From positions 72,361 to 136,360 of the forward strand of contig CASETE010000013.1 of assembly GCA_949290785.1 (NCBI GenBank): 64,000 nt of DNA, read 5' to 3'. The DNA comes from an uncultured Pseudomonadota bacterium (GTDB lineage Bacteria > Pseudomonadota > Alphaproteobacteria > Rs-D84). The notes under the pieces were generated by a model. It was not told the origin of the DNA. It was given only the letters and a program-made list of their open reading frames with translations, and searched no databases. How positions within the stretch are numbered: the first letter of the stretch is position 1; each line of letters begins with the position of its first letter. Below are positions 1 through 64,000 of this stretch, one piece after another. Position numbers and translations under genes: made by a program.

Positions 1-25
1 AAGTAACAGAAAGGAAGGTTAAATA

Positions 26-535
26 ATGAAAAGTCTTTTAAAATTAGTAAGTTTTTCTTTTTTATTGACAGCTTTCATAGTGCCAGTTGCGTTTGCAGTG
101 TGCCCTGTGTGTACCGTTGCGGTTGGCGCTGGATTGGAAGGGGCGCGTTTATTAGGCGTTGATGACGTTATAACAGGAATTTGGGCTGGCGGTTTAACTT
201 TGTCTTTGTTCTTTTGGACGGCGGGTTGGTTAAAAAAGCGCGGCGTTAAAAGCGTTTGGTGGCAAATTATTGTACCGTTTGTAGTTTATTATGCGTTGTT
301 GGGGTTGGTTTATGCCCTGCCCGGCGTATATTTTGGTGCTAATACTCTTTGGGGAATTGATAAATTCTTGTTGGGGACAATTGTTGGCACTGTTGCTTTT
401 TACCTTGGAGCGCGTTGGTATATCAAAATCAAACGTGAAAACGGCGGACACGCAAAGTTTGCATTTCAAAAGGTCGTTGTCCCGTTATCTTTCTTGTTGG
501 TTGCAACGCTTATATTCTGGTTAATCACAATGTAA
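26..535 (+). CDS. polytopic membrane protein with N-terminal CPVC motif, function unknown
   Basis: 169-aa ORF with a purine-rich RBS (AAGGAAGG, 11-18) before ATG 26. About five hydrophobic spans. Its only two cysteines form C-P-V-C right after span 1 (AFAVCPVCTVAVG). No family recognised. Confidence 0.5.
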   Translation: MKSLLKLVSFSFLLTAFIVPVAFAVCPVCTVAVGAGLEGARLLGVDDVITGIWAGGLTLSLFFWTAGWLKKRGVKSVWWQIIVPFVVYYALLGLVYALPGVYFGANTLWGIDKFLLGTIVGTVAFYLGARWYIKIKRENGGHAKFAFQKVVVPLSFLLVATLIFWLITM

Positions 536-553
536 TATCAAAAGGAATACGAT

Positions 554-1165
554 ATGAAGACCGTAAAAAATAAAAAAATGACGATGGAAGAAATGATTGC
601 AAAGGTTGATGCTTCTAAGAAGGTAAATCCTTTGGATTTGTCTTCTGACCAAGATTTGTCCATCGCGTTAATGAACTTGATTTCTTTGGAAGAACATTTC
701 TTTTTCAGCGGTGCAAAAACGCAAAAAACCGGTTTTTATGATTTAATAAATACAGTACGTGATATGCGTAAAGATTTAATGGCGCGTATAGTCAAAAAAT
801 CTACGGCTGAAAACGGTGAAGTTTGGTGCATTTCTAAGCACTTGTTGGCAGCATCTATGCGTATAATGGAGGTTGGAACGAAAGCGCTTGGTGCCGGTAA
901 CAAAAAAGATGCTTATGAACTGTTTAATAAGTCTTATGAATTATATTCTTTGTTCTGGGGAATTAACATGGACTTGATTGATTTGACGGGCGTACAAAAA
1001 GTTGCTCCGGACGTTTATGAAAAAGCAATGATGTCGTGTGGCGTTGAGGCAAAAGGTAAAAAATCCGGAAAAAAACAGCAAACAGAAGATGTTGCAAAGT
1101 CTAAATCGGCGGTGCAACGGTTGGGGAATTGGGTTAAAAACGCTGTTAATTGTTGTATAGAATAA
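554..1165 (+). CDS. hypothetical soluble protein (no signal peptide)
   Basis: 203-aa ORF starting 18 nt after the previous gene, with AAAGGA RBS at 541-546. Lys-rich C-terminus ending NCCIE. No recognisable motif. Confidence 0.45.
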   Translation: MKTVKNKKMTMEEMIAKVDASKKVNPLDLSSDQDLSIALMNLISLEEHFFFSGAKTQKTGFYDLINTVRDMRKDLMARIVKKSTAENGEVWCISKHLLAASMRIMEVGTKALGAGNKKDAYELFNKSYELYSLFWGINMDLIDLTGVQKVAPDVYEKAMMSCGVEAKGKKSGKKQQTEDVAKSKSAVQRLGNWVKNAVNCCIE

Positions 1166-1182
1166 AAAGTGTAAAATCGCTG

Positions 1183-1212
1183 TTGATTCACATTGTGCAA
1201 ATGTGATAAAAT
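1183..1212 (+). promoter_or_regulatory. candidate sigma-70 promoter with operator-like palindrome
   Basis: TTGATT (1183-1188), 18 nt, TAAAAT (1207-1212). The spacer holds a perfect 7-bp inverted repeat, TCACATT (1188-1194) / AATGTGA (1200-1206). Confidence 0.3.
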
Positions 1213-1233
1213 GCAGAAAGAGAGAATAAATAT

Positions 1234-3717
1234 TTGAGACCGAATTTGTGCGATTTTTATAAGTATTCTGTATTTGGAATAGCAATTCTTTTTGCGTCTG
1301 CGTCGTTTGCTTCGCAGGCGCCTAATCCTCGTTCTGCAACGGATACGGTTTCTGTCCCTGATACTTCTGGATTGCGGGCTGCTGGGCGCAATGTGGTTCA
1401 GACCAGTAATCAAAGTGCCAATTCGTCTGCGCGCGTAACGGCGGACCGTTCTGCAAACACCGTTTCGCGCAGTGCAACCAACAGACCTGCTGCGACAGTT
1501 TCAAGGAACGCGGTTTCTACAACTGTAAAGAACGTTAATAGTGGACGAAGCGCTACTACACGTCAAAATGTGGTGAATGTCGGCGCCAACAGTGCTAGAA
1601 CAGCTGCTGTTCCTTCGGCGCGTAGCGCTACGTCAAGCGTGGTGCGTAGTGGTGCGGTCCCGATGACATCAAGTGTTGCAAGGGCCGGAAAGACAAATAA
1701 TGTGGTTAATTCGTCTCGTTCTTCTGTTGCGCGCGCTACGGCGGTCTTTGACGACGTTTCAAAGATTGGTGGTGGATATGCTGCCTGTCGCGAGGCGTAT
1801 GCAACATGTATGGATCAATTCTGCGCAAAGGCAAACGAGACATATCGTCGTTGTTTCTGTAGTTCTAAGTATGCCGAGTTTCGCGATACAGAGGCTGCGC
1901 TAGACGAAGCAATCAATTTGCTGGCGCAGTTTGAGAGTAATAATTTGGAAGCGGTGGAATTATCGGCCGAAGAAGTTGCGGCTATGTACAGCGCAACCGA
2001 AGGTGAAAACGCAATTAAAAATGATACCAGTGCAGCGGCGTCTATGTTGTCAGAAATTTCAGATTTATTATCAGGCAATAAAAAGGCAACTACAAATACT
2101 AATACAGGGACTTCGCTGGGCATATTAGATATAGATTTTTCAACGGATTTAGGCGATATATGGGGAAATTCTGGTACTGGTTCTATATTTGACACCTCTA
2201 CTGGTGTAGATTTGTCCACGTTAGAGGGAGAAAGTTTATATAACGCCGCGCATAAACAATGTCTGGAGGTAATTTCAGATTCTTGCGAGAATACTGCGGT
2301 TTTACAAATGGCGCAAAGTGCATATGGAATATTGGTTACCCAGGATTGTAATACGTACGAGACTAAGATAGATAGTCAAAAAGAAAAAGTGCAACAGACT
2401 GTAAGAACGGCTGAAAAATATCTGCGCGAGGCAAGATTGGCCGAATATCGTTCTCACAATTCTGCCGACGTTAATGAATGCATCGGTAAAGTACAAAGTG
2501 CAATGACGACAGACGCTGCGTGTGGTGCTAATTATAAGAAGTGTTTAGATTATACCGGCGCGTATGTAAATCAAACCACGGGCGAGCCTATTTATTCACC
2601 CCGCCTGTTCCAATTGCAAGACTTAATTTCATTGGATGGCGTCAGCGACAACATATTGGGGCAGAATCCACAATTTAATTCTTTCTTGGATTCTAAACGT
2701 ATGTTTGCAGAATCTGCATTGGATACTTGTCGTGATATATCTGATATCGTATGGGAAGAATTTAAGCGCCAAGCCTTAATAGAAATTGCCCAGGCCCAAG
2801 ACGAAAAGATAGAAGAAGTAAAAATGTCTTGCGTCAGCACGATGGCAGATTGCTATGACACGCAAACAAGCGCGTTGAAAAATTTTGATGACACAACTGC
2901 GCAGTATGCTGGTGCAATCAGTGCTTATGCGGCAAAAGAAATGTGTCAAGATCAGGTTATTGCCTGTGCTTCGTTATACGGTGATGTAGAGGGGTGTAAG
3001 TTTGACGGTAATGGAAAACTTACCACTGGAAACAATGTATCTGGTGCAAATGCCAATCAGATGTGCGGTTTAACGTCTTTGTTGGCGTTTGTTGATACTG
3101 TTGATAACGTTCGTATATCAGAGGGTTGTACAGCAGCCATAGACAGTTATTTGAAAGAATTATGTACGCCGACTTCTGGTGACAAGGGTTATCCTTGGAA
3201 TTGCAGATTGAAAGAATTGGGTGACTTTAATACGGATAAACCAGACAGCAGTATTAATGCAACGTTGGCATCAAATATAAAACAATTTGCAATTACTAAC
3301 TGTACTGTTGGTGGAACCAGTTGGGACGATGTACCCGCACAATCCAGACAAGATGTACAGCAAACTGTGAACGGCTTGGCAGAAAGTACAGAGGCTGTAT
3401 TGAAAGATTCTTGCGAAGAATTAGGTGGTGTTTGGGTTAATAATGATACTTTCTCTGTAAACAATAATACATTGTTAAGTGCGTTTTATTCGCAGGTATA
3501 TGGCGGTGATACGTCGGCAACCAGTTGGGGAAAATGCGCGGAAAACACAACAATGATTCAATGCTTGAATTATAATTCTAGTGGTGCTGAACCTGTTGCA
3601 ACTTATGATTCAGCAAGTGATGAATGTGTGTTTACAGACGCTTGGTACGAAGAAAGATGTAGTATGTTGGGTGGTTATTATCAGGGTAGTACTTGTTATG
3701 TAAATAGTGATAAATAG
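1234..3717 (+). CDS. secreted cysteine-rich protein with Ser/Arg/Ala/Thr-rich N-terminal low-complexity region
   Basis: 827-aa ORF with a TTG start per the track. Signal-like VFGIAILFASASFA/SQA. Repeated (S/G/A)RSAT and VSR(S/N)A motifs at about nt 1330-1750. Then a Cys framework beginning ACREAYATCMDQFC (1782-1823). Confidence 0.7.
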   Translation: MRPNLCDFYKYSVFGIAILFASASFASQAPNPRSATDTVSVPDTSGLRAAGRNVVQTSNQSANSSARVTADRSANTVSRSATNRPAATVSRNAVSTTVKNVNSGRSATTRQNVVNVGANSARTAAVPSARSATSSVVRSGAVPMTSSVARAGKTNNVVNSSRSSVARATAVFDDVSKIGGGYAACREAYATCMDQFCAKANETYRRCFCSSKYAEFRDTEAALDEAINLLAQFESNNLEAVELSAEEVAAMYSATEGENAIKNDTSAAASMLSEISDLLSGNKKATTNTNTGTSLGILDIDFSTDLGDIWGNSGTGSIFDTSTGVDLSTLEGESLYNAAHKQCLEVISDSCENTAVLQMAQSAYGILVTQDCNTYETKIDSQKEKVQQTVRTAEKYLREARLAEYRSHNSADVNECIGKVQSAMTTDAACGANYKKCLDYTGAYVNQTTGEPIYSPRLFQLQDLISLDGVSDNILGQNPQFNSFLDSKRMFAESALDTCRDISDIVWEEFKRQALIEIAQAQDEKIEEVKMSCVSTMADCYDTQTSALKNFDDTTAQYAGAISAYAAKEMCQDQVIACASLYGDVEGCKFDGNGKLTTGNNVSGANANQMCGLTSLLAFVDTVDNVRISEGCTAAIDSYLKELCTPTSGDKGYPWNCRLKELGDFNTDKPDSSINATLASNIKQFAITNCTVGGTSWDDVPAQSRQDVQQTVNGLAESTEAVLKDSCEELGGVWVNNDTFSVNNNTLLSAFYSQVYGGDTSATSWGKCAENTTMIQCLNYNSSGAEPVATYDSASDECVFTDAWYEERCSMLGGYYQGSTCYVNSDK

Positions 3718-3728
3718 GATATTTGTAT

Positions 3729-5015
3729 ATGATGAAAAAAATAGTACCTTTTTTATTAGTTACATTATGTATGCCAAGTACATCTCGTGCAGAAAATTGG
3801 GGATGGACTGATAGCACAATCGGATTTCAAAAATGTAATTCACATACTCTTACAGGGACAGAGGCTTGCATAGGTGTAAGTGCCAATCTTAATTGTGCAC
3901 CAAATAAGGCGTATGGGCGTTACGGTTTTGCCAATGGTGATGAGTATATGATACAAATGCTTGTCGCAAGAAAGTATACAGATGGTGGAATATATGTTTG
4001 TCCTACGCAAATAGAAGCAAGAAATTCTGATAACGACGATAAGGCATGGGTTGCATATGCCGACTTGTCTGCTGGCGACGCTTCGCGTTGCACTTGGTTG
4101 TGTAAAGAAGGCTATTCAGGTGAAAATTGTTTAAAACAAGAATCAGAAATTGATAGCTGTGATATCACATTGTTAAAACGAGAAAATTATTCTTCAATAA
4201 AACAGTTAAGAAGTGGTGCAGATATTACTTTCCCTGAATTTAGTTCTGAAAATGTTAAAAACGATTCTTGTTCTAAAAATAACGAACAAGAACACGTACG
4301 TTTGGTTATGATTACCAATTGGACAGCAAGTGGACATGGCGCGTTTGCCAGGGTTATGATAATCAGGGCAGAAACACAAACCGCAAATAAAAAAATTACA
4401 TCTTTTCCATGGATTTATCCTGCCAGCGGCAGTACAGAAAAACTGTTATGTAAAAATGGTTATAAACCAAATGCTACAAAAACGGATTGTGTCGCGATAG
4501 ATTCTAATATATGTAACGCGCAACAATTGTGTGACGGTTGGGACGGTTTTGATGAAAATATACATGTTTTTTATAAGCCAGCTACCCAAAAAACTTTGTG
4601 TTATCAATATAGATGTTTAGAGGCCGGAACAGCGTTCGTTTCGTCTTCTAATAGAAGTTGTGCACCGTGCATAAATGATGCTAGGGATGGCGTTTCTCCT
4701 GCTGATGGCACGTGTATAAAATGTGGTCTGGGTCAGATATTTGATGAAACCGCCCTGTCTTCTGGATACTGCGCACCCGCTGATGCCTATTCCAAGACAG
4801 ATATGATGTACGGCAAGGGTAAAACAAAATCCAGTGTGCCAAATATTAAAAATCAATGTTGGACTATGAATAGTCCGCAGGAATATTTAAATTGCGTAAA
4901 GGGCATTTTGACTGGTGGCAATATATTGCAAGTTGATTCACAAAGACGCACCACAACCGCCAGTCAAGAATTATTAAATAACCTGTCAAATATAAATCTG
5001 TTTAATAAACAATAA
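3729..5015 (+). CDS. secreted cysteine-rich protein
   Basis: ATG 3729 lies 8 nt after AGGAT, and the track start at 3723 is TTG. Signal peptide MMKKIVPFLLVTLCMPSTSRA/EN. Many Cys, including the EGF-like CTWLCKEGYSGENC and CKNGYKPNATKTDC. Confidence 0.7.
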   Translation: MMKKIVPFLLVTLCMPSTSRAENWGWTDSTIGFQKCNSHTLTGTEACIGVSANLNCAPNKAYGRYGFANGDEYMIQMLVARKYTDGGIYVCPTQIEARNSDNDDKAWVAYADLSAGDASRCTWLCKEGYSGENCLKQESEIDSCDITLLKRENYSSIKQLRSGADITFPEFSSENVKNDSCSKNNEQEHVRLVMITNWTASGHGAFARVMIIRAETQTANKKITSFPWIYPASGSTEKLLCKNGYKPNATKTDCVAIDSNICNAQQLCDGWDGFDENIHVFYKPATQKTLCYQYRCLEAGTAFVSSSNRSCAPCINDARDGVSPADGTCIKCGLGQIFDETALSSGYCAPADAYSKTDMMYGKGKTKSSVPNIKNQCWTMNSPQEYLNCVKGILTGGNILQVDSQRRTTTASQELLNNLSNINLFNKQ

Positions 5016-5016
5016 A

Positions 5017-5043
5017 AAAAAACCGTTTAAAAACGGTTTTTTT
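5017..5043. terminator. bidirectional intrinsic terminator
   Basis: A-run, CCGTTT...AAACGG hairpin, then T-run, sitting between convergent genes. Confidence 0.6.
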
Positions 5044-5452
5044 ATAATCCGTTTAAACTTTTTAGCATTTTCATAACCATTTTTCTTTGGTCATCATGCG
5101 GAAGTTTCCAATATAAGTTGATTAATTGCAAAGACTCGTTCTTTGATAGCGGGTCGTTTGAATTTTGTTCTGATACACGTGATACTTTCCCGTTCCTTGG
5201 CTGTTCTGGCATATTGCCCGGCAACCCCAAAAAGAAAAACGATACGGGGGTTTCAAGTGCAGTGCTTAATTCAAATAGACGCGAAGCGGATATACGATTG
5301 CCCGCGCTTTCGTATTTTTGAATTTGTTGGAATGTAACACCACAAATTTTTGCCAAATCTTTTTGTGACATTCCCATCATTATTCTGCGCAATTGAACAC
5401 GTTGCCCAATATGCTCGTCTACGGCTGTCGGAGTAAATGTTTTACTGCTCAT
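5042..5452 (-). CDS. XRE-family helix-turn-helix transcriptional regulator
   Basis: HTH_3 core GQRVQLRRIMMGMSQKDLAKICGVTFQQIQKYESAGNRISASRLFELSTALETPVSFFF. Confidence 0.85.
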   Translation of the reverse strand: MSSKTFTPTAVDEHIGQRVQLRRIMMGMSQKDLAKICGVTFQQIQKYESAGNRISASRLFELSTALETPVSFFFLGLPGNMPEQPRNGKVSRVSEQNSNDPLSKNESLQLINLYWKLPHDDQRKMVMKMLKSLNGL

Positions 5453-5585
5453 AGTGTTCCCGTCTTGTTTTGCGTTATGAAATACTTCCTATATACATAA
5501 TTATTTATACAATTTTTCTTTTTGTTTTGCAATCAAAAAAGCCTTATGTTATTCTTTCTTAGTTATAAAACATTATGGGGGAAAT

Positions 5586-7058
5586 ATGAATAAACCTTTA
5601 GTCCTATGTATCATGGATGGCGTCGGAATCAATGATAATATACAGCATAACGCAGTTGAAATGGCAAATATGCCCTTTTTCAAGTCTTTATTAGAAAAAT
5701 ACCCACATTCTATTTTGAATGCCAGTGGCGTCGCGGTTGGCTTGCCCGATGGTATAATGGGTAATTCAGAGGTTGGACATATAACAATCGGGTCTGGACG
5801 CGTGGTTAATCAATTTTTGCGCAGATTTCAAATTGAAAATTGGAATACAAATAAACCACTGCATAAGTTCATAGATGAAGTCAAGAATGACGGTGGGGTT
5901 GTTCATATGGCGGGCTTGATGTCGGACGGCAGGGTTCATTCAGATGTAAATGATATGATGTTAATTGCAAAGTTTGTCTTAAATGCAGGGTTGCGGTTAT
6001 ATATTCATTTTATTGCCGACGGACGTGACACACCGCCACAGTCTGCAGAAATTTATATAAAAACAATACAAAAAGAATTGAATCCGTTTTTACGTTCCGG
6101 TCAGGCGGTTTTTGCAACTTTGTCTGGGCGGTATTATGCAATGGATAGAAATAAAAACATGGATAGAACAGAGTTGGCATTTGATGCCATTGCAAATGCA
6201 AACGCAGAATACAAAGCGGACTCTATAGAAAGTGCGCTACAAAACGCGTATGCTCGTGGTGAAACGGATGAGTTCATTAAACCAACGGTTATAAACAGTA
6301 GCAAACCGATAACGGATAAAGATGGTTTCATTTTTGGAAATTATCGCAGTGATCGGGCGCGACAAATTGTAAGGGCCGTATTAAATACCAGAGCTCATAT
6401 GTTATGTTTTTCACAATATGGCGAAGGATTGGATGATACTTGCCCTGCTCTGTTACCAGATGTAGAAATAAAAAATACTTTGGGCGACGTGTTGGCTGCG
6501 AACGGAAAAACGCAATTGCGTATTGCCGAGACGGAAAAATATAATCATGTTACGTATTTTTTTGACGCGGAAAGAAATATAGACTTGCCCGGTGAAAAAA
6601 AATTTTTAATAGATTCACCAGACGTCGCAACGTTTGATTTAAAACCAGAAATGTCTGCCGGTGAAATAACAGATGCCTTGTTGCCGGAATTATCAAAGTT
6701 TGATGTCGTTATTTTGAATTATGCAAATGGCGATATGGTCGGACATACAGGAAATGAGATTGCCGCAGTTAGAGCAATGGAGTTCTTGGATTTACAGTTG
6801 TCAAGATTGGTGCCGGCTGTATTAGATATGGGCGGATGCGTGTTGATTACAGCAGATCATGGTAACGCAGAAAAAATGTGGGACGACAAAAACAATTCTC
6901 CTTGGACTGCGCATACCACAAATCCAGTCAACTTTATCGTTGTATCAAACGAAGATGTTGCTGTCGCAAACGGTGGGTTGGCAGACATAGCGCCGACAAT
7001 ACTTAAACTGTTGAATTTGCAAAAGCCCGATGATATGACCGGCAAAAGTTTGATATAG
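5586..7058 (+). CDS. gpmI: 2,3-bisphosphoglycerate-independent phosphoglycerate mutase
   Basis: 490 aa. N-terminal LCIMDGVGI, SEVGHITIGSGR, and C-terminal ADHGNAE metal-site motifs. Confidence 0.95.
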   Translation: MNKPLVLCIMDGVGINDNIQHNAVEMANMPFFKSLLEKYPHSILNASGVAVGLPDGIMGNSEVGHITIGSGRVVNQFLRRFQIENWNTNKPLHKFIDEVKNDGGVVHMAGLMSDGRVHSDVNDMMLIAKFVLNAGLRLYIHFIADGRDTPPQSAEIYIKTIQKELNPFLRSGQAVFATLSGRYYAMDRNKNMDRTELAFDAIANANAEYKADSIESALQNAYARGETDEFIKPTVINSSKPITDKDGFIFGNYRSDRARQIVRAVLNTRAHMLCFSQYGEGLDDTCPALLPDVEIKNTLGDVLAANGKTQLRIAETEKYNHVTYFFDAERNIDLPGEKKFLIDSPDVATFDLKPEMSAGEITDALLPELSKFDVVILNYANGDMVGHTGNEIAAVRAMEFLDLQLSRLVPAVLDMGGCVLITADHGNAEKMWDDKNNSPWTAHTTNPVNFIVVSNEDVAVANGGLADIAPTILKLLNLQKPDDMTGKSLI

Positions 7059-7075
7059 GTAATGAAAGGCGAATG

Positions 7076-7546
7076 TTATTTATTCGCCTTTTTTATTTTT
7101 CTACACTGTTTGAAGAAACTTCTTAATAATTTTGCAGATTCGTCTGCGTATTCCGTTTGTTGATGTATTTCTGGTTTCCATAAATGTCTGTCTGTATCGT
7201 ATATCCTTGCGTTGTTTAAGAGCCCCCCGCCCTTTTCGTCTTTGGCTGCGAAATAAATTGCCCGAATTCGTGCAAAAGAAATCGCCGTCGCACACATAGC
7301 GCAGGGCTCTAGGCTGATATATATGTCACAACCATCCAAAAATTTTACACCAAGTTTTTTGCAAGCCTTGTTTATCGCAACTATTTCTGCATGTAGGGTT
7401 GGATTTTTGTGTAATTGGACTTGGTTCTCGCCCCGGGCAATTATCTTTCCGTCTTTTACAATGATGGCGCCAATAGGCACATCGTTATGCGATTGCGCAC
7501 GGATTGCTAAATTTAATGCTTGCTTCATAAATGACATGATATACAC
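7076..7546 (-). CDS. tadA: tRNA-specific adenosine deaminase
   Basis: CDA zinc motifs HAE (LHAEIVAI) and PCAMCATAI. About 150 aa. Confidence 0.9.
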   Translation of the reverse strand: MYIMSFMKQALNLAIRAQSHNDVPIGAIIVKDGKIIARGENQVQLHKNPTLHAEIVAINKACKKLGVKFLDGCDIYISLEPCAMCATAISFARIRAIYFAAKDEKGGGLLNNARIYDTDRHLWKPEIHQQTEYADESAKLLRSFFKQCRKIKKANK

Positions 7547-7554
7547 TTTATAAT

Positions 7555-8118
7555 ATGAATTCTAAATTGCAAATAATTTCAGGCAGGTTTCATGGACGGA
7601 AACTATACTTGTCCGATGATGCCAGACCTACGCAAAATCGCGCGCGGGCGGCGCTGTTTAACGTTCTGACGTCAGGAATACTGGAAGCTGACGGTTGTTA
7701 TAAAGTGTGGGATGTGTTTGCAGGCAGCGGAGCGTTGGGAATAGAGTTTTTATCGCGGTATCCAAATTCTAGGGTTTTATTTACGGATTTATCCGATAAA
7801 TCAGTAAACGCAATTCGTAAGAATTTGTCGTTATTAAAACTTGGTAACGAAGCGCGCGTTATACAGGCAGACGCGTTGAATCTTGTAAATAAATATGCGC
7901 CAGAAATAGACGTGGCTTTTGTAGATGCGCCCTATGCGGATTCAGATGTCGGGGTAAGGTTTATAGAAAGTTTTGCAAATGTGGCAAAAAAAGGCTCGGT
8001 CGTTGTGTGGGAACAAGAAAGTACGCGCTTTGTTAATCCCACAGATAATTGGGCTGTTTTGCGTGATAAAACATATGGGCGGGCCCGTTTTTTGGTTTTG
8101 CTGTTGATAAACAAATAA
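7555..8118 (+). CDS. rsmD: 16S rRNA (guanine966-N2)-methyltransferase
   Basis: SAM motif DVFAGSGALGIEFLSR and DAPY catalytic motif. RPTQNRAR near the N-terminus. Confidence 0.85.
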   Translation: MNSKLQIISGRFHGRKLYLSDDARPTQNRARAALFNVLTSGILEADGCYKVWDVFAGSGALGIEFLSRYPNSRVLFTDLSDKSVNAIRKNLSLLKLGNEARVIQADALNLVNKYAPEIDVAFVDAPYADSDVGVRFIESFANVAKKGSVVVWEQESTRFVNPTDNWAVLRDKTYGRARFLVLLLINK

Positions 8119-8213
8119 AAACCTTGATTTTTCAATATTTTTAGTAAATAATATGCCCCGCACGGCACCCTTGGAGGTCGTGTAAATAAAAAATCTTAAA
8201 AAGAGGATAAAAA

Positions 8214-8834
8214 ATGGCTATCAATTTAAAAGCAGAAATTCGCAATGTTGCCGGCAAGGGGGCCGCACGTAGCATTCGTAACAATAAAAATATTCCAGCC
8301 GTTATATACGGTGAAAAAAAATCGCCTGTTGCAATTGAATTAAGCGGGCGTGATTTTGAAATGTTATTAAAAACACCAAGTTTGCGTACTAAATTGTTCC
8401 AAATTGAAACGCCAAACGGTAAAGAAGATGCGATGTTAATGGATATTCAATATCATCCTGTGTCTGACGCTGTAATTCATGTGGACTTTAAACGCATAGA
8501 CGTTAAAAAGCCTGTAAACGTAAGCGTTCCAGTAGAAGTTGTTAATATGGAAACTTCCAGAGGCTTGAAACTGGGTGGCGTATTGAACTTTGCCGTTCGT
8601 AAGGTTGCTTTGCGCGGTTTGGTTAATGATATTCCAGAAAAAATTACAATTGATTTGGCAAATCTAAATATCGGTGAATCCGTTCACGGAACTGATTTGG
8701 TATTGCCAAAAGGCGTTGAATTAGGCTTGCATCAAGCAGAATTGGCGTTCGCAACAATCGGCGGTAAAATGCCAGAAGAAGCAGACGCTAAAAAAGCAGC
8801 AGCATCAGCAGCAACTGACGCGGCAAAAAAATAA
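8214..8834 (+). CDS. rplY: 50S ribosomal protein L25 / Ctc
   Basis: N-terminus LKAEIRNVAGKGAARSIRNNKNIPAVIYG. Long Ctc-type form with an Ala/Lys-rich tail. Confidence 0.9.
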   Translation: MAINLKAEIRNVAGKGAARSIRNNKNIPAVIYGEKKSPVAIELSGRDFEMLLKTPSLRTKLFQIETPNGKEDAMLMDIQYHPVSDAVIHVDFKRIDVKKPVNVSVPVEVVNMETSRGLKLGGVLNFAVRKVALRGLVNDIPEKITIDLANLNIGESVHGTDLVLPKGVELGLHQAELAFATIGGKMPEEADAKKAAASAATDAAKK

Positions 8835-8855
8835 AAAATTTCGTTTTATAAATTT

Positions 8856-8882
8856 AACCACCCTGGTTTGGGTGGTTTTTTG
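8856..8882 (+). terminator. intrinsic terminator after rplY
   Basis: AACCACCC (8856-8863) / GGGTGGTT (8870-8877) hairpin followed by a T-run. Confidence 0.7.
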
Positions 8883-8900
8883 TTATTTTTTTCCTGTGGT

Positions 8901-8929
8901 CTTGAAATTGTTTTTGGTATTAACTATAT
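8901..8929 (+). promoter_or_regulatory. candidate sigma-32 (RpoH) heat-shock promoter of dnaK
   Basis: CTTGAAA (8901-8907), 14-nt spacer, AACTATAT (8922-8929). The E. coli RpoH consensus is CTTGAAA-N13-15-CCCCATNT. Lies about 35 nt upstream of the dnaK ATG. Confidence 0.45.
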
Positions 8930-8965
8930 GGTATCTTAGTAAAAGAGTTTGAAGGAGTGAAACAA

Positions 8966-10858
8966 ATGGGAAAAGTATTAGGTATTGACTTAGGTACAAC
9001 AAATTCTGCCATGGCGTTTATGGATGGCAGCGAACCGAAAATCATTGAAAATTCAGAAGGACAAAGAACTACGCCTTCTGTTGTCGCTTTAACTGCAAAC
9101 GGTGAACAGTTGGTCGGCATCACCGCAAAAAACCAAGCAGTTACAAATCCAGAGAATACTATATATGAAATTAAACGATTAATGGGGCTGCGTTATGATA
9201 GTCCTGCGGTAAAAGAAATTGCCGCGCGCGTTCCTTATAAAATCGTTGCAGGCGATAACGGTGACGCCTGGGTTGAAATGGAGGGCAAAAAATATGCGCC
9301 TTCGCAAATATCTGCGATGATTTTAGCAAAATTAAAGAAAGATGCAGAAGCATACTTGGGTGAAAAAATAACAGATGCAGTCATTACTGTTCCTGCATAT
9401 TTTAATGATTCGCAACGTCAGGCCACAAAAGATGCAGGGCGCATTGCTGGGTTGAATGTATTGCGCATAGTTAATGAACCTACGGCTGCCGCGTTGGCGT
9501 ATGGTTTGGATAAAGATAAAAACGGAACAATCGCTGTTTATGACCTTGGTGGCGGTACGTTTGATATTTCTATACTGGAAATCGTTGACGGCGTTTTTGA
9601 AGTTAAATCAACAAACGGTGATACGGCACTGGGCGGTTCAGACTTTGACGCACGTATATTAAAACATTTAATTGATGAATTCAAAGCGCAAACAGGCATA
9701 GATTTGTCTAATGATAAACTTGCTTTACAACGTTTGAAAGAAGCGGCAGAAAAAGCAAAAATAGAATTGTCGTCAAAAACGTCTGCTGACATTAATTTGC
9801 CTTTCTTGACGGCTGATGCGTCGGGTCCAAAGCACTTTAATACGACGCTTACAAGGGCGAAGTTAGAAGCGTTGGTAGATGACCTAATCCAAAAAACGAT
9901 TGAACCTTGCCGCAAGGCTTTAAAAGACGCTGGGTTGGATAAATCACAAATTAACGAAGTTATTTTGGTCGGCGGTCAGACGCGTATGCCGAAAGTGGTT
10001 GAAACCGTAAAAGAATTCTTTGGACGCGAACCACACAAAGGCGTCAATCCTGATGAAGTTGTTGCATTAGGTGCTGCAATCCAAGGCGGCGTATTAAAAG
10101 GCGATGTAAAAGATGTTCTGTTGTTGGATGTTACGCCACTGTCTTTGGGAATTGAAACTTTGGGCGGTGTGTTTACGCGATTGATTGACCGTAACACAAC
10201 CATACCTACTAAAAAGTCCCAAGTATTTAGTACGGCCGAGGATAATCAGTCTGCTGTAACCATTCGTGTGTTCCAAGGTGAACGCGATATGGCGGCCGAC
10301 AATAAATTACTGGGTCAGTTTAACTTAGAAGGTATTGCCCCTGCACCGCGCGGTATGCCACAGATAGAGGTTTCCTTTGACATTGACGCCAATGGTATCG
10401 TGCATGTGTCTGCAAAAGATAAAGGCACAGGTAAAGAACAAGCGATTTCTATTAAATCTGATGGCGGTTTGTCAGAAGAAGAAATTAAACGCATGGTTGA
10501 CGAAGCCGCGGCAAACGCAGATGCAGATAAGAAAAAGCGCGAATTGGCAGAGGCTAAAAACAACGCAGAAACCGCAATATTCAGCATTGAAAAATCTTTG
10601 AAAGAACATGGCGATAAAATCAGTGAAGATGAAAAGAAAGCCATTGAAGACGCAAAGAAAGAATTGGCTGATGAATTGGCTAAATCTGATGTCACCGCAG
10701 AGTCTTTGAAAAACAAGACAGAAGCCTTGGCAGAAAAAGCAATGAAATTGGGCGAAGCCGTATACAAAGCTTCCCAAGAATCTGCTGCGACACAAAACAG
10801 TGATAATCAATCAAAAGATGATGGTGCGCGTGATGCGGACTTCTCTGAAAAGAAGTAA
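8966..10858 (+). CDS. dnaK: molecular chaperone DnaK (Hsp70)
   Basis: [22 protein letters not shown], and full-length Hsp70 with an acidic tail. ATG 8966 is preferred over the track's GTG 8957 because of GAAGGAG at 8951-8957. Confidence 0.97.
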
Positions 10859-10886
10859 CGATAATCACTGTAAGTATTAAAATAGA

Positions 10887-10911
10887 AACCCGCGGTTAGC
10901 GGGTTTTTTTA
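10887..10911. terminator. bidirectional intrinsic terminator (dnaK / pfk)
   Basis: AACCCGC (10887-10893) / GCGGGTT (10899-10905) hairpin with flanking A- and T-runs. Confidence 0.7.
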
Positions 10912-11991
10912 TTATTTTGTTTCACCGATATATATACCAAGATTCGTCGCAATTTGTAATAATGGATCATCTGGTGATACATATGCGTCGGACGTTTTTA
11001 CATCTGGAATGTTTGGATCAGAAGTTATATCGCCTGCTTCAAAAAAGTCCTGTAAACTTATTGTTTTGCATTCACAGTCTGTTATCGCTGTCATTACATA
11101 TGTTTCGTTATTTGCAATCGCGTTTAATGCACAGTCTGCCATTCTGGTGGCTAATAACCTATCCGTTGCAACTGTGTCGCCAACGCGTTGCGTGTGCTCT
11201 GGAAATACTGCGCGGTTTGGTATGCCAGCGGCTGTTAACTTCCTGGAAATCATATCCGCAGGACGACCAGAGTGCCCCCGTAATGAGATGCCTTCGGATA
11301 CAAGAATTATACCATGGTCTTCTGGTGTCTGCTTTATGTGTTCTATTACGGAATTAACGTCAAACTTAATTTCAGGTATTAAAATTACGCGTGCGCCAAC
11401 AGCAACGCCGGAATTTAGTGCCAGTTGACCACAGTCGCGTCCCATTGTTTGTACAACAAACCATCTATGATGACTGCGAGCGGTTAACATCAACTGGTCG
11501 CAAAAAGTAGTTAGTTGCTGAACCGCAGTTTCAAAACCGATTGTTCGTTGTGTCAGCGGTATGTCCATGTCAATGGTCTTTGGAATGCAAATTAACTGCA
11601 AGCCGTCATATATGTCTTTGTTGCACCAAGCCAAAGATATGCTGCCGTTTCCGCCGATCAAAATCAAAGCGTCCAGTCGCAGTTGTTGTAATGATTTTTT
11701 TAGTTGATTATTAAATTGTTTTATTTTTCCGCGTTCAACAGCAGTTTCAAAATTTAACGCGCTTGGTCGGCCGCTGTGAAGAAAACTGCCTGCAAGACGC
11801 GCGTATTCTATTGGTAAAGTATTTTCATTAAATTCAATAAATCTTGGTGGGTTTGTTGCAAGCCCGTCTGTACCATCTTCTATTCCAATAACGCGCCAAC
11901 CGCGCATGGTGGACCCGCGATAAATTCTTTGGATGACGGTGTTCAAGCCGCTGCAATCGCCCCCAGTTGTCATAATTCCAATTTTTTTCAT
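10912..11991 (-). CDS. pfkA: 6-phosphofructokinase (phosphoryl donor not determinable by eye)
   Basis: MKKIGIMTTGGDCSGLNTVI, LILIGGNGS, PKTIDMDI, MGRDCG motifs of the PFK family. Confidence 0.85.
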   Translation of the reverse strand: MKKIGIMTTGGDCSGLNTVIQRIYRGSTMRGWRVIGIEDGTDGLATNPPRFIEFNENTLPIEYARLAGSFLHSGRPSALNFETAVERGKIKQFNNQLKKSLQQLRLDALILIGGNGSISLAWCNKDIYDGLQLICIPKTIDMDIPLTQRTIGFETAVQQLTTFCDQLMLTARSHHRWFVVQTMGRDCGQLALNSGVAVGARVILIPEIKFDVNSVIEHIKQTPEDHGIILVSEGISLRGHSGRPADMISRKLTAAGIPNRAVFPEHTQRVGDTVATDRLLATRMADCALNAIANNETYVMTAITDCECKTISLQDFFEAGDITSDPNIPDVKTSDAYVSPDDPLLQIATNLGIYIGETK

Positions 11992-12029
11992 TTTCCCCTC
12001 TATTTAAAACTAATTATAACACAAATAAG

Positions 12030-12058
12030 TTGACAAAGATATTTATTTTGTAATAATT
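12030..12058 (+). promoter_or_regulatory. candidate sigma-70 promoter
   Basis: Perfect TTGACA (12030-12035), 16-17 nt spacer, then AATAAT/ATAATT (12052-12058). Confidence 0.45.
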
Positions 12059-12102
12059 TGTCCAAAGGATCACAAAAATATAACCCGCAGGAGATTTTGA
12101 CC

Positions 12103-13239
12103 ATGGTATCAAATAGCAAGTTGAATAAAAAAGTTAAACGTTCTACAGACGATTTAATTGATGCCGCAATCGCGCAGCAAAATTCTTGGATGGAAAAGCG
12201 TCGTGCTTTCGCAAGACGATTTTTGAAAACTCTAAACATTTTTGCGCGCCCCGCTCCTAAACAAGAAGACGGCATGGATGTTAATTATAACCAACCGAAA
12301 AAAAATAAATCTGGACTTGCTGCATATTGGTTCCCTATTGCTTGTGCGTTAGTAGTCGTGTTGATTGCTTTGTGGGTTATTTTTGTTCGTTCTGATTCTG
12401 CACAGAATGTGACGTCGGAATCTTCTGTACCTGAACCTGTTGTCCCTACTGTGACAAGCGATTCTGCCCCAATGTTTGATATCGTTCGTATAGAACAGTC
12501 TGGTAATATAGTCGTTGCAGGTCGTTGGCTGGCAGATAAAAATATATCTGTTTTAATTGACGGTGAAATCGTTGCAACAGAAAGAACGGATTCTAATGGT
12601 GAATTTGTATATGCGCCAACGCGCGTGTTCGAACCCGGTAATTATACAATTTCATTGATTGGCGCAGACCCAGAGTTGAAATCAGAAGAAAACGTATTTA
12701 TTTATATATCTCCACGCGGTTATAAAAACTCTGTCTCTTTATTGATGACGGCAGACGGCAGTACCTTATTGCAAGCACCAACCGTTTTGAATGATGGCGA
12801 TTTGGTTGTTTCAAAGATAGATTATTTAGATACCGGTAGAATTGTAATAACCGGTGACGCATTGCCGCGTTTGCGCGTTTCGTTATCATTAAATGATAAG
12901 TATTTAGGCTTTGCAAAAGTGTCTGATCACAAACATTTTGGTTTGGGTGCAGATGTCGGTCAACTAGAAACAGGAAAAAACTATACTTTGACCGTTCGCT
13001 TGCATGATGGCGATGGTCGTACAATTGCGCAAGTTGGTCATACTTTTGAAATGCCGGAAATGACTGGTGATGATGATACTTATTATACTGTCAGAAAAGG
13101 TGATTGTTTATGGATTATTGCGCGTAACTTTTTACGTCGCGGGGTTTTGTTCAGCATAATAGCAGAGCGTAATAATATTGAAAACCCCGATTTAATATTC
13201 CCAGCGCAATTGCTGCAGATACCTGTTAACAAAGAATAA
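12103..13239 (+). CDS. membrane-anchored LysM domain protein
   Basis: ATG 12103 follows AGGAGA (12089-12094), and the track start 12058 would precede the predicted promoter. One TM span (YWFPIACALVVVLIALWVIFV). C-terminal LysM YYTVRKGDCLWIIARNF...NPDLIFPAQLLQIP. Confidence 0.8.
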   Translation: MVSNSKLNKKVKRSTDDLIDAAIAQQNSWMEKRRAFARRFLKTLNIFARPAPKQEDGMDVNYNQPKKNKSGLAAYWFPIACALVVVLIALWVIFVRSDSAQNVTSESSVPEPVVPTVTSDSAPMFDIVRIEQSGNIVVAGRWLADKNISVLIDGEIVATERTDSNGEFVYAPTRVFEPGNYTISLIGADPELKSEENVFIYISPRGYKNSVSLLMTADGSTLLQAPTVLNDGDLVVSKIDYLDTGRIVITGDALPRLRVSLSLNDKYLGFAKVSDHKHFGLGADVGQLETGKNYTLTVRLHDGDGRTIAQVGHTFEMPEMTGDDDTYYTVRKGDCLWIIARNFLRRGVLFSIIAERNNIENPDLIFPAQLLQIPVNKE

Positions 13240-13241
13240 CT

Positions 13242-13505
13242 ATGAATGAAAAAAGAAACAATATAAATCATTTCGCACCAGACGAAAAGAAAGACGATTT
13301 AATAGGATTATTAAAGTCGTTGGAGTCACGTGCGAATTTGTTGGGATTGTTTAGTTTGGCTGCGCAGATAGAACAACTAAAAAGAACGATTATTAAAAAC
13401 AATATGAATAAGAAGTTGATGAAGTCGTTCAAAAATAAGTATGAAACTTACAAACAGCAGTTGGAAATGTTAGAGCAGTCAAAACAAAAAGGAAAATCAA
13501 AATAA
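13242..13505 (+). CDS. small coiled-coil hypothetical protein
   Basis: 87-aa Lys/Glu-rich ORF starting 2 nt after the LysM gene and followed by a hairpin plus T-run (13511-13541). Confidence 0.4.
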   Translation: MNEKRNNINHFAPDEKKDDLIGLLKSLESRANLLGLFSLAAQIEQLKRTIIKNNMNKKLMKSFKNKYETYKQQLEMLEQSKQKGKSK

Positions 13506-13540
13506 AACAAGCGGACAATTTTTGCCCGCTTTTATTTTTT

Positions 13541-13687
13541 TGTGCGGGCGAAGGGAATGTATAATTCCCTGCCGAAATCAATCCAATCGTATAATATACT
13601 CTTGGTGATTTCGGCGGGTCCCTTTCACTGCGCGCAAATGCGCTACGTTCCGAACCCTCTGTGCCGGGTTCTATTCCGTCGCCGACA
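13541..13687 (-). pseudogene. decayed tRNA-Gly copy with a 92-nt insertion in the T-loop and no anticodon arm
   Basis: 13531-13558 repeats 13721-13749 (T-run plus tRNA-Gly 3' end) with one indel. The next tRNA 9-mer, CGAACCCTC, reappears at 13651-13659. An acceptor-5'-like GTCGGCG (minus strand) lies at 13681-13687. The insert carries a perfect 10-bp hairpin, 13571-13580 / 13606-13615. Confidence 0.5.
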
Positions 13688-13730
13688 AAGCCAAAAAACA
13701 AAAGCCAACACAAGGTTGGCTTTATTTTTT

Positions 13731-13804
13731 TGGTGCGGGCGAAGGGAATCGAACCCTCGTCTTCAGCTTGGGAAGCTGACGTGCTACCATTATACCACGC
13801 CCGC
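13731..13804 (-). tRNA. tRNA-Gly (anticodon CCC)
   Basis: Minus strand reads GCGGGCGTGGTATAATGGTAGCAC...TCAGC-TTCCCAA-GCTGA...GAGGGTTCGATTCCCTTCGCCCGCACCA. Cloverleaf fits, and CCA is encoded. Confidence 0.9.
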
Positions 13805-13933
13805 AAATAGATGGGGTGATTTTATAACCTTAGAAAGAAAAAGTCCAGTACAAAACTTCATCATTTTTTATAGTTGCTTTTTTTTCTTTTCAGTTATACC
13901 TTTGCTTATGCATATATTAAGGGAGACTAAATT

Positions 13934-15187
13934 ATGGCAAATGAAAATATGAATCCGTTACTTGGTGCCCAACAACGCGTAAAAGTGGCGTGTGATAAGT
14001 TAGGACTGGGTGCGGACGTTTATGAAATTTTGAAAACACCCCAAAGAATATTTGAGGTTAATATTCCTGTTAAAATGGACGATGGTTCTATAAAGGTCTT
14101 TACAGGATATCGCGCACAACACAATACTGCGATTGGTCCTTCAAAAGGTGGCGTTCGTTTCCATCCTGCGGTTAGCAAAGACGAAGTTGCGGCGTTGTCT
14201 ATATGGATGACGTTTAAATGTGCGGTAACCGGCATTCCTTATGGCGGTGGTAAAGGTGGTATAATCGTTGACCCAAAAACGTTGTCTCAGGGTGAATTGG
14301 AACGTTTGTGCCGCGGATATGTAGATGCTATTTACCCTATCCTGGGAGAAAAAAAGGACGTACCTGCCCCAGACGTTAATACGAACGGTCAAATTATGGC
14401 TTGGATGATTGACGAATATATCAAATTATCTGGCGAATCTTCGTTTGGTACTTTTACTGGTAAGCCAGTAGAGTTGGCAGGGTCTTTGGGACGTACAAAA
14501 GCCACAGGACTTGGTATATCCATAATCATTTCGGAATCCTTGAAAAGACAAGGTAAAGAAATGAAAGGTGCGCGTATCGCCATCCAAGGTTTTGGTAATG
14601 TAGGCAGTTTTACCGCAAAATGCAGCAGCGATATGGGCGCAAAAATAATCGCCATCGCAGAATGGAATACCATCTTGTTCAATGAAAACGGTCTGGATAT
14701 AAATGCTTTGTTGAAATTCAAAGAAGAAAATAAAGGCAGCATCAAAGGCTTCCCAGACGCAAAAGAAATTTCTGCAGAAGAATTTTGGGGATTGGACGTT
14801 GATGTATTGTCACCATGTGCAATGGAAAACACAATCAACAAAGATACCGCACCTTTAATAAAAACTAATTTAGTCGTAGAAGGTGCTAATGGACCAACAA
14901 CATTGGAAGGCGAAGAAATCTTGTTGGCCAAGGGCGTAACGGTTGTGCCGGACATCTTGGCAAACGCAGGTGGTGTAACGGTTTCTTATTTTGAATGGGT
15001 TCAAAACCGCTATGGTTATTATTGGGAAGAAAGCGAAGTAGAACAAAAAGAAGAAATCGCAATGAAAAACGCATTTGATGCTATATACAAAATCAAAGAA
15101 GAATATAATGTATCAATGCGTGAAGCAGCCTATATGCACTCTATTAAGCGCGTGACTGCGGCCATGAAATTACGTGGTTGGTGCTAA
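13934..15187 (+). CDS. gdhA: NAD(P)-dependent glutamate dehydrogenase
   Basis: KGGVRFHP, GGGKGG, GFGNVG dinucleotide fold. 417 aa. Confidence 0.92.
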   Translation: MANENMNPLLGAQQRVKVACDKLGLGADVYEILKTPQRIFEVNIPVKMDDGSIKVFTGYRAQHNTAIGPSKGGVRFHPAVSKDEVAALSIWMTFKCAVTGIPYGGGKGGIIVDPKTLSQGELERLCRGYVDAIYPILGEKKDVPAPDVNTNGQIMAWMIDEYIKLSGESSFGTFTGKPVELAGSLGRTKATGLGISIIISESLKRQGKEMKGARIAIQGFGNVGSFTAKCSSDMGAKIIAIAEWNTILFNENGLDINALLKFKEENKGSIKGFPDAKEISAEEFWGLDVDVLSPCAMENTINKDTAPLIKTNLVVEGANGPTTLEGEEILLAKGVTVVPDILANAGGVTVSYFEWVQNRYGYYWEESEVEQKEEIAMKNAFDAIYKIKEEYNVSMREAAYMHSIKRVTAAMKLRGWC

Positions 15188-15195
15188 AAAATAAA

Positions 15196-15219
15196 AACCC
15201 CGAAAAATCGGGGTTTTTT
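15196..15219 (+). terminator. intrinsic terminator after gdh
   Basis: AACCCCGA / TCGGGGTT hairpin followed by T6. Confidence 0.75.
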
Positions 15220-15221
15220 AT

Positions 15222-15250
15222 TTGACTTTTGCCGAAATTTGATTAATAAT
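15222..15250 (+). promoter_or_regulatory. candidate sigma-70 promoter of the rpsP operon
   Basis: TTGACT (15222-15227), 16-nt spacer, TAATAAT (15244-15250). This leaves a leader of about 140 nt before rpsP. Confidence 0.4.
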
Positions 15251-15395
15251 GCGTTTGCAAATCCCAAAGATTGCCATCATAATAAACCCAGTACGCGGTA
15301 TGCGTGTGGTACATCAACCGGCGAGTTTCGCTCTTGATGTGGTTTTTGTTTTGGTGCGTTTCTTTGGATAAATAACAAGTTTAAGGAGCAAAATT

Positions 15396-15845
15396 ATGGC
15401 AACAGTTATTAGATTGGCACGTTTTGGTGCAAAAAAACGTCCGTATTATCATGTCGTCGTTACAGATTCTCGTAATGCACGTAATTCCGGTAATGTTTTG
15501 GATACGGTTGGTAAATATGACCCTATGCAGCCAAAAGGTAGCGAAAAGCGCGTTGTTTTGAAATTAGATGCGGTAAAAGAATGGTTGGCAAAAGGTGCAA
15601 AACCGTCCGATCGTGTTTATAAATTCTTGGCGAATGCAGGTCTGGTTGAAAAAAGACCAATTCCTGTTCAAACAAAGAAACATTTGCAATCTGAAAAAAC
15701 GCAAATGAAAATCAAAGACAAACAGGAAAAATTGGCCAAGATAGCCGAAGAAAAAGCCGCAGCAGAAGCCGCAGCCAAGGCAGCCGCAGAGGCACCAGCC
15801 GAAGCGCCAGCTGAAGCAACGCCGGCAGAGACCGTTGCTGAATAA
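15396..15845 (+). CDS. rpsP: 30S ribosomal protein S16 with Ala/Glu/Pro-rich C-terminal extension
   Basis: MATVIRLARFGAKKRPYYHVVVTDSRNARNSG. Tail AAAEAAAKAAAEAPAEAPAEATPAE. Confidence 0.93.
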   Translation: MATVIRLARFGAKKRPYYHVVVTDSRNARNSGNVLDTVGKYDPMQPKGSEKRVVLKLDAVKEWLAKGAKPSDRVYKFLANAGLVEKRPIPVQTKKHLQSEKTQMKIKDKQEKLAKIAEEKAAAEAAAKAAAEAPAEAPAEATPAETVAE

Positions 15846-15903
15846 TTTTGCTTAATGCCCGGGCTTATTCATTCCCGGGCATTAAAAATCAAAGCGGTTA
15901 TAT

Positions 15904-16374
15904 ATGACAGAAACAAAAAAAATCTTGGTCGGTAAAATAGTGGCACCACAAGGAATTCGTGGGGAAGTTCGCGTTCAAACTTATACACAGAATCCAATGG
16001 ATTTTAAAGCATTAAAAGTACATAGTGAAAAGTTGAAAGACGGGACTTTTCGTTTTGTACGTCGGCTTAATCCTACTTCTTCGGTCGTTATTGCAAAAAT
16101 AGACGGTGTAGAAGATAGAAACGCGGCAGAACTATTGCGCGGTATAGAATTGTTTATTAATCGTGACGAATTACCAGAATTAAAAGACGGCGAATACTAT
16201 CAGGCGGATTTAATAGGTATGCGGGTTGTTCGTGGCGGTATAGTTTTAGGCGTGGTTGATAATATTCAAAACTATGGCGCCGGTGACATCTTGGAACTTG
16301 ATACCGGAGAAATGGTGTCTTTTTCAAATGTTGATGTAAAAGTCACGGAAAATATCATATATGTAAAGGATTAG
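15904..16374 (+). CDS. rimM: ribosome maturation factor RimM
   Basis: ILVGKIVAPQGIRGEVRV N-terminal motif plus a PRC-barrel C-terminal half. Conserved operon position. Confidence 0.9.
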   Translation: MTETKKILVGKIVAPQGIRGEVRVQTYTQNPMDFKALKVHSEKLKDGTFRFVRRLNPTSSVVIAKIDGVEDRNAAELLRGIELFINRDELPELKDGEYYQADLIGMRVVRGGIVLGVVDNIQNYGAGDILELDTGEMVSFSNVDVKVTENIIYVKD

Positions 16375-16376
16375 AA

Positions 16377-16679
16377 ATGTTTTTTTATAGAGAAAAAGCG
16401 CCAATTAATGTTTGTTTTTATATGCCTGAAAAAATAAAAAAGAATCAGGTAAATGTTAAATGTGTCAATAAATCTTTAAGAAATTGTCTTTCATTAAGAT
16501 ATTTGAAGAGTGTAAAATACTCGTATAATTATAACATTACGGATAAAAACGAAACACATGGTGATAAAGTGATAAACGTGACGAAGGTTCATAAGAGTAC
16601 GGATTCGTTTTTTGATGTTTTTATTATGGAAATGATAGGCGATATTTGTAGTAAATGTAAAAAATGCAGACAAAAATAA
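16377..16679 (+). CDS. hypothetical basic Cys-containing protein (coding status uncertain)
   Basis: 100-aa ORF starting 2 nt after the rimM stop. Very AT-rich compared with flanking genes. Ends CSKCKKCRQK. No recognisable family. Confidence 0.3.
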   Translation: MFFYREKAPINVCFYMPEKIKKNQVNVKCVNKSLRNCLSLRYLKSVKYSYNYNITDKNETHGDKVINVTKVHKSTDSFFDVFIMEMIGDICSKCKKCRQK

Positions 16680-16753
16680 TTTGCTTAGGTTAATTTGTCT
16701 TGGAAGTAACGAGTGTGGCGGTATAGTTTAAATTTAGAATATAAAAGTAAAAA

Positions 16754-17434
16754 ATGCATTTTAATATATTAACAATCTTTCCTGAAATGTTTCCTGGAAC
16801 GCTTGGCGGCGGAGTCGTTGGTCGTGCATTAGACAAGGGACTGTGGTCATATAATGCTGTCAATATTCGGGATTTTGCGATAAATAATTATGGCAGTGTT
16901 GACGATGAACAATTCGGCGGCGGCGTTGGCATGGTTATGCGTCCGGACGTTCTTGGTAGCGCTATTGATTCAATAAAAAAGCGCGGGCAAATAATATATT
17001 TTTCACCGCGCGGTCCAACGCTTAACCAGCAAATGGTTCGTGAATTTGCGGGGGATAAAGATGCAACGTATACTCTGCTCTGTGGGCGGTACGAAGGAAT
17101 AGACCAACGTGTCATAGACGAATATGATATAATGGAATTATCTGTCGGCGATTATATACTGTCGGGCGGTGAAGTTGCTGCGCAAGTTTTTGTTGACAGC
17201 GTGGTTCGCGTGATGGATAATGTCTTGGGCGGTGGCAACGAGGCAACCGCTAATGAAAGTTTTGAAATCGGGGGGTTGGAATGGCCGTTATATACCCGCC
17301 CGTCAGTATGGCGTGGACATAAAGTCCCAGAAGTCCTGCTGTCCGGTCATCACGGCAATATAGAAAGATGGCGGAAACAACAATCGGACGAAATAACAAA
17401 ACAACGTCGTCCGGACTTAATAAAGGAAAAGTAA
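16754..17434 (+). CDS. trmD: tRNA (guanine37-N1)-methyltransferase
   Basis: [33 protein letters not shown] motifs. Confidence 0.95.
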
Positions 17435-17435
17435 A

Positions 17436-17834
17436 ATGAGCATTATTAAAAAAATAGAAGCAGCACAAATCGCAAAATTAAAAGGCGATAAAAAAATCCC
17501 AAACTTTAAGTCTGGTGATACTTTGAAAGTACACGTAAAAATTAAAGATGGTGATAAATTCCGCATTCAGGTTTTTGAAGGCGTTGTAATCGCTCGCGAT
17601 GGTGGCGAAGGAAATAATGCATCCTTTACAGTACGTCGTGAATCTTATGGCGTTGGCGTAGAACGCAAATTCCCACTGTACAGCCCAGCAATTGAAAAAA
17701 TTGAAAAGGTTCGTACAGGTAAGGTTCGCCGTGCTAAATTGTTCTTCTTGCGTGGTTTGTCAGGCAAAAAAGCACGTATCGTTGAAGATTTGTCTGCAAA
17801 CGCCGCTGAAAAGAATGCAAATGCTGATAAATAA
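17436..17834 (+). CDS. rplS: 50S ribosomal protein L19
   Basis: [51 protein letters not shown]. Confidence 0.95.
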
Positions 17835-17856
17835 TTACTTTTATTATCAGAATAAA

Positions 17857-17879
17857 AAACCCGCTTGTGCGGGTTTTTT
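17857..17879. terminator. bidirectional intrinsic terminator
   Basis: AAACCCGC-TTGT-GCGGGTTT hairpin followed by a T-run, between rplS and the convergent PagL-like gene. Confidence 0.75.
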
Positions 17880-17880
17880 G

Positions 17881-18426
17881 TTAAAAATTTATGGTGTACC
17901 CCATGCCTATAAAATTCTGCCCAGAATTTGATTCTGTTAACGTGCCGTTTGAAAAATGTCTTATGAATATTTCAATCGCGTTTTTTTGTGAAATGTGCAA
18001 CCCGACGAAAATCTTTTGACCGAATGTAAATTTAGAACTGATTCTGTCCGTCGTTGCTGACTTTATGTATGCGCCAAGGGACGCGCCTGTATAGAATTTG
18101 TCGTTGGCGTATAATATGACGTCTTCTGATATACCAAGAATAATATGTTGGTTATATTTACTAAATGCACCTATGCCTTGGGCGGTTAGTACTTCAATGT
18201 TTTGCCTGCCGTCCAGACCGAAAAAAGTGTTCCCTTGGCTATATTGAATTTCAAAAACATATAAGTTTTCCAGTTTGTCGCGCAGGGATACGCCTGGATA
18301 CAAAGATACTTGGTGCTTTTTGTCATTAAACAGTGTATTAGTTGTTGCTTTTGATTGAAAGGTTGTAAAAATTAAGACAAATATTGATAAAACGATAATG
18401 AATAGTATGTTCCATATTTTACTCAT
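17881..18426 (-). CDS. acyloxyacyl hydrolase / PagL-like lipid A deacylase (outer-membrane beta-barrel)
   Basis: N-terminal hydrophobic signal, alternating beta-strand pattern, H-x-S-N-G motif (IRHFSNGT), C-terminal INF. Confidence 0.55.
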   Translation of the reverse strand: MSKIWNILFIIVLSIFVLIFTTFQSKATTNTLFNDKKHQVSLYPGVSLRDKLENLYVFEIQYSQGNTFFGLDGRQNIEVLTAQGIGAFSKYNQHIILGISEDVILYANDKFYTGASLGAYIKSATTDRISSKFTFGQKIFVGLHISQKNAIEIFIRHFSNGTLTESNSGQNFIGMGYTINF

Positions 18427-18445
18427 ACCGAACTCCTTCCTTGGT

Positions 18446-18976
18446 TTAAAAGGTTGTATTAAAATGTACGTTTATTGATTGTGCGTCCGCACTGATGTTT
18501 ACGTTCGTTCGTTTGCTTACAAATATCCACGTCATAGCGCTGCTGATTGCGGCGCCGGCAAGTACGTCGTGCAGGTGATGTTTGTCCGCATAAATCCTTG
18601 AAAAGCCCGTAAATGACGCTAATAAGTAAGGTACGATGGCTTGTTTTAGTCCGTATCTTTTGTGTATAAACGTTGCGCCGGAAAAAGCCGCGGCTGTGTG
18701 TCCGCTGGGGAAAGAGTTATCGTCGCTTTTATCGGGTCGTTCTTCTTTTATTAAAGTTTTTAATCCCAAGACAGTGGTTTCCATCGCCAGAAAAGACGCG
18801 GAAAATTCCAAAGCACCTTGATAGTCTGTTTCGTTCATTGCCATACCGAAAGCGTATGCGGGAACTATGACCTGCATATAGTCGCCAATTTCTTCTATGC
18901 CTGGGCCGGCATAGGTCGGGATACAACGCTGGAAAACGACAAAAAATACGGCGGTCGCTTTGTAAAAGTTTGTCAT
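18446..18976 (-). CDS. PAP2-family phosphatase (membrane)
   Basis: Three PAP2 motifs: KEERPD, PSGHTAAAF, SRIYADKHHLHDVLAG. Start moved to ATG 18976 (AAGGA RBS); the track extension to 19087 has no support. Confidence 0.8.
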   Translation of the reverse strand: MTNFYKATAVFFVVFQRCIPTYAGPGIEEIGDYMQVIVPAYAFGMAMNETDYQGALEFSASFLAMETTVLGLKTLIKEERPDKSDDNSFPSGHTAAAFSGATFIHKRYGLKQAIVPYLLASFTGFSRIYADKHHLHDVLAGAAISSAMTWIFVSKRTNVNISADAQSINVHFNTTF

Positions 18977-19328
18977 TGTAATATCCTTTTGATTAAAAAA
19001 ACACCTACTGAAAGTAGGCGTCGGGAAGTTAATCAGTCTGATATTACAAAGACCTCGTTGCTTTCCCTGTTCGGTATTGTATGGCAAACGACTTCCCGAC
19101 TTTTATATATCGGGACTGAAAGTGTCAATAATGCAGTTTCTGCATCAGTAATATCAGGGTGATTAAGCCCTTTTATCTACTAACAGTATGCTGACCCTAT
19201 TTTTATATAGGGATAATATTAATATAAACGTTTTATCGGTTTAGTCAATGTGATTATGTAGTCTTTTTTTGTATCACGTGACATTTAACAATTTGACATT
19301 GCTTTGCGGCGGGGATAATATATGTTGT

Positions 19329-19688
19329 ATGAAAAAACTACTTGCATTATTTATGACGATTTTATCAGGTGCATTAATTTGGCAGGCAAACGCCTTGGCA
19401 TACGTTGATAAAAACGTTGCGGTTGTCCGTATTCTTAATAAAGCCGCAGGTAAAACGCAAATGGTTAATTTGCCTGTGGGTCAACATACGGAATTTGAAA
19501 AGTTGGCGATAACCGTAAAAAGTTGTAAGCAAACAGACCCATTCCAAGCAGAAAATTTCTTTGCATTCGTTGAAATCTCTAAAAACTCCGAAGGAAAAAT
19601 TTTTAGCGGCTGGATGAATGCGAACGAACCGGGTGAAAACCCCGTACAGAACGCGGATTATGACGTCTGGTTGGTAAAGTGCGAATAA
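19329..19688 (+). CDS. DUF2155-like periplasmic protein
   Basis: Signal peptide MKKLLALFMTILSGALIWQANA. VAVVRILNKAAGKT...FSGWMNANEPGENPVQNADYDVWLVKC resembles the alphaproteobacterial DUF2155 pattern as I recall it. Confidence 0.6.
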   Translation: MKKLLALFMTILSGALIWQANALAYVDKNVAVVRILNKAAGKTQMVNLPVGQHTEFEKLAITVKSCKQTDPFQAENFFAFVEISKNSEGKIFSGWMNANEPGENPVQNADYDVWLVKCE

Positions 19689-19700
19689 AAGGATGAAAAT

Positions 19701-20006
19701 ATGAAGTTCTTAAAAAAGTATCTTAAATTTTTCATAGGCGTAGCGGTTTTGATTTTGGCTGTTTTGGTATTCTTCTTGGCGCAACGTTCTGGCGATTTGG
19801 AAAACGCGAATCTAAAAAAATGGCGTAACGCTGACGTTGATAGAAGAACAGCCGCTGTCCAAATATTGGCCGCGTCAGACGAATATACAGATTTGTTGGT
19901 ACAATGTGTGGATAAAATTGCAGAATTACCAGAATCCGGTGAAATGGCGGTTAAAGACGCGGTGTCTTTGTGTTATACAGGTGTATTGTTAAAAGAAAAC
20001 AACTGA
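19701..20006 (+). CDS. small N-terminally anchored hypothetical protein
   Basis: 101-aa ORF with one TM span (FFIGVAVLILAVLVFFLA). Starts 12 nt after the previous gene. Confidence 0.45.
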   Translation: MKFLKKYLKFFIGVAVLILAVLVFFLAQRSGDLENANLKKWRNADVDRRTAAVQILAASDEYTDLLVQCVDKIAELPESGEMAVKDAVSLCYTGVLLKENN

Positions 20007-20013
20007 AAATAAA

Positions 20014-21144
20014 ATGTCTGATGATAAATTAATTCGTTTAGATATGGGTAAGAATGTTTATCATGAACATAACGTTGATGGCGGTCGCCCTATTTTGTGT
20101 CTCGGGATAGAATCTTCGTGCGATGAAACAAGTGCGGCCATTGTTGATTCAGACAGAAATATATTGGCGCATATTATTTACTCTCAAATTCCAGAGCATC
20201 AAAAATATGGTGGCGTAGTTCCAGAACTGGCGGCGCGCGCACATATATTGGCCATAGATGAAGTTGTGCGTCAAACGTTGGATAAGGCTAATAAAAAAAT
20301 ATCCGACATAGATGTAATTGCTGCTACGGCAGGTCCGGGGTTGATTGGCGGCGTTTTGGTTGGCTGGATGGCGGCGACGGGTATTGCGCAATCAACTGGG
20401 AAGCCGTTGGTCGCGGTTAATCACCTTGAAGGTCACGCGTTGGTTCCCAGATTACAAGCTACGTCAGCAAGCGGTTCGGATGAAGACAGCAGTGTCGATT
20501 TCCCATACTTATTAATGTTGGCGTCCGGCGGGCATTGTCAGATATTATTAGTTCGTAATGTAGGTGAATATGAATTAATCGGACAAACCTTGGATGACAG
20601 CGCGGGCGAAGCGTTTGATAAAGTGGCAAAAATGTTGGGCTTGGGGTATCCTGGTGGGCCAATTGTTGATAAGTGTGCCAAACTTGGAAACCCGACGGCG
20701 TTTGAATTCCCAAGACCTTTGTGCGATAAGCCCGGATGCGATTTTTCTTTTAGTGGCATAAAAACGGCAGCGCGTACTTTCTTGGCAAAAATCCCAGCGC
20801 CCTATTCTGAAAAAGTGATAAACGATTTTTGTGCTTCTTTTCAAGCATCCGTGGTGGATTGTATTATAAACAGATTAAATCATGCAATGCATGATGATAG
20901 GGTTTTGACGGCCCAGCCAAAGACTTTGGTCGTTGCGGGCGGGGTTGCAAAAAACAGCGCTATTCGCTCGGCAATGGAACAATTGGCAGGTCGGTATAAT
21001 ATGCAGTTCGCTGCCCCGCCAATGAGTTTGTGTACAGACAACGGTGCAATGATTGCGTGGGCCGGTCTGGAAAACTATAAACTAGGCAAAGTTCTAACCA
21101 AACCCATTGCGCCAAGACCGCGGTGGCCATTAACAGAATTATAA
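20014..21144 (+). CDS. tsaD: tRNA N6-adenosine threonylcarbamoyltransferase
   Basis: LGIESSCDETSAAIV, GGVVPELAARAH, SGGHCQ, VAGGVAKN motifs. The exact start is uncertain because of a roughly 25-aa N-terminal extension. Confidence 0.92.
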   Translation: MSDDKLIRLDMGKNVYHEHNVDGGRPILCLGIESSCDETSAAIVDSDRNILAHIIYSQIPEHQKYGGVVPELAARAHILAIDEVVRQTLDKANKKISDIDVIAATAGPGLIGGVLVGWMAATGIAQSTGKPLVAVNHLEGHALVPRLQATSASGSDEDSSVDFPYLLMLASGGHCQILLVRNVGEYELIGQTLDDSAGEAFDKVAKMLGLGYPGGPIVDKCAKLGNPTAFEFPRPLCDKPGCDFSFSGIKTAARTFLAKIPAPYSEKVINDFCASFQASVVDCIINRLNHAMHDDRVLTAQPKTLVVAGGVAKNSAIRSAMEQLAGRYNMQFAAPPMSLCTDNGAMIAWAGLENYKLGKVLTKPIAPRPRWPLTEL

Positions 21145-21160
21145 CATAAAGAGGCTCAAA

Positions 21161-21730
21161 GTGTATGTTATGGATAAACAACTGTTAAATCGTTATGATA
21201 ACGCAACACAAGATTTGGTAAAACAAGTAAAAAACTTAAAAATGCCAACGGGTTTTAAGTCACAATATGACATGGGTGAATATGTTATAAAATTCCGTGA
21301 AATGTTTAAAAATCCAGCCGTACGTAAACTTTTATTAAACCGGGCACAAGAACGTCAACGTTTGTCCAATGGATTGTTTTCTGCCGGCTTTTGCGGTGTT
21401 TCCAGTTATACTTGGATGCAGATGTTTCGTATGCCAGACAACAGTGCTATATGGCGCTTGAAGCAATATGATAACGACAAGAAAAATCCTGTATTAAGTG
21501 ACGACCATATGTGGTTGGAAAATATTTATGATGGCTCTGTATTGGATTTAACCTTTGATCAATTCATAGACAAGAATAATAATTATGTACAAGTACCGTA
21601 TAATGCAGGTAAAAATATAGATACTAATACATATAATAACTTGTACATCGGGCCAATCAAGGCGTTTGCTTATTATGTCGGCATAAATCTAAGCGATTGC
21701 ATATTAAAGAACAAGGCTCGTTCTAGGTAA
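21161..21730 (+). CDS. hypothetical protein, paralog A, putative Cys-His-Asp (transglutaminase/papain-like) fold
   Basis: 189 aa. SAGFC(78)GVSSY, DH(116)MWLEN, VLD(129)LTFDQF. Alignable along its length with the next ORF. Confidence 0.55.
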   Translation: MYVMDKQLLNRYDNATQDLVKQVKNLKMPTGFKSQYDMGEYVIKFREMFKNPAVRKLLLNRAQERQRLSNGLFSAGFCGVSSYTWMQMFRMPDNSAIWRLKQYDNDKKNPVLSDDHMWLENIYDGSVLDLTFDQFIDKNNNYVQVPYNAGKNIDTNTYNNLYIGPIKAFAYYVGINLSDCILKNKARSR

Positions 21731-21768
21731 ACGTAGAAAATAAACAAAACTGTGTTATAATAATATTT

Positions 21769-22224
21769 ATGAGTTACGATAAAATATCTTATGACAAAGC
21801 AACAGAAAAACTTGTGTTGTTGGCCCAAGATTATGAGGTGCCACAAGTTGGCAAATATTCTCTTGATGAAATGGTTTATCTTTTGCGAGAATCGTTTAAA
21901 AACAATGTGACCTTCAACAAAGTTTTTGACATGAAATTGGACAGAAAGGGTGACCCTTCGGCTGGTTTTTGTTTGGTCAGCAGTTATTATATTTATGAGC
22001 ATACCGGTGGCGATAAAATCTGGACTTTGATGGCGTCGCCGTCGCATTGGTGGTTGCAGCACAAGATATACAGCGGACCGTTTGATATTACTTATACACA
22101 GTTTTCAAAACCTTTTGATTATCATTGCGGCCGGCCGGAAACAAAAATATATAACGATTCTATGTTTGCACAAGTTTTGCGTCAAAAGGCTTATATACTT
22201 GGGAAACAGGCGGGGTTAGAATAA
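21769..22224 (+). CDS. hypothetical protein, paralog B, putative Cys-His-Asp fold
   Basis: 151 aa. SAGFC(68)LVSSY, SH(93)WWLQH, FD(106)ITYTQF. The N-terminal YDKATEKLV...FKNN matches paralog A YDNATQDLV...FKNP. Confidence 0.55.
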   Translation: MSYDKISYDKATEKLVLLAQDYEVPQVGKYSLDEMVYLLRESFKNNVTFNKVFDMKLDRKGDPSAGFCLVSSYYIYEHTGGDKIWTLMASPSHWWLQHKIYSGPFDITYTQFSKPFDYHCGRPETKIYNDSMFAQVLRQKAYILGKQAGLE

Positions 22225-22225
22225 A

Positions 22226-23467
22226 ATGATGGAAAAACCAGCGCCTTTTGTACAGCCGGATATGGTGTTTAGTGTTTCTGACGCGTCTGCGTTGTTAAAA
22301 AAAGTTGTTGAAACAGCCTTTCCCAGAATAAAAATTAGGGGCGAATTATCCCAGATTACGCGCGCAACGTCTGGACATATGTATATGACCATCAAAGATG
22401 CTAATGCCGCAATATCTGTTATTATTTGGCGTGGAACGCCCGTGCCGTTTAAACTTGAAGATGGAATGGAAGTTATCGTTACAGGACGCTTTACTACATA
22501 CCCTGCCCGCAGTAATTATCAGATTGTTGTCAGTGAAATAGAAATGGCAGGCGTTGGTGCCATCTTAAAAATGCTTGAAGAACGGAAACGTAAACTTGCA
22601 GCCGAAGGATTATTTGACTCTGCGCGCAAGAAACCGTTGCCAAAATTTCCGCAAAGAATCGGAATCGTAACCAGCCCAACGGGCGCGGCCTTTCAAGATA
22701 TTCAAAACCGTTTACGCGAAAGATTCCCCGTGCAAATAGTTTTATACCCTGCAACTGTACAAGGTGTAACTGCCGCCGCAGAAGTCGCCGCAGGAATTGA
22801 ATATTTTAATCATGCAAATAACGTAGACGTGATAATTGTTGCTCGCGGTGGTGGCGCGTTGGAAGATTTATTGCCGTTCTCCGAAGAAATCGTCGTCAGG
22901 GCTGCGGCTGCAAGTAAAATTCCGCTGGTTTCGGGCGTTGGTCATGAACCAGATTGGATGTTGATAGATTTTGCCGCGGACGTTCGCGCGCCAACACCAA
23001 CGGGCGCTGCTGAAATCGTCGTGCCCACAAAATTGGCACTGATGCAAGAAATTGATAATTTGTGGCATAGATTGTTTAATAACTTTACAACAAGATTAAA
23101 TAACGCAAAGTCCAGGGTGGATGCTATTAATATCAAAAGCCCCAGACAAATGGTTATGGAACAAATGCAGCGGCTTGATGATACGGGTCGTACGTTGGCC
23201 ATTATAATCAATGGTAAATTATTAAACGCAAAGCAAAAAATGGATACTGTAAACAGCGTGCAAAACATACTTGAAAACAAATTAGGTTTATTACATCAGA
23301 ATGTTTGTCATCTGGGTCAAATGTTGAATTCGCTAAGTTATAAAAATGTGTTGCAACGTGGTTACGCAATAGTACGCGATGAAAATAATACAATCATAGG
23401 TAGAAAAGCCGACGGTTTAACGCCGGCAACCATAGAATTTGCAGACGGCGTTTTAAAATTGAATTAA
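22226..23467 (+). CDS. xseA: exodeoxyribonuclease VII large subunit
   Basis: OB-fold N-terminus VFSVSDASALLKKVVETAFPRIKIRGELSQ, SGHMYMTIKD, IGIVTSPTGAAFQD, ARGGGALEDL. Confidence 0.93.
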   Translation: MMEKPAPFVQPDMVFSVSDASALLKKVVETAFPRIKIRGELSQITRATSGHMYMTIKDANAAISVIIWRGTPVPFKLEDGMEVIVTGRFTTYPARSNYQIVVSEIEMAGVGAILKMLEERKRKLAAEGLFDSARKKPLPKFPQRIGIVTSPTGAAFQDIQNRLRERFPVQIVLYPATVQGVTAAAEVAAGIEYFNHANNVDVIIVARGGGALEDLLPFSEEIVVRAAAASKIPLVSGVGHEPDWMLIDFAADVRAPTPTGAAEIVVPTKLALMQEIDNLWHRLFNNFTTRLNNAKSRVDAINIKSPRQMVMEQMQRLDDTGRTLAIIINGKLLNAKQKMDTVNSVQNILENKLGLLHQNVCHLGQMLNSLSYKNVLQRGYAIVRDENNTIIGRKADGLTPATIEFADGVLKLN

Positions 23468-25105
23468 TGTTTTGGCGGTTGCCAAAGATTCTGGGGTTAT
23501 TTCTGCGCCGCTGATTATTCTGGCAATTTCATTCAGTCTTTCTTCGTTTGCGATTTCTGAAACCGTTGTGACTGTATTGTTATCATTGACGCGCTTTTCT
23601 ATTTTAAAGTGTTTGTCCGCAAAGCCCGCAACCTGTGCAGAGTGTGTTATTACCAATGCTTGCGAATTATGTGCCAGTCTTTTCAGTCTTTGACCGACAG
23701 CACTGGCGGTTGCGCCACTTATCCCGGTATCAACTTCGTCAAAAATAAAAGTATGTGCCGTTTGATCGCCGGATAATACAACACGTAACGCCAGCATTAA
23801 TCTTGCTAATTCGCCACCCGAAGCCGATTTGTGCAACGGCGCAAACGGTGTGCCTGGATTGGTCTTTATCATAAATAAAATGTCGTCACATCCCGTTGCG
23901 TTAGGTGCGGCGTTTGTCTTTTCTATCATAAAGTCTGCCTGACCTAATTTTAAGTCAGGTAATTCTTGCAGAATTTGTTGGCGCAACTCTGTCGCATAAT
24001 TTGTTCGCGCAATAGATAAGTCTTTTGCAAGGTCGTTAAAATATGCTTTTTTATTTTCTACGTCTTGTTGCAATTTTTGTAATTCAATATCAGAATTTTC
24101 AATTGAATTTAATTGGGCTGTCATTTCTTCTAACTTTTGCGGCAACTCGTCCGCGGGTATATGATGTTTGCGTGCAGCAGAACGAATTGCAAATAATCTT
24201 TCTTCTATTGAATCTAAATCGCCCGTATCAATATCTTTTGGCGTAATATGTTGAATGACATCTGCAACAGTTTGGGCGGCGTTATAAAGCGCGTCAATTT
24301 GTTCAGTATATGGATTCGGGTCTGTTTTAATGCGCTCAAGAATGTGTGCAGCTGAATATAACTGTGCGTCTATGGATTCGCCGCGCCCTGATAAAACCGC
24401 ACAGGCGTCTGACAATATCGCAGAGTTTTTTTCTGCGTTCATCATATCGGCACGACGCGTGGATAATTCTTCTTCTTCGCCAACCCGTACGTTTAAAGAT
24501 TGTAATTCCGCAATATTATGTGTTAAAAAGTCTTTTTCCAATTCAGACTTGTCCAGCATGTTTTGTAATTCTTGCAGACGACATGTGGCATGATGATAAT
24601 CGTAATAAGCGTTCTTGACTTTCGCCAATAGTTCTGCGTACTTTTTGTCTTGCAAACATGCAAAAGTATCCAACGCAACGCGATGCGTTGATGGGTTTAA
24701 TAAGGTGTGGTTTGCAAATTGACCATGGATTTCTACTAGTTCGTCACCAATTTGTTTAAGGGTTTTTATTGATATCGGTGTGTCGTTAACCCATGCGCGA
24801 CTTTTCCCGTCACAAGATAGCGTTCTGCGCAAAATTAAAGCGCCTTCATATTCAATTCCGTTTTCGGTTAGTATGTTTCCTAGGTTTTTATTAATGACGT
24901 CAAATTCTGCCACAACAGACGCCATGTTACAACCATGACGTACTAAACCCGTGTCTGAACGGGCGCCCAGTGCTAATGCCAGCGCGTCTAACAATATGCT
25001 TTTGCCCGCCCCTGTTTCGCCAGTTAAAATATTTAGCCCAGATCCGAATTCCAGATTCAGTTTTTCTATCAATACAATATTTGAAATACTAAGATTTGTT
25101 AACAT
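23453..25105 (-). CDS. recN: DNA repair protein RecN
   Basis: LTGETGAGKSILLDAL Walker A, coiled-coil middle, C-terminal SGGELARLMLAL and FDEVDTGISG. Confidence 0.95.
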   Translation of the reverse strand: MLTNLSISNIVLIEKLNLEFGSGLNILTGETGAGKSILLDALALALGARSDTGLVRHGCNMASVVAEFDVINKNLGNILTENGIEYEGALILRRTLSCDGKSRAWVNDTPISIKTLKQIGDELVEIHGQFANHTLLNPSTHRVALDTFACLQDKKYAELLAKVKNAYYDYHHATCRLQELQNMLDKSELEKDFLTHNIAELQSLNVRVGEEEELSTRRADMMNAEKNSAILSDACAVLSGRGESIDAQLYSAAHILERIKTDPNPYTEQIDALYNAAQTVADVIQHITPKDIDTGDLDSIEERLFAIRSAARKHHIPADELPQKLEEMTAQLNSIENSDIELQKLQQDVENKKAYFNDLAKDLSIARTNYATELRQQILQELPDLKLGQADFMIEKTNAAPNATGCDDILFMIKTNPGTPFAPLHKSASGGELARLMLALRVVLSGDQTAHTFIFDEVDTGISGATASAVGQRLKRLAHNSQALVITHSAQVAGFADKHFKIEKRVNDNNTVTTVSEIANEERLNEIARIISGAEITPESLATAKTLIQF

Positions 25106-25169
25106 GTTATAAATTATAGTCGTTTATAAAGAACTTTTTCAAGGACTTTATGCTTGTTTATGTTTGTAA

Positions 25170-25613
25170 CTATATTTGTTCCAGACTGAAATCAACCAGC
25201 CATAAAATATATCCTTTGATTTGATAGCCTGGAAATGCGTCTTGTAGTAATTTTTTATATTCTGATATCTGCAACACATGATCGTCGTGACGCGCTTGTT
25301 TGTCCGTATCTGTTTTATAGTCCAAAATATCTATTGTTTTTTCTGTTTCGTTTATTTTTAATCTGTCTATTCTACGGCTTATAAATTTGTTGTTTATATA
25401 GCCTGCTATTGGTACTTCTGTCATAAATGGTTTTGTAAAAAAAATTAATAAAATCTGATTGCTAGATATTTTTTGTAACAAATCGCTTTCGGCTTTTTGT
25501 GAGATGTTGTTTATGTCCATATTCTGCAATATTGCATGTATAGTGCGTCCATGTTTGGTCGCCATTTCTGTTTGTTGTTGTTGCGATAATAATGTGCGTA
25601 AATTATTGCTCAT
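25170..25613 (-). CDS. AddA C-terminal PD-(D/E)XK nuclease domain as a separate ORF (split gene or frameshift)
   Basis: GRTIHAILQ, then EVPIAGYINNKFISRRIDRL...IDILDYKTD and QISEYKKLL. ATG 25613 overlaps the stop of the upstream helicase ORF (25603-25605) by 11 nt in another frame. Confidence 0.6.
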   Translation of the reverse strand: MSNNLRTLLSQQQQTEMATKHGRTIHAILQNMDINNISQKAESDLLQKISSNQILLIFFTKPFMTEVPIAGYINNKFISRRIDRLKINETEKTIDILDYKTDTDKQARHDDHVLQISEYKKLLQDAFPGYQIKGYILWLVDFSLEQI

Positions 25614-28236
25614 TTGTAATCCTGATAATATCTTCACTTTTTGTTGCAATTTGCGCATCCGAAAGGACGGACCATAGTTGTGAATGCCAAGACATTTCCG
25701 GTGCGTTTTTGTATGGTGTATATCCGTATATATATAACTCGTCGCGGGCGCGCGTCATGGCAACGTACAGCAATCTATAATATTCTGCAATTTTACTGTC
25801 TGATAATGCATTAACTGCTTCGTTGCAGGCGCAACCGTTGTCTGTTTTTGATAGCCATATCCATAAAGGCGTTGGTGTACTGTGGTTGTCTTGTGACGGA
25901 ATTGGTAATATTTTTTCCAACGTTGGCATCCTGACGGTATCAATCAAAAAGATGACCTTTGCTTCCAAGCCTTTACTGCCATGAACGGTAACTATTCTGA
26001 CGCCTGCAGATGCATCCATGTCTCGTTTTATTTCGCTGGCGCCTGTTATAAACCATTTTAGAAAGTGTTTTAATGTGCCAGTTTGCGTTCTTTCGTATGA
26101 TAAACATATGGTCATAAATTCTTCTAGTGGGTCTATTATCTGATTGCCCAGTGTGCCAATGAATTCTTTACGCATTTTTCTTTGGTTCAGCAAATATGAA
26201 AAAAACGAATATGGTCCCGAAACTTTTGCCGTGTCTATCCAATCTTGCAGTTCTGTGTATATGTTCGGATATGTGTCTTGCAGGGTTTCGAATACTGTGG
26301 TTAATTTTTGGTGTGTATTTTGTTGTTGGTTGGTGTAATTTGTGTCGTTTTTGATTTTGCATATCTTAAAAATATCTTGTTCTTTCAATCTAAAAAACGG
26401 ACTTTTTAATACACAACATAAACTATAGTCATCGTCTTGGTTTAAGCAAAAACGTATAAGATTTAAGAAATCACGAATGGCCGGAAATGTAGGCAAAACA
26501 ATTCGGTCGTTCCCTGCGACGTCAATTTGTCTTTTTTTGAGTTCTTTTATAAGCGGTTCCGTCATCGGTTTTCTGTTTTGTACCAATACCATGATGTCGT
26601 GAGCTTTGTATTTACCGCTTAATAATAACGATTGGATTTTATCTGCTATGATTTTAATATAATCTTGTACGGTCTGGTTATTGTTTTGTTTTGATATTAA
26701 TTTGTGTATCTCTACTTTGCCACTATCGTCGGTCCGGAAAGCCGTATGCTTGTTGTTTGTAAAACCGGTGGCTTGAATAATTTGCTTGTTGTCAAAAAAA
26801 GTATCAACTGTATTTAGTATTGGGGACAACGAACGAAAACTTTGTTCCAGTGGTATTTCTTGAATGGTTCGCATATTTTGTTTTATTTGTGCAGATATTG
26901 CTTGGCGACTGGTCGCAAACGCGTCCGGATCTGCACCCTGGAAACCGTATATAGATTGCTTCGTGTCGCCAACGACAAATAGTGAATGCGGTAGGTTGTC
27001 GGTGTCGCCTTCGGTAAAAAAATCGCAAGATAGCATTTTTAAAATGTCCCATTGCATAGGACTGGTATCTTGTGCTTCGTCAACCAAAATATGTCCCAGT
27101 CGTATATTTAATTGTGACAGTACCCATCCCATGCTTTTTGGAGTAGAAAACAGTTTTCTTGTGTATAAAATCAAATCTTCAAAGTCCAAAATGTTGCGTT
27201 CGGCTTTCATTTGTTGATAAGTTGTTGCAAACTCTGCTGACAAATCAAAAATTGCCATTGTGTCATTAAAAATTGTTTGGGCTATATTTTGTTGATTTAT
27301 TTGATATACGCGTTCTTGTTCTGCGGTTAAATATGCCTTTTTTGCGACGTTAGAATTTTTTGTTCCGTCCGCATTTAAGTATGCGTCCTTGTAAAATTCA
27401 AAATCTATTGTTTTATCAATGTATTGTTTGGTGTAGTTTATAATTTTTATTAAATATTTTGCCGGTGTTTTTGATGAATTAATGTCTTGTTCGGCAATTT
27501 GGACAATTTTTTCCAGTTTTTCTGTCGTTGTATCAAGATTTTTATCGGTGTTTAATTGTAAAAAATTTTTAATATTGTCAATAAAGTATTGTCTATAATT
27601 ATAAATGTTATCAATTTGAAAAAAGTATTTATATTGTGCACTTAATATGTTTAGCAAGTCTTGCATATAAGTTTCTGAAACGCGAGTAACAATATAAGAA
27701 AACGCGTCTTTTATTTCTTTACGATTTGACTTATTAATAAGACGATTAAATGCGTCTTGTAATAGCGTTCGTTGATTTGCGTCGGATATCAAAGACCAGC
27801 CCGGTGAAATTCCGGCCTCCATTGGAAATCTGTGCAAGATTTCTTCGCAGAATCCATGAATGGTTTTTATTTTTAATATTTCGGGGTTGTCTATGTATTC
27901 AAAAAATATTTGTCTGGCATGGCGTAAATCTTTTTCGTCTGGAACAGTGTTTATTGATACGCCCGATAGTAAATCTATTAGTTCTTTATCGGACGCTTTG
28001 GCCCAATCACGCAAAGATGCAAGGATTCTGTTTCGCATTTCACCTGCCCCGGCGTTTGTATAGGTTAAACACAAAATGCCAGAATTTGATAAATCCTGTG
28101 TACGAAACAATATTCTTAACAGACGTTGTACCAACACGCTAGTTTTTCCGGTGCCAGCATTTGCCTGAACCCATACGTTTTCTTGGGGATTTGCGGCTTT
28201 ATCTTGTGCTGGTGAAAGCGTTCGTTTTTTTGACAT
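25603..28236 (-). CDS. addA: AddA-type UvrD/Rep superfamily-1 helicase (helicase portion)
   Basis: VWVQANAGTGKTSVLVQRLLRIL Walker A, ILCLTYTNAGAGEM, LVDEAQDTSPMQW, FVVGDTKQSIYGFQGA, TVHGSKGLE, LLYVAMTRARD. Confidence 0.8.
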   Translation of the reverse strand: MSKKRTLSPAQDKAANPQENVWVQANAGTGKTSVLVQRLLRILFRTQDLSNSGILCLTYTNAGAGEMRNRILASLRDWAKASDKELIDLLSGVSINTVPDEKDLRHARQIFFEYIDNPEILKIKTIHGFCEEILHRFPMEAGISPGWSLISDANQRTLLQDAFNRLINKSNRKEIKDAFSYIVTRVSETYMQDLLNILSAQYKYFFQIDNIYNYRQYFIDNIKNFLQLNTDKNLDTTTEKLEKIVQIAEQDINSSKTPAKYLIKIINYTKQYIDKTIDFEFYKDAYLNADGTKNSNVAKKAYLTAEQERVYQINQQNIAQTIFNDTMAIFDLSAEFATTYQQMKAERNILDFEDLILYTRKLFSTPKSMGWVLSQLNIRLGHILVDEAQDTSPMQWDILKMLSCDFFTEGDTDNLPHSLFVVGDTKQSIYGFQGADPDAFATSRQAISAQIKQNMRTIQEIPLEQSFRSLSPILNTVDTFFDNKQIIQATGFTNNKHTAFRTDDSGKVEIHKLISKQNNNQTVQDYIKIIADKIQSLLLSGKYKAHDIMVLVQNRKPMTEPLIKELKKRQIDVAGNDRIVLPTFPAIRDFLNLIRFCLNQDDDYSLCCVLKSPFFRLKEQDIFKICKIKNDTNYTNQQQNTHQKLTTVFETLQDTYPNIYTELQDWIDTAKVSGPYSFFSYLLNQRKMRKEFIGTLGNQIIDPLEEFMTICLSYERTQTGTLKHFLKWFITGASEIKRDMDASAGVRIVTVHGSKGLEAKVIFLIDTVRMPTLEKILPIPSQDNHSTPTPLWIWLSKTDNGCACNEAVNALSDSKIAEYYRLLYVAMTRARDELYIYGYTPYKNAPEMSWHSQLWSVLSDAQIATKSEDIIRITNEQ

Positions 28237-28354
28237 TTATACCCTTGCTTTATTTAAACGATTTTAGTATAAATTTTACTGAACTGCAAGAATATATACT
28301 TTTCTTTATTCTGCAAACAGTGTATTGTATAGGTTAAATACGGGGGATTCTGAT

Positions 28355-30280
28355 ATGGACATTACACAAATTCTGTTAATTGGCGGCGGCGTTTTGGCAG
28401 GCTTGTTATTTATTACATTGATTGCTTTGTTTTTCGTTTCAAGACGTTCGCAAAAAGTGATGGAATCTTTGTTGTTATTGGTGACAAAACCAGAGCGTGC
28501 GAAAATTCAGGATGCTGCGCGCGTCTTGCAGACAATTCTGTCGGACGAACTATTAAAAATAGAATCTAATTTTCAAAATATTAAAGATACCTTGAATGCA
28601 CAGATTGTAACCGCAAATGAACTGAAACAAAACCTTGCAGAACAAAATTCTGCACTGTTGGCAACCACAGAAGATGTTACAAAGAAATTGGCGGTTATGT
28701 CACAAAGGCTTGATAACACGGTTGCCGGGTTAAAGTCGGTTGTTGAATCAAACGATTGGCAAGATGTTGAATTATCTACCGACAGATTTAATGCAACCGT
28801 TAACGACTTGTTAGAAAAAATAAACACAACAAATGCAGAAGTTTCTGAAAAAGTGTCGGGCATTCAAGAAAATATAAACACATGGGTAGAGTCCAGCAAC
28901 GCGCTTTCAGAACGTTTACGCGGTGATTTTGATACAAACGAAAAGCAGATGCAGACTATAAACGCTGAATACGAAACAATGCAAAACAAATTGACGGAAT
29001 TAAATAAAGCCGTCGCTGATGGATTTGAAAATGTAAAAAGTTCAGCTGCTGGTTATTCAGAAATCATGAAACAAAATAATAAAGACTTAGACGAACATCT
29101 AAATAAAATGGATACGTTTAGTAAATTGTCAAAAAAGCAATTAACAAACCAGATGAATACTTTGACGAATACTGCAAATGTGGTGGGCGGACAGGTTCGT
29201 TTGGCAGAAACGTCAATAGAAATGCAAACAAGAAAATTGACAGAAGCGGTTGAAAATTTAATATCTTCGGCAACCGCAACGGAATCGTCTGTGCGTACCT
29301 TGTCTGGTGAATTGGCAACTTTGACTAACCGGTTTAACGGTGAAATAAAAGAATTCGCAACAAGTGTGGTGACAGAGTTAAAAACTGTATCTGGCGTTGC
29401 AAATACAACCCTAGAGAATACAAAAACTGCCGCTGGTGCTTTTTCCGAATCTGTTAAAGCAATGGCAACAGGTGTTCGCGAGACATTGATAGAAATGAAT
29501 ACCGCGCATACCCAATTGTCAGGTCAATCTGCAAATCTTATAAAAATGTCTGCAGAAACGACCGCACAGTTACAACCTTTATCAGAGTTGATAGAAAAGT
29601 ATTATTCTGCCCTGCCCGATTTATCACAAAGTTCTGTTACAACTGGTGAAACGCTTGAAAAAATAGTTGCTTCGTTAAATGAAAAAATCGCTTTGATGAA
29701 AACAACGGTGTCTGAATCTACAGATGCAGTTACGGAATCGGCTGCAAAATTAGAAAGCCTGGCCGGTCAATCGCGTCAACAAATGATTGACCTTATGTCT
29801 GATTATTCTAAGGCAGTAAACACTATGCAGACATTGAATAAACAGATGATGGTGGCGCGTGCTACTGCCCCTATGGACGCAATAAGTACAACGCCAGGAA
29901 CATCTTTCGGACGCGTCAGCAGCCAAGATTTTTTGAAACAAAGTGAACGTATGTTTGCTCAATTACACGAACAGTCTTTGGATTTAACGCGTGCAATTGG
30001 TGCCGATATTCCAGACGTTGTTTGGAAAAAATACCATGCTGGCGATAAAACAATCTTTTCAAAATGGTTGGCTAAAATGTTGGGTGCGGCCGATAAAAAA
30101 AGAATCCGAGACATATTAAAATCCGATGCAGTATTTCGTTCTCAGGCGACGCAATTCGTTCGCAGTTTTGATAAAATATTGACTGCTACACAACAAGCCG
30201 ACAATTCTGACAAATTATCGGCTACACTGATAAAAACTGATTTAGGACAGATTTATATCTCATTAAAGGGACATATGTAA
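28355..30280 (+). CDS. membrane-anchored long coiled-coil protein with conserved C-terminal domain
   Basis: ATG 28355. One N-terminal TM span (ILLIGGGVLAGLLFITLIALFFV). About 480 aa of heptad-like Gln/Glu/Leu/Thr-rich sequence. C-terminal DVVWKKYHAGDKTIFSKWL...DLGQIYISLKG block. Confidence 0.65.
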   Translation: MDITQILLIGGGVLAGLLFITLIALFFVSRRSQKVMESLLLLVTKPERAKIQDAARVLQTILSDELLKIESNFQNIKDTLNAQIVTANELKQNLAEQNSALLATTEDVTKKLAVMSQRLDNTVAGLKSVVESNDWQDVELSTDRFNATVNDLLEKINTTNAEVSEKVSGIQENINTWVESSNALSERLRGDFDTNEKQMQTINAEYETMQNKLTELNKAVADGFENVKSSAAGYSEIMKQNNKDLDEHLNKMDTFSKLSKKQLTNQMNTLTNTANVVGGQVRLAETSIEMQTRKLTEAVENLISSATATESSVRTLSGELATLTNRFNGEIKEFATSVVTELKTVSGVANTTLENTKTAAGAFSESVKAMATGVRETLIEMNTAHTQLSGQSANLIKMSAETTAQLQPLSELIEKYYSALPDLSQSSVTTGETLEKIVASLNEKIALMKTTVSESTDAVTESAAKLESLAGQSRQQMIDLMSDYSKAVNTMQTLNKQMMVARATAPMDAISTTPGTSFGRVSSQDFLKQSERMFAQLHEQSLDLTRAIGADIPDVVWKKYHAGDKTIFSKWLAKMLGAADKKRIRDILKSDAVFRSQATQFVRSFDKILTATQQADNSDKLSATLIKTDLGQIYISLKGHM

Positions 30281-30281
30281 A

Positions 30282-30304
30282 AAAGGCGTTATAAACGCCT
30301 TTTT
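30282..30304. terminator. bidirectional intrinsic terminator
   Basis: AAAGGCGTT-ATA-AACGCCTTT hairpin followed by T's. Confidence 0.7.
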
Positions 30305-30905
30305 ATCTGTTATTACGTGCAACGTTATTAATAAAGCGTTTTAGTTGTATCGGAATAATCGTTTCTTGGGCACTGCACTTGGTCCAAAAATTTATTTGCA
30401 AACCAGCATTTAAAAAATCTTTTGGCAGACAGGTGTTGTTTTCCCGGACTCGTACATCGTTCGGCATGTTTTTGCGACTTTGAACAATTGACCAGTTGTT
30501 ATCAGGCGGCAGAAAATATATTGTCCTGAAATTATACGATTTGTGAAAGTTTTTGCTTTTAAACCAATCTATCATTTGACGTGCATATTTAGGTTCTATC
30601 ACATCATAAACAAAATTTTTCCCAAGATTATTCAGAACCTCAAATTCAGGTACGCCGTATAACCATTTTGGTTGTCCTGGTTCCCATACAAATTCATTAA
30701 CCCACAGATAAGTCACAAAAGAATTATTTGAAAAATAATCTTCGTCTTGAAAATAATAATTTTTTCCGTCCTGTTCGCCTGGTCGTATTTTTCTGGTTGT
30801 TGCAGATTTTAAATTATAAAACAAACCTGTTGGTAGGTAATTGTTGATAAAAAAACTCTTGCCGCTACCGGAACAGCCTGTGCAAAACAATACCGTTTGC
30901 TTCAT
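30303..30905 (-). CDS. divergent guanylate-kinase-like P-loop protein
   Basis: GCSGSGKS P-loop, SATTRKIRPGEQDGKNYYF (guanylate-kinase signature S-x-TTR-x-x-R-x-GE-x-DG-x-x-Y-x-F), WLYGVP. The rest is divergent. Starts 2 nt after the rpoD stop. Confidence 0.5.
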   Translation of the reverse strand: MKQTVLFCTGCSGSGKSFFINNYLPTGLFYNLKSATTRKIRPGEQDGKNYYFQDEDYFSNNSFVTYLWVNEFVWEPGQPKWLYGVPEFEVLNNLGKNFVYDVIEPKYARQMIDWFKSKNFHKSYNFRTIYFLPPDNNWSIVQSRKNMPNDVRVRENNTCLPKDFLNAGLQINFWTKCSAQETIIPIQLKRFINNVARNNR

Positions 30906-30907
30906 AA

Positions 30908-32992
30908 TTAGTCTTCCTCTAAGAAACTACGTAATTTACGAGCGCGCGTTGGATGCTTTAATTTATTTAAAGCCTTTTGTTCTATTTGGCGAATGCGTTC
31001 GCGTGTTACGCCGATATATTCACCGACTTCTTCCAGTGTGCTGGTTTTATTAGTGCTCATACCAAAGCGTTGACGCAAAACGGTTTCTTCTTTTGGGTCC
31101 AATTCAGACAGAATTTGTGTTACTATCTTACGTAGGTTTTGTTGAGCAGCAGAAACGAAAGGATTTTTTGCCGTTTCGTCCGGAATTATTTCCATGCGGC
31201 TGCTGTCGTCTTCTGTGCCAACCGGCGCTTCTAATGAAATTGGTTTCAGATTAACCTTCATCGCCTTTAATATCTTATCAACCGGTAAGTATATCATTTT
31301 TGATAACTCTTCTGCGGTTGGTTGACGACCGTACTTATGCATAAATTGACGCGTTGCACGTTGTATTTTGTGTATGTTGTCAATCATGTGTACCGGTATA
31401 CGAATGGTTCTTGCCTGGTCAGAAATGCTGCGAGAAATACCTTGCTGAATCCAGTTAGTCGCATATGTAGAAAATTTGTTACCTAAACGATAATCAAATT
31501 TATCAACTGCTTTCATCAATCCTATGTTACCGTCTTGGACCAAGTCAGAAAAATCCAGTCCTAACCCACGATTACTGAACTTTTTTGCGAATTTTATGAC
31601 AAGACGTAAATTCGCCTCTATCATTTCGCGCTTTGCGCGGGCGGCTTCGCTTTGACCGCGGCGAACCAGTTCAACAACCTTTTTGTATTCTGCTGTTGGT
31701 TGGCCTGTTTCTTGGGCGATGGCGGTGATATCTTCTTGGATTTTTAAAATGTCTTTTTCGTGTTTTTTTGCGAATGCGACCCACGTTGGTTTTTTGTGCT
31801 TTGCCAATTTTTTTACCCAGTTACGATTGATTTCGTTCCCCGTGTATTCTGCCAAAAAGTCGTCACGTTTGATTTTGTTTGCCATTGCCAAACGTAATAA
31901 TTTACCTTCTAGCCCCATTAACAGCTGGTCGCGCTTTGTCAGTTGTTCTAGGATTTCAGCGATTCTGTCATCGTTTAAACGTATTTTGCTGACGTGTTCA
32001 AACAATTCAATGCGCATTTTTGTATATTTCTTTTCCAAAACTTCGTCGGGCTTTGAAGACGTCAATAAGTTTTCCAGGCGTTTTGCCTGTAACTTTTGCA
32101 TGCTGTTAAAGATGCGTTTTATTTTACCGAATAATTCCATAACCATTGGCATCAACGCTTCTTCCATTACAGGAATTGGTACGCCAGATGTTCCGCGTGG
32201 TGTATCTTCTTTTTTTATGCCGTCGTCATCATCAATGTCTTCATCATCTTCGTCATCGTCATCAGATACAGAATCTTCAATGTCATCCAAGTCTTCGTCG
32301 TCCAATTCGTCAACGTGTTCTACGCCTTTGGATTTAAGAGCCTCTGATAATGCAGCCAAAGATTTTTGCTCTGAATCACTAGAATACATAACTTCTAGGT
32401 TTACGATATAGCGCAGCCGAATGTCTTCGTTTAACAGTTGTTGATACCAATCAAGCATTGCTTTGATTGTCATAGGACTTTCGCACAATCCGTATACCAT
32501 TAATCTTGAAGCGGCTTCTATTCGTTGTGCGATTGCAACCTCGCCCGCGGCAGTTAATAATTGAACCGTACCGATTTGCTTTAGGTAAGACTGTACGGAA
32601 TCTTGTACGCCCAAGACTATATTACCAGTTTGACTGCGTTCTAGTTGCTTTGCATAGTGTTCATAATCGTCGTCATTGACGTCTACTTGTTCTGCGTCGG
32701 CGTTTAATAAATTACGCGTCTTATCACGAGATTCGTCAGAGTCCTCGTCATAATACTTTTCCATCGTTTGTGAAAAGTTTTCCGTTTCAAGAACTTCCAG
32801 ACCTAAATCTTGTTGAAAAAAAGCCAAGACTTCATCTTGTTCTTCTGCTGGAACTTCATCCGCTTCTGTTGCGTCATCAAAATCCATTTTTGACATATAG
32901 CCGACTTCAACAGCAGAAACAGCAAGTTTTTTCAAGTTTTCTGGTAATGAATCAATCAATAACTTGGTTGCTTCGTCCAATTTCTTAGCCAT
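30908..32992 (-). CDS. rpoD: RNA polymerase sigma factor RpoD (sigma-70)
   Basis: Regions 2-4 present: EANLRLVIKFAKKF, IQDGNIGLMKAVDKFDY, TYATNWIQQGISRSI, EEVGEYIGVTRERIRQIEQKAL. Long acidic insert DDEDLDDIEDSVSDDDDEDDEDIDDDD. Confidence 0.97.
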   Translation of the reverse strand: MAKKLDEATKLLIDSLPENLKKLAVSAVEVGYMSKMDFDDATEADEVPAEEQDEVLAFFQQDLGLEVLETENFSQTMEKYYDEDSDESRDKTRNLLNADAEQVDVNDDDYEHYAKQLERSQTGNIVLGVQDSVQSYLKQIGTVQLLTAAGEVAIAQRIEAASRLMVYGLCESPMTIKAMLDWYQQLLNEDIRLRYIVNLEVMYSSDSEQKSLAALSEALKSKGVEHVDELDDEDLDDIEDSVSDDDDEDDEDIDDDDGIKKEDTPRGTSGVPIPVMEEALMPMVMELFGKIKRIFNSMQKLQAKRLENLLTSSKPDEVLEKKYTKMRIELFEHVSKIRLNDDRIAEILEQLTKRDQLLMGLEGKLLRLAMANKIKRDDFLAEYTGNEINRNWVKKLAKHKKPTWVAFAKKHEKDILKIQEDITAIAQETGQPTAEYKKVVELVRRGQSEAARAKREMIEANLRLVIKFAKKFSNRGLGLDFSDLVQDGNIGLMKAVDKFDYRLGNKFSTYATNWIQQGISRSISDQARTIRIPVHMIDNIHKIQRATRQFMHKYGRQPTAEELSKMIYLPVDKILKAMKVNLKPISLEAPVGTEDDSSRMEIIPDETAKNPFVSAAQQNLRKIVTQILSELDPKEETVLRQRFGMSTNKTSTLEEVGEYIGVTRERIRQIEQKALNKLKHPTRARKLRSFLEED

Positions 32993-33015
32993 AACAAACC
33001 TTTAATTGTATAGAT

Positions 33016-33543
33016 TTATTTTTTTGTTTTGTTTGCCTTTGCAACGGCATCGTGCAACGCCGATTCAGATACCAAACCCAATACAATTGGACTTTGAATT
33101 TGAATTAATGAATAAGATTTATGCGTTTTGTTACGTACAGATGATACTGTCGGATTCGTGCTGCGCATTAAACGAGCAATTTGACCGTCAGATAATTCAG
33201 GATAGTTTTTAATTATCCATAATATACCGCCCAAACGGTTTTGACGGTGCAGCTTCGGTGTATACCCAACGCCCTTTTTGTTTTGCGCTTTTTGTGCAAT
33301 AACGATTTCTTCGCGCAGCGTTAGTCTGGCGTTTGGATCTGCTTCACATTTTTCAATGTCTTCACGTGTTAGCTGACCGTTTAAAATTGGATTCAAACCT
33401 TGAATTTTATACGTTTCAGCATCTGCGATATTTTTTACCTCTAATTCATGCAAACCACAGAAATCGGCAATTTGTTCAAATGTTAGCGCAGTATTCTCAA
33501 TAAGCCACAGCGCCGTAGATTTAGGCATATATGGGTAATTCAT
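33016..33543 (-). CDS. DUF1013-like protein
   Basis: ATG 33543 follows a GAGGA RBS. MPKSTALWLIENTALTFEQIADFCGLHELEV...YTPKLHRQNRLGGILWI resembles the alphaproteobacterial DUF1013 pattern as I recall it. Confidence 0.6.
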   Translation of the reverse strand: MNYPYMPKSTALWLIENTALTFEQIADFCGLHELEVKNIADAETYKIQGLNPILNGQLTREDIEKCEADPNARLTLREEIVIAQKAQNKKGVGYTPKLHRQNRLGGILWIIKNYPELSDGQIARLMRSTNPTVSSVRNKTHKSYSLIQIQSPIVLGLVSESALHDAVAKANKTKK

Positions 33544-33664
33544 GAAAGTTCCTCTTGTTGCTGGGGGCAATATACAACAAAATCACCCGAAATTCAAGAC
33601 CTTTTTATAAAAATATGCGTTTAATTCGTTTAAACGCATATTTATTTTACGGTTTTACCATATT

Positions 33665-35089
33665 TTATGATTTTTTTATTAGTTTGGATCCATCTTTTGT
33701 GTCGGTAACCAGCCATCCAGCAGCGTCAATCTTTGCGCGCAATTCGTCCGCCAGCGCCCAATTTTTTTCGCTTTTCGCTTTTGTGCGCGCGTCCGCCAAC
33801 GATTGAATTTCTGTCGGGGCAGTTTCGGCTTCTAGGGCATTGAATTTTTGCGCCCTGTCAATAAACTGCAAACCTAGCAATCTATCAACAAACTCAAACA
33901 ACGCGATTTTAGTCGCCGCATTTACTTCTGATGTCTTTAATAAATCTTGTACAATGACCAAAGTTTCTGCGGTCTTCATATTGTCAGATAATGTTGATAG
34001 CATTTTATCGTGCCATTCATCATAAACGCCCCTATCAACGTTACCTTTGTCCGTTTCGTTTAATAATAACGCAAGCTTTTTCACAATGTTTTTATAACCG
34101 TTTGAAGCGGCCTCTAGTCCTTCCCAAGAAAACGCAAGTTGTGCTTGGAAATGACTTAACAAAACCAAGTATCTATAAGCCATTGAGTCAAACCCGCGAC
34201 TACGTAAAGCGTCCATTCCTAAGAATTCGCCTTTGGATTTGCTCATTTTTTCGCCGCTTTTATCAATTAAAAAACTGATATGCAACCAATAGTTGACCCA
34301 AGGAGCCCCAACCAGAGGTTCACTTTGCGCTATTTCGTTATTATGGTGAATACGTGACAAATCTTCGCCACCTGAATGAATGTCAAAATGTTTGCCAAGT
34401 AATTTCATACTCATTGCGCAGCATTCTGTATGCCAGCCAGGGAATCCAACACCCCATGGGCTGTCCCATTCCATCTGTCTTTTTTCGTTTTTAGGAGAAA
34501 ATTTCCATAATGCAAAGTCCGTAGGATTGCGCTTTTTGTTGTTAAATTCTACCCTGGCGCCCGCACGGTCGCCCGACAGACTGCCACCGGTTAATTTCCC
34601 ATAACCTGGAAATTTACTGGTGTCATAATAAATGCCATCGTCTTCTATTTTGTAAGTATAGCCACGTGCTTCTAGTTGTTGTATTAAATCAATTTGTTCT
34701 TGGATGTAGTCTGTCGCCTTTGGCATATGTGTCGGACTAATAAGATTTAAATCGTTAAAATCTTTTATAAAGGCATCTGTATAAAATTTAGCCACCTCAA
34801 AAACAGATTTGTTATCCCTGGCGGCACCTTTTTCCATTTTGTCTTCCCCGGAATCAGCGTCGCTAGTCAAATGTCCCACATCTGTTATATTCATAACGTG
34901 CGTTACTTCATAACCGTTTTCTATCAGCATACGTTTAAGTATATCGTTTTGAATAAAAGACCGCAGATTGCCTATGTGAGTATAGTGATAAACTGTTGGG
35001 CCGCATACATAAAAACCGACTTTTCCAGGTTCTAGTGGTTTAAATTCTTCAATTTTTCTGGACATGGTATTAAATAATTTTATCGTCAT
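33665..35089 (-). CDS. cysS: cysteine--tRNA ligase
   Basis: Class I motifs HIGN (YHYTHIGNLRS) and KMSKS. CGPTVY and WHTECCAM zinc site. Confidence 0.96.
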   Translation of the reverse strand: MTIKLFNTMSRKIEEFKPLEPGKVGFYVCGPTVYHYTHIGNLRSFIQNDILKRMLIENGYEVTHVMNITDVGHLTSDADSGEDKMEKGAARDNKSVFEVAKFYTDAFIKDFNDLNLISPTHMPKATDYIQEQIDLIQQLEARGYTYKIEDDGIYYDTSKFPGYGKLTGGSLSGDRAGARVEFNNKKRNPTDFALWKFSPKNEKRQMEWDSPWGVGFPGWHTECCAMSMKLLGKHFDIHSGGEDLSRIHHNNEIAQSEPLVGAPWVNYWLHISFLIDKSGEKMSKSKGEFLGMDALRSRGFDSMAYRYLVLLSHFQAQLAFSWEGLEAASNGYKNIVKKLALLLNETDKGNVDRGVYDEWHDKMLSTLSDNMKTAETLVIVQDLLKTSEVNAATKIALFEFVDRLLGLQFIDRAQKFNALEAETAPTEIQSLADARTKAKSEKNWALADELRAKIDAAGWLVTDTKDGSKLIKKS

Positions 35090-35272
35090 TTATGAAATCC
35101 TTGATTATTGTAGTACTAGTTAAATATGTTAAGAAAAGCGCGTTAATTGCGTGTATGGATTAGCGACAACAGTAAATATTAAATCCAAATAATCTCATGA
35201 TTATAAATTGTAATAAAATGTTCATTTCTTGTCAAGCATATAAAAAATACCCCGTGGGGTATTATAATCTTG

Positions 35273-35361
35273 TGGCGGAGCGTATAGGACTCGAACCTAT
35301 GGACCGCTATAACACGGTCACGGATTAGCAATCCGCTGCATTACCACTCTGCCAACGCTCC
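35273..35361 (-). tRNA. tRNA-Ser (anticodon GCU)
   Basis: Minus strand reads GGAGCGTTGGCAGAGTGGTAATGC...GCGGA-TTGCTAA-TCCGT, long variable arm, GGTTCGAGTCC T-loop, and CCA is encoded. A hairpin plus T-run follows at 35240-35262. Confidence 0.9.
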
Positions 35362-35420
35362 GTGTGGTTGCGTCTGTCATTATATAGAAATCGTTTATCA
35401 AATGCAAGTCGTAAAATAAT

Positions 35421-35450
35421 AAAAAATTCCCCGCAATTAGCGGGGGATTT
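35421..35450 (-). terminator. intrinsic terminator after accDA
   Basis: TCCCCGC-TAATT-GCGGGGA hairpin on the minus strand, followed by a T-run. Confidence 0.7.
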
Positions 35451-37199
35451 TTAATGCTCATGTTCTTCGGTTTTGTGTTCCGGCTGATAAATTTCTACGT
35501 CGCGCGTCATGGCAATGAATTTTTCTGCACGACGTTTAGACATCTCTTCGGCGGGTTGCTTTTGCAAATCAAGAATGTGTTCTGTAACGGCGTTTGCTAA
35601 CAACTCCATCGTGGTTTGCCAGTCTGTGTGAGCGCCGCCCGCCGGTTCGTTGATTATCTGATCAATTACATTTAAATCCGCCATATCGCGCGCGGTTAGT
35701 TTCATTGCTTCCGCAGCGTCGGCTTTGTATTTGTTGTCTTTCCATAATATGCTGGCACAAGATTCCGGGGCAATCACGGAATATATGGAGTTCTCTAACA
35801 TTAATACCCTGTCGCCTGTACCAATGGCAATCGCGCCGCCACTGCCGCCCTCGCCCACATTGACCGCAACATATGGCGTATTTATTGAAAGACCCGTTGC
35901 TATAGAAGAAGCGACTGCTTGCGATTGACCGCGTTCTTCGGCTGCGCCGCCCGCAAATGCACCCGCAGTATCAAACAATGATATCAATGGCAGTTTGAAC
36001 TTTTCAGCAAGACGCATAAGTCTTTGGGCTTTACGATAGCCTTCGGGATTCGGCATGCCAAAACGATGGAATTGGCGCGTCTCTATTGTGCGACCTTTTT
36101 CTTGACCAATTATAACCGCAGGAATACCACGCCAAAATCCCAGACCGCCGCACATGGCTGGGTCTTCACCGAACAGTCTGTCGCCTGCTAGGTATGTCCA
36201 ATCATCAACAATACCATTTATGTAATCCAAGAAGTGAGGGCGGTTTTCATTTCTGGCAAGTAACACCTTGTCGTAGGCCTCGTTTTCGCCCATACCACGA
36301 ACTTTTTTCGTATCTGTGATAGGTGTTGTTACGTTGATTGTTTTTGGGTCGCGGGATTGTTTTGTTAAAACCGCTAAGATTTTTTCTATTTTCGCTTTTA
36401 ATTCGTCACGAGGTACCACCATGTCTACCATTCCGTGCTCGTACAAATAGTCTGCGGTCTGGAAATTAGATGGTAATTTTTCGCGAATATTTTGTTCAAT
36501 GACGCGACGACCCGCAAAACCAATGCGAGCGCCCTTTTCAGCAATATGAATGTCGCCCAACATTGCAAAAGATGCGGTTACACCACCAAAAGTTGGGTCT
36601 GTTAATAGCACTATATAAGGAATGCCATTTGCATGCAGTTTATTCACAGCGACAGTTGTGCGCGCCATTTGCATCAATGACAAGATGTTTTCTTGCATTC
36701 TTGCGCCGCCACTGCATGTAACCATTATAAATGGTTGTTTAAGTTCTATGGCATGTTCCATGCTGGCAACAATACCGTCGCCTGCAGCACGTCCCATAGA
36801 GCCTAACATAAAATCGCCGTTTAATATACAAATAGTCGTCGGAACACCGCCAATAAAGCCGTCAGCCGTTGTTATTGCGTCGTTATATCCTGTGTCAGCC
36901 CTGGCTTCTGCCAGACGGTCTTTGTATGACATACGGTCTACAAAATTTAACGGGTCATCGGATACGGTTGGCAATTTTAATTTAACCCACTCGTTATTAT
37001 CAAACAACAAATCAAAACGCTGTTTTGGCGTCATTATAAATGCGCGACCGCATCTGGGACATATATAATTATTGCTTTTATAATCTTTGTAATATACTAA
37101 GCGACCACACGCTTCGCATTTTATCCACATTAAACGACGAACGCGTTCATAGCGCTCGCGGTTACGATTCTTTATACCTGCTTTTTTACCAAATAACAT
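35451..37199 (-). CDS. fused acetyl-CoA carboxylase carboxyltransferase, beta (AccD) plus alpha (AccA) in one polypeptide
   Basis: 582 aa. N-terminal AccD zinc ribbon CEACGRLVYYKDYKSNNYICPRCG and GGARMQE. C-terminal AccA half LARNENRPHFLDY, FGMPNPEGYRKA, DTAGAFAGGAAEERGQ, GEGGSGGA. Confidence 0.88.
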   Translation of the reverse strand: MLFGKKAGIKNRNRERYERVRRLMWIKCEACGRLVYYKDYKSNNYICPRCGRAFIMTPKQRFDLLFDNNEWVKLKLPTVSDDPLNFVDRMSYKDRLAEARADTGYNDAITTADGFIGGVPTTICILNGDFMLGSMGRAAGDGIVASMEHAIELKQPFIMVTCSGGARMQENILSLMQMARTTVAVNKLHANGIPYIVLLTDPTFGGVTASFAMLGDIHIAEKGARIGFAGRRVIEQNIREKLPSNFQTADYLYEHGMVDMVVPRDELKAKIEKILAVLTKQSRDPKTINVTTPITDTKKVRGMGENEAYDKVLLARNENRPHFLDYINGIVDDWTYLAGDRLFGEDPAMCGGLGFWRGIPAVIIGQEKGRTIETRQFHRFGMPNPEGYRKAQRLMRLAEKFKLPLISLFDTAGAFAGGAAEERGQSQAVASSIATGLSINTPYVAVNVGEGGSGGAIAIGTGDRVLMLENSIYSVIAPESCASILWKDNKYKADAAEAMKLTARDMADLNVIDQIINEPAGGAHTDWQTTMELLANAVTEHILDLQKQPAEEMSKRRAEKFIAMTRDVEIYQPEHKTEEHEH

Positions 37200-37202
37200 T
37201 TT

Positions 37203-37487
37203 TTACTCGTTCATTTCTTTTGTTAGTTCACGGCTGGGTTTAAACAAAATAGTGGTACTGGCGTTCAAATGCATTGGCTGACCAGTACAAGGATTATAAC
37301 CAATTTTTGTTGCGCGCGCGCGCGGTTGAAAAGTACCGAATCCACGAATTTCTATTCTATTACCAGATGCAACTGATTCTATCATTTTGTCGGCAACTGT
37401 ATCTAATATAGCTGCTGCGTCAGCAAAGCGCATATGTTTGAATTGTACCTGCATAGATCTTATAATATCAGAACGCTTCATAATCAT
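37203..37487 (-). CDS. ihfB: integration host factor beta subunit / HU-family DNA-binding protein
   Basis: 94 aa. IEIRGFGTF, GYNPCTGQPMHLNASTTILFKPSREL. Confidence 0.85.
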   Translation of the reverse strand: MIMKRSDIIRSMQVQFKHMRFADAAAILDTVADKMIESVASGNRIEIRGFGTFQPRARATKIGYNPCTGQPMHLNASTTILFKPSRELTKEMNE

Positions 37488-37662
37488 AATCCTTTTTATT
37501 TGCTTAACTACTATATTATTTATATCTTAGCATTTTATCAAGAATAAAGTTGTTTCCATATATAAACATTTTTTTCGTATTAAGAAAGCATACCTGTTTA
37601 TGCGTATCTGCCGCGAGCGTTATAATATAATCATAACAAACTTAGTAAAAAGGAGAGAAAAA

Positions 37663-38415
37663 ATGTGCGAAATTTGTGGACACAATCACATACCAACAAT
37701 GCCCTTGATAGGCGATAAAGCACCGGCATTCAGCGCAAATACAACCAATGGTAATATAAATTTTCCTGATGACTATTCAGGTAAATGGGTGATTCTGTTT
37801 TCTCATCCGGCAGATTTTACCCCGATATGTACAACAGAGTTTATGACCTTTCAAAGCATGATACAAGACTTTAAAAAATTAAATACGGAAATTATCGGGC
37901 TGTCTATTGGTACTCTGACTGGGCACCTTGCTTGGATACACGCGATTAAGAATATTGAATACAATGGTTGGCATGATATGAATATAACCTTCCCCATTAT
38001 TGACGATATGAATATGCAGATTGCAAAACAATACGGTATGTTACACCCAAACGCGTCAGACGGAAAAACCGTTCGCGCTGTTTTTATTATTGACCCCAAC
38101 GGTATAATAAGAACGATTTTGTATTATCCTTTGACAACCGGCAGAAACTTTGAAGAGATTAAACGTATTTTAATAGCCTTGCAGACAACTGATGCATTTC
38201 AAATCGCTACGCCGGCGGATTGGTATCCTGGCGATGATGTTGTCGTGCCTGCCCCCAGCACAACGGACGATATGATAAAACGTCTAAACAGACACGATAA
38301 AACGTTAGATGTAAAAGCATGGTTCTTGACTTTTAAAAAATTGAAAGAAAACGATATTTATACCAAGTTAACAACCGGACCTAAAAAAAACGCAAAAAAA
38401 GAAATAACAAAATAA
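37663..38415 (+). CDS. peroxiredoxin (Prx6-like)
   Basis: ATG 37663 follows AAGGAG. WVILFSHPADFTPICTTEF peroxidatic Cys motif. N-terminal CEICGH extension and Lys-rich tail. Confidence 0.88.
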   Translation: MCEICGHNHIPTMPLIGDKAPAFSANTTNGNINFPDDYSGKWVILFSHPADFTPICTTEFMTFQSMIQDFKKLNTEIIGLSIGTLTGHLAWIHAIKNIEYNGWHDMNITFPIIDDMNMQIAKQYGMLHPNASDGKTVRAVFIIDPNGIIRTILYYPLTTGRNFEEIKRILIALQTTDAFQIATPADWYPGDDVVVPAPSTTDDMIKRLNRHDKTLDVKAWFLTFKKLKENDIYTKLTTGPKKNAKKEITK

Positions 38416-38416
38416 A

Positions 38417-38443
38417 AGGCGGTGATAATATTCACCGCTTTTT
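38417..38443. terminator. bidirectional intrinsic terminator
   Basis: GCGGTGA-TAATAT-TCACCGC hairpin with flanking A/T runs. Confidence 0.65.
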
Positions 38444-38783
38444 AAAATACCAGCGGTAAATCCCTTATGTCAAAAGGCGCATCTTCTGATTCTGGTCGCC
38501 ATTGATAAAGTTCCATTTTGACTTTTTTGTCCTTATCAAATTTTACGCCTTCGGATTTCAAAGATTTATATTGTTCGTCAAAGAACCCCGAACATAAACT
38601 ACCATCTTTAAAAACAACGCGATGCCACGGCAGATGCCAACTATTTTTATTGTTTGAAGCATAACCGACAAAGCGCGCCATGCGCGGGCGACCGATCATT
38701 GCTGCGATTTGTCCAAACGTTGCCACGCGTCCTGCTGGGATTCTGGCAACGATATCGTAAACCTGTTCGTTAAATGTTTTCAT
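38442..38783 (-). CDS. alkyltransferase-like (ATL) / MGMT-family DNA-binding protein lacking the acceptor Cys
   Basis: IPAGRVATFGQIAAMIG, then PWHRVV where Ogt/Ada has PCHRV. Start moved to ATG 38783 because the track extension overlaps a tRNA. Confidence 0.75.
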   Translation of the reverse strand: MKTFNEQVYDIVARIPAGRVATFGQIAAMIGRPRMARFVGYASNNKNSWHLPWHRVVFKDGSLCSGFFDEQYKSLKSEGVKFDKDKKVKMELYQWRPESEDAPFDIRDLPLVF

Positions 38784-38800
38784 TGCTAGATGATATAAAG

Positions 38801-38890
38801 TGGCGGAGACGAAGGGATTTGAACCCTTGATACAGTTGCCTGTATACACGATTTCGAGTCGCGCGCATTCAACCACTCTGCCACGTCTCC
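38801..38890 (-). tRNA. tRNA-Ser (anticodon CGA)
   Basis: Minus strand reads GGAGACGTGGCAGAGTGGTTGAATGC...CGCGA-CTCGAAA-TCGTG, long variable arm, GGTTCAAATCC T-loop, and CCA is encoded. Confidence 0.88.
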
Positions 38891-38947
38891 AACGAGGTCA
38901 ATTATACAAATAACTATATGTTTTGCAAGCGTTTAAAAGTAAGTTTT

Positions 38948-40099
38948 TTATACATCAAAATTATAAGCTTTTACAGACTTTACAATCGCGTTAACCAGTT
39001 TGTCTTGATGCGATGCACTTGTTAATAATTTCTCTTCCGTTGCATTAGATAAATGCCCCAGTTCCAACAATGCGCCCGGAACGGTTGAGCGAAGAACAGC
39101 AAACGGTGCATGTCTTACGTCCGGTCCCGGTTGTTGCGTTATTTTCATTGATTTAAATTGTTTCGCGCAACCGTTGGCGTATTCAACAGACATCTCTGCA
39201 ACCGCGTGTTGTTGTAATGCAGACAAAGCAACGCGAATGTCTTTATCAAATTGTTCAAATCCGCTGACATCTATCTTATCCGCCGCATTTTCTGCGTCGG
39301 CAAGTTTTTGCGCCTCTTCGTCAGATGCTTTTTCAGATAACGTATATATTGAAAAACCTTTCATAGAACGGCTGGGGTTGGCGTTCGCATGTAGAGATAA
39401 AAACAAATCAGCACGTTTCTTTTCGCCAATTTCTGCACGTTGCGCCAATTTTAAATACGTATCACCACTACGTGTTAAATACGTTTTGAAACCTGCAGCG
39501 TCTAATTTGGTTTTTAACTTTTTTGCAACCGCTAATACAACTGTTTTTTCTTTTGTACCGTTTTTCCCGATACATCCTGGGTCCTTGCCGCCATGGCCCG
39601 CGTCTATCACAATCGTATATTTTTCTGTTGAAACAGACTTTTGTTGTTGGGTATTCGTCTTGGCAACCGACCCTGGTTGACCTGCAACAAAGTCAATAAC
39701 TAATCTATAATCATTATCACCGTTGGGTGACAATATCATAATCTGCCCCTTTGGGATTTCGTTTATGGGTTTTGATAAATTTGCGATAATTTGTAGTTTG
39801 TCACCAACCTGTGCTTGCGTAATTGATTTGACCAAAGTACCCGATACTAACGTTGGCGCCAAAGAAGCGTTAGCAGACGTATTTGATAACGTTACAATTA
39901 ATTGGTTGGCAGGATAAGATAATGAATAAGACGGTCTTTGAGATGTTTCTATGACCAAACGCGTTTTATTACCAGGTTGTAAACCTGTTCTGACCGTACG
40001 TAAAGAATTTCGTGCGGCAAAAGCCATTTTTGGCATTAATGCAATCGCCAATGTACAAAAACCGGTAACTTGTAAAATGGTCCTTCTTGAAACTTTCAT
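38948..40099 (-). CDS. amiC: N-acetylmuramoyl-L-alanine amidase (AmiC-like) with Tat signal
   Basis: Twin-arginine signal MKVSRRTILQ...AFAA, AMIN-like N-domain, Amidase_3 core IVIDAGHGGKDPG, LSLHANA. Confidence 0.9.
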   Translation of the reverse strand: MKVSRRTILQVTGFCTLAIALMPKMAFAARNSLRTVRTGLQPGNKTRLVIETSQRPSYSLSYPANQLIVTLSNTSANASLAPTLVSGTLVKSITQAQVGDKLQIIANLSKPINEIPKGQIMILSPNGDNDYRLVIDFVAGQPGSVAKTNTQQQKSVSTEKYTIVIDAGHGGKDPGCIGKNGTKEKTVVLAVAKKLKTKLDAAGFKTYLTRSGDTYLKLAQRAEIGEKKRADLFLSLHANANPSRSMKGFSIYTLSEKASDEEAQKLADAENAADKIDVSGFEQFDKDIRVALSALQQHAVAEMSVEYANGCAKQFKSMKITQQPGPDVRHAPFAVLRSTVPGALLELGHLSNATEEKLLTSASHQDKLVNAIVKSVKAYNFDV

Positions 40100-40188
40100 T
40101 GTGAATGAATTATATCAAATTTTACATATATGTTCAAGTGTATAACAGGAAAAAGTTCTATAAAAAAACACCCAACTGGGTGTTTACT

Positions 40189-41436
40189 TTATTTACTGAT
40201 GCAGTTCGCAAACGATTGAGCCACAAACGATGTTTCTATACTGCTTAGAGTTGCAACCGGTATGATGAAGCACCGTGAACTGTCACGAATAATAAACACC
40301 TTGGTGCCACGTTTGTATGCTGTTTGCATGTCGTCCATTTGCGCGCTGGTCAAGAAAGCATTTTGTGTTGTTGCAGGGTTGGTCAGGCCAGCTTGAACGA
40401 CTTGGAACGCTGTGTTATAGTCGTTTATTTCAGATAAAGACGTAACTTCCATATAAACGCTCCAATTTTCATATGGATTTTCTGTGGTTTTTGTTGCAGT
40501 TGGGAATGCCACGCCTGTTGCCAATGCTGCCGCCGTTTGTAACGTAGTCGGCTCAGATGAGTTTGAAGTAGGATGAGATACCGTGTTTAATTGTAGATTA
40601 TCACCACATGCCGTATTCATTCTATTTACATAACTGGCAACGACCCCGTCAACTGCGGCTTGCCAATCTTCGCTCTTTTTATTCAAGTCCAGATTTACAA
40701 TTTTTTCCGCCCAACCCCATATGTTAGCGCCGACATTGCCGGCATTTGCAAATCGCGTAACCATTTCAGCAGAACCACCAGGAACACCTGCCCCACACGC
40801 GTCTGTTAATTGTGACGTCAACATGCTGCTGGTTTCATTACCATAAGCCAATGCAACTGCCTGACAGGCCAATGCTGCTTCTAATTCTTGGCGGCGTTGT
40901 ATGCACAAATCTGAACGGGACTTGGATAATTTATCTGCCATGTTCGCCATAGACAAATAAGACATAACTTCTTGTTGAACATAAGGTAAACATAATCTTG
41001 CAGCTGTATTCATTCCGCCAGAACCAGTTCTGGTGTTAACGTTGTATTGCGGCAACAAGACGCTTGTATCTTTTTGAATGCACAACAAAGTATAGTTATA
41101 CAGTTCGTTTTCTGTTATATATTGGCATCTGCCAGAAGTCTGACCTGGTAAAACTGTGACGTCACCGCAATATTCTGATAAGCAATTGTAAATTCTTTCA
41201 CGGCACGCTGAATCAACATCCGGTTGCGTAACCATATAATAAGTATTGCGTTGATTCTGAACATAGGCGTTCGCCAGCCCTTGATTACCACGAAGTCCGT
41301 TTGTCGTTGTGGGCGTGGTTACAGAAACATTTCTTGATAAATCAGATGCACCAACAGTACCGGCAGAAACGGCCATAGCATCTGCTGCGCCAAAACTTAT
41401 TAATAATAAACTTGCCAGAAAAGCGGTATTTTTCAT
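40189..41436 (-). CDS. secreted protein, paralog of the 1234-3717 product N-terminal region
   Basis: Signal peptide MKNTAFLASLLLISFGAADA/MA. LSRNVSVTT then ACRERIYNCLSEYC (41167-41208), parallel to VSRNAVSTT and ACREAYATCMDQFC in ORF 1234-3717. Confidence 0.7.
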   Translation of the reverse strand: MKNTAFLASLLLISFGAADAMAVSAGTVGASDLSRNVSVTTPTTTNGLRGNQGLANAYVQNQRNTYYMVTQPDVDSACRERIYNCLSEYCGDVTVLPGQTSGRCQYITENELYNYTLLCIQKDTSVLLPQYNVNTRTGSGGMNTAARLCLPYVQQEVMSYLSMANMADKLSKSRSDLCIQRRQELEAALACQAVALAYGNETSSMLTSQLTDACGAGVPGGSAEMVTRFANAGNVGANIWGWAEKIVNLDLNKKSEDWQAAVDGVVASYVNRMNTACGDNLQLNTVSHPTSNSSEPTTLQTAAALATGVAFPTATKTTENPYENWSVYMEVTSLSEINDYNTAFQVVQAGLTNPATTQNAFLTSAQMDDMQTAYKRGTKVFIIRDSSRCFIIPVATLSSIETSFVAQSFANCISK

Positions 41437-41564
41437 TACAAATCCTCTCTCGTTAAAGAAATTTTATCATATTATAACAAAAAAGGCAAACATTCATTTA
41501 TCAAAATTGTTTGTTAGGATTAAAGTATTGATTTAAAAAAATTAAATTGTTATTATGCCGAATA

Positions 41565-42642
41565 ATGATTATGCCTAATGAACTTTTAACTCAAATTTCA
41601 GACGACATTTCTGCCGTCAGGGGGTTTCTTTGACCCAGAAAAACTTCAGACGGAAATTTCCGATTTAAAAATCAAAACATCTGATCCAGATTTGTGGAAC
41701 AATCCTGAAAACGCAAGGGGTTTGTTGCAAAAACAATCGGGCTTGGAAAAATCTTTAACAGAACTAAGGAATCTAGAAACAGAATATACAAATCTACAAG
41801 AATTATATTCTATGGCGCCCGATGATTCAGATGTAATAAGCGCAATTGAAAAATTGGCAGACCAAGCGCACAAGGCAAAATTTATAACGCTATTTCGTGA
41901 ACCCGCAGATAACAACGGTGCCTTTCTTTTTATCCAAGCCGGCGCTGGGGGAACCGAGGCACAAGATTGGGCACAAATGCTGTCTAGGATGTATGCGAGA
42001 TGGGCAGAAAGACACGGATTTACGTGTGACATCATAGAAGAACACGAAGGTGATACAGCCGGTATAAAAAACATAACTTACAGAATTACTGGTGAACGCG
42101 CATACGGATGGCTTAAAAACGAAATAGGCGTTCATAGACTGGTCAGGATATCGCCTTTTAACGCCAACGGCAAACGGCAAACAAGTTTTGCTTCCGTTGA
42201 CGTGTGGCCCGATATAGACGACTCTATACAGATAGAGATAAACGATAAAGACTTGCGCATAGATACATATCGTTCGTCTGGCGCTGGTGGGCAACATGTT
42301 AATAAAACCGACAGTGCGGTACGTATAACTCACCTGCCCACGAATACAGTTGTTACTTGCCAGAACGAACGTAGCCAAATACAAAACAAAGAAATGGCAA
42401 TGAAAATGTTGCGCAGTAAATTATACGAGTTAGAATTGCAAAAACGGGCCGAGGCAGAAAACGCGCTATTGGCTACGCAAAAAAAGATTGAATGGGGCAG
42501 CCAAATACGTAATTATGTACTGTACCCGTATCAATTAGTAAAAGATGTTCGAACAGGGGTAGAGAAAACAGATTCAGAAGCTGTTTTGGATGGAGACTTG
42601 GACGACTTTATGATTGCATCATTGCAAAGCAATGAAAGGTAA
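41565..42642 (+). CDS. prfB: peptide chain release factor 2, requires programmed +1 frameshift at 41631
   Basis: Frame 0 reads ATG (41565 or 41571)...AGG GGG TTT CTT TGA. The +1 frame continues DPEKLQTEISDLK...DLWNNPENA into the 316-aa track ORF, which carries SPF and GGQHVNKTDSAVR motifs. Confidence 0.93.
41619..41634 (+). promoter_or_regulatory. RF2 autoregulatory +1 frameshift site
   Basis: AGGGGG (SD-like, 41619-41624), TTT, then CTT TGA C (41628-41634). Same layout as E. coli AGGGGGTATCTTTGAC. Confidence 0.9.
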
Positions 42643-42655
42643 AGGAGACAAACAA

Positions 42656-43423
42656 ATGAATACCCCAACGTTTCATGAATGTTATAATATTCTAAGAAAT
42701 TCTATGTACTGTGTTTCTGACATACAGGTGCCTCATATACAAGGAAATTCAAATAGAGTATTTATTGTTAAAACGCCTAATGACGATTATGTGTGCAAGT
42801 TCAACGAAATACAAAATTTGAATAAAGATATGGCGGTTAATCAGTTATATCATAAATATGGTATAAACATGCCGAACTTGCAGTTAAAATCTGCCGCAGG
42901 ATATTTGTTTGAGTTTTACAAGTTTATACCAGCCAGAACGATGTTTGAACATTTAAGTACTGGCATATCAACACAAAACATTCAAAAAATTTATGCGAAT
43001 CTTATCGCGCAATTTATAAAAATGTCGAACATTTCCAAAAAAGAAATCATTCAAATATGCGCTTCGCATAAAAATATTATTCATATCGGTCATAAAGATA
43101 ATGATGTAAGTTTATCGGATTTTCTGACTGATGGTATATATCATTGCGATATGACGCCGAAAAACATAATTTTGAATGATGCGGGCGAGTTTGTGTCATT
43201 GATAGATCATGCAAAAATATCGTTTGTTGATAAACATTACGCTTTCAGCAGAATGGCCTTGCCTTATCACAAAATGGGGTTTGATATAGAAGACCTTATC
43301 AATGCACATAACAATAATGCTGACAAACAATTAAAAGCGGATAAGATTTATACAACGTTAAACAAAATGTGCCAACAAGACGAGTTCGTTCTGCCAAAGT
43401 TTATACATATAAATACAAGATAA
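42656..43423 (+). CDS. protein-kinase-like / aminoglycoside-phosphotransferase-fold protein
   Basis: ATG 42656 follows AAGGAG. Catalytic loop IYHCDMTPKNIIL (H-x-D-x4-N) and LIDHA metal motif. Confidence 0.6.
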   Translation: MNTPTFHECYNILRNSMYCVSDIQVPHIQGNSNRVFIVKTPNDDYVCKFNEIQNLNKDMAVNQLYHKYGINMPNLQLKSAAGYLFEFYKFIPARTMFEHLSTGISTQNIQKIYANLIAQFIKMSNISKKEIIQICASHKNIIHIGHKDNDVSLSDFLTDGIYHCDMTPKNIILNDAGEFVSLIDHAKISFVDKHYAFSRMALPYHKMGFDIEDLINAHNNNADKQLKADKIYTTLNKMCQQDEFVLPKFIHINTR

Positions 43424-43449
43424 TGCCATATAAGGCGTAAATCAAAACC

Positions 43450-43477
43450 TTGCTTTTTGTGGCGTGGTATTTATAAT
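43450..43477 (+). promoter_or_regulatory. candidate sigma-70 promoter of tRNA-Arg
   Basis: TTGCTT (43450-43455), 16 nt, TATAAT (43472-43477), 12 nt before the tRNA 5' end. Confidence 0.5.
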
Positions 43478-43489
43478 AATAAAAACTTT

Positions 43490-43566
43490 GCACCCGTGGC
43501 TTAACTGGATAAAGCGTTGCCCTCCGAAGGCAAAGATTGCGCGTTCGAATCGCGCCGGGTGCGCCA
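43490..43566 (+). tRNA. tRNA-Arg (anticodon CCG)
   Basis: GCACCCGTGGCTTAACTGGATAAAGC...TTGCC-CTCCGAA-GGCAA...GCGCGTTCGAATCGCGCCGGGTGCGCCA. Confidence 0.9.
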
Positions 43567-43587
43567 GTTTTACAAGGAGTTTTTTAT

Positions 43588-44031
43588 ATGCGCTACGTAT
43601 TTCCTTTGATTCTTCTATTGTCTGCCTGTAACAGTATTTATGTAAAGCCCAACAGCCTACAAGTTGGCACAACTGTTTATGCTGACCGCGGTGGATACTC
43701 TATGAAACGTAGCGTTAAACAAGAACTTGAAAAGCGCGGTTATAATGTTTTGGTAGGAAAAGCAAAATCCGTTAATGATTTCGGAGAAGACGACATTCAA
43801 TTAGATACTTCTTACGTTCCTAGCAACGCTAAATACATAGTAAAAGTAAAAGAACGCTCAGAAAGACTTGCGCCAGTCTGGTGCGCGTTTAATGGTTTTT
43901 GGTGGTGGAACTTTAACGTTTCTATTGCAGACCAAGATACAGGTGAAGAATTAATGACTTGGCGGGGACGCGGATGTAAAAACAGTTCGCTTAGAAAGTT
44001 AAATAGCATTTTGGATAAAATGGAAAAATAA
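43588..44031 (+). CDS. lipoprotein, function unknown
   Basis: ATG 43588 follows AAGGAG. Lipobox LLLSAC. The track extension upstream overlaps the tRNA. Confidence 0.65.
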   Translation: MRYVFPLILLLSACNSIYVKPNSLQVGTTVYADRGGYSMKRSVKQELEKRGYNVLVGKAKSVNDFGEDDIQLDTSYVPSNAKYIVKVKERSERLAPVWCAFNGFWWWNFNVSIADQDTGEELMTWRGRGCKNSSLRKLNSILDKMEK

Positions 44032-44076
44032 ACAGGTGGCACAATAAAGCCACCTGTAATATTTTGTTTGTTTTAT

Positions 44077-44772
44077 TTAAAACTTATATCGCAAAGACAA
44101 TATAAATTCATGAAATGGTTGATAATCTAATTCTACGTCTGTTTCCGTCGTAGCAGTTCTGGCAATTTCATGCGATATATCGTCTGGCATGCCAACGAAT
44201 CTGTATTTTAAATCTATCATCCAATTATCAGTAACAGCATAAGACACACCGGCCATTATATTATACATAAATCCTAACTCTGAAAACTTTATATCCAGCG
44301 ATTGTGCTGCGTCAGACCGAACGTTTAATTTGAAGTCTGTATACCCCAGACCAAAACCAAGTCCAACGTACGGAGTAAAACCTGTGCCGGTGGCAAAATC
44401 ATAATACATGTTTGCCATCATCTGATAAAAATTGTTTCTTTTCCAATCAAATTCAGAGTCTACATACGCGTCCCTGCCCTTAGAATCTGCGTGTAGATAC
44501 TTATAAGAAAAAGAAAGTTCAGCGCGAACGTTTGTATAAAAATTGGCACCATAACCGATATTAAGACCAAACTCATCATACTTGTCTTTTGATAGTTTTA
44601 TTACGGTATCAATGTCTGTTAGTTCGTTATCTGTTTTTATATGTTGTTTCGTTTCACCGAAACCGTATAAACCACCAACAGAAACGTATTGATTTTTCCA
44701 ATACAAATCTGACGCATATGAATTACTACAAAGTAAAACCATGGCGCCACCTAAAAACATTATTTTTTTCAT
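44077..44772 (-). CDS. outer-membrane beta-barrel protein (OmpA-like/OmpW-like porin family)
   Basis: Signal peptide MKKIMFLGGAMVLLCSNSYA, alternating amphipathic strands, C-terminal LRYKF. Confidence 0.75.
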   Translation of the reverse strand: MKKIMFLGGAMVLLCSNSYASDLYWKNQYVSVGGLYGFGETKQHIKTDNELTDIDTVIKLSKDKYDEFGLNIGYGANFYTNVRAELSFSYKYLHADSKGRDAYVDSEFDWKRNNFYQMMANMYYDFATGTGFTPYVGLGFGLGYTDFKLNVRSDAAQSLDIKFSELGFMYNIMAGVSYAVTDNWMIDLKYRFVGMPDDISHEIARTATTETDVELDYQPFHEFILSLRYKF

Positions 44773-44872
44773 TTTTTTCTCTCCCTTGTTTCACCTGCCC
44801 TAAAATTATAAACATAATCTGATATAAAAAAAGCGGAGAAAATTCCCCGCTTCGTATAAGGCTACATATACC

Positions 44873-45502
44873 TTATTCTTCAATGTTAGAATATTCGCAA
44901 AAGCCTTCATTTGTATCACACCGAGAAATCGTGCCTTCGCTGATGAAATATCCCTGTGGATGCAAGCATGCAGGGCATACTTTTGGCGCTTCTGTACCAA
45001 TGTGCCACATACCACAATTTGTGCAACGCCACATAACGATTTTATCTTGTTTGAATAAAGTACCGTTTTCAATCGCGTCTATTAACGCACGGAAACGAGA
45101 TTCGTGATAGCGTTCCGCATAACCAATATTCTTTAAAATAGAAGCAATTGCATCAAAACCTTCTTGCGCAGCAATCTGTGCAAATTTTGGATACATAACT
45201 GTGTTTTCTTCGTGTTCGCCGTATGCTGCTGCTTGTAAATTTTCTAAAGTAGTACCAATTTTACCGGCAGGATATGAAGCCGTTATTTCTAAATCGCCGC
45301 CTTCCAAAAACTTGAACAAACGAGATGCGTGTTCGCGTTCTTGTTCCGCAGTTTCTAAAAATATTTTAGAAATCGCTTGGTAACCTTCATCTTTCGCCTT
45401 TGAAGCAAAGAAGCTATAACGATTGCGAGCCTGAGATTCCCCGGCAAATGCAATTAACAAATTCTTTTCGGTTTGGGTACCTTTTAATGATACTGTTGCC
45501 AT
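44873..45502 (-). CDS. rbr: rubrerythrin
   Basis: ATG 45502 follows AAGGAGAA. Di-iron ferritin-like motifs (GESQARNRY, EQEREHA, EHEENTVMY, AERYHESRF) plus a C-terminal rubredoxin-like CTNCG...CPAC. Confidence 0.88.
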   Translation of the reverse strand: MATVSLKGTQTEKNLLIAFAGESQARNRYSFFASKAKDEGYQAISKIFLETAEQEREHASRLFKFLEGGDLEITASYPAGKIGTTLENLQAAAYGEHEENTVMYPKFAQIAAQEGFDAIASILKNIGYAERYHESRFRALIDAIENGTLFKQDKIVMWRCTNCGMWHIGTEAPKVCPACLHPQGYFISEGTISRCDTNEGFCEYSNIEE

Positions 45503-45590
45503 TATGTTTTCTCCTTTATATATCTGATTGTTAATTTGTGGTCTGAATGTTATCAAAAAACATTTCAAAAAGCAATTTTATTATACGAGG

Positions 45591-46619
<1,029 letters not shown>

Positions 46620-46627
46620 TTAAAAAC

Positions 46628-46657
46628 TTGCAATTTCCACAGTAAATATTATATAAT
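46628..46657 (+). promoter_or_regulatory. candidate sigma-70 promoter of ssrA
   Basis: TTGCAA (46628-46633), 18 nt, TATAAT (46652-46657). Confidence 0.5.
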
Positions 46658-46662
46658 TAGCA

Positions 46663-46985
46663 CTGTCGCGAAAGCGATGATGATTCTGAAACCGTTGCGA
46701 AATAGTCGTTTTGGACTGGGGGGCGGTACCCCACAGCTCCACCAATAAAACATATGGGGCTGACATAGTTTCGACAGGCGCAGTAAAGGCAAATCGGCTG
46801 AATCCGACGTGGCGTCGTTAAAAGCTAAATAAAAACTGAATGGCGATAGAATCGCTGCGAACGACAACGTTCGCCTTGCAATGGCTGCCTAAGATGGCTT
46901 GGATATGATTGGCAATTGTTGATTGTATCCGTTATAGCTTATTGCGGGGTCGCTGGGTGCCCGGCAACAGAAACCCAGCATATAT
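46663..46985 (+). ncRNA. ssrA: permuted (two-piece) tmRNA gene, acceptor piece then coding piece; ends approximate
   Basis: T-arm TGGGG-GGCGGTA-CCCCA then CAGCTCC-A-CCA ends at 46744. Eleven nt later GGGGCTGA...TTCGACAGG (46756-) starts the coding piece. GGGGCUG pairs with CAGCUCC, giving a G3-U wobble. Tag ORF GCT GCG AAC GAC AAC GTT CGC CTT GCA ATG GCT GCC TAA (46854-46892) encodes (A)ANDNVRLAMAA. Confidence 0.85.
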
Positions 46986-47009
46986 AAATTAAACAAAAAA
47001 GGCTAAATT

Positions 47010-47240
47010 ATGTTTGGAAAAATTAAAAAAGTATTTTTTACAAGTGTTTTCGGTTTGTTATATTTGTCTTTTGTCGCACAACTTGTTTACATTCTGGGTT
47101 GGGTACCGGGCGCAGGTAACAAATTGTTATACCTAGGCTTTTTATCATTAGAATGGTTCATATTGATTGCGGCGCGTTATTTATCAAAACGTTCCAGCAA
47201 TAACGCCCAATACAGCAATTATAACGCGCGTCGCCGGTAA
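47010..47240 (+). CDS. small two-span membrane protein
   Basis: 76-aa ORF with two hydrophobic spans, followed by a terminator. Confidence 0.4.
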   Translation: MFGKIKKVFFTSVFGLLYLSFVAQLVYILGWVPGAGNKLLYLGFLSLEWFILIAARYLSKRSSNNAQYSNYNARRR

Positions 47241-47260
47241 TTGTTGCAAAGACATATTAT

Positions 47261-47287
47261 AAAGTCCTTGTTACCAAGGGCTTTTTT
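47261..47287 (+). terminator. intrinsic terminator
   Basis: AAAGTCCTTG-TTAC-CAAGGGCTTT hairpin followed by a T-run. Confidence 0.65.
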
Positions 47288-47331
47288 ATTACTCTTGAAA
47301 AATTATAAAAATAACTTATATTTAAATAGCT

Positions 47332-49089
47332 ATGAAACAATATATTTTACCTTTTCGTGATTTGGTCGTACACCCTGGTCTGACTGTGCCGGTGTATATT
47401 GATAACCCAATGTCTGTTGCCTGCATAGAAAGCGCGTCTGTGGTCGGGCAAAAGTTGGTTTTGACGCCACAACATAGTTGGGCATATCCGACGTCTGCCG
47501 ATGATATATATAAAGTCGGCACAATCGGCAACGTTACGCATGTATTACGTATGCCGGATGGCGCGCTACACGTAATTCTTAAAACAACAGACGCCGTTAA
47601 ATTAAGCGATATCAGCGTTAACAACGGTTTATTCAGTGCAAACGTAACTCCTATTAGATTTTTTAATGATGACAAAAGCGAACAAACGCTTGCTTTACGT
47701 GATAAGGTCGCTGAAAACCTGCAGTTATTATCAGTCGCCAGGAAATTTAAACTTGATAAATTACGTTCAATAATACAAGGATATCCATTGCCTGCCTTTA
47801 TAGACTATGTAATGCAAACAACTGGCATGGATACAGATGATGCTGTCAAGGTTTTGATAACTACTTCTTGGCGAAAAAAATTAATGATATTGCTGGAACA
47901 AATAACTTTGATGGCAGAAACCGCAAAGATAGAAGATTCTATCAATAAAAGAATTCATCAACAAATGGAAAACGGTCGTCGCGAGGCCATATTACAAGAA
48001 AAAATGCGCGCGATACAGCGTGAAATGGGCGAAGATAGCGAAGAGATGGATACAGAAAACATGCGAAAGCGCATTGTTAACTCTGCAATGCCCGCCGAGG
48101 CCAAAGAAAAAGCGTTGTCAGAATGGAAACGTATGCGCAGTATGTCGCCAATGTCAAACGAAGGCGGTCTGTTAAAAACATATTTAGACGAGTTGTTGTC
48201 TATGCCGTGGGGCAAATCTGACAAAAACAAAATAGACTTAAAAACTGCACGCAACGTTTTAGACTCGCAACATTCTGGTATGCAAGGCGTAAAAGAAAGA
48301 ATTTTAGAACATATCGCCGTAATGAAAAAAACAGGCGGCAACCAGGGCAGTATTTTATGTTTTGTTGGTGCACCTGGCGTTGGGAAAACTTCGTTATGCA
48401 AATCTATTGCGGATGCCTTGGGACGTAAGTATCAGCGAATTTCACTGGGTGGCATTTCTGATGAGGCGCATTTCCGCGGTCACAGAAAAACGTATATAGG
48501 CGCACAAACCGGACGTATAATGGACTCATTAAAACGGTGCAAGTCAAACAACCCTGTAATTGTTTTAGATGAAATAGATAAAATGGGGCGTGATTGGCGT
48601 GGCGACCCAGAATCCGCATTGTTGGAAATTCTGGACCCGGAACAAAACAAATCTTTCCGCGACCATTATTTAGAGGTAGATTTTGATTTGTCTAATGTGT
48701 TATTCATAGCAACTGCAAATAGTTTGAATATGTCCAACGCATTAAAAGACCGTATGGAAATCATAGAAATTCCGGGATACAACGAAGATGAAAAAGTGCA
48801 GATTGCGCGCGAACATTTGATTGCGCGTGCCGCCAGGGATACAGGATGGAATCCTAAAAACATCACGTTGGGCGACAATGCAATAAGGCACATCATTCGT
48901 AACTACACAAACGAAGAAGGAGTGCGTGAATTACAGCGTGAAATTACTGCGATTTTGCGTCGCTCGTTATTAGAGCATGATGGAGAAGATGTAAAAACTA
49001 ACTTTACACCTAAAAAGATAGACGAATTATTGTCTGCCAGAAAACCCGCAGGATTTTCAAAACGCATAGGGTTCGGCGTCAGAGTTTAA
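47332..49089 (+). CDS. Lon-like AAA+ ATPase lacking the C-terminal S16 protease domain
   Basis: Lon N-domain (LPFRDLVVHPGLTVPVYI). Walker A GAPGVGKTS, Walker B VIVLDEIDK, LDRMEIIEIPGY, EEGVRELQREI. Stops at aa 585 (RIGFGVRV*), and tsaB begins 19 nt later. Confidence 0.8.
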   Translation: MKQYILPFRDLVVHPGLTVPVYIDNPMSVACIESASVVGQKLVLTPQHSWAYPTSADDIYKVGTIGNVTHVLRMPDGALHVILKTTDAVKLSDISVNNGLFSANVTPIRFFNDDKSEQTLALRDKVAENLQLLSVARKFKLDKLRSIIQGYPLPAFIDYVMQTTGMDTDDAVKVLITTSWRKKLMILLEQITLMAETAKIEDSINKRIHQQMENGRREAILQEKMRAIQREMGEDSEEMDTENMRKRIVNSAMPAEAKEKALSEWKRMRSMSPMSNEGGLLKTYLDELLSMPWGKSDKNKIDLKTARNVLDSQHSGMQGVKERILEHIAVMKKTGGNQGSILCFVGAPGVGKTSLCKSIADALGRKYQRISLGGISDEAHFRGHRKTYIGAQTGRIMDSLKRCKSNNPVIVLDEIDKMGRDWRGDPESALLEILDPEQNKSFRDHYLEVDFDLSNVLFIATANSLNMSNALKDRMEIIEIPGYNEDEKVQIAREHLIARAARDTGWNPKNITLGDNAIRHIIRNYTNEEGVRELQREITAILRRSLLEHDGEDVKTNFTPKKIDELLSARKPAGFSKRIGFGVRV

Positions 49090-49107
49090 ACTCAACAGGA
49101 ATACAAA

Positions 49108-49659
49108 ATGATTTTTATAATTAATACTTCGGGAAAAGATTTAGAATTTGTGCTGGGGAATAAATATAAAAAGATAGAAACTGATAAACAGTCTTTGTCT
49201 TTACCGATTGCAGCAGAAAATTTCTTGACTGAAACCGGCGTAACCTGGTCTGACTTGTCTGCGATTGGGGTTGTTGTTGGACCCGGCAGTTTTACAGGTA
49301 TAAGACTTGGTATCGCATATGCCAAGGGTTTGGGTATGGGACTTGATATACCTGTTGTTCCTATAAATGCTTTTGAAATATACTTGGCAGAATACCCAGA
49401 TGCGTTTGTTGCAATAGATTCTGGACGTGGCGATTTCTTCGTTGCCGCAAATGGACTGGAACCTTGTACAATGACAATAGATGAAATAGAAACAAAACAA
49501 ATGCAGTGGGCAAGAACTGTCGGCCACAAACCTTTTAATTTAATAGACGCCCTGCCAGTGGTTCAAAAAAAATTAGATTCTGGCAACTTGGCACCCGTCG
49601 TTCCTATGTATTTACGTCCCAGTTACGCAGAAAAAAGTGTTCAATGTACAAAGAACTAG
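49108..49659 (+). CDS. tsaB: tRNA threonylcarbamoyladenosine biosynthesis protein TsaB
   Basis: VVVGPGSFTGIRLGIAYAKG. Confidence 0.85.
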   Translation: MIFIINTSGKDLEFVLGNKYKKIETDKQSLSLPIAAENFLTETGVTWSDLSAIGVVVGPGSFTGIRLGIAYAKGLGMGLDIPVVPINAFEIYLAEYPDAFVAIDSGRGDFFVAANGLEPCTMTIDEIETKQMQWARTVGHKPFNLIDALPVVQKKLDSGNLAPVVPMYLRPSYAEKSVQCTKN

Positions 49660-50030
49660 AAAATCTTCATAAACTTTGTTTCCCGCATAAGCCTTGGTCT
49701 GCATCGGATTTTGCGGAATTAAAACAGTCTGGATGCGATATAATTGCCAGTCAACATGGATTCGTTGTATGGCGCGTTGTTGCAGACGAAGCAGAAATTA
49801 TTACTATTGGCGTACACCCAGATGCTAGAAAATCTGGAATTGCCAGTGCTATGTTGACCTTGGTTGAAAACGACGTAATGAAACGGGGGGGCAAGAAACT
49901 TTTCTTGGAAGTTGCGGAAAATAATATTGCCGCTATAAAATTATACACAACAAACGGCTTTAAACAAATTGGCGTCAGACCAAAATATTATGACGGCATT
50001 GATGCTTTGTTAATGGAAAAATCTTTATAG
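49644..50030 (+). CDS. rimI: ribosomal-protein-alanine N-acetyltransferase (GNAT)
   Basis: Overlaps the tsaB end. GVHPDARKSGIASAML acetyl-CoA motif, NNIAAIKLYTTNGF. Confidence 0.8.
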   Translation: MYKELENLHKLCFPHKPWSASDFAELKQSGCDIIASQHGFVVWRVVADEAEIITIGVHPDARKSGIASAMLTLVENDVMKRGGKKLFLEVAENNIAAIKLYTTNGFKQIGVRPKYYDGIDALLMEKSL

Positions 50031-50034
50031 TCTG

Positions 50035-51327
50035 TTAACCGTTTACAAATTCAATCACACGATTATCAAAAATTATGTCTCTTGCTTGTAAGGGTGAAGA
50101 CACATGTATGTCGCCAGCGTTACGCGTCCGAGAAAGCGCAACATACGTCTGACCATGGGCAAACGCACCGCGAGAAATGTCTACGACAACGGCATCCAGT
50201 GTTTTACCTTGGGCCTTGTGTATGGTCATTGCATACCCCAGATTTAACGGGAATTGCTTAAAACTGCCGACTTCGTTTTCTTGCAGTCTGTCATTTTCAT
50301 CACGGACATATTCTATTTTAACCCATTTTTCTGGTTTGACCGTTACTATATCATGATTCGTATTCAGAAGTTCTACCTGTATATCTTTTGCGCCAAGGTA
50401 TTTGACTATCCCCATAGAGCCGTTATGCCATTTGTCTCCGTTTTTAACAAAGACAACTAACGCACCGACTTTCAAACTTAAACTCATAGGTGCAGGCACA
50501 TCACGTTCTTGGAAAGTACCGGACAATTCCCCATTATACACCACCGTCGGCGCAGGTATTTCAGCAAGACGATTGCTATTAACTCTTTCCGCAACTGCCC
50601 GAAAAGGCGTTATTAACACAGCATTACTTCTTCGCTCTAAATCTTCTATTTTGCAGTTGTTGAAAAAACTTAACGCAGACAAATCGTTGCTTCGTAACCT
50701 AGATAAACTTTCCAATAAACATGTATCGTTTTGGCGGTATACAAAATCAAAATCATACCTTAAAAAATTTGCACGTTTGTAAACATTGCTATCAAAAAAA
50801 TACGCGTTTGAATGTTCGTATGCTTGCTGATAATAATCCATCGCATCTCGTGTGATAACCGGAGGCAGTTGAAACAAGTCGCCTATGGCAACAACCTGTA
50901 AGCCGCCGAAAGGCTCGTTATTATGACGCGCCATGCGTGCAAGAATATCTATTGCGTCTAATAAATCAGGGGCCACCATAGATATTTCGTCAATAACAAG
51001 TACGTCGGTCGCGTTTAAAATGTTACGCGGTTTAGCCTTTAACTTTAACAATTCAGGCATTATAAAATCACGCGGCTGAATCTGAAATAAAGAATGAATC
51101 GTTTGTCCGCCAACGTTCAGCGCTGATACTGCTGTCGGACATGCGCAAACTATTCTTTTCTTTGACGCCGACTTTAAATAATTTACAAAAGTTGATTTTC
51201 CGGTTCCCGCCTGCCCTAGAATTAACAAATTAGAATTTGTGCGTTCAATACAATTAAACGCTTGTTTTTGCACGTCGTTTAAAATAGATACTAATTCTGA
51301 CATATGTTTATATATTGTCATAAGCAA
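50035..51327 (-). CDS. Pif1/RecD-like superfamily-1 DNA helicase
   Basis: GQAGTGKSTF, VIDEISMV, FGGLQVVAIGDLFQLPPV, AMTIHKAQGKT, YVALSRTR. Confidence 0.8.
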   Translation of the reverse strand: MLMTIYKHMSELVSILNDVQKQAFNCIERTNSNLLILGQAGTGKSTFVNYLKSASKKRIVCACPTAVSALNVGGQTIHSLFQIQPRDFIMPELLKLKAKPRNILNATDVLVIDEISMVAPDLLDAIDILARMARHNNEPFGGLQVVAIGDLFQLPPVITRDAMDYYQQAYEHSNAYFFDSNVYKRANFLRYDFDFVYRQNDTCLLESLSRLRSNDLSALSFFNNCKIEDLERRSNAVLITPFRAVAERVNSNRLAEIPAPTVVYNGELSGTFQERDVPAPMSLSLKVGALVVFVKNGDKWHNGSMGIVKYLGAKDIQVELLNTNHDIVTVKPEKWVKIEYVRDENDRLQENEVGSFKQFPLNLGYAMTIHKAQGKTLDAVVVDISRGAFAHGQTYVALSRTRNAGDIHVSSPLQARDIIFDNRVIEFVNG

Positions 51328-51358
51328 AAATAAAAATAAAGAATATAATAAAAATCAC

Positions 51359-51387
51359 TTGCATATAATTTTAAAAATATATATAAT
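51359..51387 (+). promoter_or_regulatory. candidate sigma-70 promoter of tRNA-Met
   Basis: TTGCAT (51359-51364), 17 nt, TATAAT (51382-51387). Confidence 0.5.
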
Positions 51388-51396
51388 ACCCGCCGT

Positions 51397-51473
51397 GGGT
51401 TAGTAGCTCAGTTGGTTAGAGCGGAGCGCTCATAACGCTTTGGTCGTGGGTTCAAGTCCTACCTAACCCACCA
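51397..51473 (+). tRNA. tRNA with CAU anticodon (elongator Met or lysidine-modified Ile2; not distinguishable by eye)
   Basis: GGGTTAGTAGCTCAGTTGGTTAGAGC...GAGCG-CTCATAA-CGCTT...GGGTTCAAGTCC...CTAACCCACCA. Confidence 0.88.
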
Positions 51474-51486
51474 CTTATAAAAACAT

Positions 51487-51512
51487 TCACGCAATTTGCG
51501 TGATTTTTTTTT
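51487..51512 (+). terminator. intrinsic terminator after the tRNA
   Basis: TCACGCA-ATT-TGCGTGA hairpin followed by T9. Confidence 0.75.
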
Positions 51513-51541
51513 GTTAATTTTAGTCTCGGACATTTTTTCTC

Positions 51542-51571
51542 TTGCACTGGGTAGGCGTTTTTTTCTAAGAT
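51542..51571 (+). promoter_or_regulatory. candidate promoter of the giant Cys-rich gene
   Basis: TTGCAC (51542-51547), 18 nt, TAAGAT (51566-51571). RBS AGAGAGGAAG precedes ATG 51594. Confidence 0.3.
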
Positions 51572-51593
51572 AATATACAAAAGAGAGGAAGAA

Positions 51594-54500
51594 ATGGAGA
51601 AAATCCGCAGTTTTCTTGGCGTTTTAGTGTCATTATTTGTTATTTCTATACCCGGCAAAGTGTTGGCCGCAGACGTTTACGTTTGTAATGAGTTGATAGA
51701 ATATGTAGAATGTAACGCAAATTTTTATTTGGCTGGTAACACTTGCGAAGCATGCCCATCTGGTCAATACAACTTTGGTAATGGTAATTCTCAAAATTGG
51801 CAATCTACGACCCCAGACGCGAACTCCAACGCGGCTTGTGAATGTCCAGAATTCTGGGCGGCTCAAGGCGGCGGAACCCAAGTTATATATGGTGAAGTGT
51901 GCGTTCCACAAACCATAGAATGTAAGCCGGGTGAATACTTTGATACAGGAACAAAAAAATGCACGATTTGTCCTGCTGGCTATTATTGCCCTGGCGGCGA
52001 AATACAGCCCGCAAACGTTACTTTAAATGGCGGCAAAATAAACTGTCCAAAAGGTTATCCTTACTCCGAAACGGGCGCAAAAGCCATTACGGAATGCTAT
52101 CGCGGCGAAACAGAGGTAAAATGGACCGGCGTTCAAAAAGAATGTAAATTACCAGAAAATTGTGCGTCTGTAAAATGCGAAGAATGCTCTTTGCCCAACT
52201 GCAAATTCAAAATATATTGTAATGCTGACGGCCTAACGGATGCACCTTTGCCGCCATGCGACGAACCCTGCGAGCAAAAAATTGTTTATCTTGAAGCTAA
52301 TCCGGGGGCTTATACTGTTGGAACAGAGGGTTGTAAAATGTGCCCTGAAAAATATCAAGATGGACCAGGCGTAACAAGCGAAGCCGATTGTATATATTAT
52401 GAAACAAAATATGGTAAACAGTTAGATCCAGCATTGCCAAGCGGGTGTACCGATATGAAGTTGGGTACTTGTACACCAAAAACATGTCAAGTCGTGCATA
52501 CATACGGCGGTGAAACAACGCCCTGCACTCCACAAGACTGTACAAAACCAATAACCAGCGTGACAGCGGCTGAAAATAATTATGCTTCCGGTACTTCTTG
52601 TATTGCTTGCGAAGCAGGATATACCGCCCCCGCTGGTGCAACAGATCCAAAAGAATGTACCAAACAATGTTCGGTTAAATGTACAAAACCAACTTGCCCA
52701 GAAAACAGTGAAAACTGCGAAATCACAGAATCTTTCATAGTTGGTAAAGAAAACCAAGTTGATAAGGTATGCGATGCGGTGCCGCAGGTCTGTGAAATGA
52801 CATTTTCTTGTAAAAAAGGATATAAAGAATATGAAGGGCAATGTATACCAGAAACTTATACCGTATCATATAATTGCGGTACAGGCGGTGGCGTAGCACC
52901 TGGTGGTTCTTCACAGCAATATGGCGGTCAATATCAAATCGCTGCAAATACATGTACTAAACCAGGATTTAATTTCGTTGGCTGGGGTGATGGCACAAGC
53001 GTTCAACAACCAGGAAAAATTACATGGAATTATACTTCTGACATAACGTTTACTGCACAGTGGGAACCTTGTCCGAACGATCCTAGTGCTGTCGGCACAT
53101 GTGGTTGTGCAGAAAAACAATATCCAAACGGTAATGGGTGTTCTGACTGCGTTGTCTCTTGTCAAAGCGAGGCAGAATTCAATCAAGGCAGTTATAATGT
53201 ATGTAATTCAGAAACAACAAGCCGTTGTTACAGAAATTGTACTACATCAGACGTTTCGCACTCTTCCGCTGTAACAGGAACAATTACAAAAGGCGGAACG
53301 AACACCTGTAAGGCAAGTGCTTGTTTGGCGAATTATTTCTTGGATAACGGTCAATGCATGGCTTGTGTAGAAAACGCTACTTGTCCAGGCGGAACGGAAT
53401 CATTTAAATGTAATACCGGATATCACACTTCCGCTGACGGCGACAGTTGCGAACCAGACGAATATAAAATAACTCTGAACAAAAATGGTGGTACGGGCGA
53501 CATTAATGGATATACCGGTACAACAGACGCGGTACAGACTTGCCAATACGGTGTACTGTGCTATCTGCCGACCGAAGGTCTAACAAGAACAGGATATGAA
53601 TTTACCGGCTGGGGCGACAATGCAGGTTGTACAAGCGGTGTATTACAAGACACATTTACATCCAGCAAAACCTTATATGCTTGCTGGTCTCAACAAACAA
53701 CCCAATGTCAAGCGGGCAAATATTATGACGGTGAAAACCACATAGAATGTCCTTCTGGTAAATTCTGCCCGGGCACTGGCTCTGCAAACATTGGTCAACC
53801 GGGTTGCGCGTCCGATTGTCCGATAGGCTATGACGGTTCAACACCTGGCGCAAGTGCAGCCACTGCCTGTTACAAAAACTGTGGGGGCAAATCTATTACA
53901 GGCGGTACGGCAACGGTTGTAGCGCCAAAGGTATTCTATAACGGTTCATCATATCCAGCATGTACATATAATGTTACATGTAACGAAGGATATGTGGCTG
54001 CTGGTCAAGGAACCGCAGGCGCAACCTGTACGAAGTGTCAAGATGGAGAATACTGCCCTGGCGGCTCTGGTGAAAGCCCAGAGGATTGCCCAGCAGGCTC
54101 GTATTGCGAGGAAGGCATTAAAAAAGATTGCCCTGTTGGCGGTACGTCACAATCAGGTGCCGGTTCCATTAACGAATGCTATAAGGTATGTCCGCCTACC
54201 CTAGAAATTGCAAACGGTCAGGGCGTATCAACAGGGAACCAGTATTATGACGGTTCTGTATATCCAGAATGCTTGTTTAACGCGAATTGCGATGAAAATT
54301 ATGTCGCGATAAACAGCCCAAGCACGAATCCTGCGTGTATATGGGGCGACCCAGGCGACTGTCCTGTTGGGTTCTATTGCCCAGAAGACGGCAGTGGTCC
54401 TATTCCGTGCCCAGACGGTGGTACATCATTGGCGGGTTCAACAGCAGTTACACAATGCTATAAAATATTTGACCCGTATTCAGAGTTTCAAAATGGCGTT

Positions 54501-57500
54501 GCTTCTGCGAAATGTTACTATATAGAACAAACATCAAAATATGAAAGATGCAGCATTCTGGAAGTACAAAGTTGTAAAGCAGGCTATTGGTATGCAACGC
54601 CAAACGCATTCTTGTGCAGCGGTACGGAAAGTGGTTATTACAGCCCTGAAAACGATATAATACAAACGGCTTGTCCGACAGACCCAAGTGGCGGCGCTGT
54701 TGAATCATCAGAATACGCAGACAGTTATACAGACTGTTATAAAACATGCACCATAGAGGTTCCAAATTCTACATCCGTTGCGGCTGAAAACAATACCGTT
54801 TATGGAATTAGCGCTGATGCTTATGCGGCCTGCTCTTTTGCGGTTACGTGTAAAACAGGTTATACCGTCGTTGCAAATAATACAGAAGCACCTTCTTGTA
54901 AAGCAAATGAATATACGGTTATACTTGACAAGAACGGCGGCAGCGGTTCCGTCCCTGCAAGCGTAACGTGCACTTTTGATAGCGGCAGTTGCGAATTACC
55001 GTCAACAACTGGTTTAACGAAATCGGGTTATACAGTTGTTAACAGATGGTGCTCTGATGTAAATGGCGGGACACCTTGTTACACGGCAGGTTCAACGGTT
55101 TCTACTAACATATCTGCAACGGGTCAAAACACAACTTTGTATGCGGTATGGACGCCCAATGTATATGCCATACAACTTGACCACCAAAATGCTGATGTCA
55201 CAGGCACGCCAAATACAGCGTATTTAAAGTACGCAACAGGTTGGTTTAGCGACGCATCCGCGGCTTCGCCGTTAACGAATATGACGCGTATACCAACCAA
55301 GACAGGTTATGAGTTTGCCGGTTATTACAGTGCCGTCTCTGGTGGTACACAGGTGATAAACGCCACTGGTTTATTCCAAACGGCAACAAATGCACTGACG
55401 TTTACTGTGGCACCTGCCACAATCTATGCCAGATGGGCAGCGGGCACGACAACTTGTGATGCAGGCTCTTATTACCCAGGAACGGGCACTTTGTGTTCTG
55501 TCTGCACTGAAAACAATTATTGCCCGGGCGGCAGTTTCGCAACCGACAGCGGTCAAGCCGAAGGTTTACATGCTTGCCCAAGCAATGGTACCTCACCAAG
55601 CGGTGCCGCAAGCGTCAACGAATGTTATAAAACAGACTTAAATTATACTGCGACGCACGGCTCAGGAACGCAAACTTGTTATTACAATCCGACAGAATTT
55701 GATTATACGTCTGCATGTCAGGATAAAAAAATAACGCTTTGCCATGCTGGATATTATTTAGCAGAAACGTCGGACACAGACTGTAGCGCAGTTGGTATCG
55801 GGTATTACAGTCAAGGTACGGGCACTGTACGTACACAATGTCCAAATAACGGTCTGACGGAATCTGATACTTCCACAATGATTCAAGACTGTTATAAAGA
55901 CGGTGTACCGTATACAGCGGTCTATGGTTCCGGCACACAAAGATGCTTCTATTCAAGCGGCGTTGGGGCAAGTGCTGTTTATCAACGCGACTGTGACACA
56001 AAAGTTATTAACAGTTGCTGGGGTGGATATTGGCTTGAAAATCCGTACGATACAGACTGCGTTCCTGTAGGTAAAAATTATTATAGTAACACAGGGGACA
56101 CAGAACGCTTTGCGTGTCCAAGTAACGGAAAAACAGAAAGCAATACCGCAGAAGAAATTAAACAGTGTTACAAAGATGGGCTGCCATATACCGCGGCACA
56201 GCATGGAACAGGTGAATACTTGTGTTATTACACCAGCGGTACAGGTGACAGCGCAATATATGCTTCTAGTTGCGAAACACCGACAATGACCAGTTGTGAC
56301 GCAGGATACTACTATAATAAAGTACAAAAAGAAGATGACTGTATCGCTGTCGGAATTGGTTATTACAGCCCCGACATTGAAACGTCTCGCTCACAGTGTC
56401 CAGACAACGGCTTGACAGAGACAACAACCAGTGCGGCGATAACAGACTGCTATAAGACAGGTTTGTCATGTACTATAACCAACGGTCAAGGTACCCAAAC
56501 ATGTAATTATAACCCAGGTTCAAGTAATTATTCGGGTTCTTGCCGGCCGTGCGTTGTAACACAATGCGACGAAGGGTTCTCGTTGGTTGACAACACCTGC
56601 ATAACTTGCCCTGCCGGCAGTGTATGCTACGACGGAAAACAACAAACTTGTTCAGAACTGACCGGCGGTCAATATACAGAATCTGACCCAGGCACAACCG
56701 ATGTAGCAAAATGTTACAAAAACTGTACTGTGGCAGAAAATGCAGTATCTATGTCAGGACGCGATTACTATACTGCACCAGACACTTGCTCTATAGACAA
56801 ATGTATATCAGGTTATGTATTAGACAATAACAGCTGTACACAATGTCCGTCTGGTAGTTATTGCGATGGAATGTCTGAAAATGCTTGTACCGGTTTAGGT
56901 GACGGATCTTGGGCGAATTCTTTGCCTGGCGCAAGTGATGCAAATAGTTGCTATAAAACTTGTGAAACTCGCCCTGTAATTAACGGTACCGCGATACCAA
57001 TCAAAGACACTGTATTCTATCCAGAAGAATGTGAGTTCCGTGGCGAGTCAGATTCCGGAAATCCATGCGAAATTATAGATGGTGTATGTGTAGAATCGTC
57101 GTGCAGCCCGGATCAGGAAATGAAAAACGGGGCATGTGTACCTTGCGATCGTGAAAATGCGCTGTCTTATAAGCCAACAGGTAATTGTCAGGTTGCATCT
57201 TGCATATACGGATATCATCCGCGTGGCGATATGTGCGAATATGATATAAAAGAATGCAATATACCAAACGCTGTGTATGCAGAACAAAAGTGGGATAATA
57301 AATTACAAGCCTTTGGACCTTGCAAAATATTGGAATGCGACGACAGATATCATTTGGCGTCTAATGCATGTGTATCTAACATTCAGCAATGTAATGTAAA
57401 TAACGGCGTTGGATTTAAAGAATGGGATTCTGCTAAGAATACTTGGGGCAAATGCGTGGCAAATGAATGTGACCCAGGTTATACCAGCGACCCATCTGAA

Positions 57501-57758
57501 ACAGATGATAAGGTAAGCCAATGCGGTGAATGCAAAAATAAATACAGCAGCCTTGGTGAAATAGCTGTCAGCAGTTATGTGCGCGGTTGTGAAATAGCAT
57601 CTTGTATGTATCAAGGCGAATTGTATAACTTGGAAAACAACGAATGCGTTCCAATTTGCCCGCAAGAGATGTATGAAGACGAAACCGGAACTATGGTGTG
57701 GGATAAGAATAAGAAAAAGTGCGTCCGCACATGTAAAGACGGTTATACAATGTGGTAA
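51594..57758 (+). CDS. giant secreted cysteine-rich modular surface protein
   Basis: Uninterrupted 2054-aa ORF. Signal peptide MEKIRSFLGVLVSLFVISIPGKVLA/AD. Recurrent CxxCPxGxYCxGG and CPxGGTSxxGAxSxxxCYK frameworks. Four Listeria-Bacteroides-type repeats. Has its own promoter-like and terminator elements. Confidence 0.85.
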   Translation: MEKIRSFLGVLVSLFVISIPGKVLAADVYVCNELIEYVECNANFYLAGNTCEACPSGQYNFGNGNSQNWQSTTPDANSNAACECPEFWAAQGGGTQVIYGEVCVPQTIECKPGEYFDTGTKKCTICPAGYYCPGGEIQPANVTLNGGKINCPKGYPYSETGAKAITECYRGETEVKWTGVQKECKLPENCASVKCEECSLPNCKFKIYCNADGLTDAPLPPCDEPCEQKIVYLEANPGAYTVGTEGCKMCPEKYQDGPGVTSEADCIYYETKYGKQLDPALPSGCTDMKLGTCTPKTCQVVHTYGGETTPCTPQDCTKPITSVTAAENNYASGTSCIACEAGYTAPAGATDPKECTKQCSVKCTKPTCPENSENCEITESFIVGKENQVDKVCDAVPQVCEMTFSCKKGYKEYEGQCIPETYTVSYNCGTGGGVAPGGSSQQYGGQYQIAANTCTKPGFNFVGWGDGTSVQQPGKITWNYTSDITFTAQWEPCPNDPSAVGTCGCAEKQYPNGNGCSDCVVSCQSEAEFNQGSYNVCNSETTSRCYRNCTTSDVSHSSAVTGTITKGGTNTCKASACLANYFLDNGQCMACVENATCPGGTESFKCNTGYHTSADGDSCEPDEYKITLNKNGGTGDINGYTGTTDAVQTCQYGVLCYLPTEGLTRTGYEFTGWGDNAGCTSGVLQDTFTSSKTLYACWSQQTTQCQAGKYYDGENHIECPSGKFCPGTGSANIGQPGCASDCPIGYDGSTPGASAATACYKNCGGKSITGGTATVVAPKVFYNGSSYPACTYNVTCNEGYVAAGQGTAGATCTKCQDGEYCPGGSGESPEDCPAGSYCEEGIKKDCPVGGTSQSGAGSINECYKVCPPTLEIANGQGVSTGNQYYDGSVYPECLFNANCDENYVAINSPSTNPACIWGDPGDCPVGFYCPEDGSGPIPCPDGGTSLAGSTAVTQCYKIFDPYSEFQNGVASAKCYYIEQTSKYERCSILEVQSCKAGYWYATPNAFLCSGTESGYYSPENDIIQTACPTDPSGGAVESSEYADSYTDCYKTCTIEVPNSTSVAAENNTVYGISADAYAACSFAVTCKTGYTVVANNTEAPSCKANEYTVILDKNGGSGSVPASVTCTFDSGSCELPSTTGLTKSGYTVVNRWCSDVNGGTPCYTAGSTVSTNISATGQNTTLYAVWTPNVYAIQLDHQNADVTGTPNTAYLKYATGWFSDASAASPLTNMTRIPTKTGYEFAGYYSAVSGGTQVINATGLFQTATNALTFTVAPATIYARWAAGTTTCDAGSYYPGTGTLCSVCTENNYCPGGSFATDSGQAEGLHACPSNGTSPSGAASVNECYKTDLNYTATHGSGTQTCYYNPTEFDYTSACQDKKITLCHAGYYLAETSDTDCSAVGIGYYSQGTGTVRTQCPNNGLTESDTSTMIQDCYKDGVPYTAVYGSGTQRCFYSSGVGASAVYQRDCDTKVINSCWGGYWLENPYDTDCVPVGKNYYSNTGDTERFACPSNGKTESNTAEEIKQCYKDGLPYTAAQHGTGEYLCYYTSGTGDSAIYASSCETPTMTSCDAGYYYNKVQKEDDCIAVGIGYYSPDIETSRSQCPDNGLTETTTSAAITDCYKTGLSCTITNGQGTQTCNYNPGSSNYSGSCRPCVVTQCDEGFSLVDNTCITCPAGSVCYDGKQQTCSELTGGQYTESDPGTTDVAKCYKNCTVAENAVSMSGRDYYTAPDTCSIDKCISGYVLDNNSCTQCPSGSYCDGMSENACTGLGDGSWANSLPGASDANSCYKTCETRPVINGTAIPIKDTVFYPEECEFRGESDSGNPCEIIDGVCVESSCSPDQEMKNGACVPCDRENALSYKPTGNCQVASCIYGYHPRGDMCEYDIKECNIPNAVYAEQKWDNKLQAFGPCKILECDDRYHLASNACVSNIQQCNVNNGVGFKEWDSAKNTWGKCVANECDPGYTSDPSETDDKVSQCGECKNKYSSLGEIAVSSYVRGCEIASCMYQGELYNLENNECVPICPQEMYEDETGTMVWDKNKKKCVRTCKDGYTMW
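52856..53063 (+). repeat. Listeria-Bacteroides-type repeat 1 (protein-level)
   Basis: YTVSYNCGTGGG...TKPGFNFVGWGDG...ITFTAQW. Confidence 0.6.
53463..53687 (+). repeat. Listeria-Bacteroides-type repeat 2 (protein-level)
   Basis: YKITLNKNGGTG...TRTGYEFTGWGDN...KTLYACW. Confidence 0.7.
53868..56951 (+). repeat. array of 79-103-aa cysteine modules each closed by (E/D/Q)-C-Y-K (protein-level, diverged)
   Basis: The Cys of CYK falls at nt 53868, 54177, 54456, 54735, 55623, 55890, 56166, 56448, 56712 and 56949 (aa 759, 862, 955, 1048, 1344, 1433, 1525, 1619, 1707, 1786). Modules 1344-1619 align well (CYKDG-PYTA--GSGTQ-C-Y...C-AGYY...DC--VGIGYYS...CP-NG-TE). Confidence 0.7.
54912..55435 (+). repeat. 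Listeria-Bacteroides-type repeats 3 and 4 (protein-level)
   Basis: YTVILDKNGGSG...TKSGYTVVNRW...TLYAVW and YAIQLDHQNADV...TKTGYEFAGYY...TIYARW. Confidence 0.7.
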
Positions 57759-57766
57759 AACCCGAT

Positions 57767-57794
57767 GCCCCGATAACATATATCGGGGCTTTTT
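57767..57794 (+). terminator. intrinsic terminator after the giant gene
   Basis: GCCCCGATA-ACATA-TATCGGGGC 9-bp hairpin followed by T5. Confidence 0.75.
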
Positions 57795-57835
57795 ATTGAT
57801 AGATTTTTATAATAAACTTTGCTATCTATTATATT

Positions 57836-58990
57836 ATGAAAACATATGATGTAATTGTCGTTGGCGCAGGTGCGGCGGGTCTGTGGGCCGCAGGCGTAGC
57901 ATGCAACAGAAACAAAAAAGTGTTGGTTCTTGATATGGGCGCCCAACCTGCCCGCAAAGTTGCTGTATCTGGTGGCGGACATTGTAATTTTACGAACGCC
58001 TCTGTGGCAAGACATAAGTATTTCGGCGAAAACCCAAATTTTGTTAACAGTGCATTAAGTCGCCTAACGCCTGCTGATATACTGCAATGGGCTAAACAAA
58101 ATAATATACAATGGACAGAAAAAACGCCCGGACGATATTTTTGCACAGGTCCTGCTACTAATGTTTCAAAAGCGTTAACCAAAAATTGTCAAACCGCAGA
58201 TATATTATCTAACACAAAAGTTATTGATATAGATAAGCAAGACTTGTTTTATGTAAAAACGAACAAAAGCACTTATACTTCCAAGTCTGTAATAGTTGCC
58301 AGCGGTGGTTTGTCTTACCCCGTTTTAGGGGTATCGGATATAGGATATCGGGTTGCTAAAAAATTCGGTCATAAAATAGTACCCGTTCGCCCTGCTTTAT
58401 GTGCCATAACAACAAAATTATTTCCTAATATATTTGCTGGGATATCTTTAAATGTATGCATTACCATAGGAAAAGAACAAATTGTTGACTCTATGTTGAT
58501 AACACATTTTGGCTTAGGAGGACCCGCCATATATCGCACAACCGTTAGAAATCTTGATACAGATATACATATAAATCTTTTACCGAATATAAATGTGTAC
58601 GAGTGGTTAAAACACGAAAAACAAACAAACGGTAAAAAGAAAATAACAAATATTTTATCAATTAAACTTCCTGACCGCATTGCTATGTGGTTGATAAAAG
58701 AACAACCAAAAAATATTGCGGATTACAAAGATGCAGATTTGCAAAAACTTGCACAATATATGTCTGACATAACAATTTCAAAAGATTCCTTTAAATTATA
58801 TAACATACAAAGTGCCGAAGTTGTACGTGGCGGCGTTTCTACGGATGAAACATCCTCTAAAACGCTAGAATCTAAATTATGCCCTGGTTTATTCTTTGCC
58901 GGAGAGGTCTTGGATATAACGGGGGATTTAGGCGGTTTTAATTTACATTGGGCTTTTGCTAGCGGGCAAATCGCAGGCGAAAACGCGTGA
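57836..58990 (+). CDS. HI0933/BaiN-like FAD-dependent oxidoreductase
   Basis: YDVIVVGAGAAGLWAA dinucleotide motif, VSGGGHCNFTN, C-terminal GLFFAGEVLDITGDLGGFNLHWAFASG. Confidence 0.8.
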   Translation: MKTYDVIVVGAGAAGLWAAGVACNRNKKVLVLDMGAQPARKVAVSGGGHCNFTNASVARHKYFGENPNFVNSALSRLTPADILQWAKQNNIQWTEKTPGRYFCTGPATNVSKALTKNCQTADILSNTKVIDIDKQDLFYVKTNKSTYTSKSVIVASGGLSYPVLGVSDIGYRVAKKFGHKIVPVRPALCAITTKLFPNIFAGISLNVCITIGKEQIVDSMLITHFGLGGPAIYRTTVRNLDTDIHINLLPNINVYEWLKHEKQTNGKKKITNILSIKLPDRIAMWLIKEQPKNIADYKDADLQKLAQYMSDITISKDSFKLYNIQSAEVVRGGVSTDETSSKTLESKLCPGLFFAGEVLDITGDLGGFNLHWAFASGQIAGENA

Positions 58991-59053
58991 CAGAAAATAA
59001 ACCTGTTAAAAAAATCTATTTTATGTACTACTGTTTATCCAAAGGCATATGAA

Positions 59054-59938
59054 ATGAAGGAAAAAATCTTTACCGCCAATGACGGCAAACAAATATTTTG
59101 TACATTGTGGGACAATGTAAAACAACCAATTGGCGTTGTGCAAATTATTCACGGTATGGACGAGCATGTGTTACGATACGATAGATTTGCTAAATTTTTA
59201 AACAAAAATGGCTTTATTGTTTTTGGTGACGACCATCGCGCACATGGTAGAACTGCCAGTACCATTGATAAAATAGGAACGACAGACGGCAACAAAGATT
59301 TGTTTAAATCTATTTTATCTGATGAAATTGATATTATGCAATATTTACATAACGAATATAATCTGCCTATCGTTTTATTTGGGCATAGTTATGGCAGTTT
59401 TATAACCCAAGCGATGATTGCAAAAACAAATATACATAGCGCTGTATGCTTGTGCGGTTCCGCAAAATTCTGGTGGATATACTTATTTATGGGCAGGTTA
59501 TTATCATGGTTAGGTTGCCAACTTGTCGGTAAAGACAAGCCCGCAAACATAATAGAATATATGTCTCCGATCAGGACAAAAAAGAACGGCGAAAGTCGTC
59601 TGACGCGTGATAAAGCGCAAGTAAAAGCACATGAACAAGACAAATACTATCCACGCAAATTTTCGTACGGTTTTTACTATTCCATGTTTAATAACTTGTT
59701 ACATTTAAAACGTACAGCCGCGCACAACATCCCAATGCTTATAATCAGCGGCGAAAAAGACCCAGTCAGTATGAACGCCGTATTAGTCAAAGATTTATAT
59801 AATACATATAAAAGAATGGGAATAAAAAATATTACTATCAAATTATACCCCCAAGCCAGACATGAATTATTAAACGAATTAAATTACAAACAAGTACACA
59901 GCGACGTTCTGGATTTTTTTCTAAGTAGCATCAGATGA
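59054..59938 (+). CDS. alpha/beta hydrolase (lysophospholipase / monoglyceride-lipase-like)
   Basis: HGMDEH, nucleophile elbow GHSYGS, C-terminal ARHELLNE. Confidence 0.75.
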   Translation: MKEKIFTANDGKQIFCTLWDNVKQPIGVVQIIHGMDEHVLRYDRFAKFLNKNGFIVFGDDHRAHGRTASTIDKIGTTDGNKDLFKSILSDEIDIMQYLHNEYNLPIVLFGHSYGSFITQAMIAKTNIHSAVCLCGSAKFWWIYLFMGRLLSWLGCQLVGKDKPANIIEYMSPIRTKKNGESRLTRDKAQVKAHEQDKYYPRKFSYGFYYSMFNNLLHLKRTAAHNIPMLIISGEKDPVSMNAVLVKDLYNTYKRMGIKNITIKLYPQARHELLNELNYKQVHSDVLDFFLSSIR

Positions 59939-59940
59939 TT

Positions 59941-61212
59941 TTATAAAAATATGCGTCTGGCGTCATAGGCAAGCCCTAGCCCAACACTTGATAATTTATC
60001 ACTGGCAGAAATTTCTGCACCTGGGAAGAATTTGGCTGCAATATCATACACTCGCGGTACTTCGGTTGAACCACCCGTCAAGATTACTAATTCTATATGT
60101 TCTTTCTTTATACCCGCTTGTAACACACATTCTGATAAACGTTGTTCTATTTTTGCAACATCATTTGATATCGCCTTATTAAACTCTTCGCGAGTTATCT
60201 GCACAGACGGTTTGTCAGATATAAAATCTAAAACGCTTTCAAAACTCAAATCTTTTGACAATGCTATTTTTGTCTTTTCAACATAATCCAAATTTATATG
60301 CCCTAAGCCGTTTTGTATCACTTCATATAAACGAGCAAGTTTTTCCGGTTGTAACGCCCACGTCTGATAGCCTTTTACCAGATTTAACGTCTTATAATTA
60401 TAAACGTCATTTACCTGATTCCATGTAGACAGATTTATATAAATGCTATTCGGTATACTTAATACCTTGTCATAAACCTTGTAATCCGTGCCCATACCAA
60501 GAACCGGCATAAAAGAACTTAAAGACAAGTTCTTATCAAAATCATTTCCGCCAATTCTAACGCCTGTATTTGCCAAAACGTCTTTGGTTCTGTCCGCTTT
60601 ATTTCTGTTTCCTGGTGAAAGACGTATAACTGTAAAGTCCGAAGTACCACCACCAATATCTATAACGCACGCTAATTGTTCAGAGTTAATTTTTTGTTCG
60701 TGTGCAAAAGCAGCAGCTATTGGTTCATATTGAAAACAAACATTTTTAAAACCTGCCTTGTGTGCAATTCGTTCAAGTTCTTGTTGAGCTTTATCGTCTG
60801 CAGCTGGGTCATTATCACGAAAATGTACGGGGCGCCCCATAACAACAGATTCTACTGGCTCTTCTGCTGACGCGTCTATTTTTTGCTTCATATAAGAAAT
60901 GAAAGCGCCGATTATGTCATCAAATCTAACCATACGTCCGTTTATTTGCGTACTGCTGTCCATAAGTGGCGTCCCTAGAATCCTCTTCATGCTTCGCATA
61001 AAGCGACCGACCGTTTCAGAATTCACGTATTTTTGTTGGGCAGTTCTACCATAAAAAACTTCGCTTGATTTTTCAGGAAAATATAAAGCAGTAGGAATTG
61101 TGTTATGTCCGCTTTCTACATCAACCATCCTTGGGGCATTTCCATTAGTTATTGCAGCCGATGAATTACTTGTACCGAAATCAATACCCGCAACATAACT
61201 TGCCATAACCAC
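59941..61212 (-). CDS. Hsp70-family ATPase without substrate-binding domain (YegD-like)
   Basis: GIDFGTSNS, IDIGGGTSDFTV, LTGGSTEVP. 423 aa, actin-like ATPase fold only. Confidence 0.8.
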   Translation of the reverse strand: MVMASYVAGIDFGTSNSSAAITNGNAPRMVDVESGHNTIPTALYFPEKSSEVFYGRTAQQKYVNSETVGRFMRSMKRILGTPLMDSSTQINGRMVRFDDIIGAFISYMKQKIDASAEEPVESVVMGRPVHFRDNDPAADDKAQQELERIAHKAGFKNVCFQYEPIAAAFAHEQKINSEQLACVIDIGGGTSDFTVIRLSPGNRNKADRTKDVLANTGVRIGGNDFDKNLSLSSFMPVLGMGTDYKVYDKVLSIPNSIYINLSTWNQVNDVYNYKTLNLVKGYQTWALQPEKLARLYEVIQNGLGHINLDYVEKTKIALSKDLSFESVLDFISDKPSVQITREEFNKAISNDVAKIEQRLSECVLQAGIKKEHIELVILTGGSTEVPRVYDIAAKFFPGAEISASDKLSSVGLGLAYDARRIFL

Positions 61213-61327
61213 CCCCTTAAAAAATTATACAAAGATTATAATATCTGCTTATAAATGCAAGTTTTTTTATTGTAATTGCTTGCACGGAATAAAAACTCTG
61301 ATAAACTAACATAAAGGAGTCTTGATT

Positions 61328-62317
61328 ATGAAACCGTTATATCCGTCTACGCTTCAATCTGGCGATACCGTAATGGTTATTGCCCCAAGTAGTCCAAGCA
61401 CTTATATCCATGAAAATGTTATGCAAGTTGCCAAACAACGTTTTGAAGAGCTTGGTCTGAAAGTTGTTTTTGCGCCAAATTTTAATTCTGATTTATTTAT
61501 CAGCACACCAGAAAGTATTCAAAAACGTGTTGATGATATTCATACTGCTTTTGCAGATAAAAACATAAAAGGAATTTTCACAATACTAGGTGGTCATCAT
61601 TGTAATCAATTATTGGACTTGCTAGATTTTGATTTAATAAAAAATAATCCAAAAGTATTTTGCGGATTCAGTGATATAACAGCATTAAATAATGCAATAT
61701 TGTCACAAACAGGTTTAGTAACTTTCTGTGGACCGCATTATTCAAGTTTCGGTATGTTACGTGGTTTTGAATTTACTATGGATGCTTTCAAAAAAGCAAT
61801 AATGAGCGATAAAGAATTTGATATCAGCGTCAGCCCCGAATGGTCCGATGACCCATGGTATAAAAACCAAGACAATCGCACTTTCGTCACAAACAATGGT
61901 GCCCAAGTTATGCACGCTGGCACAGCACATGGCAATCTGATTGGTGGCAACTTATCAACATTTGCGCTACTGCAAGGGACAAAATATATGCCGTCCGATT
62001 TTGATGATATAGTTTTATTCGTGGAGGATGATTCTGAATCCAGCGAAGACACGTTTATACGTCAATTAAATGGCGTTTTGATGCAAGACTTTGCAAATAA
62101 AATTCGTGGCATATTGGTTGGTCGGTTTCAAAAAGAAACGAACCCGAACACATCGACAATATATCAAACGATAAAGAACCGCCTGCCAAATGTACCTGTG
62201 ATAATGGATTTAGATTTCGGTCATACAACGCCCCTGTTAACAATCCCAACGGGTGCATGGTGTGAAATAAATGCAAGTGATAATAATTTTGAAATAACAA
62301 TCAGTCGCAAGGAATAA
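61328..62317 (+). CDS. S66-family LD-carboxypeptidase (LdcA/MccF-like)
   Basis: ATG 61328 follows AAAGGAG. GDTVMVIAPSS, CGFSDITAL (Ser nucleophile), DLDFGHTTP. Confidence 0.8.
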   Translation: MKPLYPSTLQSGDTVMVIAPSSPSTYIHENVMQVAKQRFEELGLKVVFAPNFNSDLFISTPESIQKRVDDIHTAFADKNIKGIFTILGGHHCNQLLDLLDFDLIKNNPKVFCGFSDITALNNAILSQTGLVTFCGPHYSSFGMLRGFEFTMDAFKKAIMSDKEFDISVSPEWSDDPWYKNQDNRTFVTNNGAQVMHAGTAHGNLIGGNLSTFALLQGTKYMPSDFDDIVLFVEDDSESSEDTFIRQLNGVLMQDFANKIRGILVGRFQKETNPNTSTIYQTIKNRLPNVPVIMDLDFGHTTPLLTIPTGAWCEINASDNNFEITISRKE

Positions 62318-62319
62318 CC

Positions 62320-62655
62320 ATGAATACTTGGTCTTTTAATAATGACGAACTGTTTGAACTTGTGCGTTGTGGGCGCAAAACAGCAACCTGCTCTATATTA
62401 GATGCCGAACCTTTATCTAAACCTGGCGACATTGAACAGATTGTAAATTCAAAAGGTGAGATAATAAAAATACAAATCACAAAAGTTGAAATTAAACGCT
62501 TTTGCGACATAGACGAAGAATGGGCAAAGAAAGAAGGCGAAGGCGATTTATCGCTTGCTTATTGGCAAAAAGTGCACAAAGAGTTCTTTACGAAATATTA
62601 TGAAAACTTTACACCAGAAACAAAACTAGTATGTGAGGAGTTTGTATTAATATAA
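62320..62655 (+). CDS. ASCH domain protein
   Basis: LVRCGRKTATCS...PGDIEQIV...IKIQITKVEIKRFCDIDEEWAKKEGEGD. Starts 2 nt after the previous stop. Confidence 0.7.
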   Translation: MNTWSFNNDELFELVRCGRKTATCSILDAEPLSKPGDIEQIVNSKGEIIKIQITKVEIKRFCDIDEEWAKKEGEGDLSLAYWQKVHKEFFTKYYENFTPETKLVCEEFVLI

Positions 62656-62669
62656 CAAAAGGCAAAAAA

Positions 62670-63389
62670 ATGAAGCTAATATTGTGTGGTGGCGGTTGGG
62701 CAGAAAAAACTGTCATACCAAACAAAGTCTTTGAAAGTTTAATAAAACCCGACAAACCAATTCTGTATATTCCACAAGCGCGCGACCGTGACCCTGCGGA
62801 TTATATCACTTGTAAAACTTGGCTACTTGGCGAATTCAAAGATATAAAACACGGCGAAATTGATACAGTTGAATCTTTGTCCGAGGTTATTCATAAAAAC
62901 TTATCTGATTATGCGGCTATTTTTATTGGCGGCGGAAATACATTTAAGTTATTAAAAGAACTGAAAGAATCCGGCGCCTTCAACAAAATTCAAGAATACA
63001 TAAACAATAACGGTTTGGTTTATGGCTGCAGTGCTGGTGCATGCATATTTGGAAAAGATATAGACATATGTCTGTACGCAGACCCAAATTTAGTAGAATT
63101 AAAAGATACCAGTGGCTTTAATTCTGCATTTGGCTTTTCTTTGGCGGCACACTATACAAATAAAAATGCCGAACGGACACAGCAGGCAACAGATTTTTTG
63201 ACTGAATATTCACACAAAGAACCTGTAATTGCCCTGCCCGAAGAAGACAGTTTATATATAAATGGAGATACGGTTGAAGTAATTGGCACCCGACCATATT
63301 ATGTATTTAACCAAGGTAACCGAATGCAATTTGAACCAAATGTTAAATACAAAACAGACGAGTTTATCAGAACTGTAAAAGCGGTATAA
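62670..63389 (+). CDS. S51-family peptidase E-like protein
   Basis: IFIGGGNTFKLLKELKESG and GCSAGACIFG (Ser nucleophile). Confidence 0.75.
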   Translation: MKLILCGGGWAEKTVIPNKVFESLIKPDKPILYIPQARDRDPADYITCKTWLLGEFKDIKHGEIDTVESLSEVIHKNLSDYAAIFIGGGNTFKLLKELKESGAFNKIQEYINNNGLVYGCSAGACIFGKDIDICLYADPNLVELKDTSGFNSAFGFSLAAHYTNKNAERTQQATDFLTEYSHKEPVIALPEEDSLYINGDTVEVIGTRPYYVFNQGNRMQFEPNVKYKTDEFIRTVKAV

Positions 63390-63822
63390 TATACTGCTCA
63401 TAATACTGTCGCATATCTTCAAATGGTGTGATGTTTGGATTTAATAGCTCTTTTGGCTCTATCCATACAACAGATATTTTCTCTGGTCTGTTTTCACGAA
63501 ATGTCAAATCCGTATTGTTCGGCATTTTTGCAACAAAGAAATGATGTTCCTCATTCCACGCACCACGCTTTTCCGCACGCGCTATATTGGGGTGTTTAAA
63601 AGAATATGGTACAGGTACAGCAACTGCAACATCCGCCAAACTTGCGGCTGCGCTTCCCAATTCTTCAGTTAATTCACGTTTCAAAGCCGTAATAAAATCT
63701 TCGCCGTCATCTAGGCGGCCACCAATTGTGCCAAACCCATTTTCCCCATACTGTAATAAAGCCACACGACCGTCGGAGCGAATAGGTAAAACATAAGCAG
63801 AAAAACTTTTGTCTTTAATCAT
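63367..63822 (-). CDS. NUDIX hydrolase
   Basis: Nudix box GGRLDDGEDFITALKRELTEELG. ATG 63822 follows AAAGG. Overlaps the convergent S51 gene by 23 nt. Confidence 0.8.
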   Translation of the reverse strand: MIKDKSFSAYVLPIRSDGRVALLQYGENGFGTIGGRLDDGEDFITALKRELTEELGSAAASLADVAVAVPVPYSFKHPNIARAEKRGAWNEEHHFFVAKMPNNTDLTFRENRPEKISVVWIEPKELLNPNITPFEDMRQYYEQYIIPLLQF

Positions 63823-63868
63823 TATATAACCTTTATATTTATATAATATATTTATCATAAATATATGA

Positions 63869-63897
63869 TTGCAAACAACAAAATTAAATTGTATACT
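63869..63897 (+). promoter_or_regulatory. candidate sigma-70 promoter for a gene starting near 63991
   Basis: TTGCAA (63869-63874), 17 nt, TATACT (63892-63897). An ATG at 63991 after AAAAGG runs off the window. Confidence 0.45.
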
Positions 63898-64000
63898 ACT
63901 AGTGAAACAGATTTTAAACGCCTTTACCGCCGGGCTTTGACTATTTAATCTCTGTCATTTCCATAAACAAATCTAATAAAAGGTTTACACATGACTGCTT

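What the first reader, a model, noticed from the sequence alone, without database searches (positions are those of the whole stretch)
26..5043. Four-gene unit: CPVC membrane protein, soluble protein and two Cys-rich exoproteins, closed by a terminator
Seen: four same-strand ORFs are separated by 18, 68 and 11 nt, each preceded by a purine-rich RBS. The unit ends in a strong bidirectional hairpin (5017-5043). An internal promoter-like element with a palindrome lies before gene 3. Genes 3 and 4 (827 and about 429 aa) have Sec signals and many cysteines. Genes 1 and 2 match nothing I can name. Inference: the unit may handle production, oxidative folding or display of disulfide-rich surface proteins, related to the giant protein at 51594 and the paralog at 40189. 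The left boundary is unknown because the window starts at gene 1.
Basis: partly seen in the sequence, partly recalled or inferred. Interest (0 to 1): 0.6.

Follow-up and report, generated by a model that had tools for sequence, protein, structure and literature searches.

The report
Widespread CPxC membrane / CC-tail gene pair
The "four-gene unit" is two neighbouring two-gene operons in a small-genome gut alphaproteobacterium: an unnamed membrane-plus-cytoplasmic protein pair with invariant cysteine motifs that recurs in many reduced-genome bacteria and probably handles thiol/disulfide chemistry, followed by two cysteine-rich secreted proteins found, as far as tested, only in this lineage.

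Summary
In detail: four same-strand ORFs (26-535, 554-1165, 1234-3717, 3729-5015), the stated gaps, ribosome-binding sites and a closing hairpin. The organism is a Candidatus Enterousia-like alphaproteobacterium (order Rs-D84, genome about 1 Mb). It is not one functional unit. Conserved sigma-70 promoters precede gene 1 and gene 3 in about 60 related genomes. Genes 1-2 form a tight pair also found in CPR bacteria, Dependentiae, some Gammaproteobacteria and other gut Alphaproteobacteria. In 65 of 68 environmental loci with room, a gene-1 homolog lies directly upstream of the gene-2 homolog. Cys-rich neighbours are almost always absent there (2 of 65 loci). Gene 1 is a four-helix membrane protein with an invariant CPxC right after its signal peptide. 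Gene 2 is a cytoplasmic helical protein with an invariant Cys/His stripe and a C-terminal CC-x-E tail. Relatives of gene 2 are fused to thioredoxin or glutaredoxin domains, and a membrane-anchored CPHC thioredoxin-like gene often precedes the pair. Neither gene matches Pfam, NCBIfam or PDB. Best reading: an undescribed transmembrane thiol-disulfide module, direction unknown and unproven. Genes 3-4 are secreted proteins with 28 and about 18 invariant cysteines. No significant similarity links them to the ORFs at 40189 or 51594.

The parts
26..535 (+). g1 ('G1'): 169-aa membrane protein. It has a signal peptide (1-24, ending AFA), then an invariant V-C-P-V-C at the mature N-terminus, a short amphipathic helix and four transmembrane helices. 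The K/R-rich loops 70-76 and 134-149 are predicted to be cytoplasmic.
   Evidence: ORF. Among 28 Rs-D84 homologs 73 columns are invariant. Across 35 diverse homologs C26, C29, W53 and G121 are invariant, and P27, G44, D46, D47, G110, D112 and K113 are at least 90% conserved. The AF2 model has pLDDT 78. No Pfam, NCBIfam or PDB relative was found.
554..1165 (+). g2 ('G2'): 203-aa cytoplasmic helical-bundle protein. It has a conserved stripe E89-W91-C92-K95-H96-R103-E106-K110, an EEH motif (46-48), a variable linker and an invariant C-terminal RLGxWVKNAVNCCIE tail.
   Evidence: ORF. Tail conservation is shown, and family-wide conserved residues. The AF2 model is a four-helix bundle with pLDDT 64. 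No Pfam, PDB or fold match was found.
1183..1212 (+). Conserved sigma-70-type promoter for g3-g4: TTGATT, 18 nt, extended -10 TG-A-TAAAAT.
   Evidence: Found by the scan. The motif TTGATT-N17/18-TGATAAAAT followed by AGAGAGA and TTG is conserved in nearly all of 64 Rs-D84 genomes.
1188..1206 (.). 7-bp inverted repeat TCACATT / AATGTGA (5-nt spacer) inside the promoter spacer. It is not conserved.
   Evidence: It is present only in the window and in L011, the 96-98% identical relative.
1234..3717 (+). g3: 827-aa secreted protein with a signal peptide (cleavage about SFA/SQA), about 140 aa of variable low-complexity Ser/Ala/Arg/Thr/Asn-rich sequence and a conserved domain with 28 invariant cysteines.
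   Evidence: The 28 Cys are conserved in 64-66 of 66 homologs. No Pfam, PDB or plasmid match was found.
3729..5015 (+). g4: 428-aa fast-evolving secreted protein with a signal peptide, about 18 invariant cysteines and two EGF-like Cx(3)CxxGYxGxxC-type motifs.
   Evidence: Median identity to Rs-D84 homologs is 33%. The only Pfam hit is cEGF at E = 0.4, which is not significant.
5016..5043 (.). Bidirectional intrinsic-terminator-like hairpin AAAAAAACCGTTT-TTAA-AAACGGTTTTTTT between convergent g4 and the HTH gene.
   Evidence: It folds at -13.8 kcal/mol with z = -3.4.
5042..5452 (-). Right boundary: a convergent HTH_3 (DicA/Cro-like) regulator. It is syntenic in most Rs-D84 genomes but is not part of the unit.
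   Evidence: Pfam HTH_3 at 7.8e-12.

Best explanation
The region holds two adjacent bicistronic operons in a Candidatus Enterousia-like (Rs-D84) gut alphaproteobacterium. Operon 1 (g1-g2) is a deeply conserved, unnamed two-protein module. G1 is a four-helix inner-membrane protein that displays a CPxC pair at its processed, periplasm-facing N-terminus. G2 is a cytoplasmic helical-bundle protein with a conserved Cys/His/Glu/Arg stripe and a flexible linker that ends in an amphipathic helix plus a vicinal CC-x-E carboxy-terminus. I propose that the two act together as a transmembrane thiol-disulfide (dithiol) exchange system. In many other lineages they would be joined by a membrane-anchored extracytoplasmic CPHC thioredoxin-like protein. 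G2 would link the membrane component to the cytoplasmic thiol pool, and G1's CPxC would serve exported cysteine-containing proteins. This would be analogous in logic to DsbD/CcdA-thioredoxin or DsbB/VKOR-DsbA, but without homology and in organisms reported to lack respiratory chains. The direction (oxidising or reducing) is not known. Operon 2 (g3-g4) has its own conserved promoter and encodes disulfide-rich secreted or envelope proteins that I found only in Rs-D84. These are plausible clients of such a system, but they sit next to it only in this clade. Shown here: gene structure, conservation, co-occurrence, motifs, fusions and promoters. Inferred: topology, redox function, the G1-G2 contact and the client relationship.
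For: (1) The pair is tightly coupled. In 65 of 68 environmental loci with room, a G1 homolog lies immediately upstream of the G2 homolog on the same strand, with gaps mostly from -4 to +20 nt. The pair also occurs in Dependentiae, Parcubacteria, two gammaproteobacterial loci and other gut Alphaproteobacteria, in unrelated genomic contexts. (2) Both proteins are strongly constrained. Median identity across Rs-D84 is 79% for G1 and 73% for G2, against 66% for RsmH and 84% for DnaE. (3) The cysteine motifs are the most conserved features: CPxC in G1, and C92 plus the C-terminal CC-x-E in G2, which ends all 62 full-length representatives selected for carrying it and all 30 distant members of A3. 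(4) G2 homologs are fused to Thioredoxin (P0278, 28 bits, above cutoff, CGSC) and Glutaredoxin (P0300, 33.7 bits, above cutoff, CPHC) domains. (5) A TM-anchored Trx/Grx-like CPHC gene lies directly upstream of G1 in 19 of 50 environmental loci with room, and between mlaB and G1 in the two gammaproteobacterial loci. DsbD_2-cupredoxin and Cu-type P-ATPase genes lie nearby in 11-13 loci. (6) Two homologs carry inteins inserted exactly before the Cys92 equivalent, which marks a functionally critical site. (7) By the positive-inside rule the CPxC faces outward, and G2 has no signal peptide. (8) Rs-D84 genomes lack respiratory chains (PMC12306168). About 20% of bacterial species lack DsbB, VKOR and MauE, so undiscovered pathways are expected (preprint 10.64898/2026.03.05.709764). 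(9) Separate conserved promoters precede g1 and g3. g3 has 28 and g4 about 18 invariant Cys.
Against: There is no biochemical evidence and no homology to any thiol oxidoreductase. G1 has only one Cys pair and no cytoplasm-facing Cys, so a purely thiol-based relay requires G2's tail or G1's N-terminal helix to reach into the membrane. That is speculation. In a ruminant-associated Enterousia subclade (9 loci) G2 has lost C92, H96, EEH and the CC tail, or is reduced to 74-98 aa, while G1 stays intact with CPVC. G1 can therefore work without a canonical G2, unless another copy exists elsewhere in those genomes. No fam2 thioredoxin-like gene lies in the window or within 8 kb of g1 in the Rs-D84 genomes. 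Neighbours in other lineages also include NifS/NifU and Cu-ATPase genes, which would fit metal handling equally well. The AF2 model of G2 has only moderate confidence (pLDDT 64), and neither model matches a PDB fold.
Confidence: 0.42

Rival explanations
1. G1-G2 is a metal-handling module for Cu(I), Fe or Zn. The periplasmic CPxC plus the conserved GxDD and GxDK acidic residues of G1 would bind or translocate a thiophilic metal. G2 would be a cytoplasmic metallochaperone or sensor that ligates the metal through C92, H96, Glu residues and the CC tail.
For: Cu-type P-ATPase (CPC motif) genes occur in 13 of the 80 environmental loci, DsbD_2+Cupredoxin_1 in 11, NifU_N in 7 and NifS in 6, often directly upstream of the pair. 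A CorA gene follows the pair in one gut alphaproteobacterium. G2's conserved Glu/His/Cys residues on a helical bundle resemble a metal site. CxxC and vicinal CC are classic soft-metal ligands (established knowledge).
Against: The fusions are to dithiol Trx/Grx domains (CGSC, CPHC), not to HMA/CopZ-type domains. The most frequent conserved neighbour is a Trx-like CPHC protein (22 loci). Copper loci commonly include thiol-redox genes anyway, for example Scs (established knowledge). No metal-transporter family matched G1.
Confidence: 0.22
2. One reading: all four genes form one operon dedicated to producing, oxidatively folding or displaying the Cys-rich exoproteins g3/g4, together with the ORFs at 40189 and 51594.
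For: The order g1-g2-g3-g4 is conserved in most Enterousia genomes. No terminator-like site was found between g2 and g3, so read-through is possible. g3 and g4 have many invariant Cys and would need a disulfide-forming system.
Against: Conserved promoters stand before g1 and before g3. Rs-D84 genomes L080-L086 have rsmH-g1-g2 followed by kdsD-rpsP-rimM-trmD, with no g3/g4. The pair occurs widely without Cys-rich neighbours (2 of 65 loci). The whole flank dnaE...gpmI is equally syntenic, so adjacency carries little information. There is no significant similarity to the ORFs at 40189 or 51594.
Confidence: 0.1
3. G1 is an essential envelope or transport protein whose CPxC is structural or regulatory. 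G2 is an accessory regulator, for example a redox- or zinc-switch protein docking on G1's cytoplasmic loops. There would be no electron or thiol relay across the membrane.
For: G1 is more conserved than G2 and persists where G2 degenerates. In Gammaproteobacteria the module is appended to the mlaFEDCB lipid-transport operon, and in some CPR bacteria it is next to YceG/MltG or PspC genes. C-x3-H plus a Cys pair resembles zinc redox switches (recalled from memory, not tested).
Against: It does not explain the recurrent extracytoplasmic CPHC thioredoxin-like neighbour or the Trx/Grx fusions. The CPxC sits at the very start of the mature protein and is invariant across phyla, which is more typical of an active site.
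Confidence: 0.2

Closest known systems
DsbD / CcdA with periplasmic thioredoxin-like partners (ResA, CcmG/TlpA, Etrx; ScsB-ScsC)
   Same: All have a membrane protein with a redox-active Cys pair. All link a cytoplasmic thioredoxin-type donor to an extracytoplasmic, membrane-anchored Trx-fold protein, and are often encoded beside copper-resistance genes. The Trx(CPHC)-G1-G2 gene order and the Trx/Grx fusions of G2 fit this logic.
   Different: No sequence or profile similarity was found: no DsbD or DsbD_2 Pfam hit for 35 G1 homologs. G1 has four helices and a single CxxC at the mature N-terminus, not two membrane-embedded Cys on separate helices. It has a dedicated cytoplasmic partner with a CC tail, which DsbD/CcdA lack. 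A genuine DsbD_2 gene co-occurs in 11 loci, so G1 is not simply its replacement there.
DsbB, VKOR and MauE (membrane disulfide generators that re-oxidise DsbA-like proteins)
   Same: All are small multi-helix membrane proteins with an active-site Cys motif at the extracytoplasmic membrane face, paired with a CPHC thioredoxin-fold protein.
   Different: Those enzymes pass electrons to quinones, and DsbB and VKOR need a second Cys pair. G1 has one pair, and its hosts in Rs-D84 lack respiratory chains (PMC12306168). There is no significant Pfam match: VKOR at E = 0.056 in 1 of 35 members, and no DsbB or MauE hit. MauE has a CXC-F-G motif, whereas G1 has CPxC-T/V.
Shuttle cysteines on flexible tails (Erv2p C-terminal CGC arm; ribonucleotide reductase C-terminal Cys pair; DsrC C-terminal arm). 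Recalled from memory, not tested.
   Same: G2 combines a helical-bundle core with a conserved Cys, a long variable linker and a conserved terminal Cys pair. This is the architecture of a swinging redox arm.
   Different: There is no homology and no CxxC next to a flavin site. G2's Cys pair is vicinal (CC) and followed by an invariant Glu at the carboxy-terminus. No cofactor is known for it.
Cysteine-rich envelope proteins of Chlamydia (OmcA/OmcB outer-membrane complex). An analogy for g3/g4 only.
   Same: Both are secreted proteins with many conserved cysteines in a reduced-genome, host-associated Gram-negative bacterium. They are plausibly disulfide cross-linked envelope or surface components.
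   Different: No sequence similarity was detected to any Pfam or PDB family. g3/g4 were found only in Rs-D84 among the sequences I could examine.

Membership tests
DsbB (PF02600) | Profile match to the family; four TM helices with CxxC in periplasmic loop 1 and a second Cys pair in loop 2; quinone dependence. | tested here: not met
   There was no Pfam hit at E <= 1 for the window G1 or for 34 diverse homologs. G1 has only one conserved Cys pair. Quinone dependence cannot be tested with these tools.
VKOR (PF07884) | Profile match; four-TM bundle with CxxC at TM4 and a loop Cys pair. | tested here: not met
   One of 35 G1 homologs gave E = 0.056, far below the gathering score and not significant after multiple testing. 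The single Cys pair lies at the mature N-terminus.
DsbD / CcdA / DsbD_2 (PF02683, PF13386) | Profile match; two membrane-embedded Cys on different helices. | tested here: not met
   No hit for G1. A separate, genuine DsbD_2+Cupredoxin_1 protein (93.7 bits) is a neighbour in 11 loci.
MauE (PF07291) | Profile match; CXC active site followed by conserved F-G (preprint 10.64898/2026.03.05.709764). | tested here: not met
   No Pfam hit. The G1 motif is CP[VIL]C followed by T/V/I.
RseC/MucC (PF04246) | Profile match above the gathering score. | tested here: not met
   Four of 35 G1 homologs hit weakly, with a best E of 0.0031 in a single-protein search. This is below threshold and not significant for 35 proteins against 24,736 models.
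Thioredoxin/glutaredoxin fold (neighbour 'fam2' and fusion partners of G2) | Pfam Thioredoxin or Glutaredoxin match and a CxxC active site. | tested here: met
   The fusions meet it: P0278 matches Thioredoxin at 28.0 bits (cutoff 23.5, CGSC) and P0300 matches Glutaredoxin at 33.7 bits (cutoff 22.9, CPHC). The free-standing fam2 proteins score just under cutoff (22.2 and 20.0 bits) but carry a conserved C[PG]HC after a TM anchor.
Any curated family for G2 | Match in Pfam, NCBIfam, PDB sequences or PDB folds. | tested here: not met
   There was no Pfam hit at E <= 0.01 beyond chance for 30 distant members. There was no NCBIfam hit. The PDB profile searches returned only designed helical repeats. 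The best Foldseek E-value was 0.69.
EGF-like domains (g4) | Pfam EGF/cEGF match above threshold. | tested here: not met
   cEGF gave E = 0.4 at 11 bits against a 26.6-bit cutoff. Only the motif CxxGYxGxxC is visible by eye.
Paralogy of g3/g4 with ORF 40189-41436 and ORF 51594-57758 | Significant pairwise or profile similarity. | tested here: not met
   blastp found nothing at E < 0.01. hhalign probabilities were below 1%. hmmsearch with the A4 and A5 profiles gave E > 1.

The most novel reading that the evidence does not exclude
G1 (CPxC membrane protein) and G2 (cytoplasmic CC-tail protein), with an extracytoplasmic CPHC thioredoxin-like partner in many lineages, constitute a previously unrecognised, quinone-independent pathway. 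It would make, isomerise or reduce disulfide bonds outside the cytoplasm. It appears characteristic of reduced-genome, partner-dependent bacteria (CPR/Patescibacteria, Dependentiae, Rs-D84 and some Gammaproteobacteria). [quoted passage not shown]
Probability: 0.3. Interest if true: 0.85.

Novelty: new variant of a known kind. Interest (0 to 1): 0.62.

Why it matters
If the g1-g2 module is a thiol-disulfide system, it would be a new protein-family solution to a basic problem. That problem is how bacteria without quinones or respiratory chains manage cysteine chemistry outside the cytoplasm. CPR bacteria, Dependentiae and gut Rs-D84 Alphaproteobacteria all fall in this group. About a fifth of bacterial species have no recognised disulfide-forming enzyme. 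The pair is small, strongly conserved and has clear-cut motifs. It can be tested directly in E. coli dsb deletion strains. For the gut organism itself, it would explain how heavily disulfide-bonded surface proteins are made, including g3, g4 and the 167-Cys giant protein at 51594. Even if the redox reading is wrong, two large unnamed families with intein-marked active sites and strict co-occurrence are worth naming and curating.

Tried and rejected
- Pfam and NCBIfam scans of g1-g4 found nothing. Pfam scans of 30 distant G2 and 35 diverse G1 homologs found nothing significant.
- PDB sequence-profile searches with A1, A2, A3, A4, A5 and A6 returned only designed helical repeats or chance hits.
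- AlphaFold2 models of G1 and G2 were searched with Foldseek against the PDB. No match had E < 0.6.
- UniRef labels one G1 homolog 'DUF3429 domain-containing'. My Pfam scans did not reproduce any DUF3429 hit, so I did not use the label.
- A CaaX-like prenylation reading of the CCIE terminus was considered (effector of an intracellular bacterium). I rejected it because the motif is equally conserved in CPR bacteria, whose hosts are prokaryotes, and because position X varies (I/K/R/H/L) while the terminal Glu is fixed.
- A RiPP-precursor reading of G2 was rejected because the 150-aa N-domain carries enzyme-like invariant residues and an intein site.
- The palindrome as a conserved operator was rejected.
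- Paralogy of g3/g4 with the ORFs at 40189 and 51594 was rejected.
- tblastn of g3 against plasmids found no match. There are no tandem repeats in g3's low-complexity region at the DNA level.
- A literature search for this pair in CPR disulfide biology found nothing relevant.


Full report
**Observation**

The four + strand ORFs exist as described. They are g1 at 26-535 (169 aa), g2 at 554-1165 (203 aa), g3 at 1234-3717 (TTG start, 827 aa) and g4 at 3729-5015 (428 aa). The gaps are 18, 68 and 11 nt, and purine-rich ribosome-binding sites precede the genes. A perfect 12-bp hairpin with a 4-nt loop, flanked by A and T runs, lies at 5016-5043. It sits between g4 and a convergent HTH_3 gene at 5042-5452. 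It folds at -13.8 kcal/mol, z = -3.4 against shuffles. g3 has 29 Cys and g4 has 23 Cys. None of the four proteins matches Pfam or NCBIfam.

**Organism and left boundary**

Contigs that encode an identical g2 protein extend the locus upstream to secA, dnaE and rsmH. rsmH ends 57 nt before g1. Homologs carry the names Candidatus Enterousia, Alphaproteobacteria or 'Rickettsiales' MAGs from animal guts. The window also carries an alphaproteobacterial tmRNA. Enterousia belongs to order Rs-D84, with genomes of about 0.7-1 Mb. These genomes have no TCA cycle or respiratory chain, and a partner-dependent lifestyle has been suggested (PMC12306168).

**One unit or two?**

I compared 80 Rs-D84 genomes. 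The order dnaE-rsmH-g1-g2-g3-g4-(HTH)-gpmI is conserved in most of them. The whole flank is equally syntenic, so adjacency alone says little.

More distant members (L080-L086) have dnaK-rsmH-g1-g2 followed by kdsD-rpsP-rimM-trmD, with no g3 or g4. L057 has g1-g2 followed by what look like restriction-modification genes, judged by eye.

Both intergenic regions carry phylogenetically conserved sigma-70 promoters:
- Before g1: TTGACC (overlapping the rsmH stop), 17-18 nt, then TG-TACGAT.
- Before g3: TTGATT, 17-18 nt, then TGATAAAAT, followed by an AGAGAGA ribosome-binding site and a TTG start, in nearly all of 64 genomes.

Evolutionary rates also differ between the genes. Median identity across Rs-D84 is 79% for g1, 73% for g2, 54% for g3 and 33% for g4. 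For comparison, RsmH is 66% and DnaE 84%.

The region is therefore two adjacent bicistronic operons.

**The g1-g2 pair**

G1 homologs in Rs-D84 have 73 invariant positions among 28 sequences.

Named members come from Parcubacteria, Paceibacterota and Moranbacteria (CPR), from Dependentiae, from two 'Gammaproteobacteria GW' MAGs, and from gut Alphaproteobacteria. All are annotated as hypothetical.

I scanned metagenome contigs with a profile built only from distant G2 members, which returned 80 loci. In 65 of the 68 loci with room, a G1 homolog lies immediately upstream on the same strand, usually overlapping by 4 nt or separated by fewer than 20 nt.

The same pair is found in several other contexts:
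- A Dependentiae contig and a Parcubacteria contig.
- Two gut alphaproteobacterial contigs, where the pair is followed by CorA or an HD-domain gene.
- Two gammaproteobacterial loci, where it is appended to the mlaFEDCB operon and G2 is tandemly duplicated.

**Anatomy of the two proteins**

G1 has a variable signal peptide ending in AxA. The invariant C-P-[VIL]-C follows at positions 2-5 of the mature protein. Then come a short helix, a conserved G-x-D-D, and four transmembrane helices. Two K/R-rich loops (70-76 and 134-149) place the CPxC on the outside by the positive-inside rule.

G2 has no signal peptide. AF2 predicts a four-helix bundle at pLDDT 64. Family-wide invariant or near-invariant residues are D28, D34, E46/E47, H48, R69, R72, E89, W91, C92, K95, H96, R103, E106, K110 and the terminal C200-C201-x-E203. 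A variable linker separates the bundle from a conserved amphipathic helix that ends in the CC-x-E carboxy-terminus.

Two homologs carry LAGLIDADG inteins inserted exactly in front of the Cys92 equivalent. This is typical of functionally critical sites.

**Evidence for thiol chemistry**

- G2 homologs are fused to an N-terminal thioredoxin domain (CGSC) or an internal glutaredoxin domain (CPHC). Both score above the Pfam cutoffs.
- A membrane-anchored Trx/Grx-like protein with C[PG]HC is encoded directly upstream of G1 in 19 of 50 environmental loci with room. It also lies between mlaB and G1 in both gammaproteobacterial loci.
- Other recurrent neighbours are a Cu-type P-ATPase (13 loci), DsbD_2+Cupredoxin_1 (11), NifU_N (7) and NifS (6).

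Taken together, these suggest three components: an outside Trx-fold protein, a membrane protein with an outside CxxC, and a cytoplasmic partner with reactive Cys that links to Trx/Grx. This is the logic of DsbD/CcdA-type or DsbB/VKOR/MauE-type systems. G1 nevertheless matches none of those families, and neither protein has a PDB relative by sequence or fold.

A recent preprint shows that about 20% of species lack DsbB, VKOR and MauE, and that further pathways remain to be found.

**Caveats**

- G1 has only one Cys pair and no cytoplasm-facing Cys, so how equivalents would cross the membrane is unknown.
- In a ruminant-associated Enterousia subclade G2 has lost its conserved Cys, His and tail, or is a 74-98 aa remnant, while G1 is intact.
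- No Trx-like partner lies in the window or within 8 kb of g1 in Rs-D84.
- The metal-related neighbours keep a metal-handling function in play.

I put the thiol-disulfide relay at about 0.4, metal handling at about 0.2, and a non-relay envelope role with G2 as accessory at about 0.2.

**g3 and g4**

Both have signal peptides. g3 has about 140 aa of variable low-complexity sequence, followed by a domain with 28 cysteines conserved in 64-66 of 66 homologs. g4 evolves fast but keeps about 18 cysteines and two EGF-like motifs. They match no Pfam family, no PDB profile and no plasmid.

They are most simply disulfide-stabilised envelope or surface proteins of this lineage.

Cys-rich ORFs lie next to the pair in 61 of 80 Rs-D84 loci but in only 2 of 65 environmental loci.

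The suggested relatives at 40189 and 51594 show no significant similarity. The 51594 protein instead carries Listeria-Bacteroides repeats.

**Verdict**

The interesting object is the g1-g2 module: two large, unnamed, strictly co-occurring families with redox-type motifs, concentrated in reduced-genome bacteria.

Noticed in passing
P0329 and P0399 (G2 homologs); equivalent to window 827-829 (Cys92 codon of g2): Two G2 homologs carry LAGLIDADG-type inteins inserted exactly between the conserved Trp and the Cys of the GE-x-W|C-ISKHLL motif, so Cys92 is the +1 extein residue. Inteins in a protein family of unknown function are unusual, and they mark this site as critical.
   Followed up: partly
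L043, L046, L049, L050, L059, L061, L065, L075, L077 (about 8450-8950 in each locus): In a ruminant-associated Enterousia subclade g2 is degenerate. It has lost C92, H96, EEH and the CC tail, or is a 74-98 aa remnant, while g1 stays 76-87% identical with CPVC. In four of these genomes G1 gains a C-terminal ...RQT(T/V/G)GCGF extension with a new Cys.
   Followed up: partly
L171 6001-7014, L179 7001-8065 (P0406, P0257): In the two gammaproteobacterial loci G2 is a tandem duplication (337-354 aa). The first copy lacks the Cys and the tail. The Trx-like/G1/G2 genes overlap one another by a few bases and directly follow mlaFEDCB, as if they were part of the lipid-asymmetry operon.
   Followed up: partly
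L152 1896-2420 (-): One CPR contig carries a second, divergent G1 copy (CPLC motif) on the opposite strand about 3 kb from the canonical Trx-G1-G2 cluster.
   Followed up: no
Just upstream of window position 1 (L002 9405-9472): The conserved g1 promoter's -35 hexamer TTGACC overlaps the rsmH stop codon in nearly all Rs-D84 genomes. The window starts inside the g1 5' leader.
   Followed up: yes
window 51594-57758 (+): A giant 2054-aa ORF has 167 cysteines (8.1%) and Listeria-Bacteroides repeat (Flg_new) domains. It is probably a surface adhesin-type protein and another likely client for an extracytoplasmic disulfide system. It is not related to g3 or g4.
   Followed up: partly
window 40189-41436 (-): A 415-aa ORF with a signal peptide and 12 Cys shares only a short motif (SACRERIYNCLSEYC against AACREAYATCMDQFC) with g3. 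The similarity is statistically insignificant, so a remote relationship is neither shown nor excluded.
   Followed up: partly
window 46624-46982 (+): An alphaproteobacterial (permuted, two-piece) tmRNA gene scoring 157 bits. It confirms the class-level placement of the organism.
   Followed up: no
window 37600-38415 (+) and 44873-45568 (-): A peroxiredoxin (AhpC/1-Cys Prx, with about 36 extra N-terminal residues) and a rubrerythrin. These are oxidative-stress enzymes typical of anaerobes. No DsbA, DsbB or thioredoxin-family gene turned up in the window ORFs that I scanned against Pfam.
   Followed up: no
window 50035-51327 (-) next to tRNA 51397-51470: A PIF1/RecD-like helicase ORF (430 aa) lies beside a tRNA gene and just upstream of the giant Cys-rich ORF. 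It may be a remnant of a mobile element.
   Followed up: no
window 5042-5452 (-): The convergent HTH_3 regulator resembles DicA repressors and the N-terminal part of Wolbachia Wmk (E about 1e-10, far below both cutoffs). It is syntenic with g4 in most Enterousia genomes. Its stop codon lies inside the terminator hairpin.
   Followed up: no

Follow-up and report, generated by a model that had tools for sequence, protein, structure and literature searches.

What does a gut bacterium with a reduced genome do with a cysteine-rich protein of 2054 residues? The gene that raises this question, at 51594..57758 (+) of the 64-kb stretch of DNA analyzed here (the window), is a single intact ORF that takes up about 0.7% of the host DNA and encodes an acidic protein of roughly 215 kDa. 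Cysteine accounts for 167 residues, or 8.13%, versus a median of 1.3% in the long ORFs of the window; an earlier annotation made from the nucleotide letters (the sequence-only reading) had put it at 8–10% by eye. The identity of the host had escaped that reading: it is a gut alphaproteobacterium of Rs-D84, resembles Candidatus Enterousia, and combines a reduced genome with a diderm envelope. Genomes below 1 Mb, without respiration or standard uptake transporters, have been described for this lineage, and a partner-dependent lifestyle has been proposed (PMC12306168). Genes for PagL, an OMP beta-barrel, and AmiC-AMIN in the window indicate a diderm cell with LPS. No paper on these giant proteins was found in the literature searched.

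In every syntenic locus (L001-L003, L005-L007, and L010), a tRNA-Met gene lies directly 5′ of the giant gene, and since a hairpin terminator separates the two, the giant gene is isolated as its own transcription unit (Table 1). The promoter-like element that had been claimed for it was not listed by an E. coli-type scan, falling below the E. coli-consensus threshold, but CTTGC..N17-18..CTAnnAT was invariant across 8 related loci, as was the leader with the Shine-Dalgarno sequence. The element resembles the alphaproteobacterial promoter consensus, CTTGAC-N17-CTATAT. Downstream, the strong terminator expected from the letters was recovered, with a 9-bp stem (57767-57789) containing 6 GC pairs and a T-run. 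The Sec-type signal peptide (MEKIRS / FLGVLVSLFVISIP / GKVLA-AD) is conserved in the family as MGKxRxFLGFF... and is the only hydrophobic segment of the protein, which has no lipobox and no TM anchor. The uninterrupted ORF and its export signal were both as first described.

Table 1. Features of the giant gene and its 5′ and 3′ flanks (positions refer to the window).
Feature	Position	Strand	Evidence
tRNA-Met (CAT)	51397..51473	+	ARAGORN, Rfam
Terminator after tRNA-Met, hairpin and T-run	51487..51503	+	Terminator scan; hairpin kept there in related loci
Promoter-like element CTTGCA, 18 nt, CTAAGAT	51541..51571	+	Conservation in related loci
Shine-Dalgarno GAGAGGA, inside leader AAAAGAGAGGAA	51583..51589	+	Leader conservation
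Sec-type signal peptide, aa 1-25, predicted cleavage VLA/AD	51594..51668	+	Basic n-region, sole hydrophobic segment
N-terminal Cys-rich region, aa 26-420, fastest-evolving part	51669..52853	+	Orthologue identity, dN
Flg_new / InlB B-repeat unit 1, aa 422-489	52857..53060	+	PF09479, 27.9 bits
Cys-rich linker region, aa 490-623, CYR at 545	53061..53462	+	Self-similar to aa 1673-1760
Flg_new unit 2, aa 624-696	53463..53681	+	PF09479, 39.3 bits
First CYK-closed module block, aa 700-1050	53691..54743	+	Self-similarity, Cys pattern, AF2
Type A module, N-terminal half, aa 1051-1106	54744..54911	+	Self-similarity
Flg_new unit 3, aa 1107-1185	54912..55148	+	PF09479, 27.8 bits
Flg_new unit 4, divergent, aa 1191-1281	55164..55436	+	PF09479 partial, 18.5 bits, below cut-off
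Second CYK-closed module block, aa 1282-1788	55437..56957	+	Self-similarity, Cys pattern, PF07699
Conserved C-terminal domain, aa 1789-2054	56958..57755	+	Homologue alignment, profile search, AF2
Intrinsic terminator, GCCCCGATA / TATCGGGGC then TTTTTATT	57767..57797	+	Terminator scan

The protein is the mosaic of Cys-rich modules and Flg_new repeats that had been proposed. Ten CYK tripeptides occur at aa 759, 862, 955, 1048, 1344, 1433, 1525, 1619, 1707, and 1786, exactly the residues named by the sequence-only reading, with a further CYR variant at aa 168 besides that of the linker. This number compares with 0.53 expected and a maximum of 4 in 5000 shuffles, and the spacings are 103, 93, and 93 aa and 89, 92, 94, 88, and 79 aa. 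In each complete CYK module, the Cys count is even. Besides a half module, the first block contains two "type A" modules, which measure 103 and 93 aa and have 10 and 8 Cys, and a single "type B" module of 93 aa with 6 Cys. The second block also contains a half module, followed by three type B modules of 89, 92, and 94 aa, each with 6 Cys; two type A-like modules, 88 and 79 aa long with 10 and 8 Cys, make up its remainder. The suspected internal periodicity was confirmed by BLASTP of fragment against fragment, which returned many repeat pairs with E values of 1e-10 to 1e-21. At the DNA level, the self-similarity of the gene is only motif-sized; therefore, the duplications are old. The four Flg_new units, about 15% of the protein, lie where they had been placed: units 1, 2, and 3 pass the Pfam cut-off of 27 bits, and unit 4, also among the four stretches from the whole-protein scan, matches in part.

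The ephrin-receptor-like character first ascribed to the Cys modules held up in both profile and structure comparisons. The framework C-x2-C-P-x-G-x-Y-C ... C-P-x-G-G-x-S ... C-Y-K spans the full 48-position model of Ephrin_rec_like (PF07699, formerly GCC2_GCC3), with at least three full-length alignments that stay, at 17-20 bits, under the cut-off of 23.1: the CYR-closed unit at aa 113-168 (20.3 bits, model coverage 1-48/48) and, in the second block, aa 1386-1433 and 1571-1619 (17.2 and 20.4 bits). Some homologues carry PF07699 in precomputed Pfam data. The AF2 model of aa 762-1050 is confident (pLDDT 93.2) and predicts a rod of short beta hairpins, whose best Foldseek match is the Chlamydomonas mastigoneme protein MST1 (PDB 8wa2, 9b4h, 8tx1; E 9.8e-5, prob 1.0), with further matches to ELAPOR1, the Eph ectodomains (EphA2/A4/B2), and TNFR1, so that the predicted fold resembles that of the Eph receptor and TNFR CRDs. 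In MST1, the Sushi tandem is an ephrin-CRD-like disulfide ladder within an extracellular filament (PMC10602792), and the Cys of the giant protein would probably be disulfide-bonded as well. The match has an identity of just 16-17% and a TM score of 0.27, and it is not taken to mean homology. Unlike the giant protein, MST1 comes from a eukaryotic secretory system and contains nine Ig domains plus a glycosylated PPII helix. Compared with ephrin and TNFR repeats, the modules are two-part units of ~90 aa with a lineage-specific first half, in a bacterial protein without a kinase or receptor setting. The giant protein has no Pfam match to VSP, Paramecium antigen, furin, or EGF models, and CxxC is not enriched (14 seen vs 13.5 expected); the kinship with Giardia and ciliate antigens that had been suggested is not supported by these results.

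The C-terminal 266 residues had been read as a run of short C...C..GY...C units. The units are real, about five of ~45 aa carrying C-x4-C-x2-GY and W...[FW]G-x-C, but they are better described as one discrete conserved domain, which ends in CVRTCKDGYTMW-COOH (motif C-x3-C-x2-G-Y-x2-W). It was present in 69 of 111 homologues, at the terminus in 67 of the 69, and has 25 invariant Cys (alignment A1). Its profile matched 826 cluster representatives; among the best 150 of these it almost always stands at the extreme C-terminus, and the W-end motif was kept in 130 of 151 profile-match sequences. The AF2 model is all-beta-hairpin (pLDDT 91.1), and no Pfam, NCBIfam, PDB-sequence, PDB-fold, or BFVD match was found. 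It is a family-defining domain, common to hundreds of similar giant proteins and, judged from these searches, undescribed, a status that the sequence-only reading had overlooked. As the best lead on how the protein might be anchored or exported, it is a candidate for an anchoring or sorting role, although its conservation would also fit a module for binding or polymerization.

The giant protein is a positional orthologue of a large lineage-specific family in genome-reduced, probably partner-dependent Rs-D84 gut Alphaproteobacteria (Candidatus Enterousia and relatives). The order tRNA-Met / PIF1-like helicase / giant gene is conserved, and the gene is not an island, being syntenic and vertically inherited across the order. 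The family constants are the signal peptide, the first mature motif, and the C-terminal domain ending ...G-Y-x-x-W-COOH; the middle is a variable mosaic, and same-locus proteins accordingly range from 2054 to 3374 aa. In one related MAG, two giant paralogues lie in tandem at a second locus. In three orthologues (54-63% identity), 163 of the 167 Cys are conserved, versus 44% of other residues. Purifying selection is evident from a dN/dS of 0.10 for the whole protein and 0.05 for the C-terminal domain, whereas dN of aa 1-170 is 0.236, 3-15 times higher than elsewhere (0.015-0.075), and the N-terminal region (aa 26-420) is 31-50% identical to orthologues.

We consider it somewhat more probable than not that the protein is a disulfide-laddered fibre or adhesin, on the cell surface or outside the cell, that serves attachment, with the C-terminal domain as its cell-proximal anchor and the N-terminal tip distal. 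After Sec export, it would fold outside the cytoplasm into a long, stiff rod in which TNFR/ephrin-receptor-like Cys-rich modules are interspersed with four InlB-B-repeat beta modules. Modules between the constant ends are duplicated, lost, and shuffled. The fibre would attach to a partner cell, the host surface, or mucus and be built to resist gut proteases; the C-terminal domain would serve in cell-proximal anchoring or sorting, and the fast-evolving N-terminal ~170-400 aa would form the ligand- or immune-exposed tip. Giant adhesins (T1SS RTX such as LapA/SiiE, T5SS, LPXTG fibrillar) are similar in size, repeat stalk, orthologue length variation, and the pairing of a conserved terminal region with a variable distal part. 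However, RTX repeats, a beta-barrel, a TPS domain, and a sortase signal are all absent from the giant protein, consistent with the sequence-only reading, which saw no autotransporter, RTX, or LPXTG feature. With 8% Cys and an N-terminal Sec signal, it also differs from T1SS substrates, which typically contain little Cys and no Sec signal. The sole database name for the family is "InlB B-repeat-containing protein", and three units qualify as Listeria-Bacteroides repeats (PF09479 Flg_new, TIGR02543); unlike InlB-type proteins, this one lacks an LRR internalin domain as well as any LPXTG, GW, or T9SS anchoring, and its host is a diderm alphaproteobacterium. Counting against the fibre reading, the Cys count of the mature protein is odd. 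Respiratory chains are reported to be absent from the lineage (PMC12306168), which leaves the oxidation of 167 Cys in an anaerobe unexplained, and the 64-kb window contains no Dsb or secretion genes.

The abundance of conserved Cys in an organism of the gut lumen, the variable body with a constant C-terminus and paralogues, and the fast N-terminus would also suit a protective coat in place of an adhesin: a dense layer, resistant to proteases and bile, functionally like that of Giardia VSPs and diversified antigenically by paralogues and module shuffling. We regard this as unlikely. VSPs and ciliate antigens share the gut-lumen setting and that overall layout as an analogy only, and the giant protein lacks their PF03302/PF01508 match, CxxC enrichment, and C-terminal TM tail; moreover, the window holds one copy, no DNA repeats or switching elements were found, and most of the protein is under strong purifying selection. 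The MST1 match, the termini conserved family-wide, and the missing membrane anchor would be in keeping with a released, self-assembling, mastigoneme-like filament or matrix protein, polymerizing head-to-tail or antiparallel through the C-terminal domain and N-terminal motif. This is improbable, as the match is limited to the generic Cys-rich tandem, the Ig tandem and PPII elements are absent, and nothing points to polymerization.

Neither the protein nor its surroundings yielded an outer-membrane translocation or anchoring device, and no transporter gene is conserved beside the giant gene at the compared loci. A Sec signal combined with these absences would fit a scaffold that stays within the envelope without ever crossing the outer membrane, lying in the periplasm or on the inner face of that membrane. 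Flg_new and TNFR/ephrin-type modules typically occur in proteins at the cell surface or outside the cell, the size and predicted rod shape are ill-suited to the periplasm, and the variable N-terminus suggests exposure to the outside, all of which makes a scaffold a poor prospect. Host mimicry, which the sequence-only reading had raised, would cast the protein as an effector of eukaryotic origin, e.g., one that acts as a decoy by binding TNF- or ephrin-type ligands. The fold of the modules is found mostly in eukaryotes, but the modules score below the Pfam threshold, PDB sequence searches were empty, and, to the question whether the nearest relatives are eukaryotic, the homologues found answered with bacteria only. 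Together with the vertical inheritance of the gene, this makes mimicry highly improbable, and the sequences gave no sign of a recent eukaryotic origin of the Cys modules. The close homologues with a named source were all labelled as Alpha-/Proteobacteria MAG proteins, except for one labelled Lachnospiraceae.

The sequence-only reading described a giant, cysteine-rich secreted protein in the window, and this feature is real and was correctly observed. The gene is a single uninterrupted ORF of 2054 codons, and its product contains 167 cysteines (8.13%), compared with a median of 1.3% in the long ORFs of the window. A standard Sec signal is present at the N-terminus and constitutes the sole hydrophobic segment of the protein. 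The claim that the gene has its own promoter was supported by a phylogenetic footprint, since both CTTGC-N17/18-CTAnnAT and the AAAAGAGAGGAA leader were invariant across eight aligned related loci; a generic scan upstream of the gene found no promoter. The strong terminator was also present 3′ of the stop codon. In all syntenic loci (the window and the related genome loci L001–L003, L005–L007, and L010), a tRNA-Met gene followed by a hairpin terminator lies 120–170 nt 5′ of the giant gene, and this pairing is kept across the order.

Features in the window, in the giant protein (aa numbering), and in the related locus L009
Feature	Position (strand)	Length	Remarks
Secreted-protein-like ORF	1234-3717 (+)	827 aa	3.5% Cys; signal-peptide-like N-terminus; no Pfam match
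Adjacent secreted-protein-like ORF	3723-5015 (+)	430 aa	5.3% Cys; signal-peptide-like N-terminus; no Pfam match
Full DnaK	8957-10858		
PagL-like lipid A 3-O-deacylase	17881-19087 (-)		adjoins PAP2 phosphatase
ORF	28325-30280 (+)	651 aa	single N-terminal TM segment; no Cys; no Pfam family
AhpC/1-Cys peroxiredoxin	37600-38415 (+)		
ORF	40189-41436 (-)	415 aa	signal peptide; 2.9% Cys; no Pfam family
OMP beta-barrel protein	44077-44772 (-)		
Rubrerythrin	44873-45568 (-)		
Lon-like protein	47332-49089 (+)	585 aa	LON substrate-binding domain, AAA+, Lon lid
tRNA-Met (CAT)	51397-51473 (+)		followed by hairpin terminator
Giant gene	51594-57758 (+)	2054 aa	
CYK closures	aa 759, 862, 955, 1048, 1344, 1433, 1525, 1619, 1707, 1786		
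Flg_new unit	aa 422-489		PF09479, 27.9 bits
Flg_new unit	aa 624-696		PF09479, 39.3 bits
Flg_new unit	aa 1107-1185		PF09479, 27.8 bits
Flg_new unit, divergent	within aa 1191-1281		PF09479, 18.5 bits
Ephrin_rec_like segment	aa 113-168		PF07699, 20.3 bits
Ephrin_rec_like segment	aa 1386-1433		PF07699, 17.2 bits
Ephrin_rec_like segment	aa 1571-1619		PF07699, 20.4 bits
C-terminal domain	aa 1789-2054	~266 aa	
Hsp70-like protein	59941-61212 (-)	423 aa	N-terminal nucleotide-binding part of Hsp70 model only
Tandem giants, Hadza-gut MAG contig	L009 10001-30134	3377 and at least 3284 aa	directly 3′ of ybgC/tolQ/tolR-like genes; second runs off the locus

The CYK closures were found in ten copies, at exactly the residues where the sequence-only reading had placed them, and CYR forms two further closures at aa 168 and 545. 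In 5000 shuffled sequences, CYK occurred 0.53 times on average and at most four times. The CYK spacings of 103/93/93 and 89/92/94/88/79 aa define modules of about 90 aa, and fragment-against-fragment BLASTP revealed dozens of self-similar pairs (E down to 1e-21). At the DNA level, the similarity among repeats was no more than motif-sized, indicating that the duplications are old, and on the DNA-level repeat searches phase variation or recent expansion through DNA repeats was rejected. The only family named by whole-protein Pfam and NCBIfam scans was Flg_new, the Listeria-Bacteroides or InlB B-repeat, with PF09479 scoring 68.2 bits over four stretches (cut-off 27) and TIGR02543 scoring 37.3 bits (cut-off 20.95). 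All four of the expected Flg_new units were recovered, three of them individually above the Pfam cut-off and the fourth in a divergent form below it.

The resemblance of the cysteine framework to ephrin-receptor-like repeats (Ephrin_rec_like, PF07699, formerly GCC2_GCC3) held for the alignment but not for the score. Three segments aligned over the full model (positions 1–48 of 48), but their scores of 17–20 bits were under the gathering score of 23.1. Segment scans were required because the whole-protein scans returned Flg_new alone and missed the sub-threshold Ephrin_rec_like segments, with nothing reported for PF07699 in the whole-protein Pfam scan. According to precomputed Pfam annotation, several homologues carry PF07699, including P0036 and P0054–P0061, and DUF7631 and TNFR_ELAPOR1 gave noise-level matches in the segment scans. 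The AF2 model of aa 762–1050, which comprises two type A modules (10 and 8 Cys) and one type B module (6 Cys), had a pLDDT of 93.2. Its best Foldseek match was the Chlamydomonas mastigoneme protein MST1 (E 9.8e-5, prob 1.0), and it also matched ELAPOR1, the EphB2/A2/A4 ectodomains, and TNFR1; the profile of the same region had no match at E ≤ 1 among PDB sequences. The modules are thus predicted by modelling to have an elongated Ephrin_rec_like/TNFR-like disulfide-ladder β-hairpin fold. In MST1, the Sushi tandem is described as ephrin-CRD-like, with a regular disulfide ladder stiffening an extracellular filament (PMC10602792).

The other proposed kinships were not retained. No segment matched the Giardia VSP model PF03302 at E ≤ 10, and the protein has no C-terminal hydrophobic segment. 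Besides a match to this model, VSPs are marked by abundant CxxC and by a TM segment, conserved at the C-terminus, with a CRGKA tail. Since CxxC occurs 14 times in the window protein against 13.5 expected, that is, without enrichment, the likeness to VSPs is purely compositional. There was also no match to the ciliate antigen model PF01508 or to furin-like models, and the EGF check returned only EGF_laminin noise (E 0.09).

A constant part of these proteins is the last ~266 aa, which is common to 69 of the 111 homologues and forms the extreme C-terminus in 67 of these 69. All 67 terminal copies close with C-x3-C-x2-G-[YF]-x2-W, three of them with a single Pro added after it. In an alignment of 31 C-terminal domains, 25 Cys showed no variation, nor did W120 or the terminal W. 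The family was defined by a ~266-aa Cys-rich extreme C-terminus ending in C-x3,4-C-x2-G-[YFW]-x2-W and by a signal peptide at the N-terminus, and the window protein, whose end is CVRTCKDGYTMW, is a member. About five ~45-aa units of the form C-x4-C-x2-GY ... W-x6-[FW]G-x-C make up the domain; the last of them is incomplete, the protein stopping after its first hairpin. AF2 predicted the whole domain as β hairpins (pLDDT 91.1).

When 1.84 billion cluster representatives (clusters at 50% identity) were searched with the profile of the domain, 826 matched at E ≤ 1e-3, including 304 at E ≤ 1e-30. The matches were up to 4444 aa long, and the domain was C-terminal in nearly all of the best 150 of the 826, while the W-end motif was kept in 130 of 151 proteins examined. 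Among proteins sharing the domain, body length varies from about 1200 to 3600 aa, and the modules present vary as well. Every named cluster member was titled "InlB B-repeat-containing protein" and originated from Alphaproteobacteria or Proteobacteria MAGs; the source-named close homologues likewise bore Alpha-/Proteobacteria MAG labels, apart from one labelled Lachnospiraceae. Neither the domain nor its ~45-aa sub-unit has a Pfam, NCBIfam, or PDB entry; the domain profile had no match at E ≤ 1 among PDB sequences, and Foldseek searches with the domain model against PDB and BFVD gave nothing significant (best E 0.015 and 0.008, TM about 0.1). A literature search found no description of these giant proteins. 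By function class, the window protein is a variation on the theme of giant repetitive surface proteins, with a composition unusual for a diderm. Its undescribed conserved C-terminal domain defines a large uncharacterized family in an uncultured gut lineage; no fewer than 300 clusters, formed at 50% identity, match it at E ≤ 1e-30.

A ~100-aa core of the domain (profile positions 85–186) also occurs in 6–15 tandem copies in P0112, P0113, P0216, P0218, and P0242, which are otherwise unlike the family and carry, for example, FGE-sulfatase/DUF4215 or RCC1 repeats. Pfam scans of these proteins placed no named domain over the repeated unit. Because no Pfam model covers it, the core seems to represent a Cys-rich repeat that is undescribed and more widely distributed.

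The gene order Obg / tmRNA / 585-aa Lon-like / TsaB / RimI / PIF1-like helicase (-) / tRNA-Met / giant gene / HI0933-like flavoprotein / S33 hydrolase was conserved wholly or partially in seven of eight genome loci and in L010. A genomic island, prompted by the adjacent tRNA and a slightly higher GC, was rejected because the tRNA-Met/giant gene pair and its flanks are conserved across the order. Compared with the closest relative, L001 (91% amino acid identity), the giant gene had a dN/dS of 0.10 and its C-terminal domain 0.05, and the neighbouring genes had comparable values of 0.03–0.09. A pseudogene or spurious ORF was rejected on account of this dN/dS and the equal length in L001 and in the homologue P0001. 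The N-terminal 170 aa had a dN of 0.236, compared with 0.015–0.075 elsewhere in the gene. In a three-way alignment with orthologues at 54–63% identity, 163 of the 167 cysteines were conserved versus 44% of the other residues. The homologue P0039, of 3374 aa, is encoded at the syntenic site that in the window holds the gene for the 2054-aa protein, and P0054 (3377 aa) lies at a different locus, 3′ of ybgC/tolQ/tolR-like genes; directly 3′ of it is a further giant paralogue with 5.7% Cys and a length of at least 3284 aa. The family has therefore evolved by gaining, losing, and shuffling modules while its ends stayed constant, as well as through paralogy.

The sequence-only reading had seen no autotransporter barrel, T1SS glycine-rich repeat, or sortase/LPXTG signal, which agrees with our searches. 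Pfam and NCBIfam scans gave no C-terminal β-barrel or TPS domain match that would indicate an autotransporter or two-partner secretion, and the C-terminal domain was modelled by AF2 as Cys-rich hairpins rather than a barrel. Type I RTX adhesins carry GGxGxD nonapeptide repeats and an uncleaved signal at the C-terminus and lack a Sec signal, whereas in this protein GGxGxD is absent and the N-terminal signal is of the Sec type. Regex and hydropathy searches of the window protein found no sortase signal, the only LPxT being internal (aa 1530), and no PEP-CTERM, GlyGly-CTERM, or lipobox, while an NCBIfam scan of the 31 C-terminal domains gave no match to the T9SS C-terminal domain (TIGR04183 and relatives). 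As an OMP β-signal, the terminal ...DGYTMW would be a poor candidate, since its aromatic spacing (Y at -3 and W at 0) and its setting among Cys hairpins would not suit a barrel strand. No Dsb or secretion genes were found within the 64-kb window or adjoining the homologues examined. Rubrerythrin and AhpC/1-Cys peroxiredoxin are encoded in the window; they fit an oxygen-stressed anaerobe and bear on the oxidation of extracytoplasmic cysteines.

The window has a GC content of about 40% and an alphaproteobacterial two-piece tmRNA, and its PagL, PAP2 phosphatase, OMP β-barrel, and AmiC-AMIN genes indicate a diderm cell with LPS. In a scan of species-representative genomes, MAGs labelled "uncultured proteobacterium" or Alphaproteobacteria carried the giant gene, as did Candidatus Enterousia intestinigallinarum and C. 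E. avicola. Enterousia is a member of the uncultured order Rs-D84 with genomes of 0.75–1.0 Mb that encode no TCA cycle, respiratory chains, or standard uptake transporters, and a partner-dependent lifestyle was proposed for it (PMC12306168). Rs-D84/Candidatus Enterousia bacteria, with genomes under 1 Mb, no respiration, and suspected dependence on partner organisms, are widespread in animal and non-industrialized human guts. The giant-protein family is a concrete candidate for the apparatus by which they make contact with a partner. Each giant protein costs 0.6–1.5% of the genome, and some occur as tandem paralogues. About 170 cysteines per molecule would have to be oxidized in a diderm without a respiratory chain, and the predicted 215-kDa Cys-rich rod would have to pass across or onto the outer membrane with no known secretion or anchoring signal.

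After Sec export, the window protein would be oxidized into a disulfide-laddered rod, which if extended might be some tens of nanometres long, or as much as about 100 nm, a rough estimate from TNFR dimensions. Most likely such a rod would be a fibre, at the cell surface or outside the cell, that serves attachment in the protease-rich gut. Its conserved C-terminal domain would then be the end that anchors or sorts the protein, and the rapidly evolving N-terminus would be the exposed tip. It is a speculative and rather unlikely extension of this scheme that the C-terminal domain with its ...G-Y-x-x-W end is the recognition/anchoring module of an undescribed route that puts giant, periplasmically oxidized Cys-rich fibres on the diderm surface, and that these fibres tether the genome-reduced Rs-D84 cell to the gut partner cell it lives off. 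Instead of an attachment fibre, the protein might, less probably, form a protective coat, be released as a polymerizing filament, or serve as a scaffold within the periplasm. Mimicry of a host by a protein of eukaryotic derivation is the least supported of the alternatives, given the vertical inheritance of the giant gene and the fact that only bacterial relatives were found.

Several other genes of the window are of note. The PagL-like and PAP2 neighbours suggest lipid A remodelling in a reduced genome, and the adjacent 827-aa and 430-aa ORFs may encode further lineage-specific secreted proteins. No S16 protease domain was detected in the Lon-like protein, and its 585-aa length is repeated in L002, L005, and L010, so that it looks like a conserved protease-less Lon-like ATPase of the lineage. 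The 423-aa Hsp70-like protein occurs in addition to the full DnaK.
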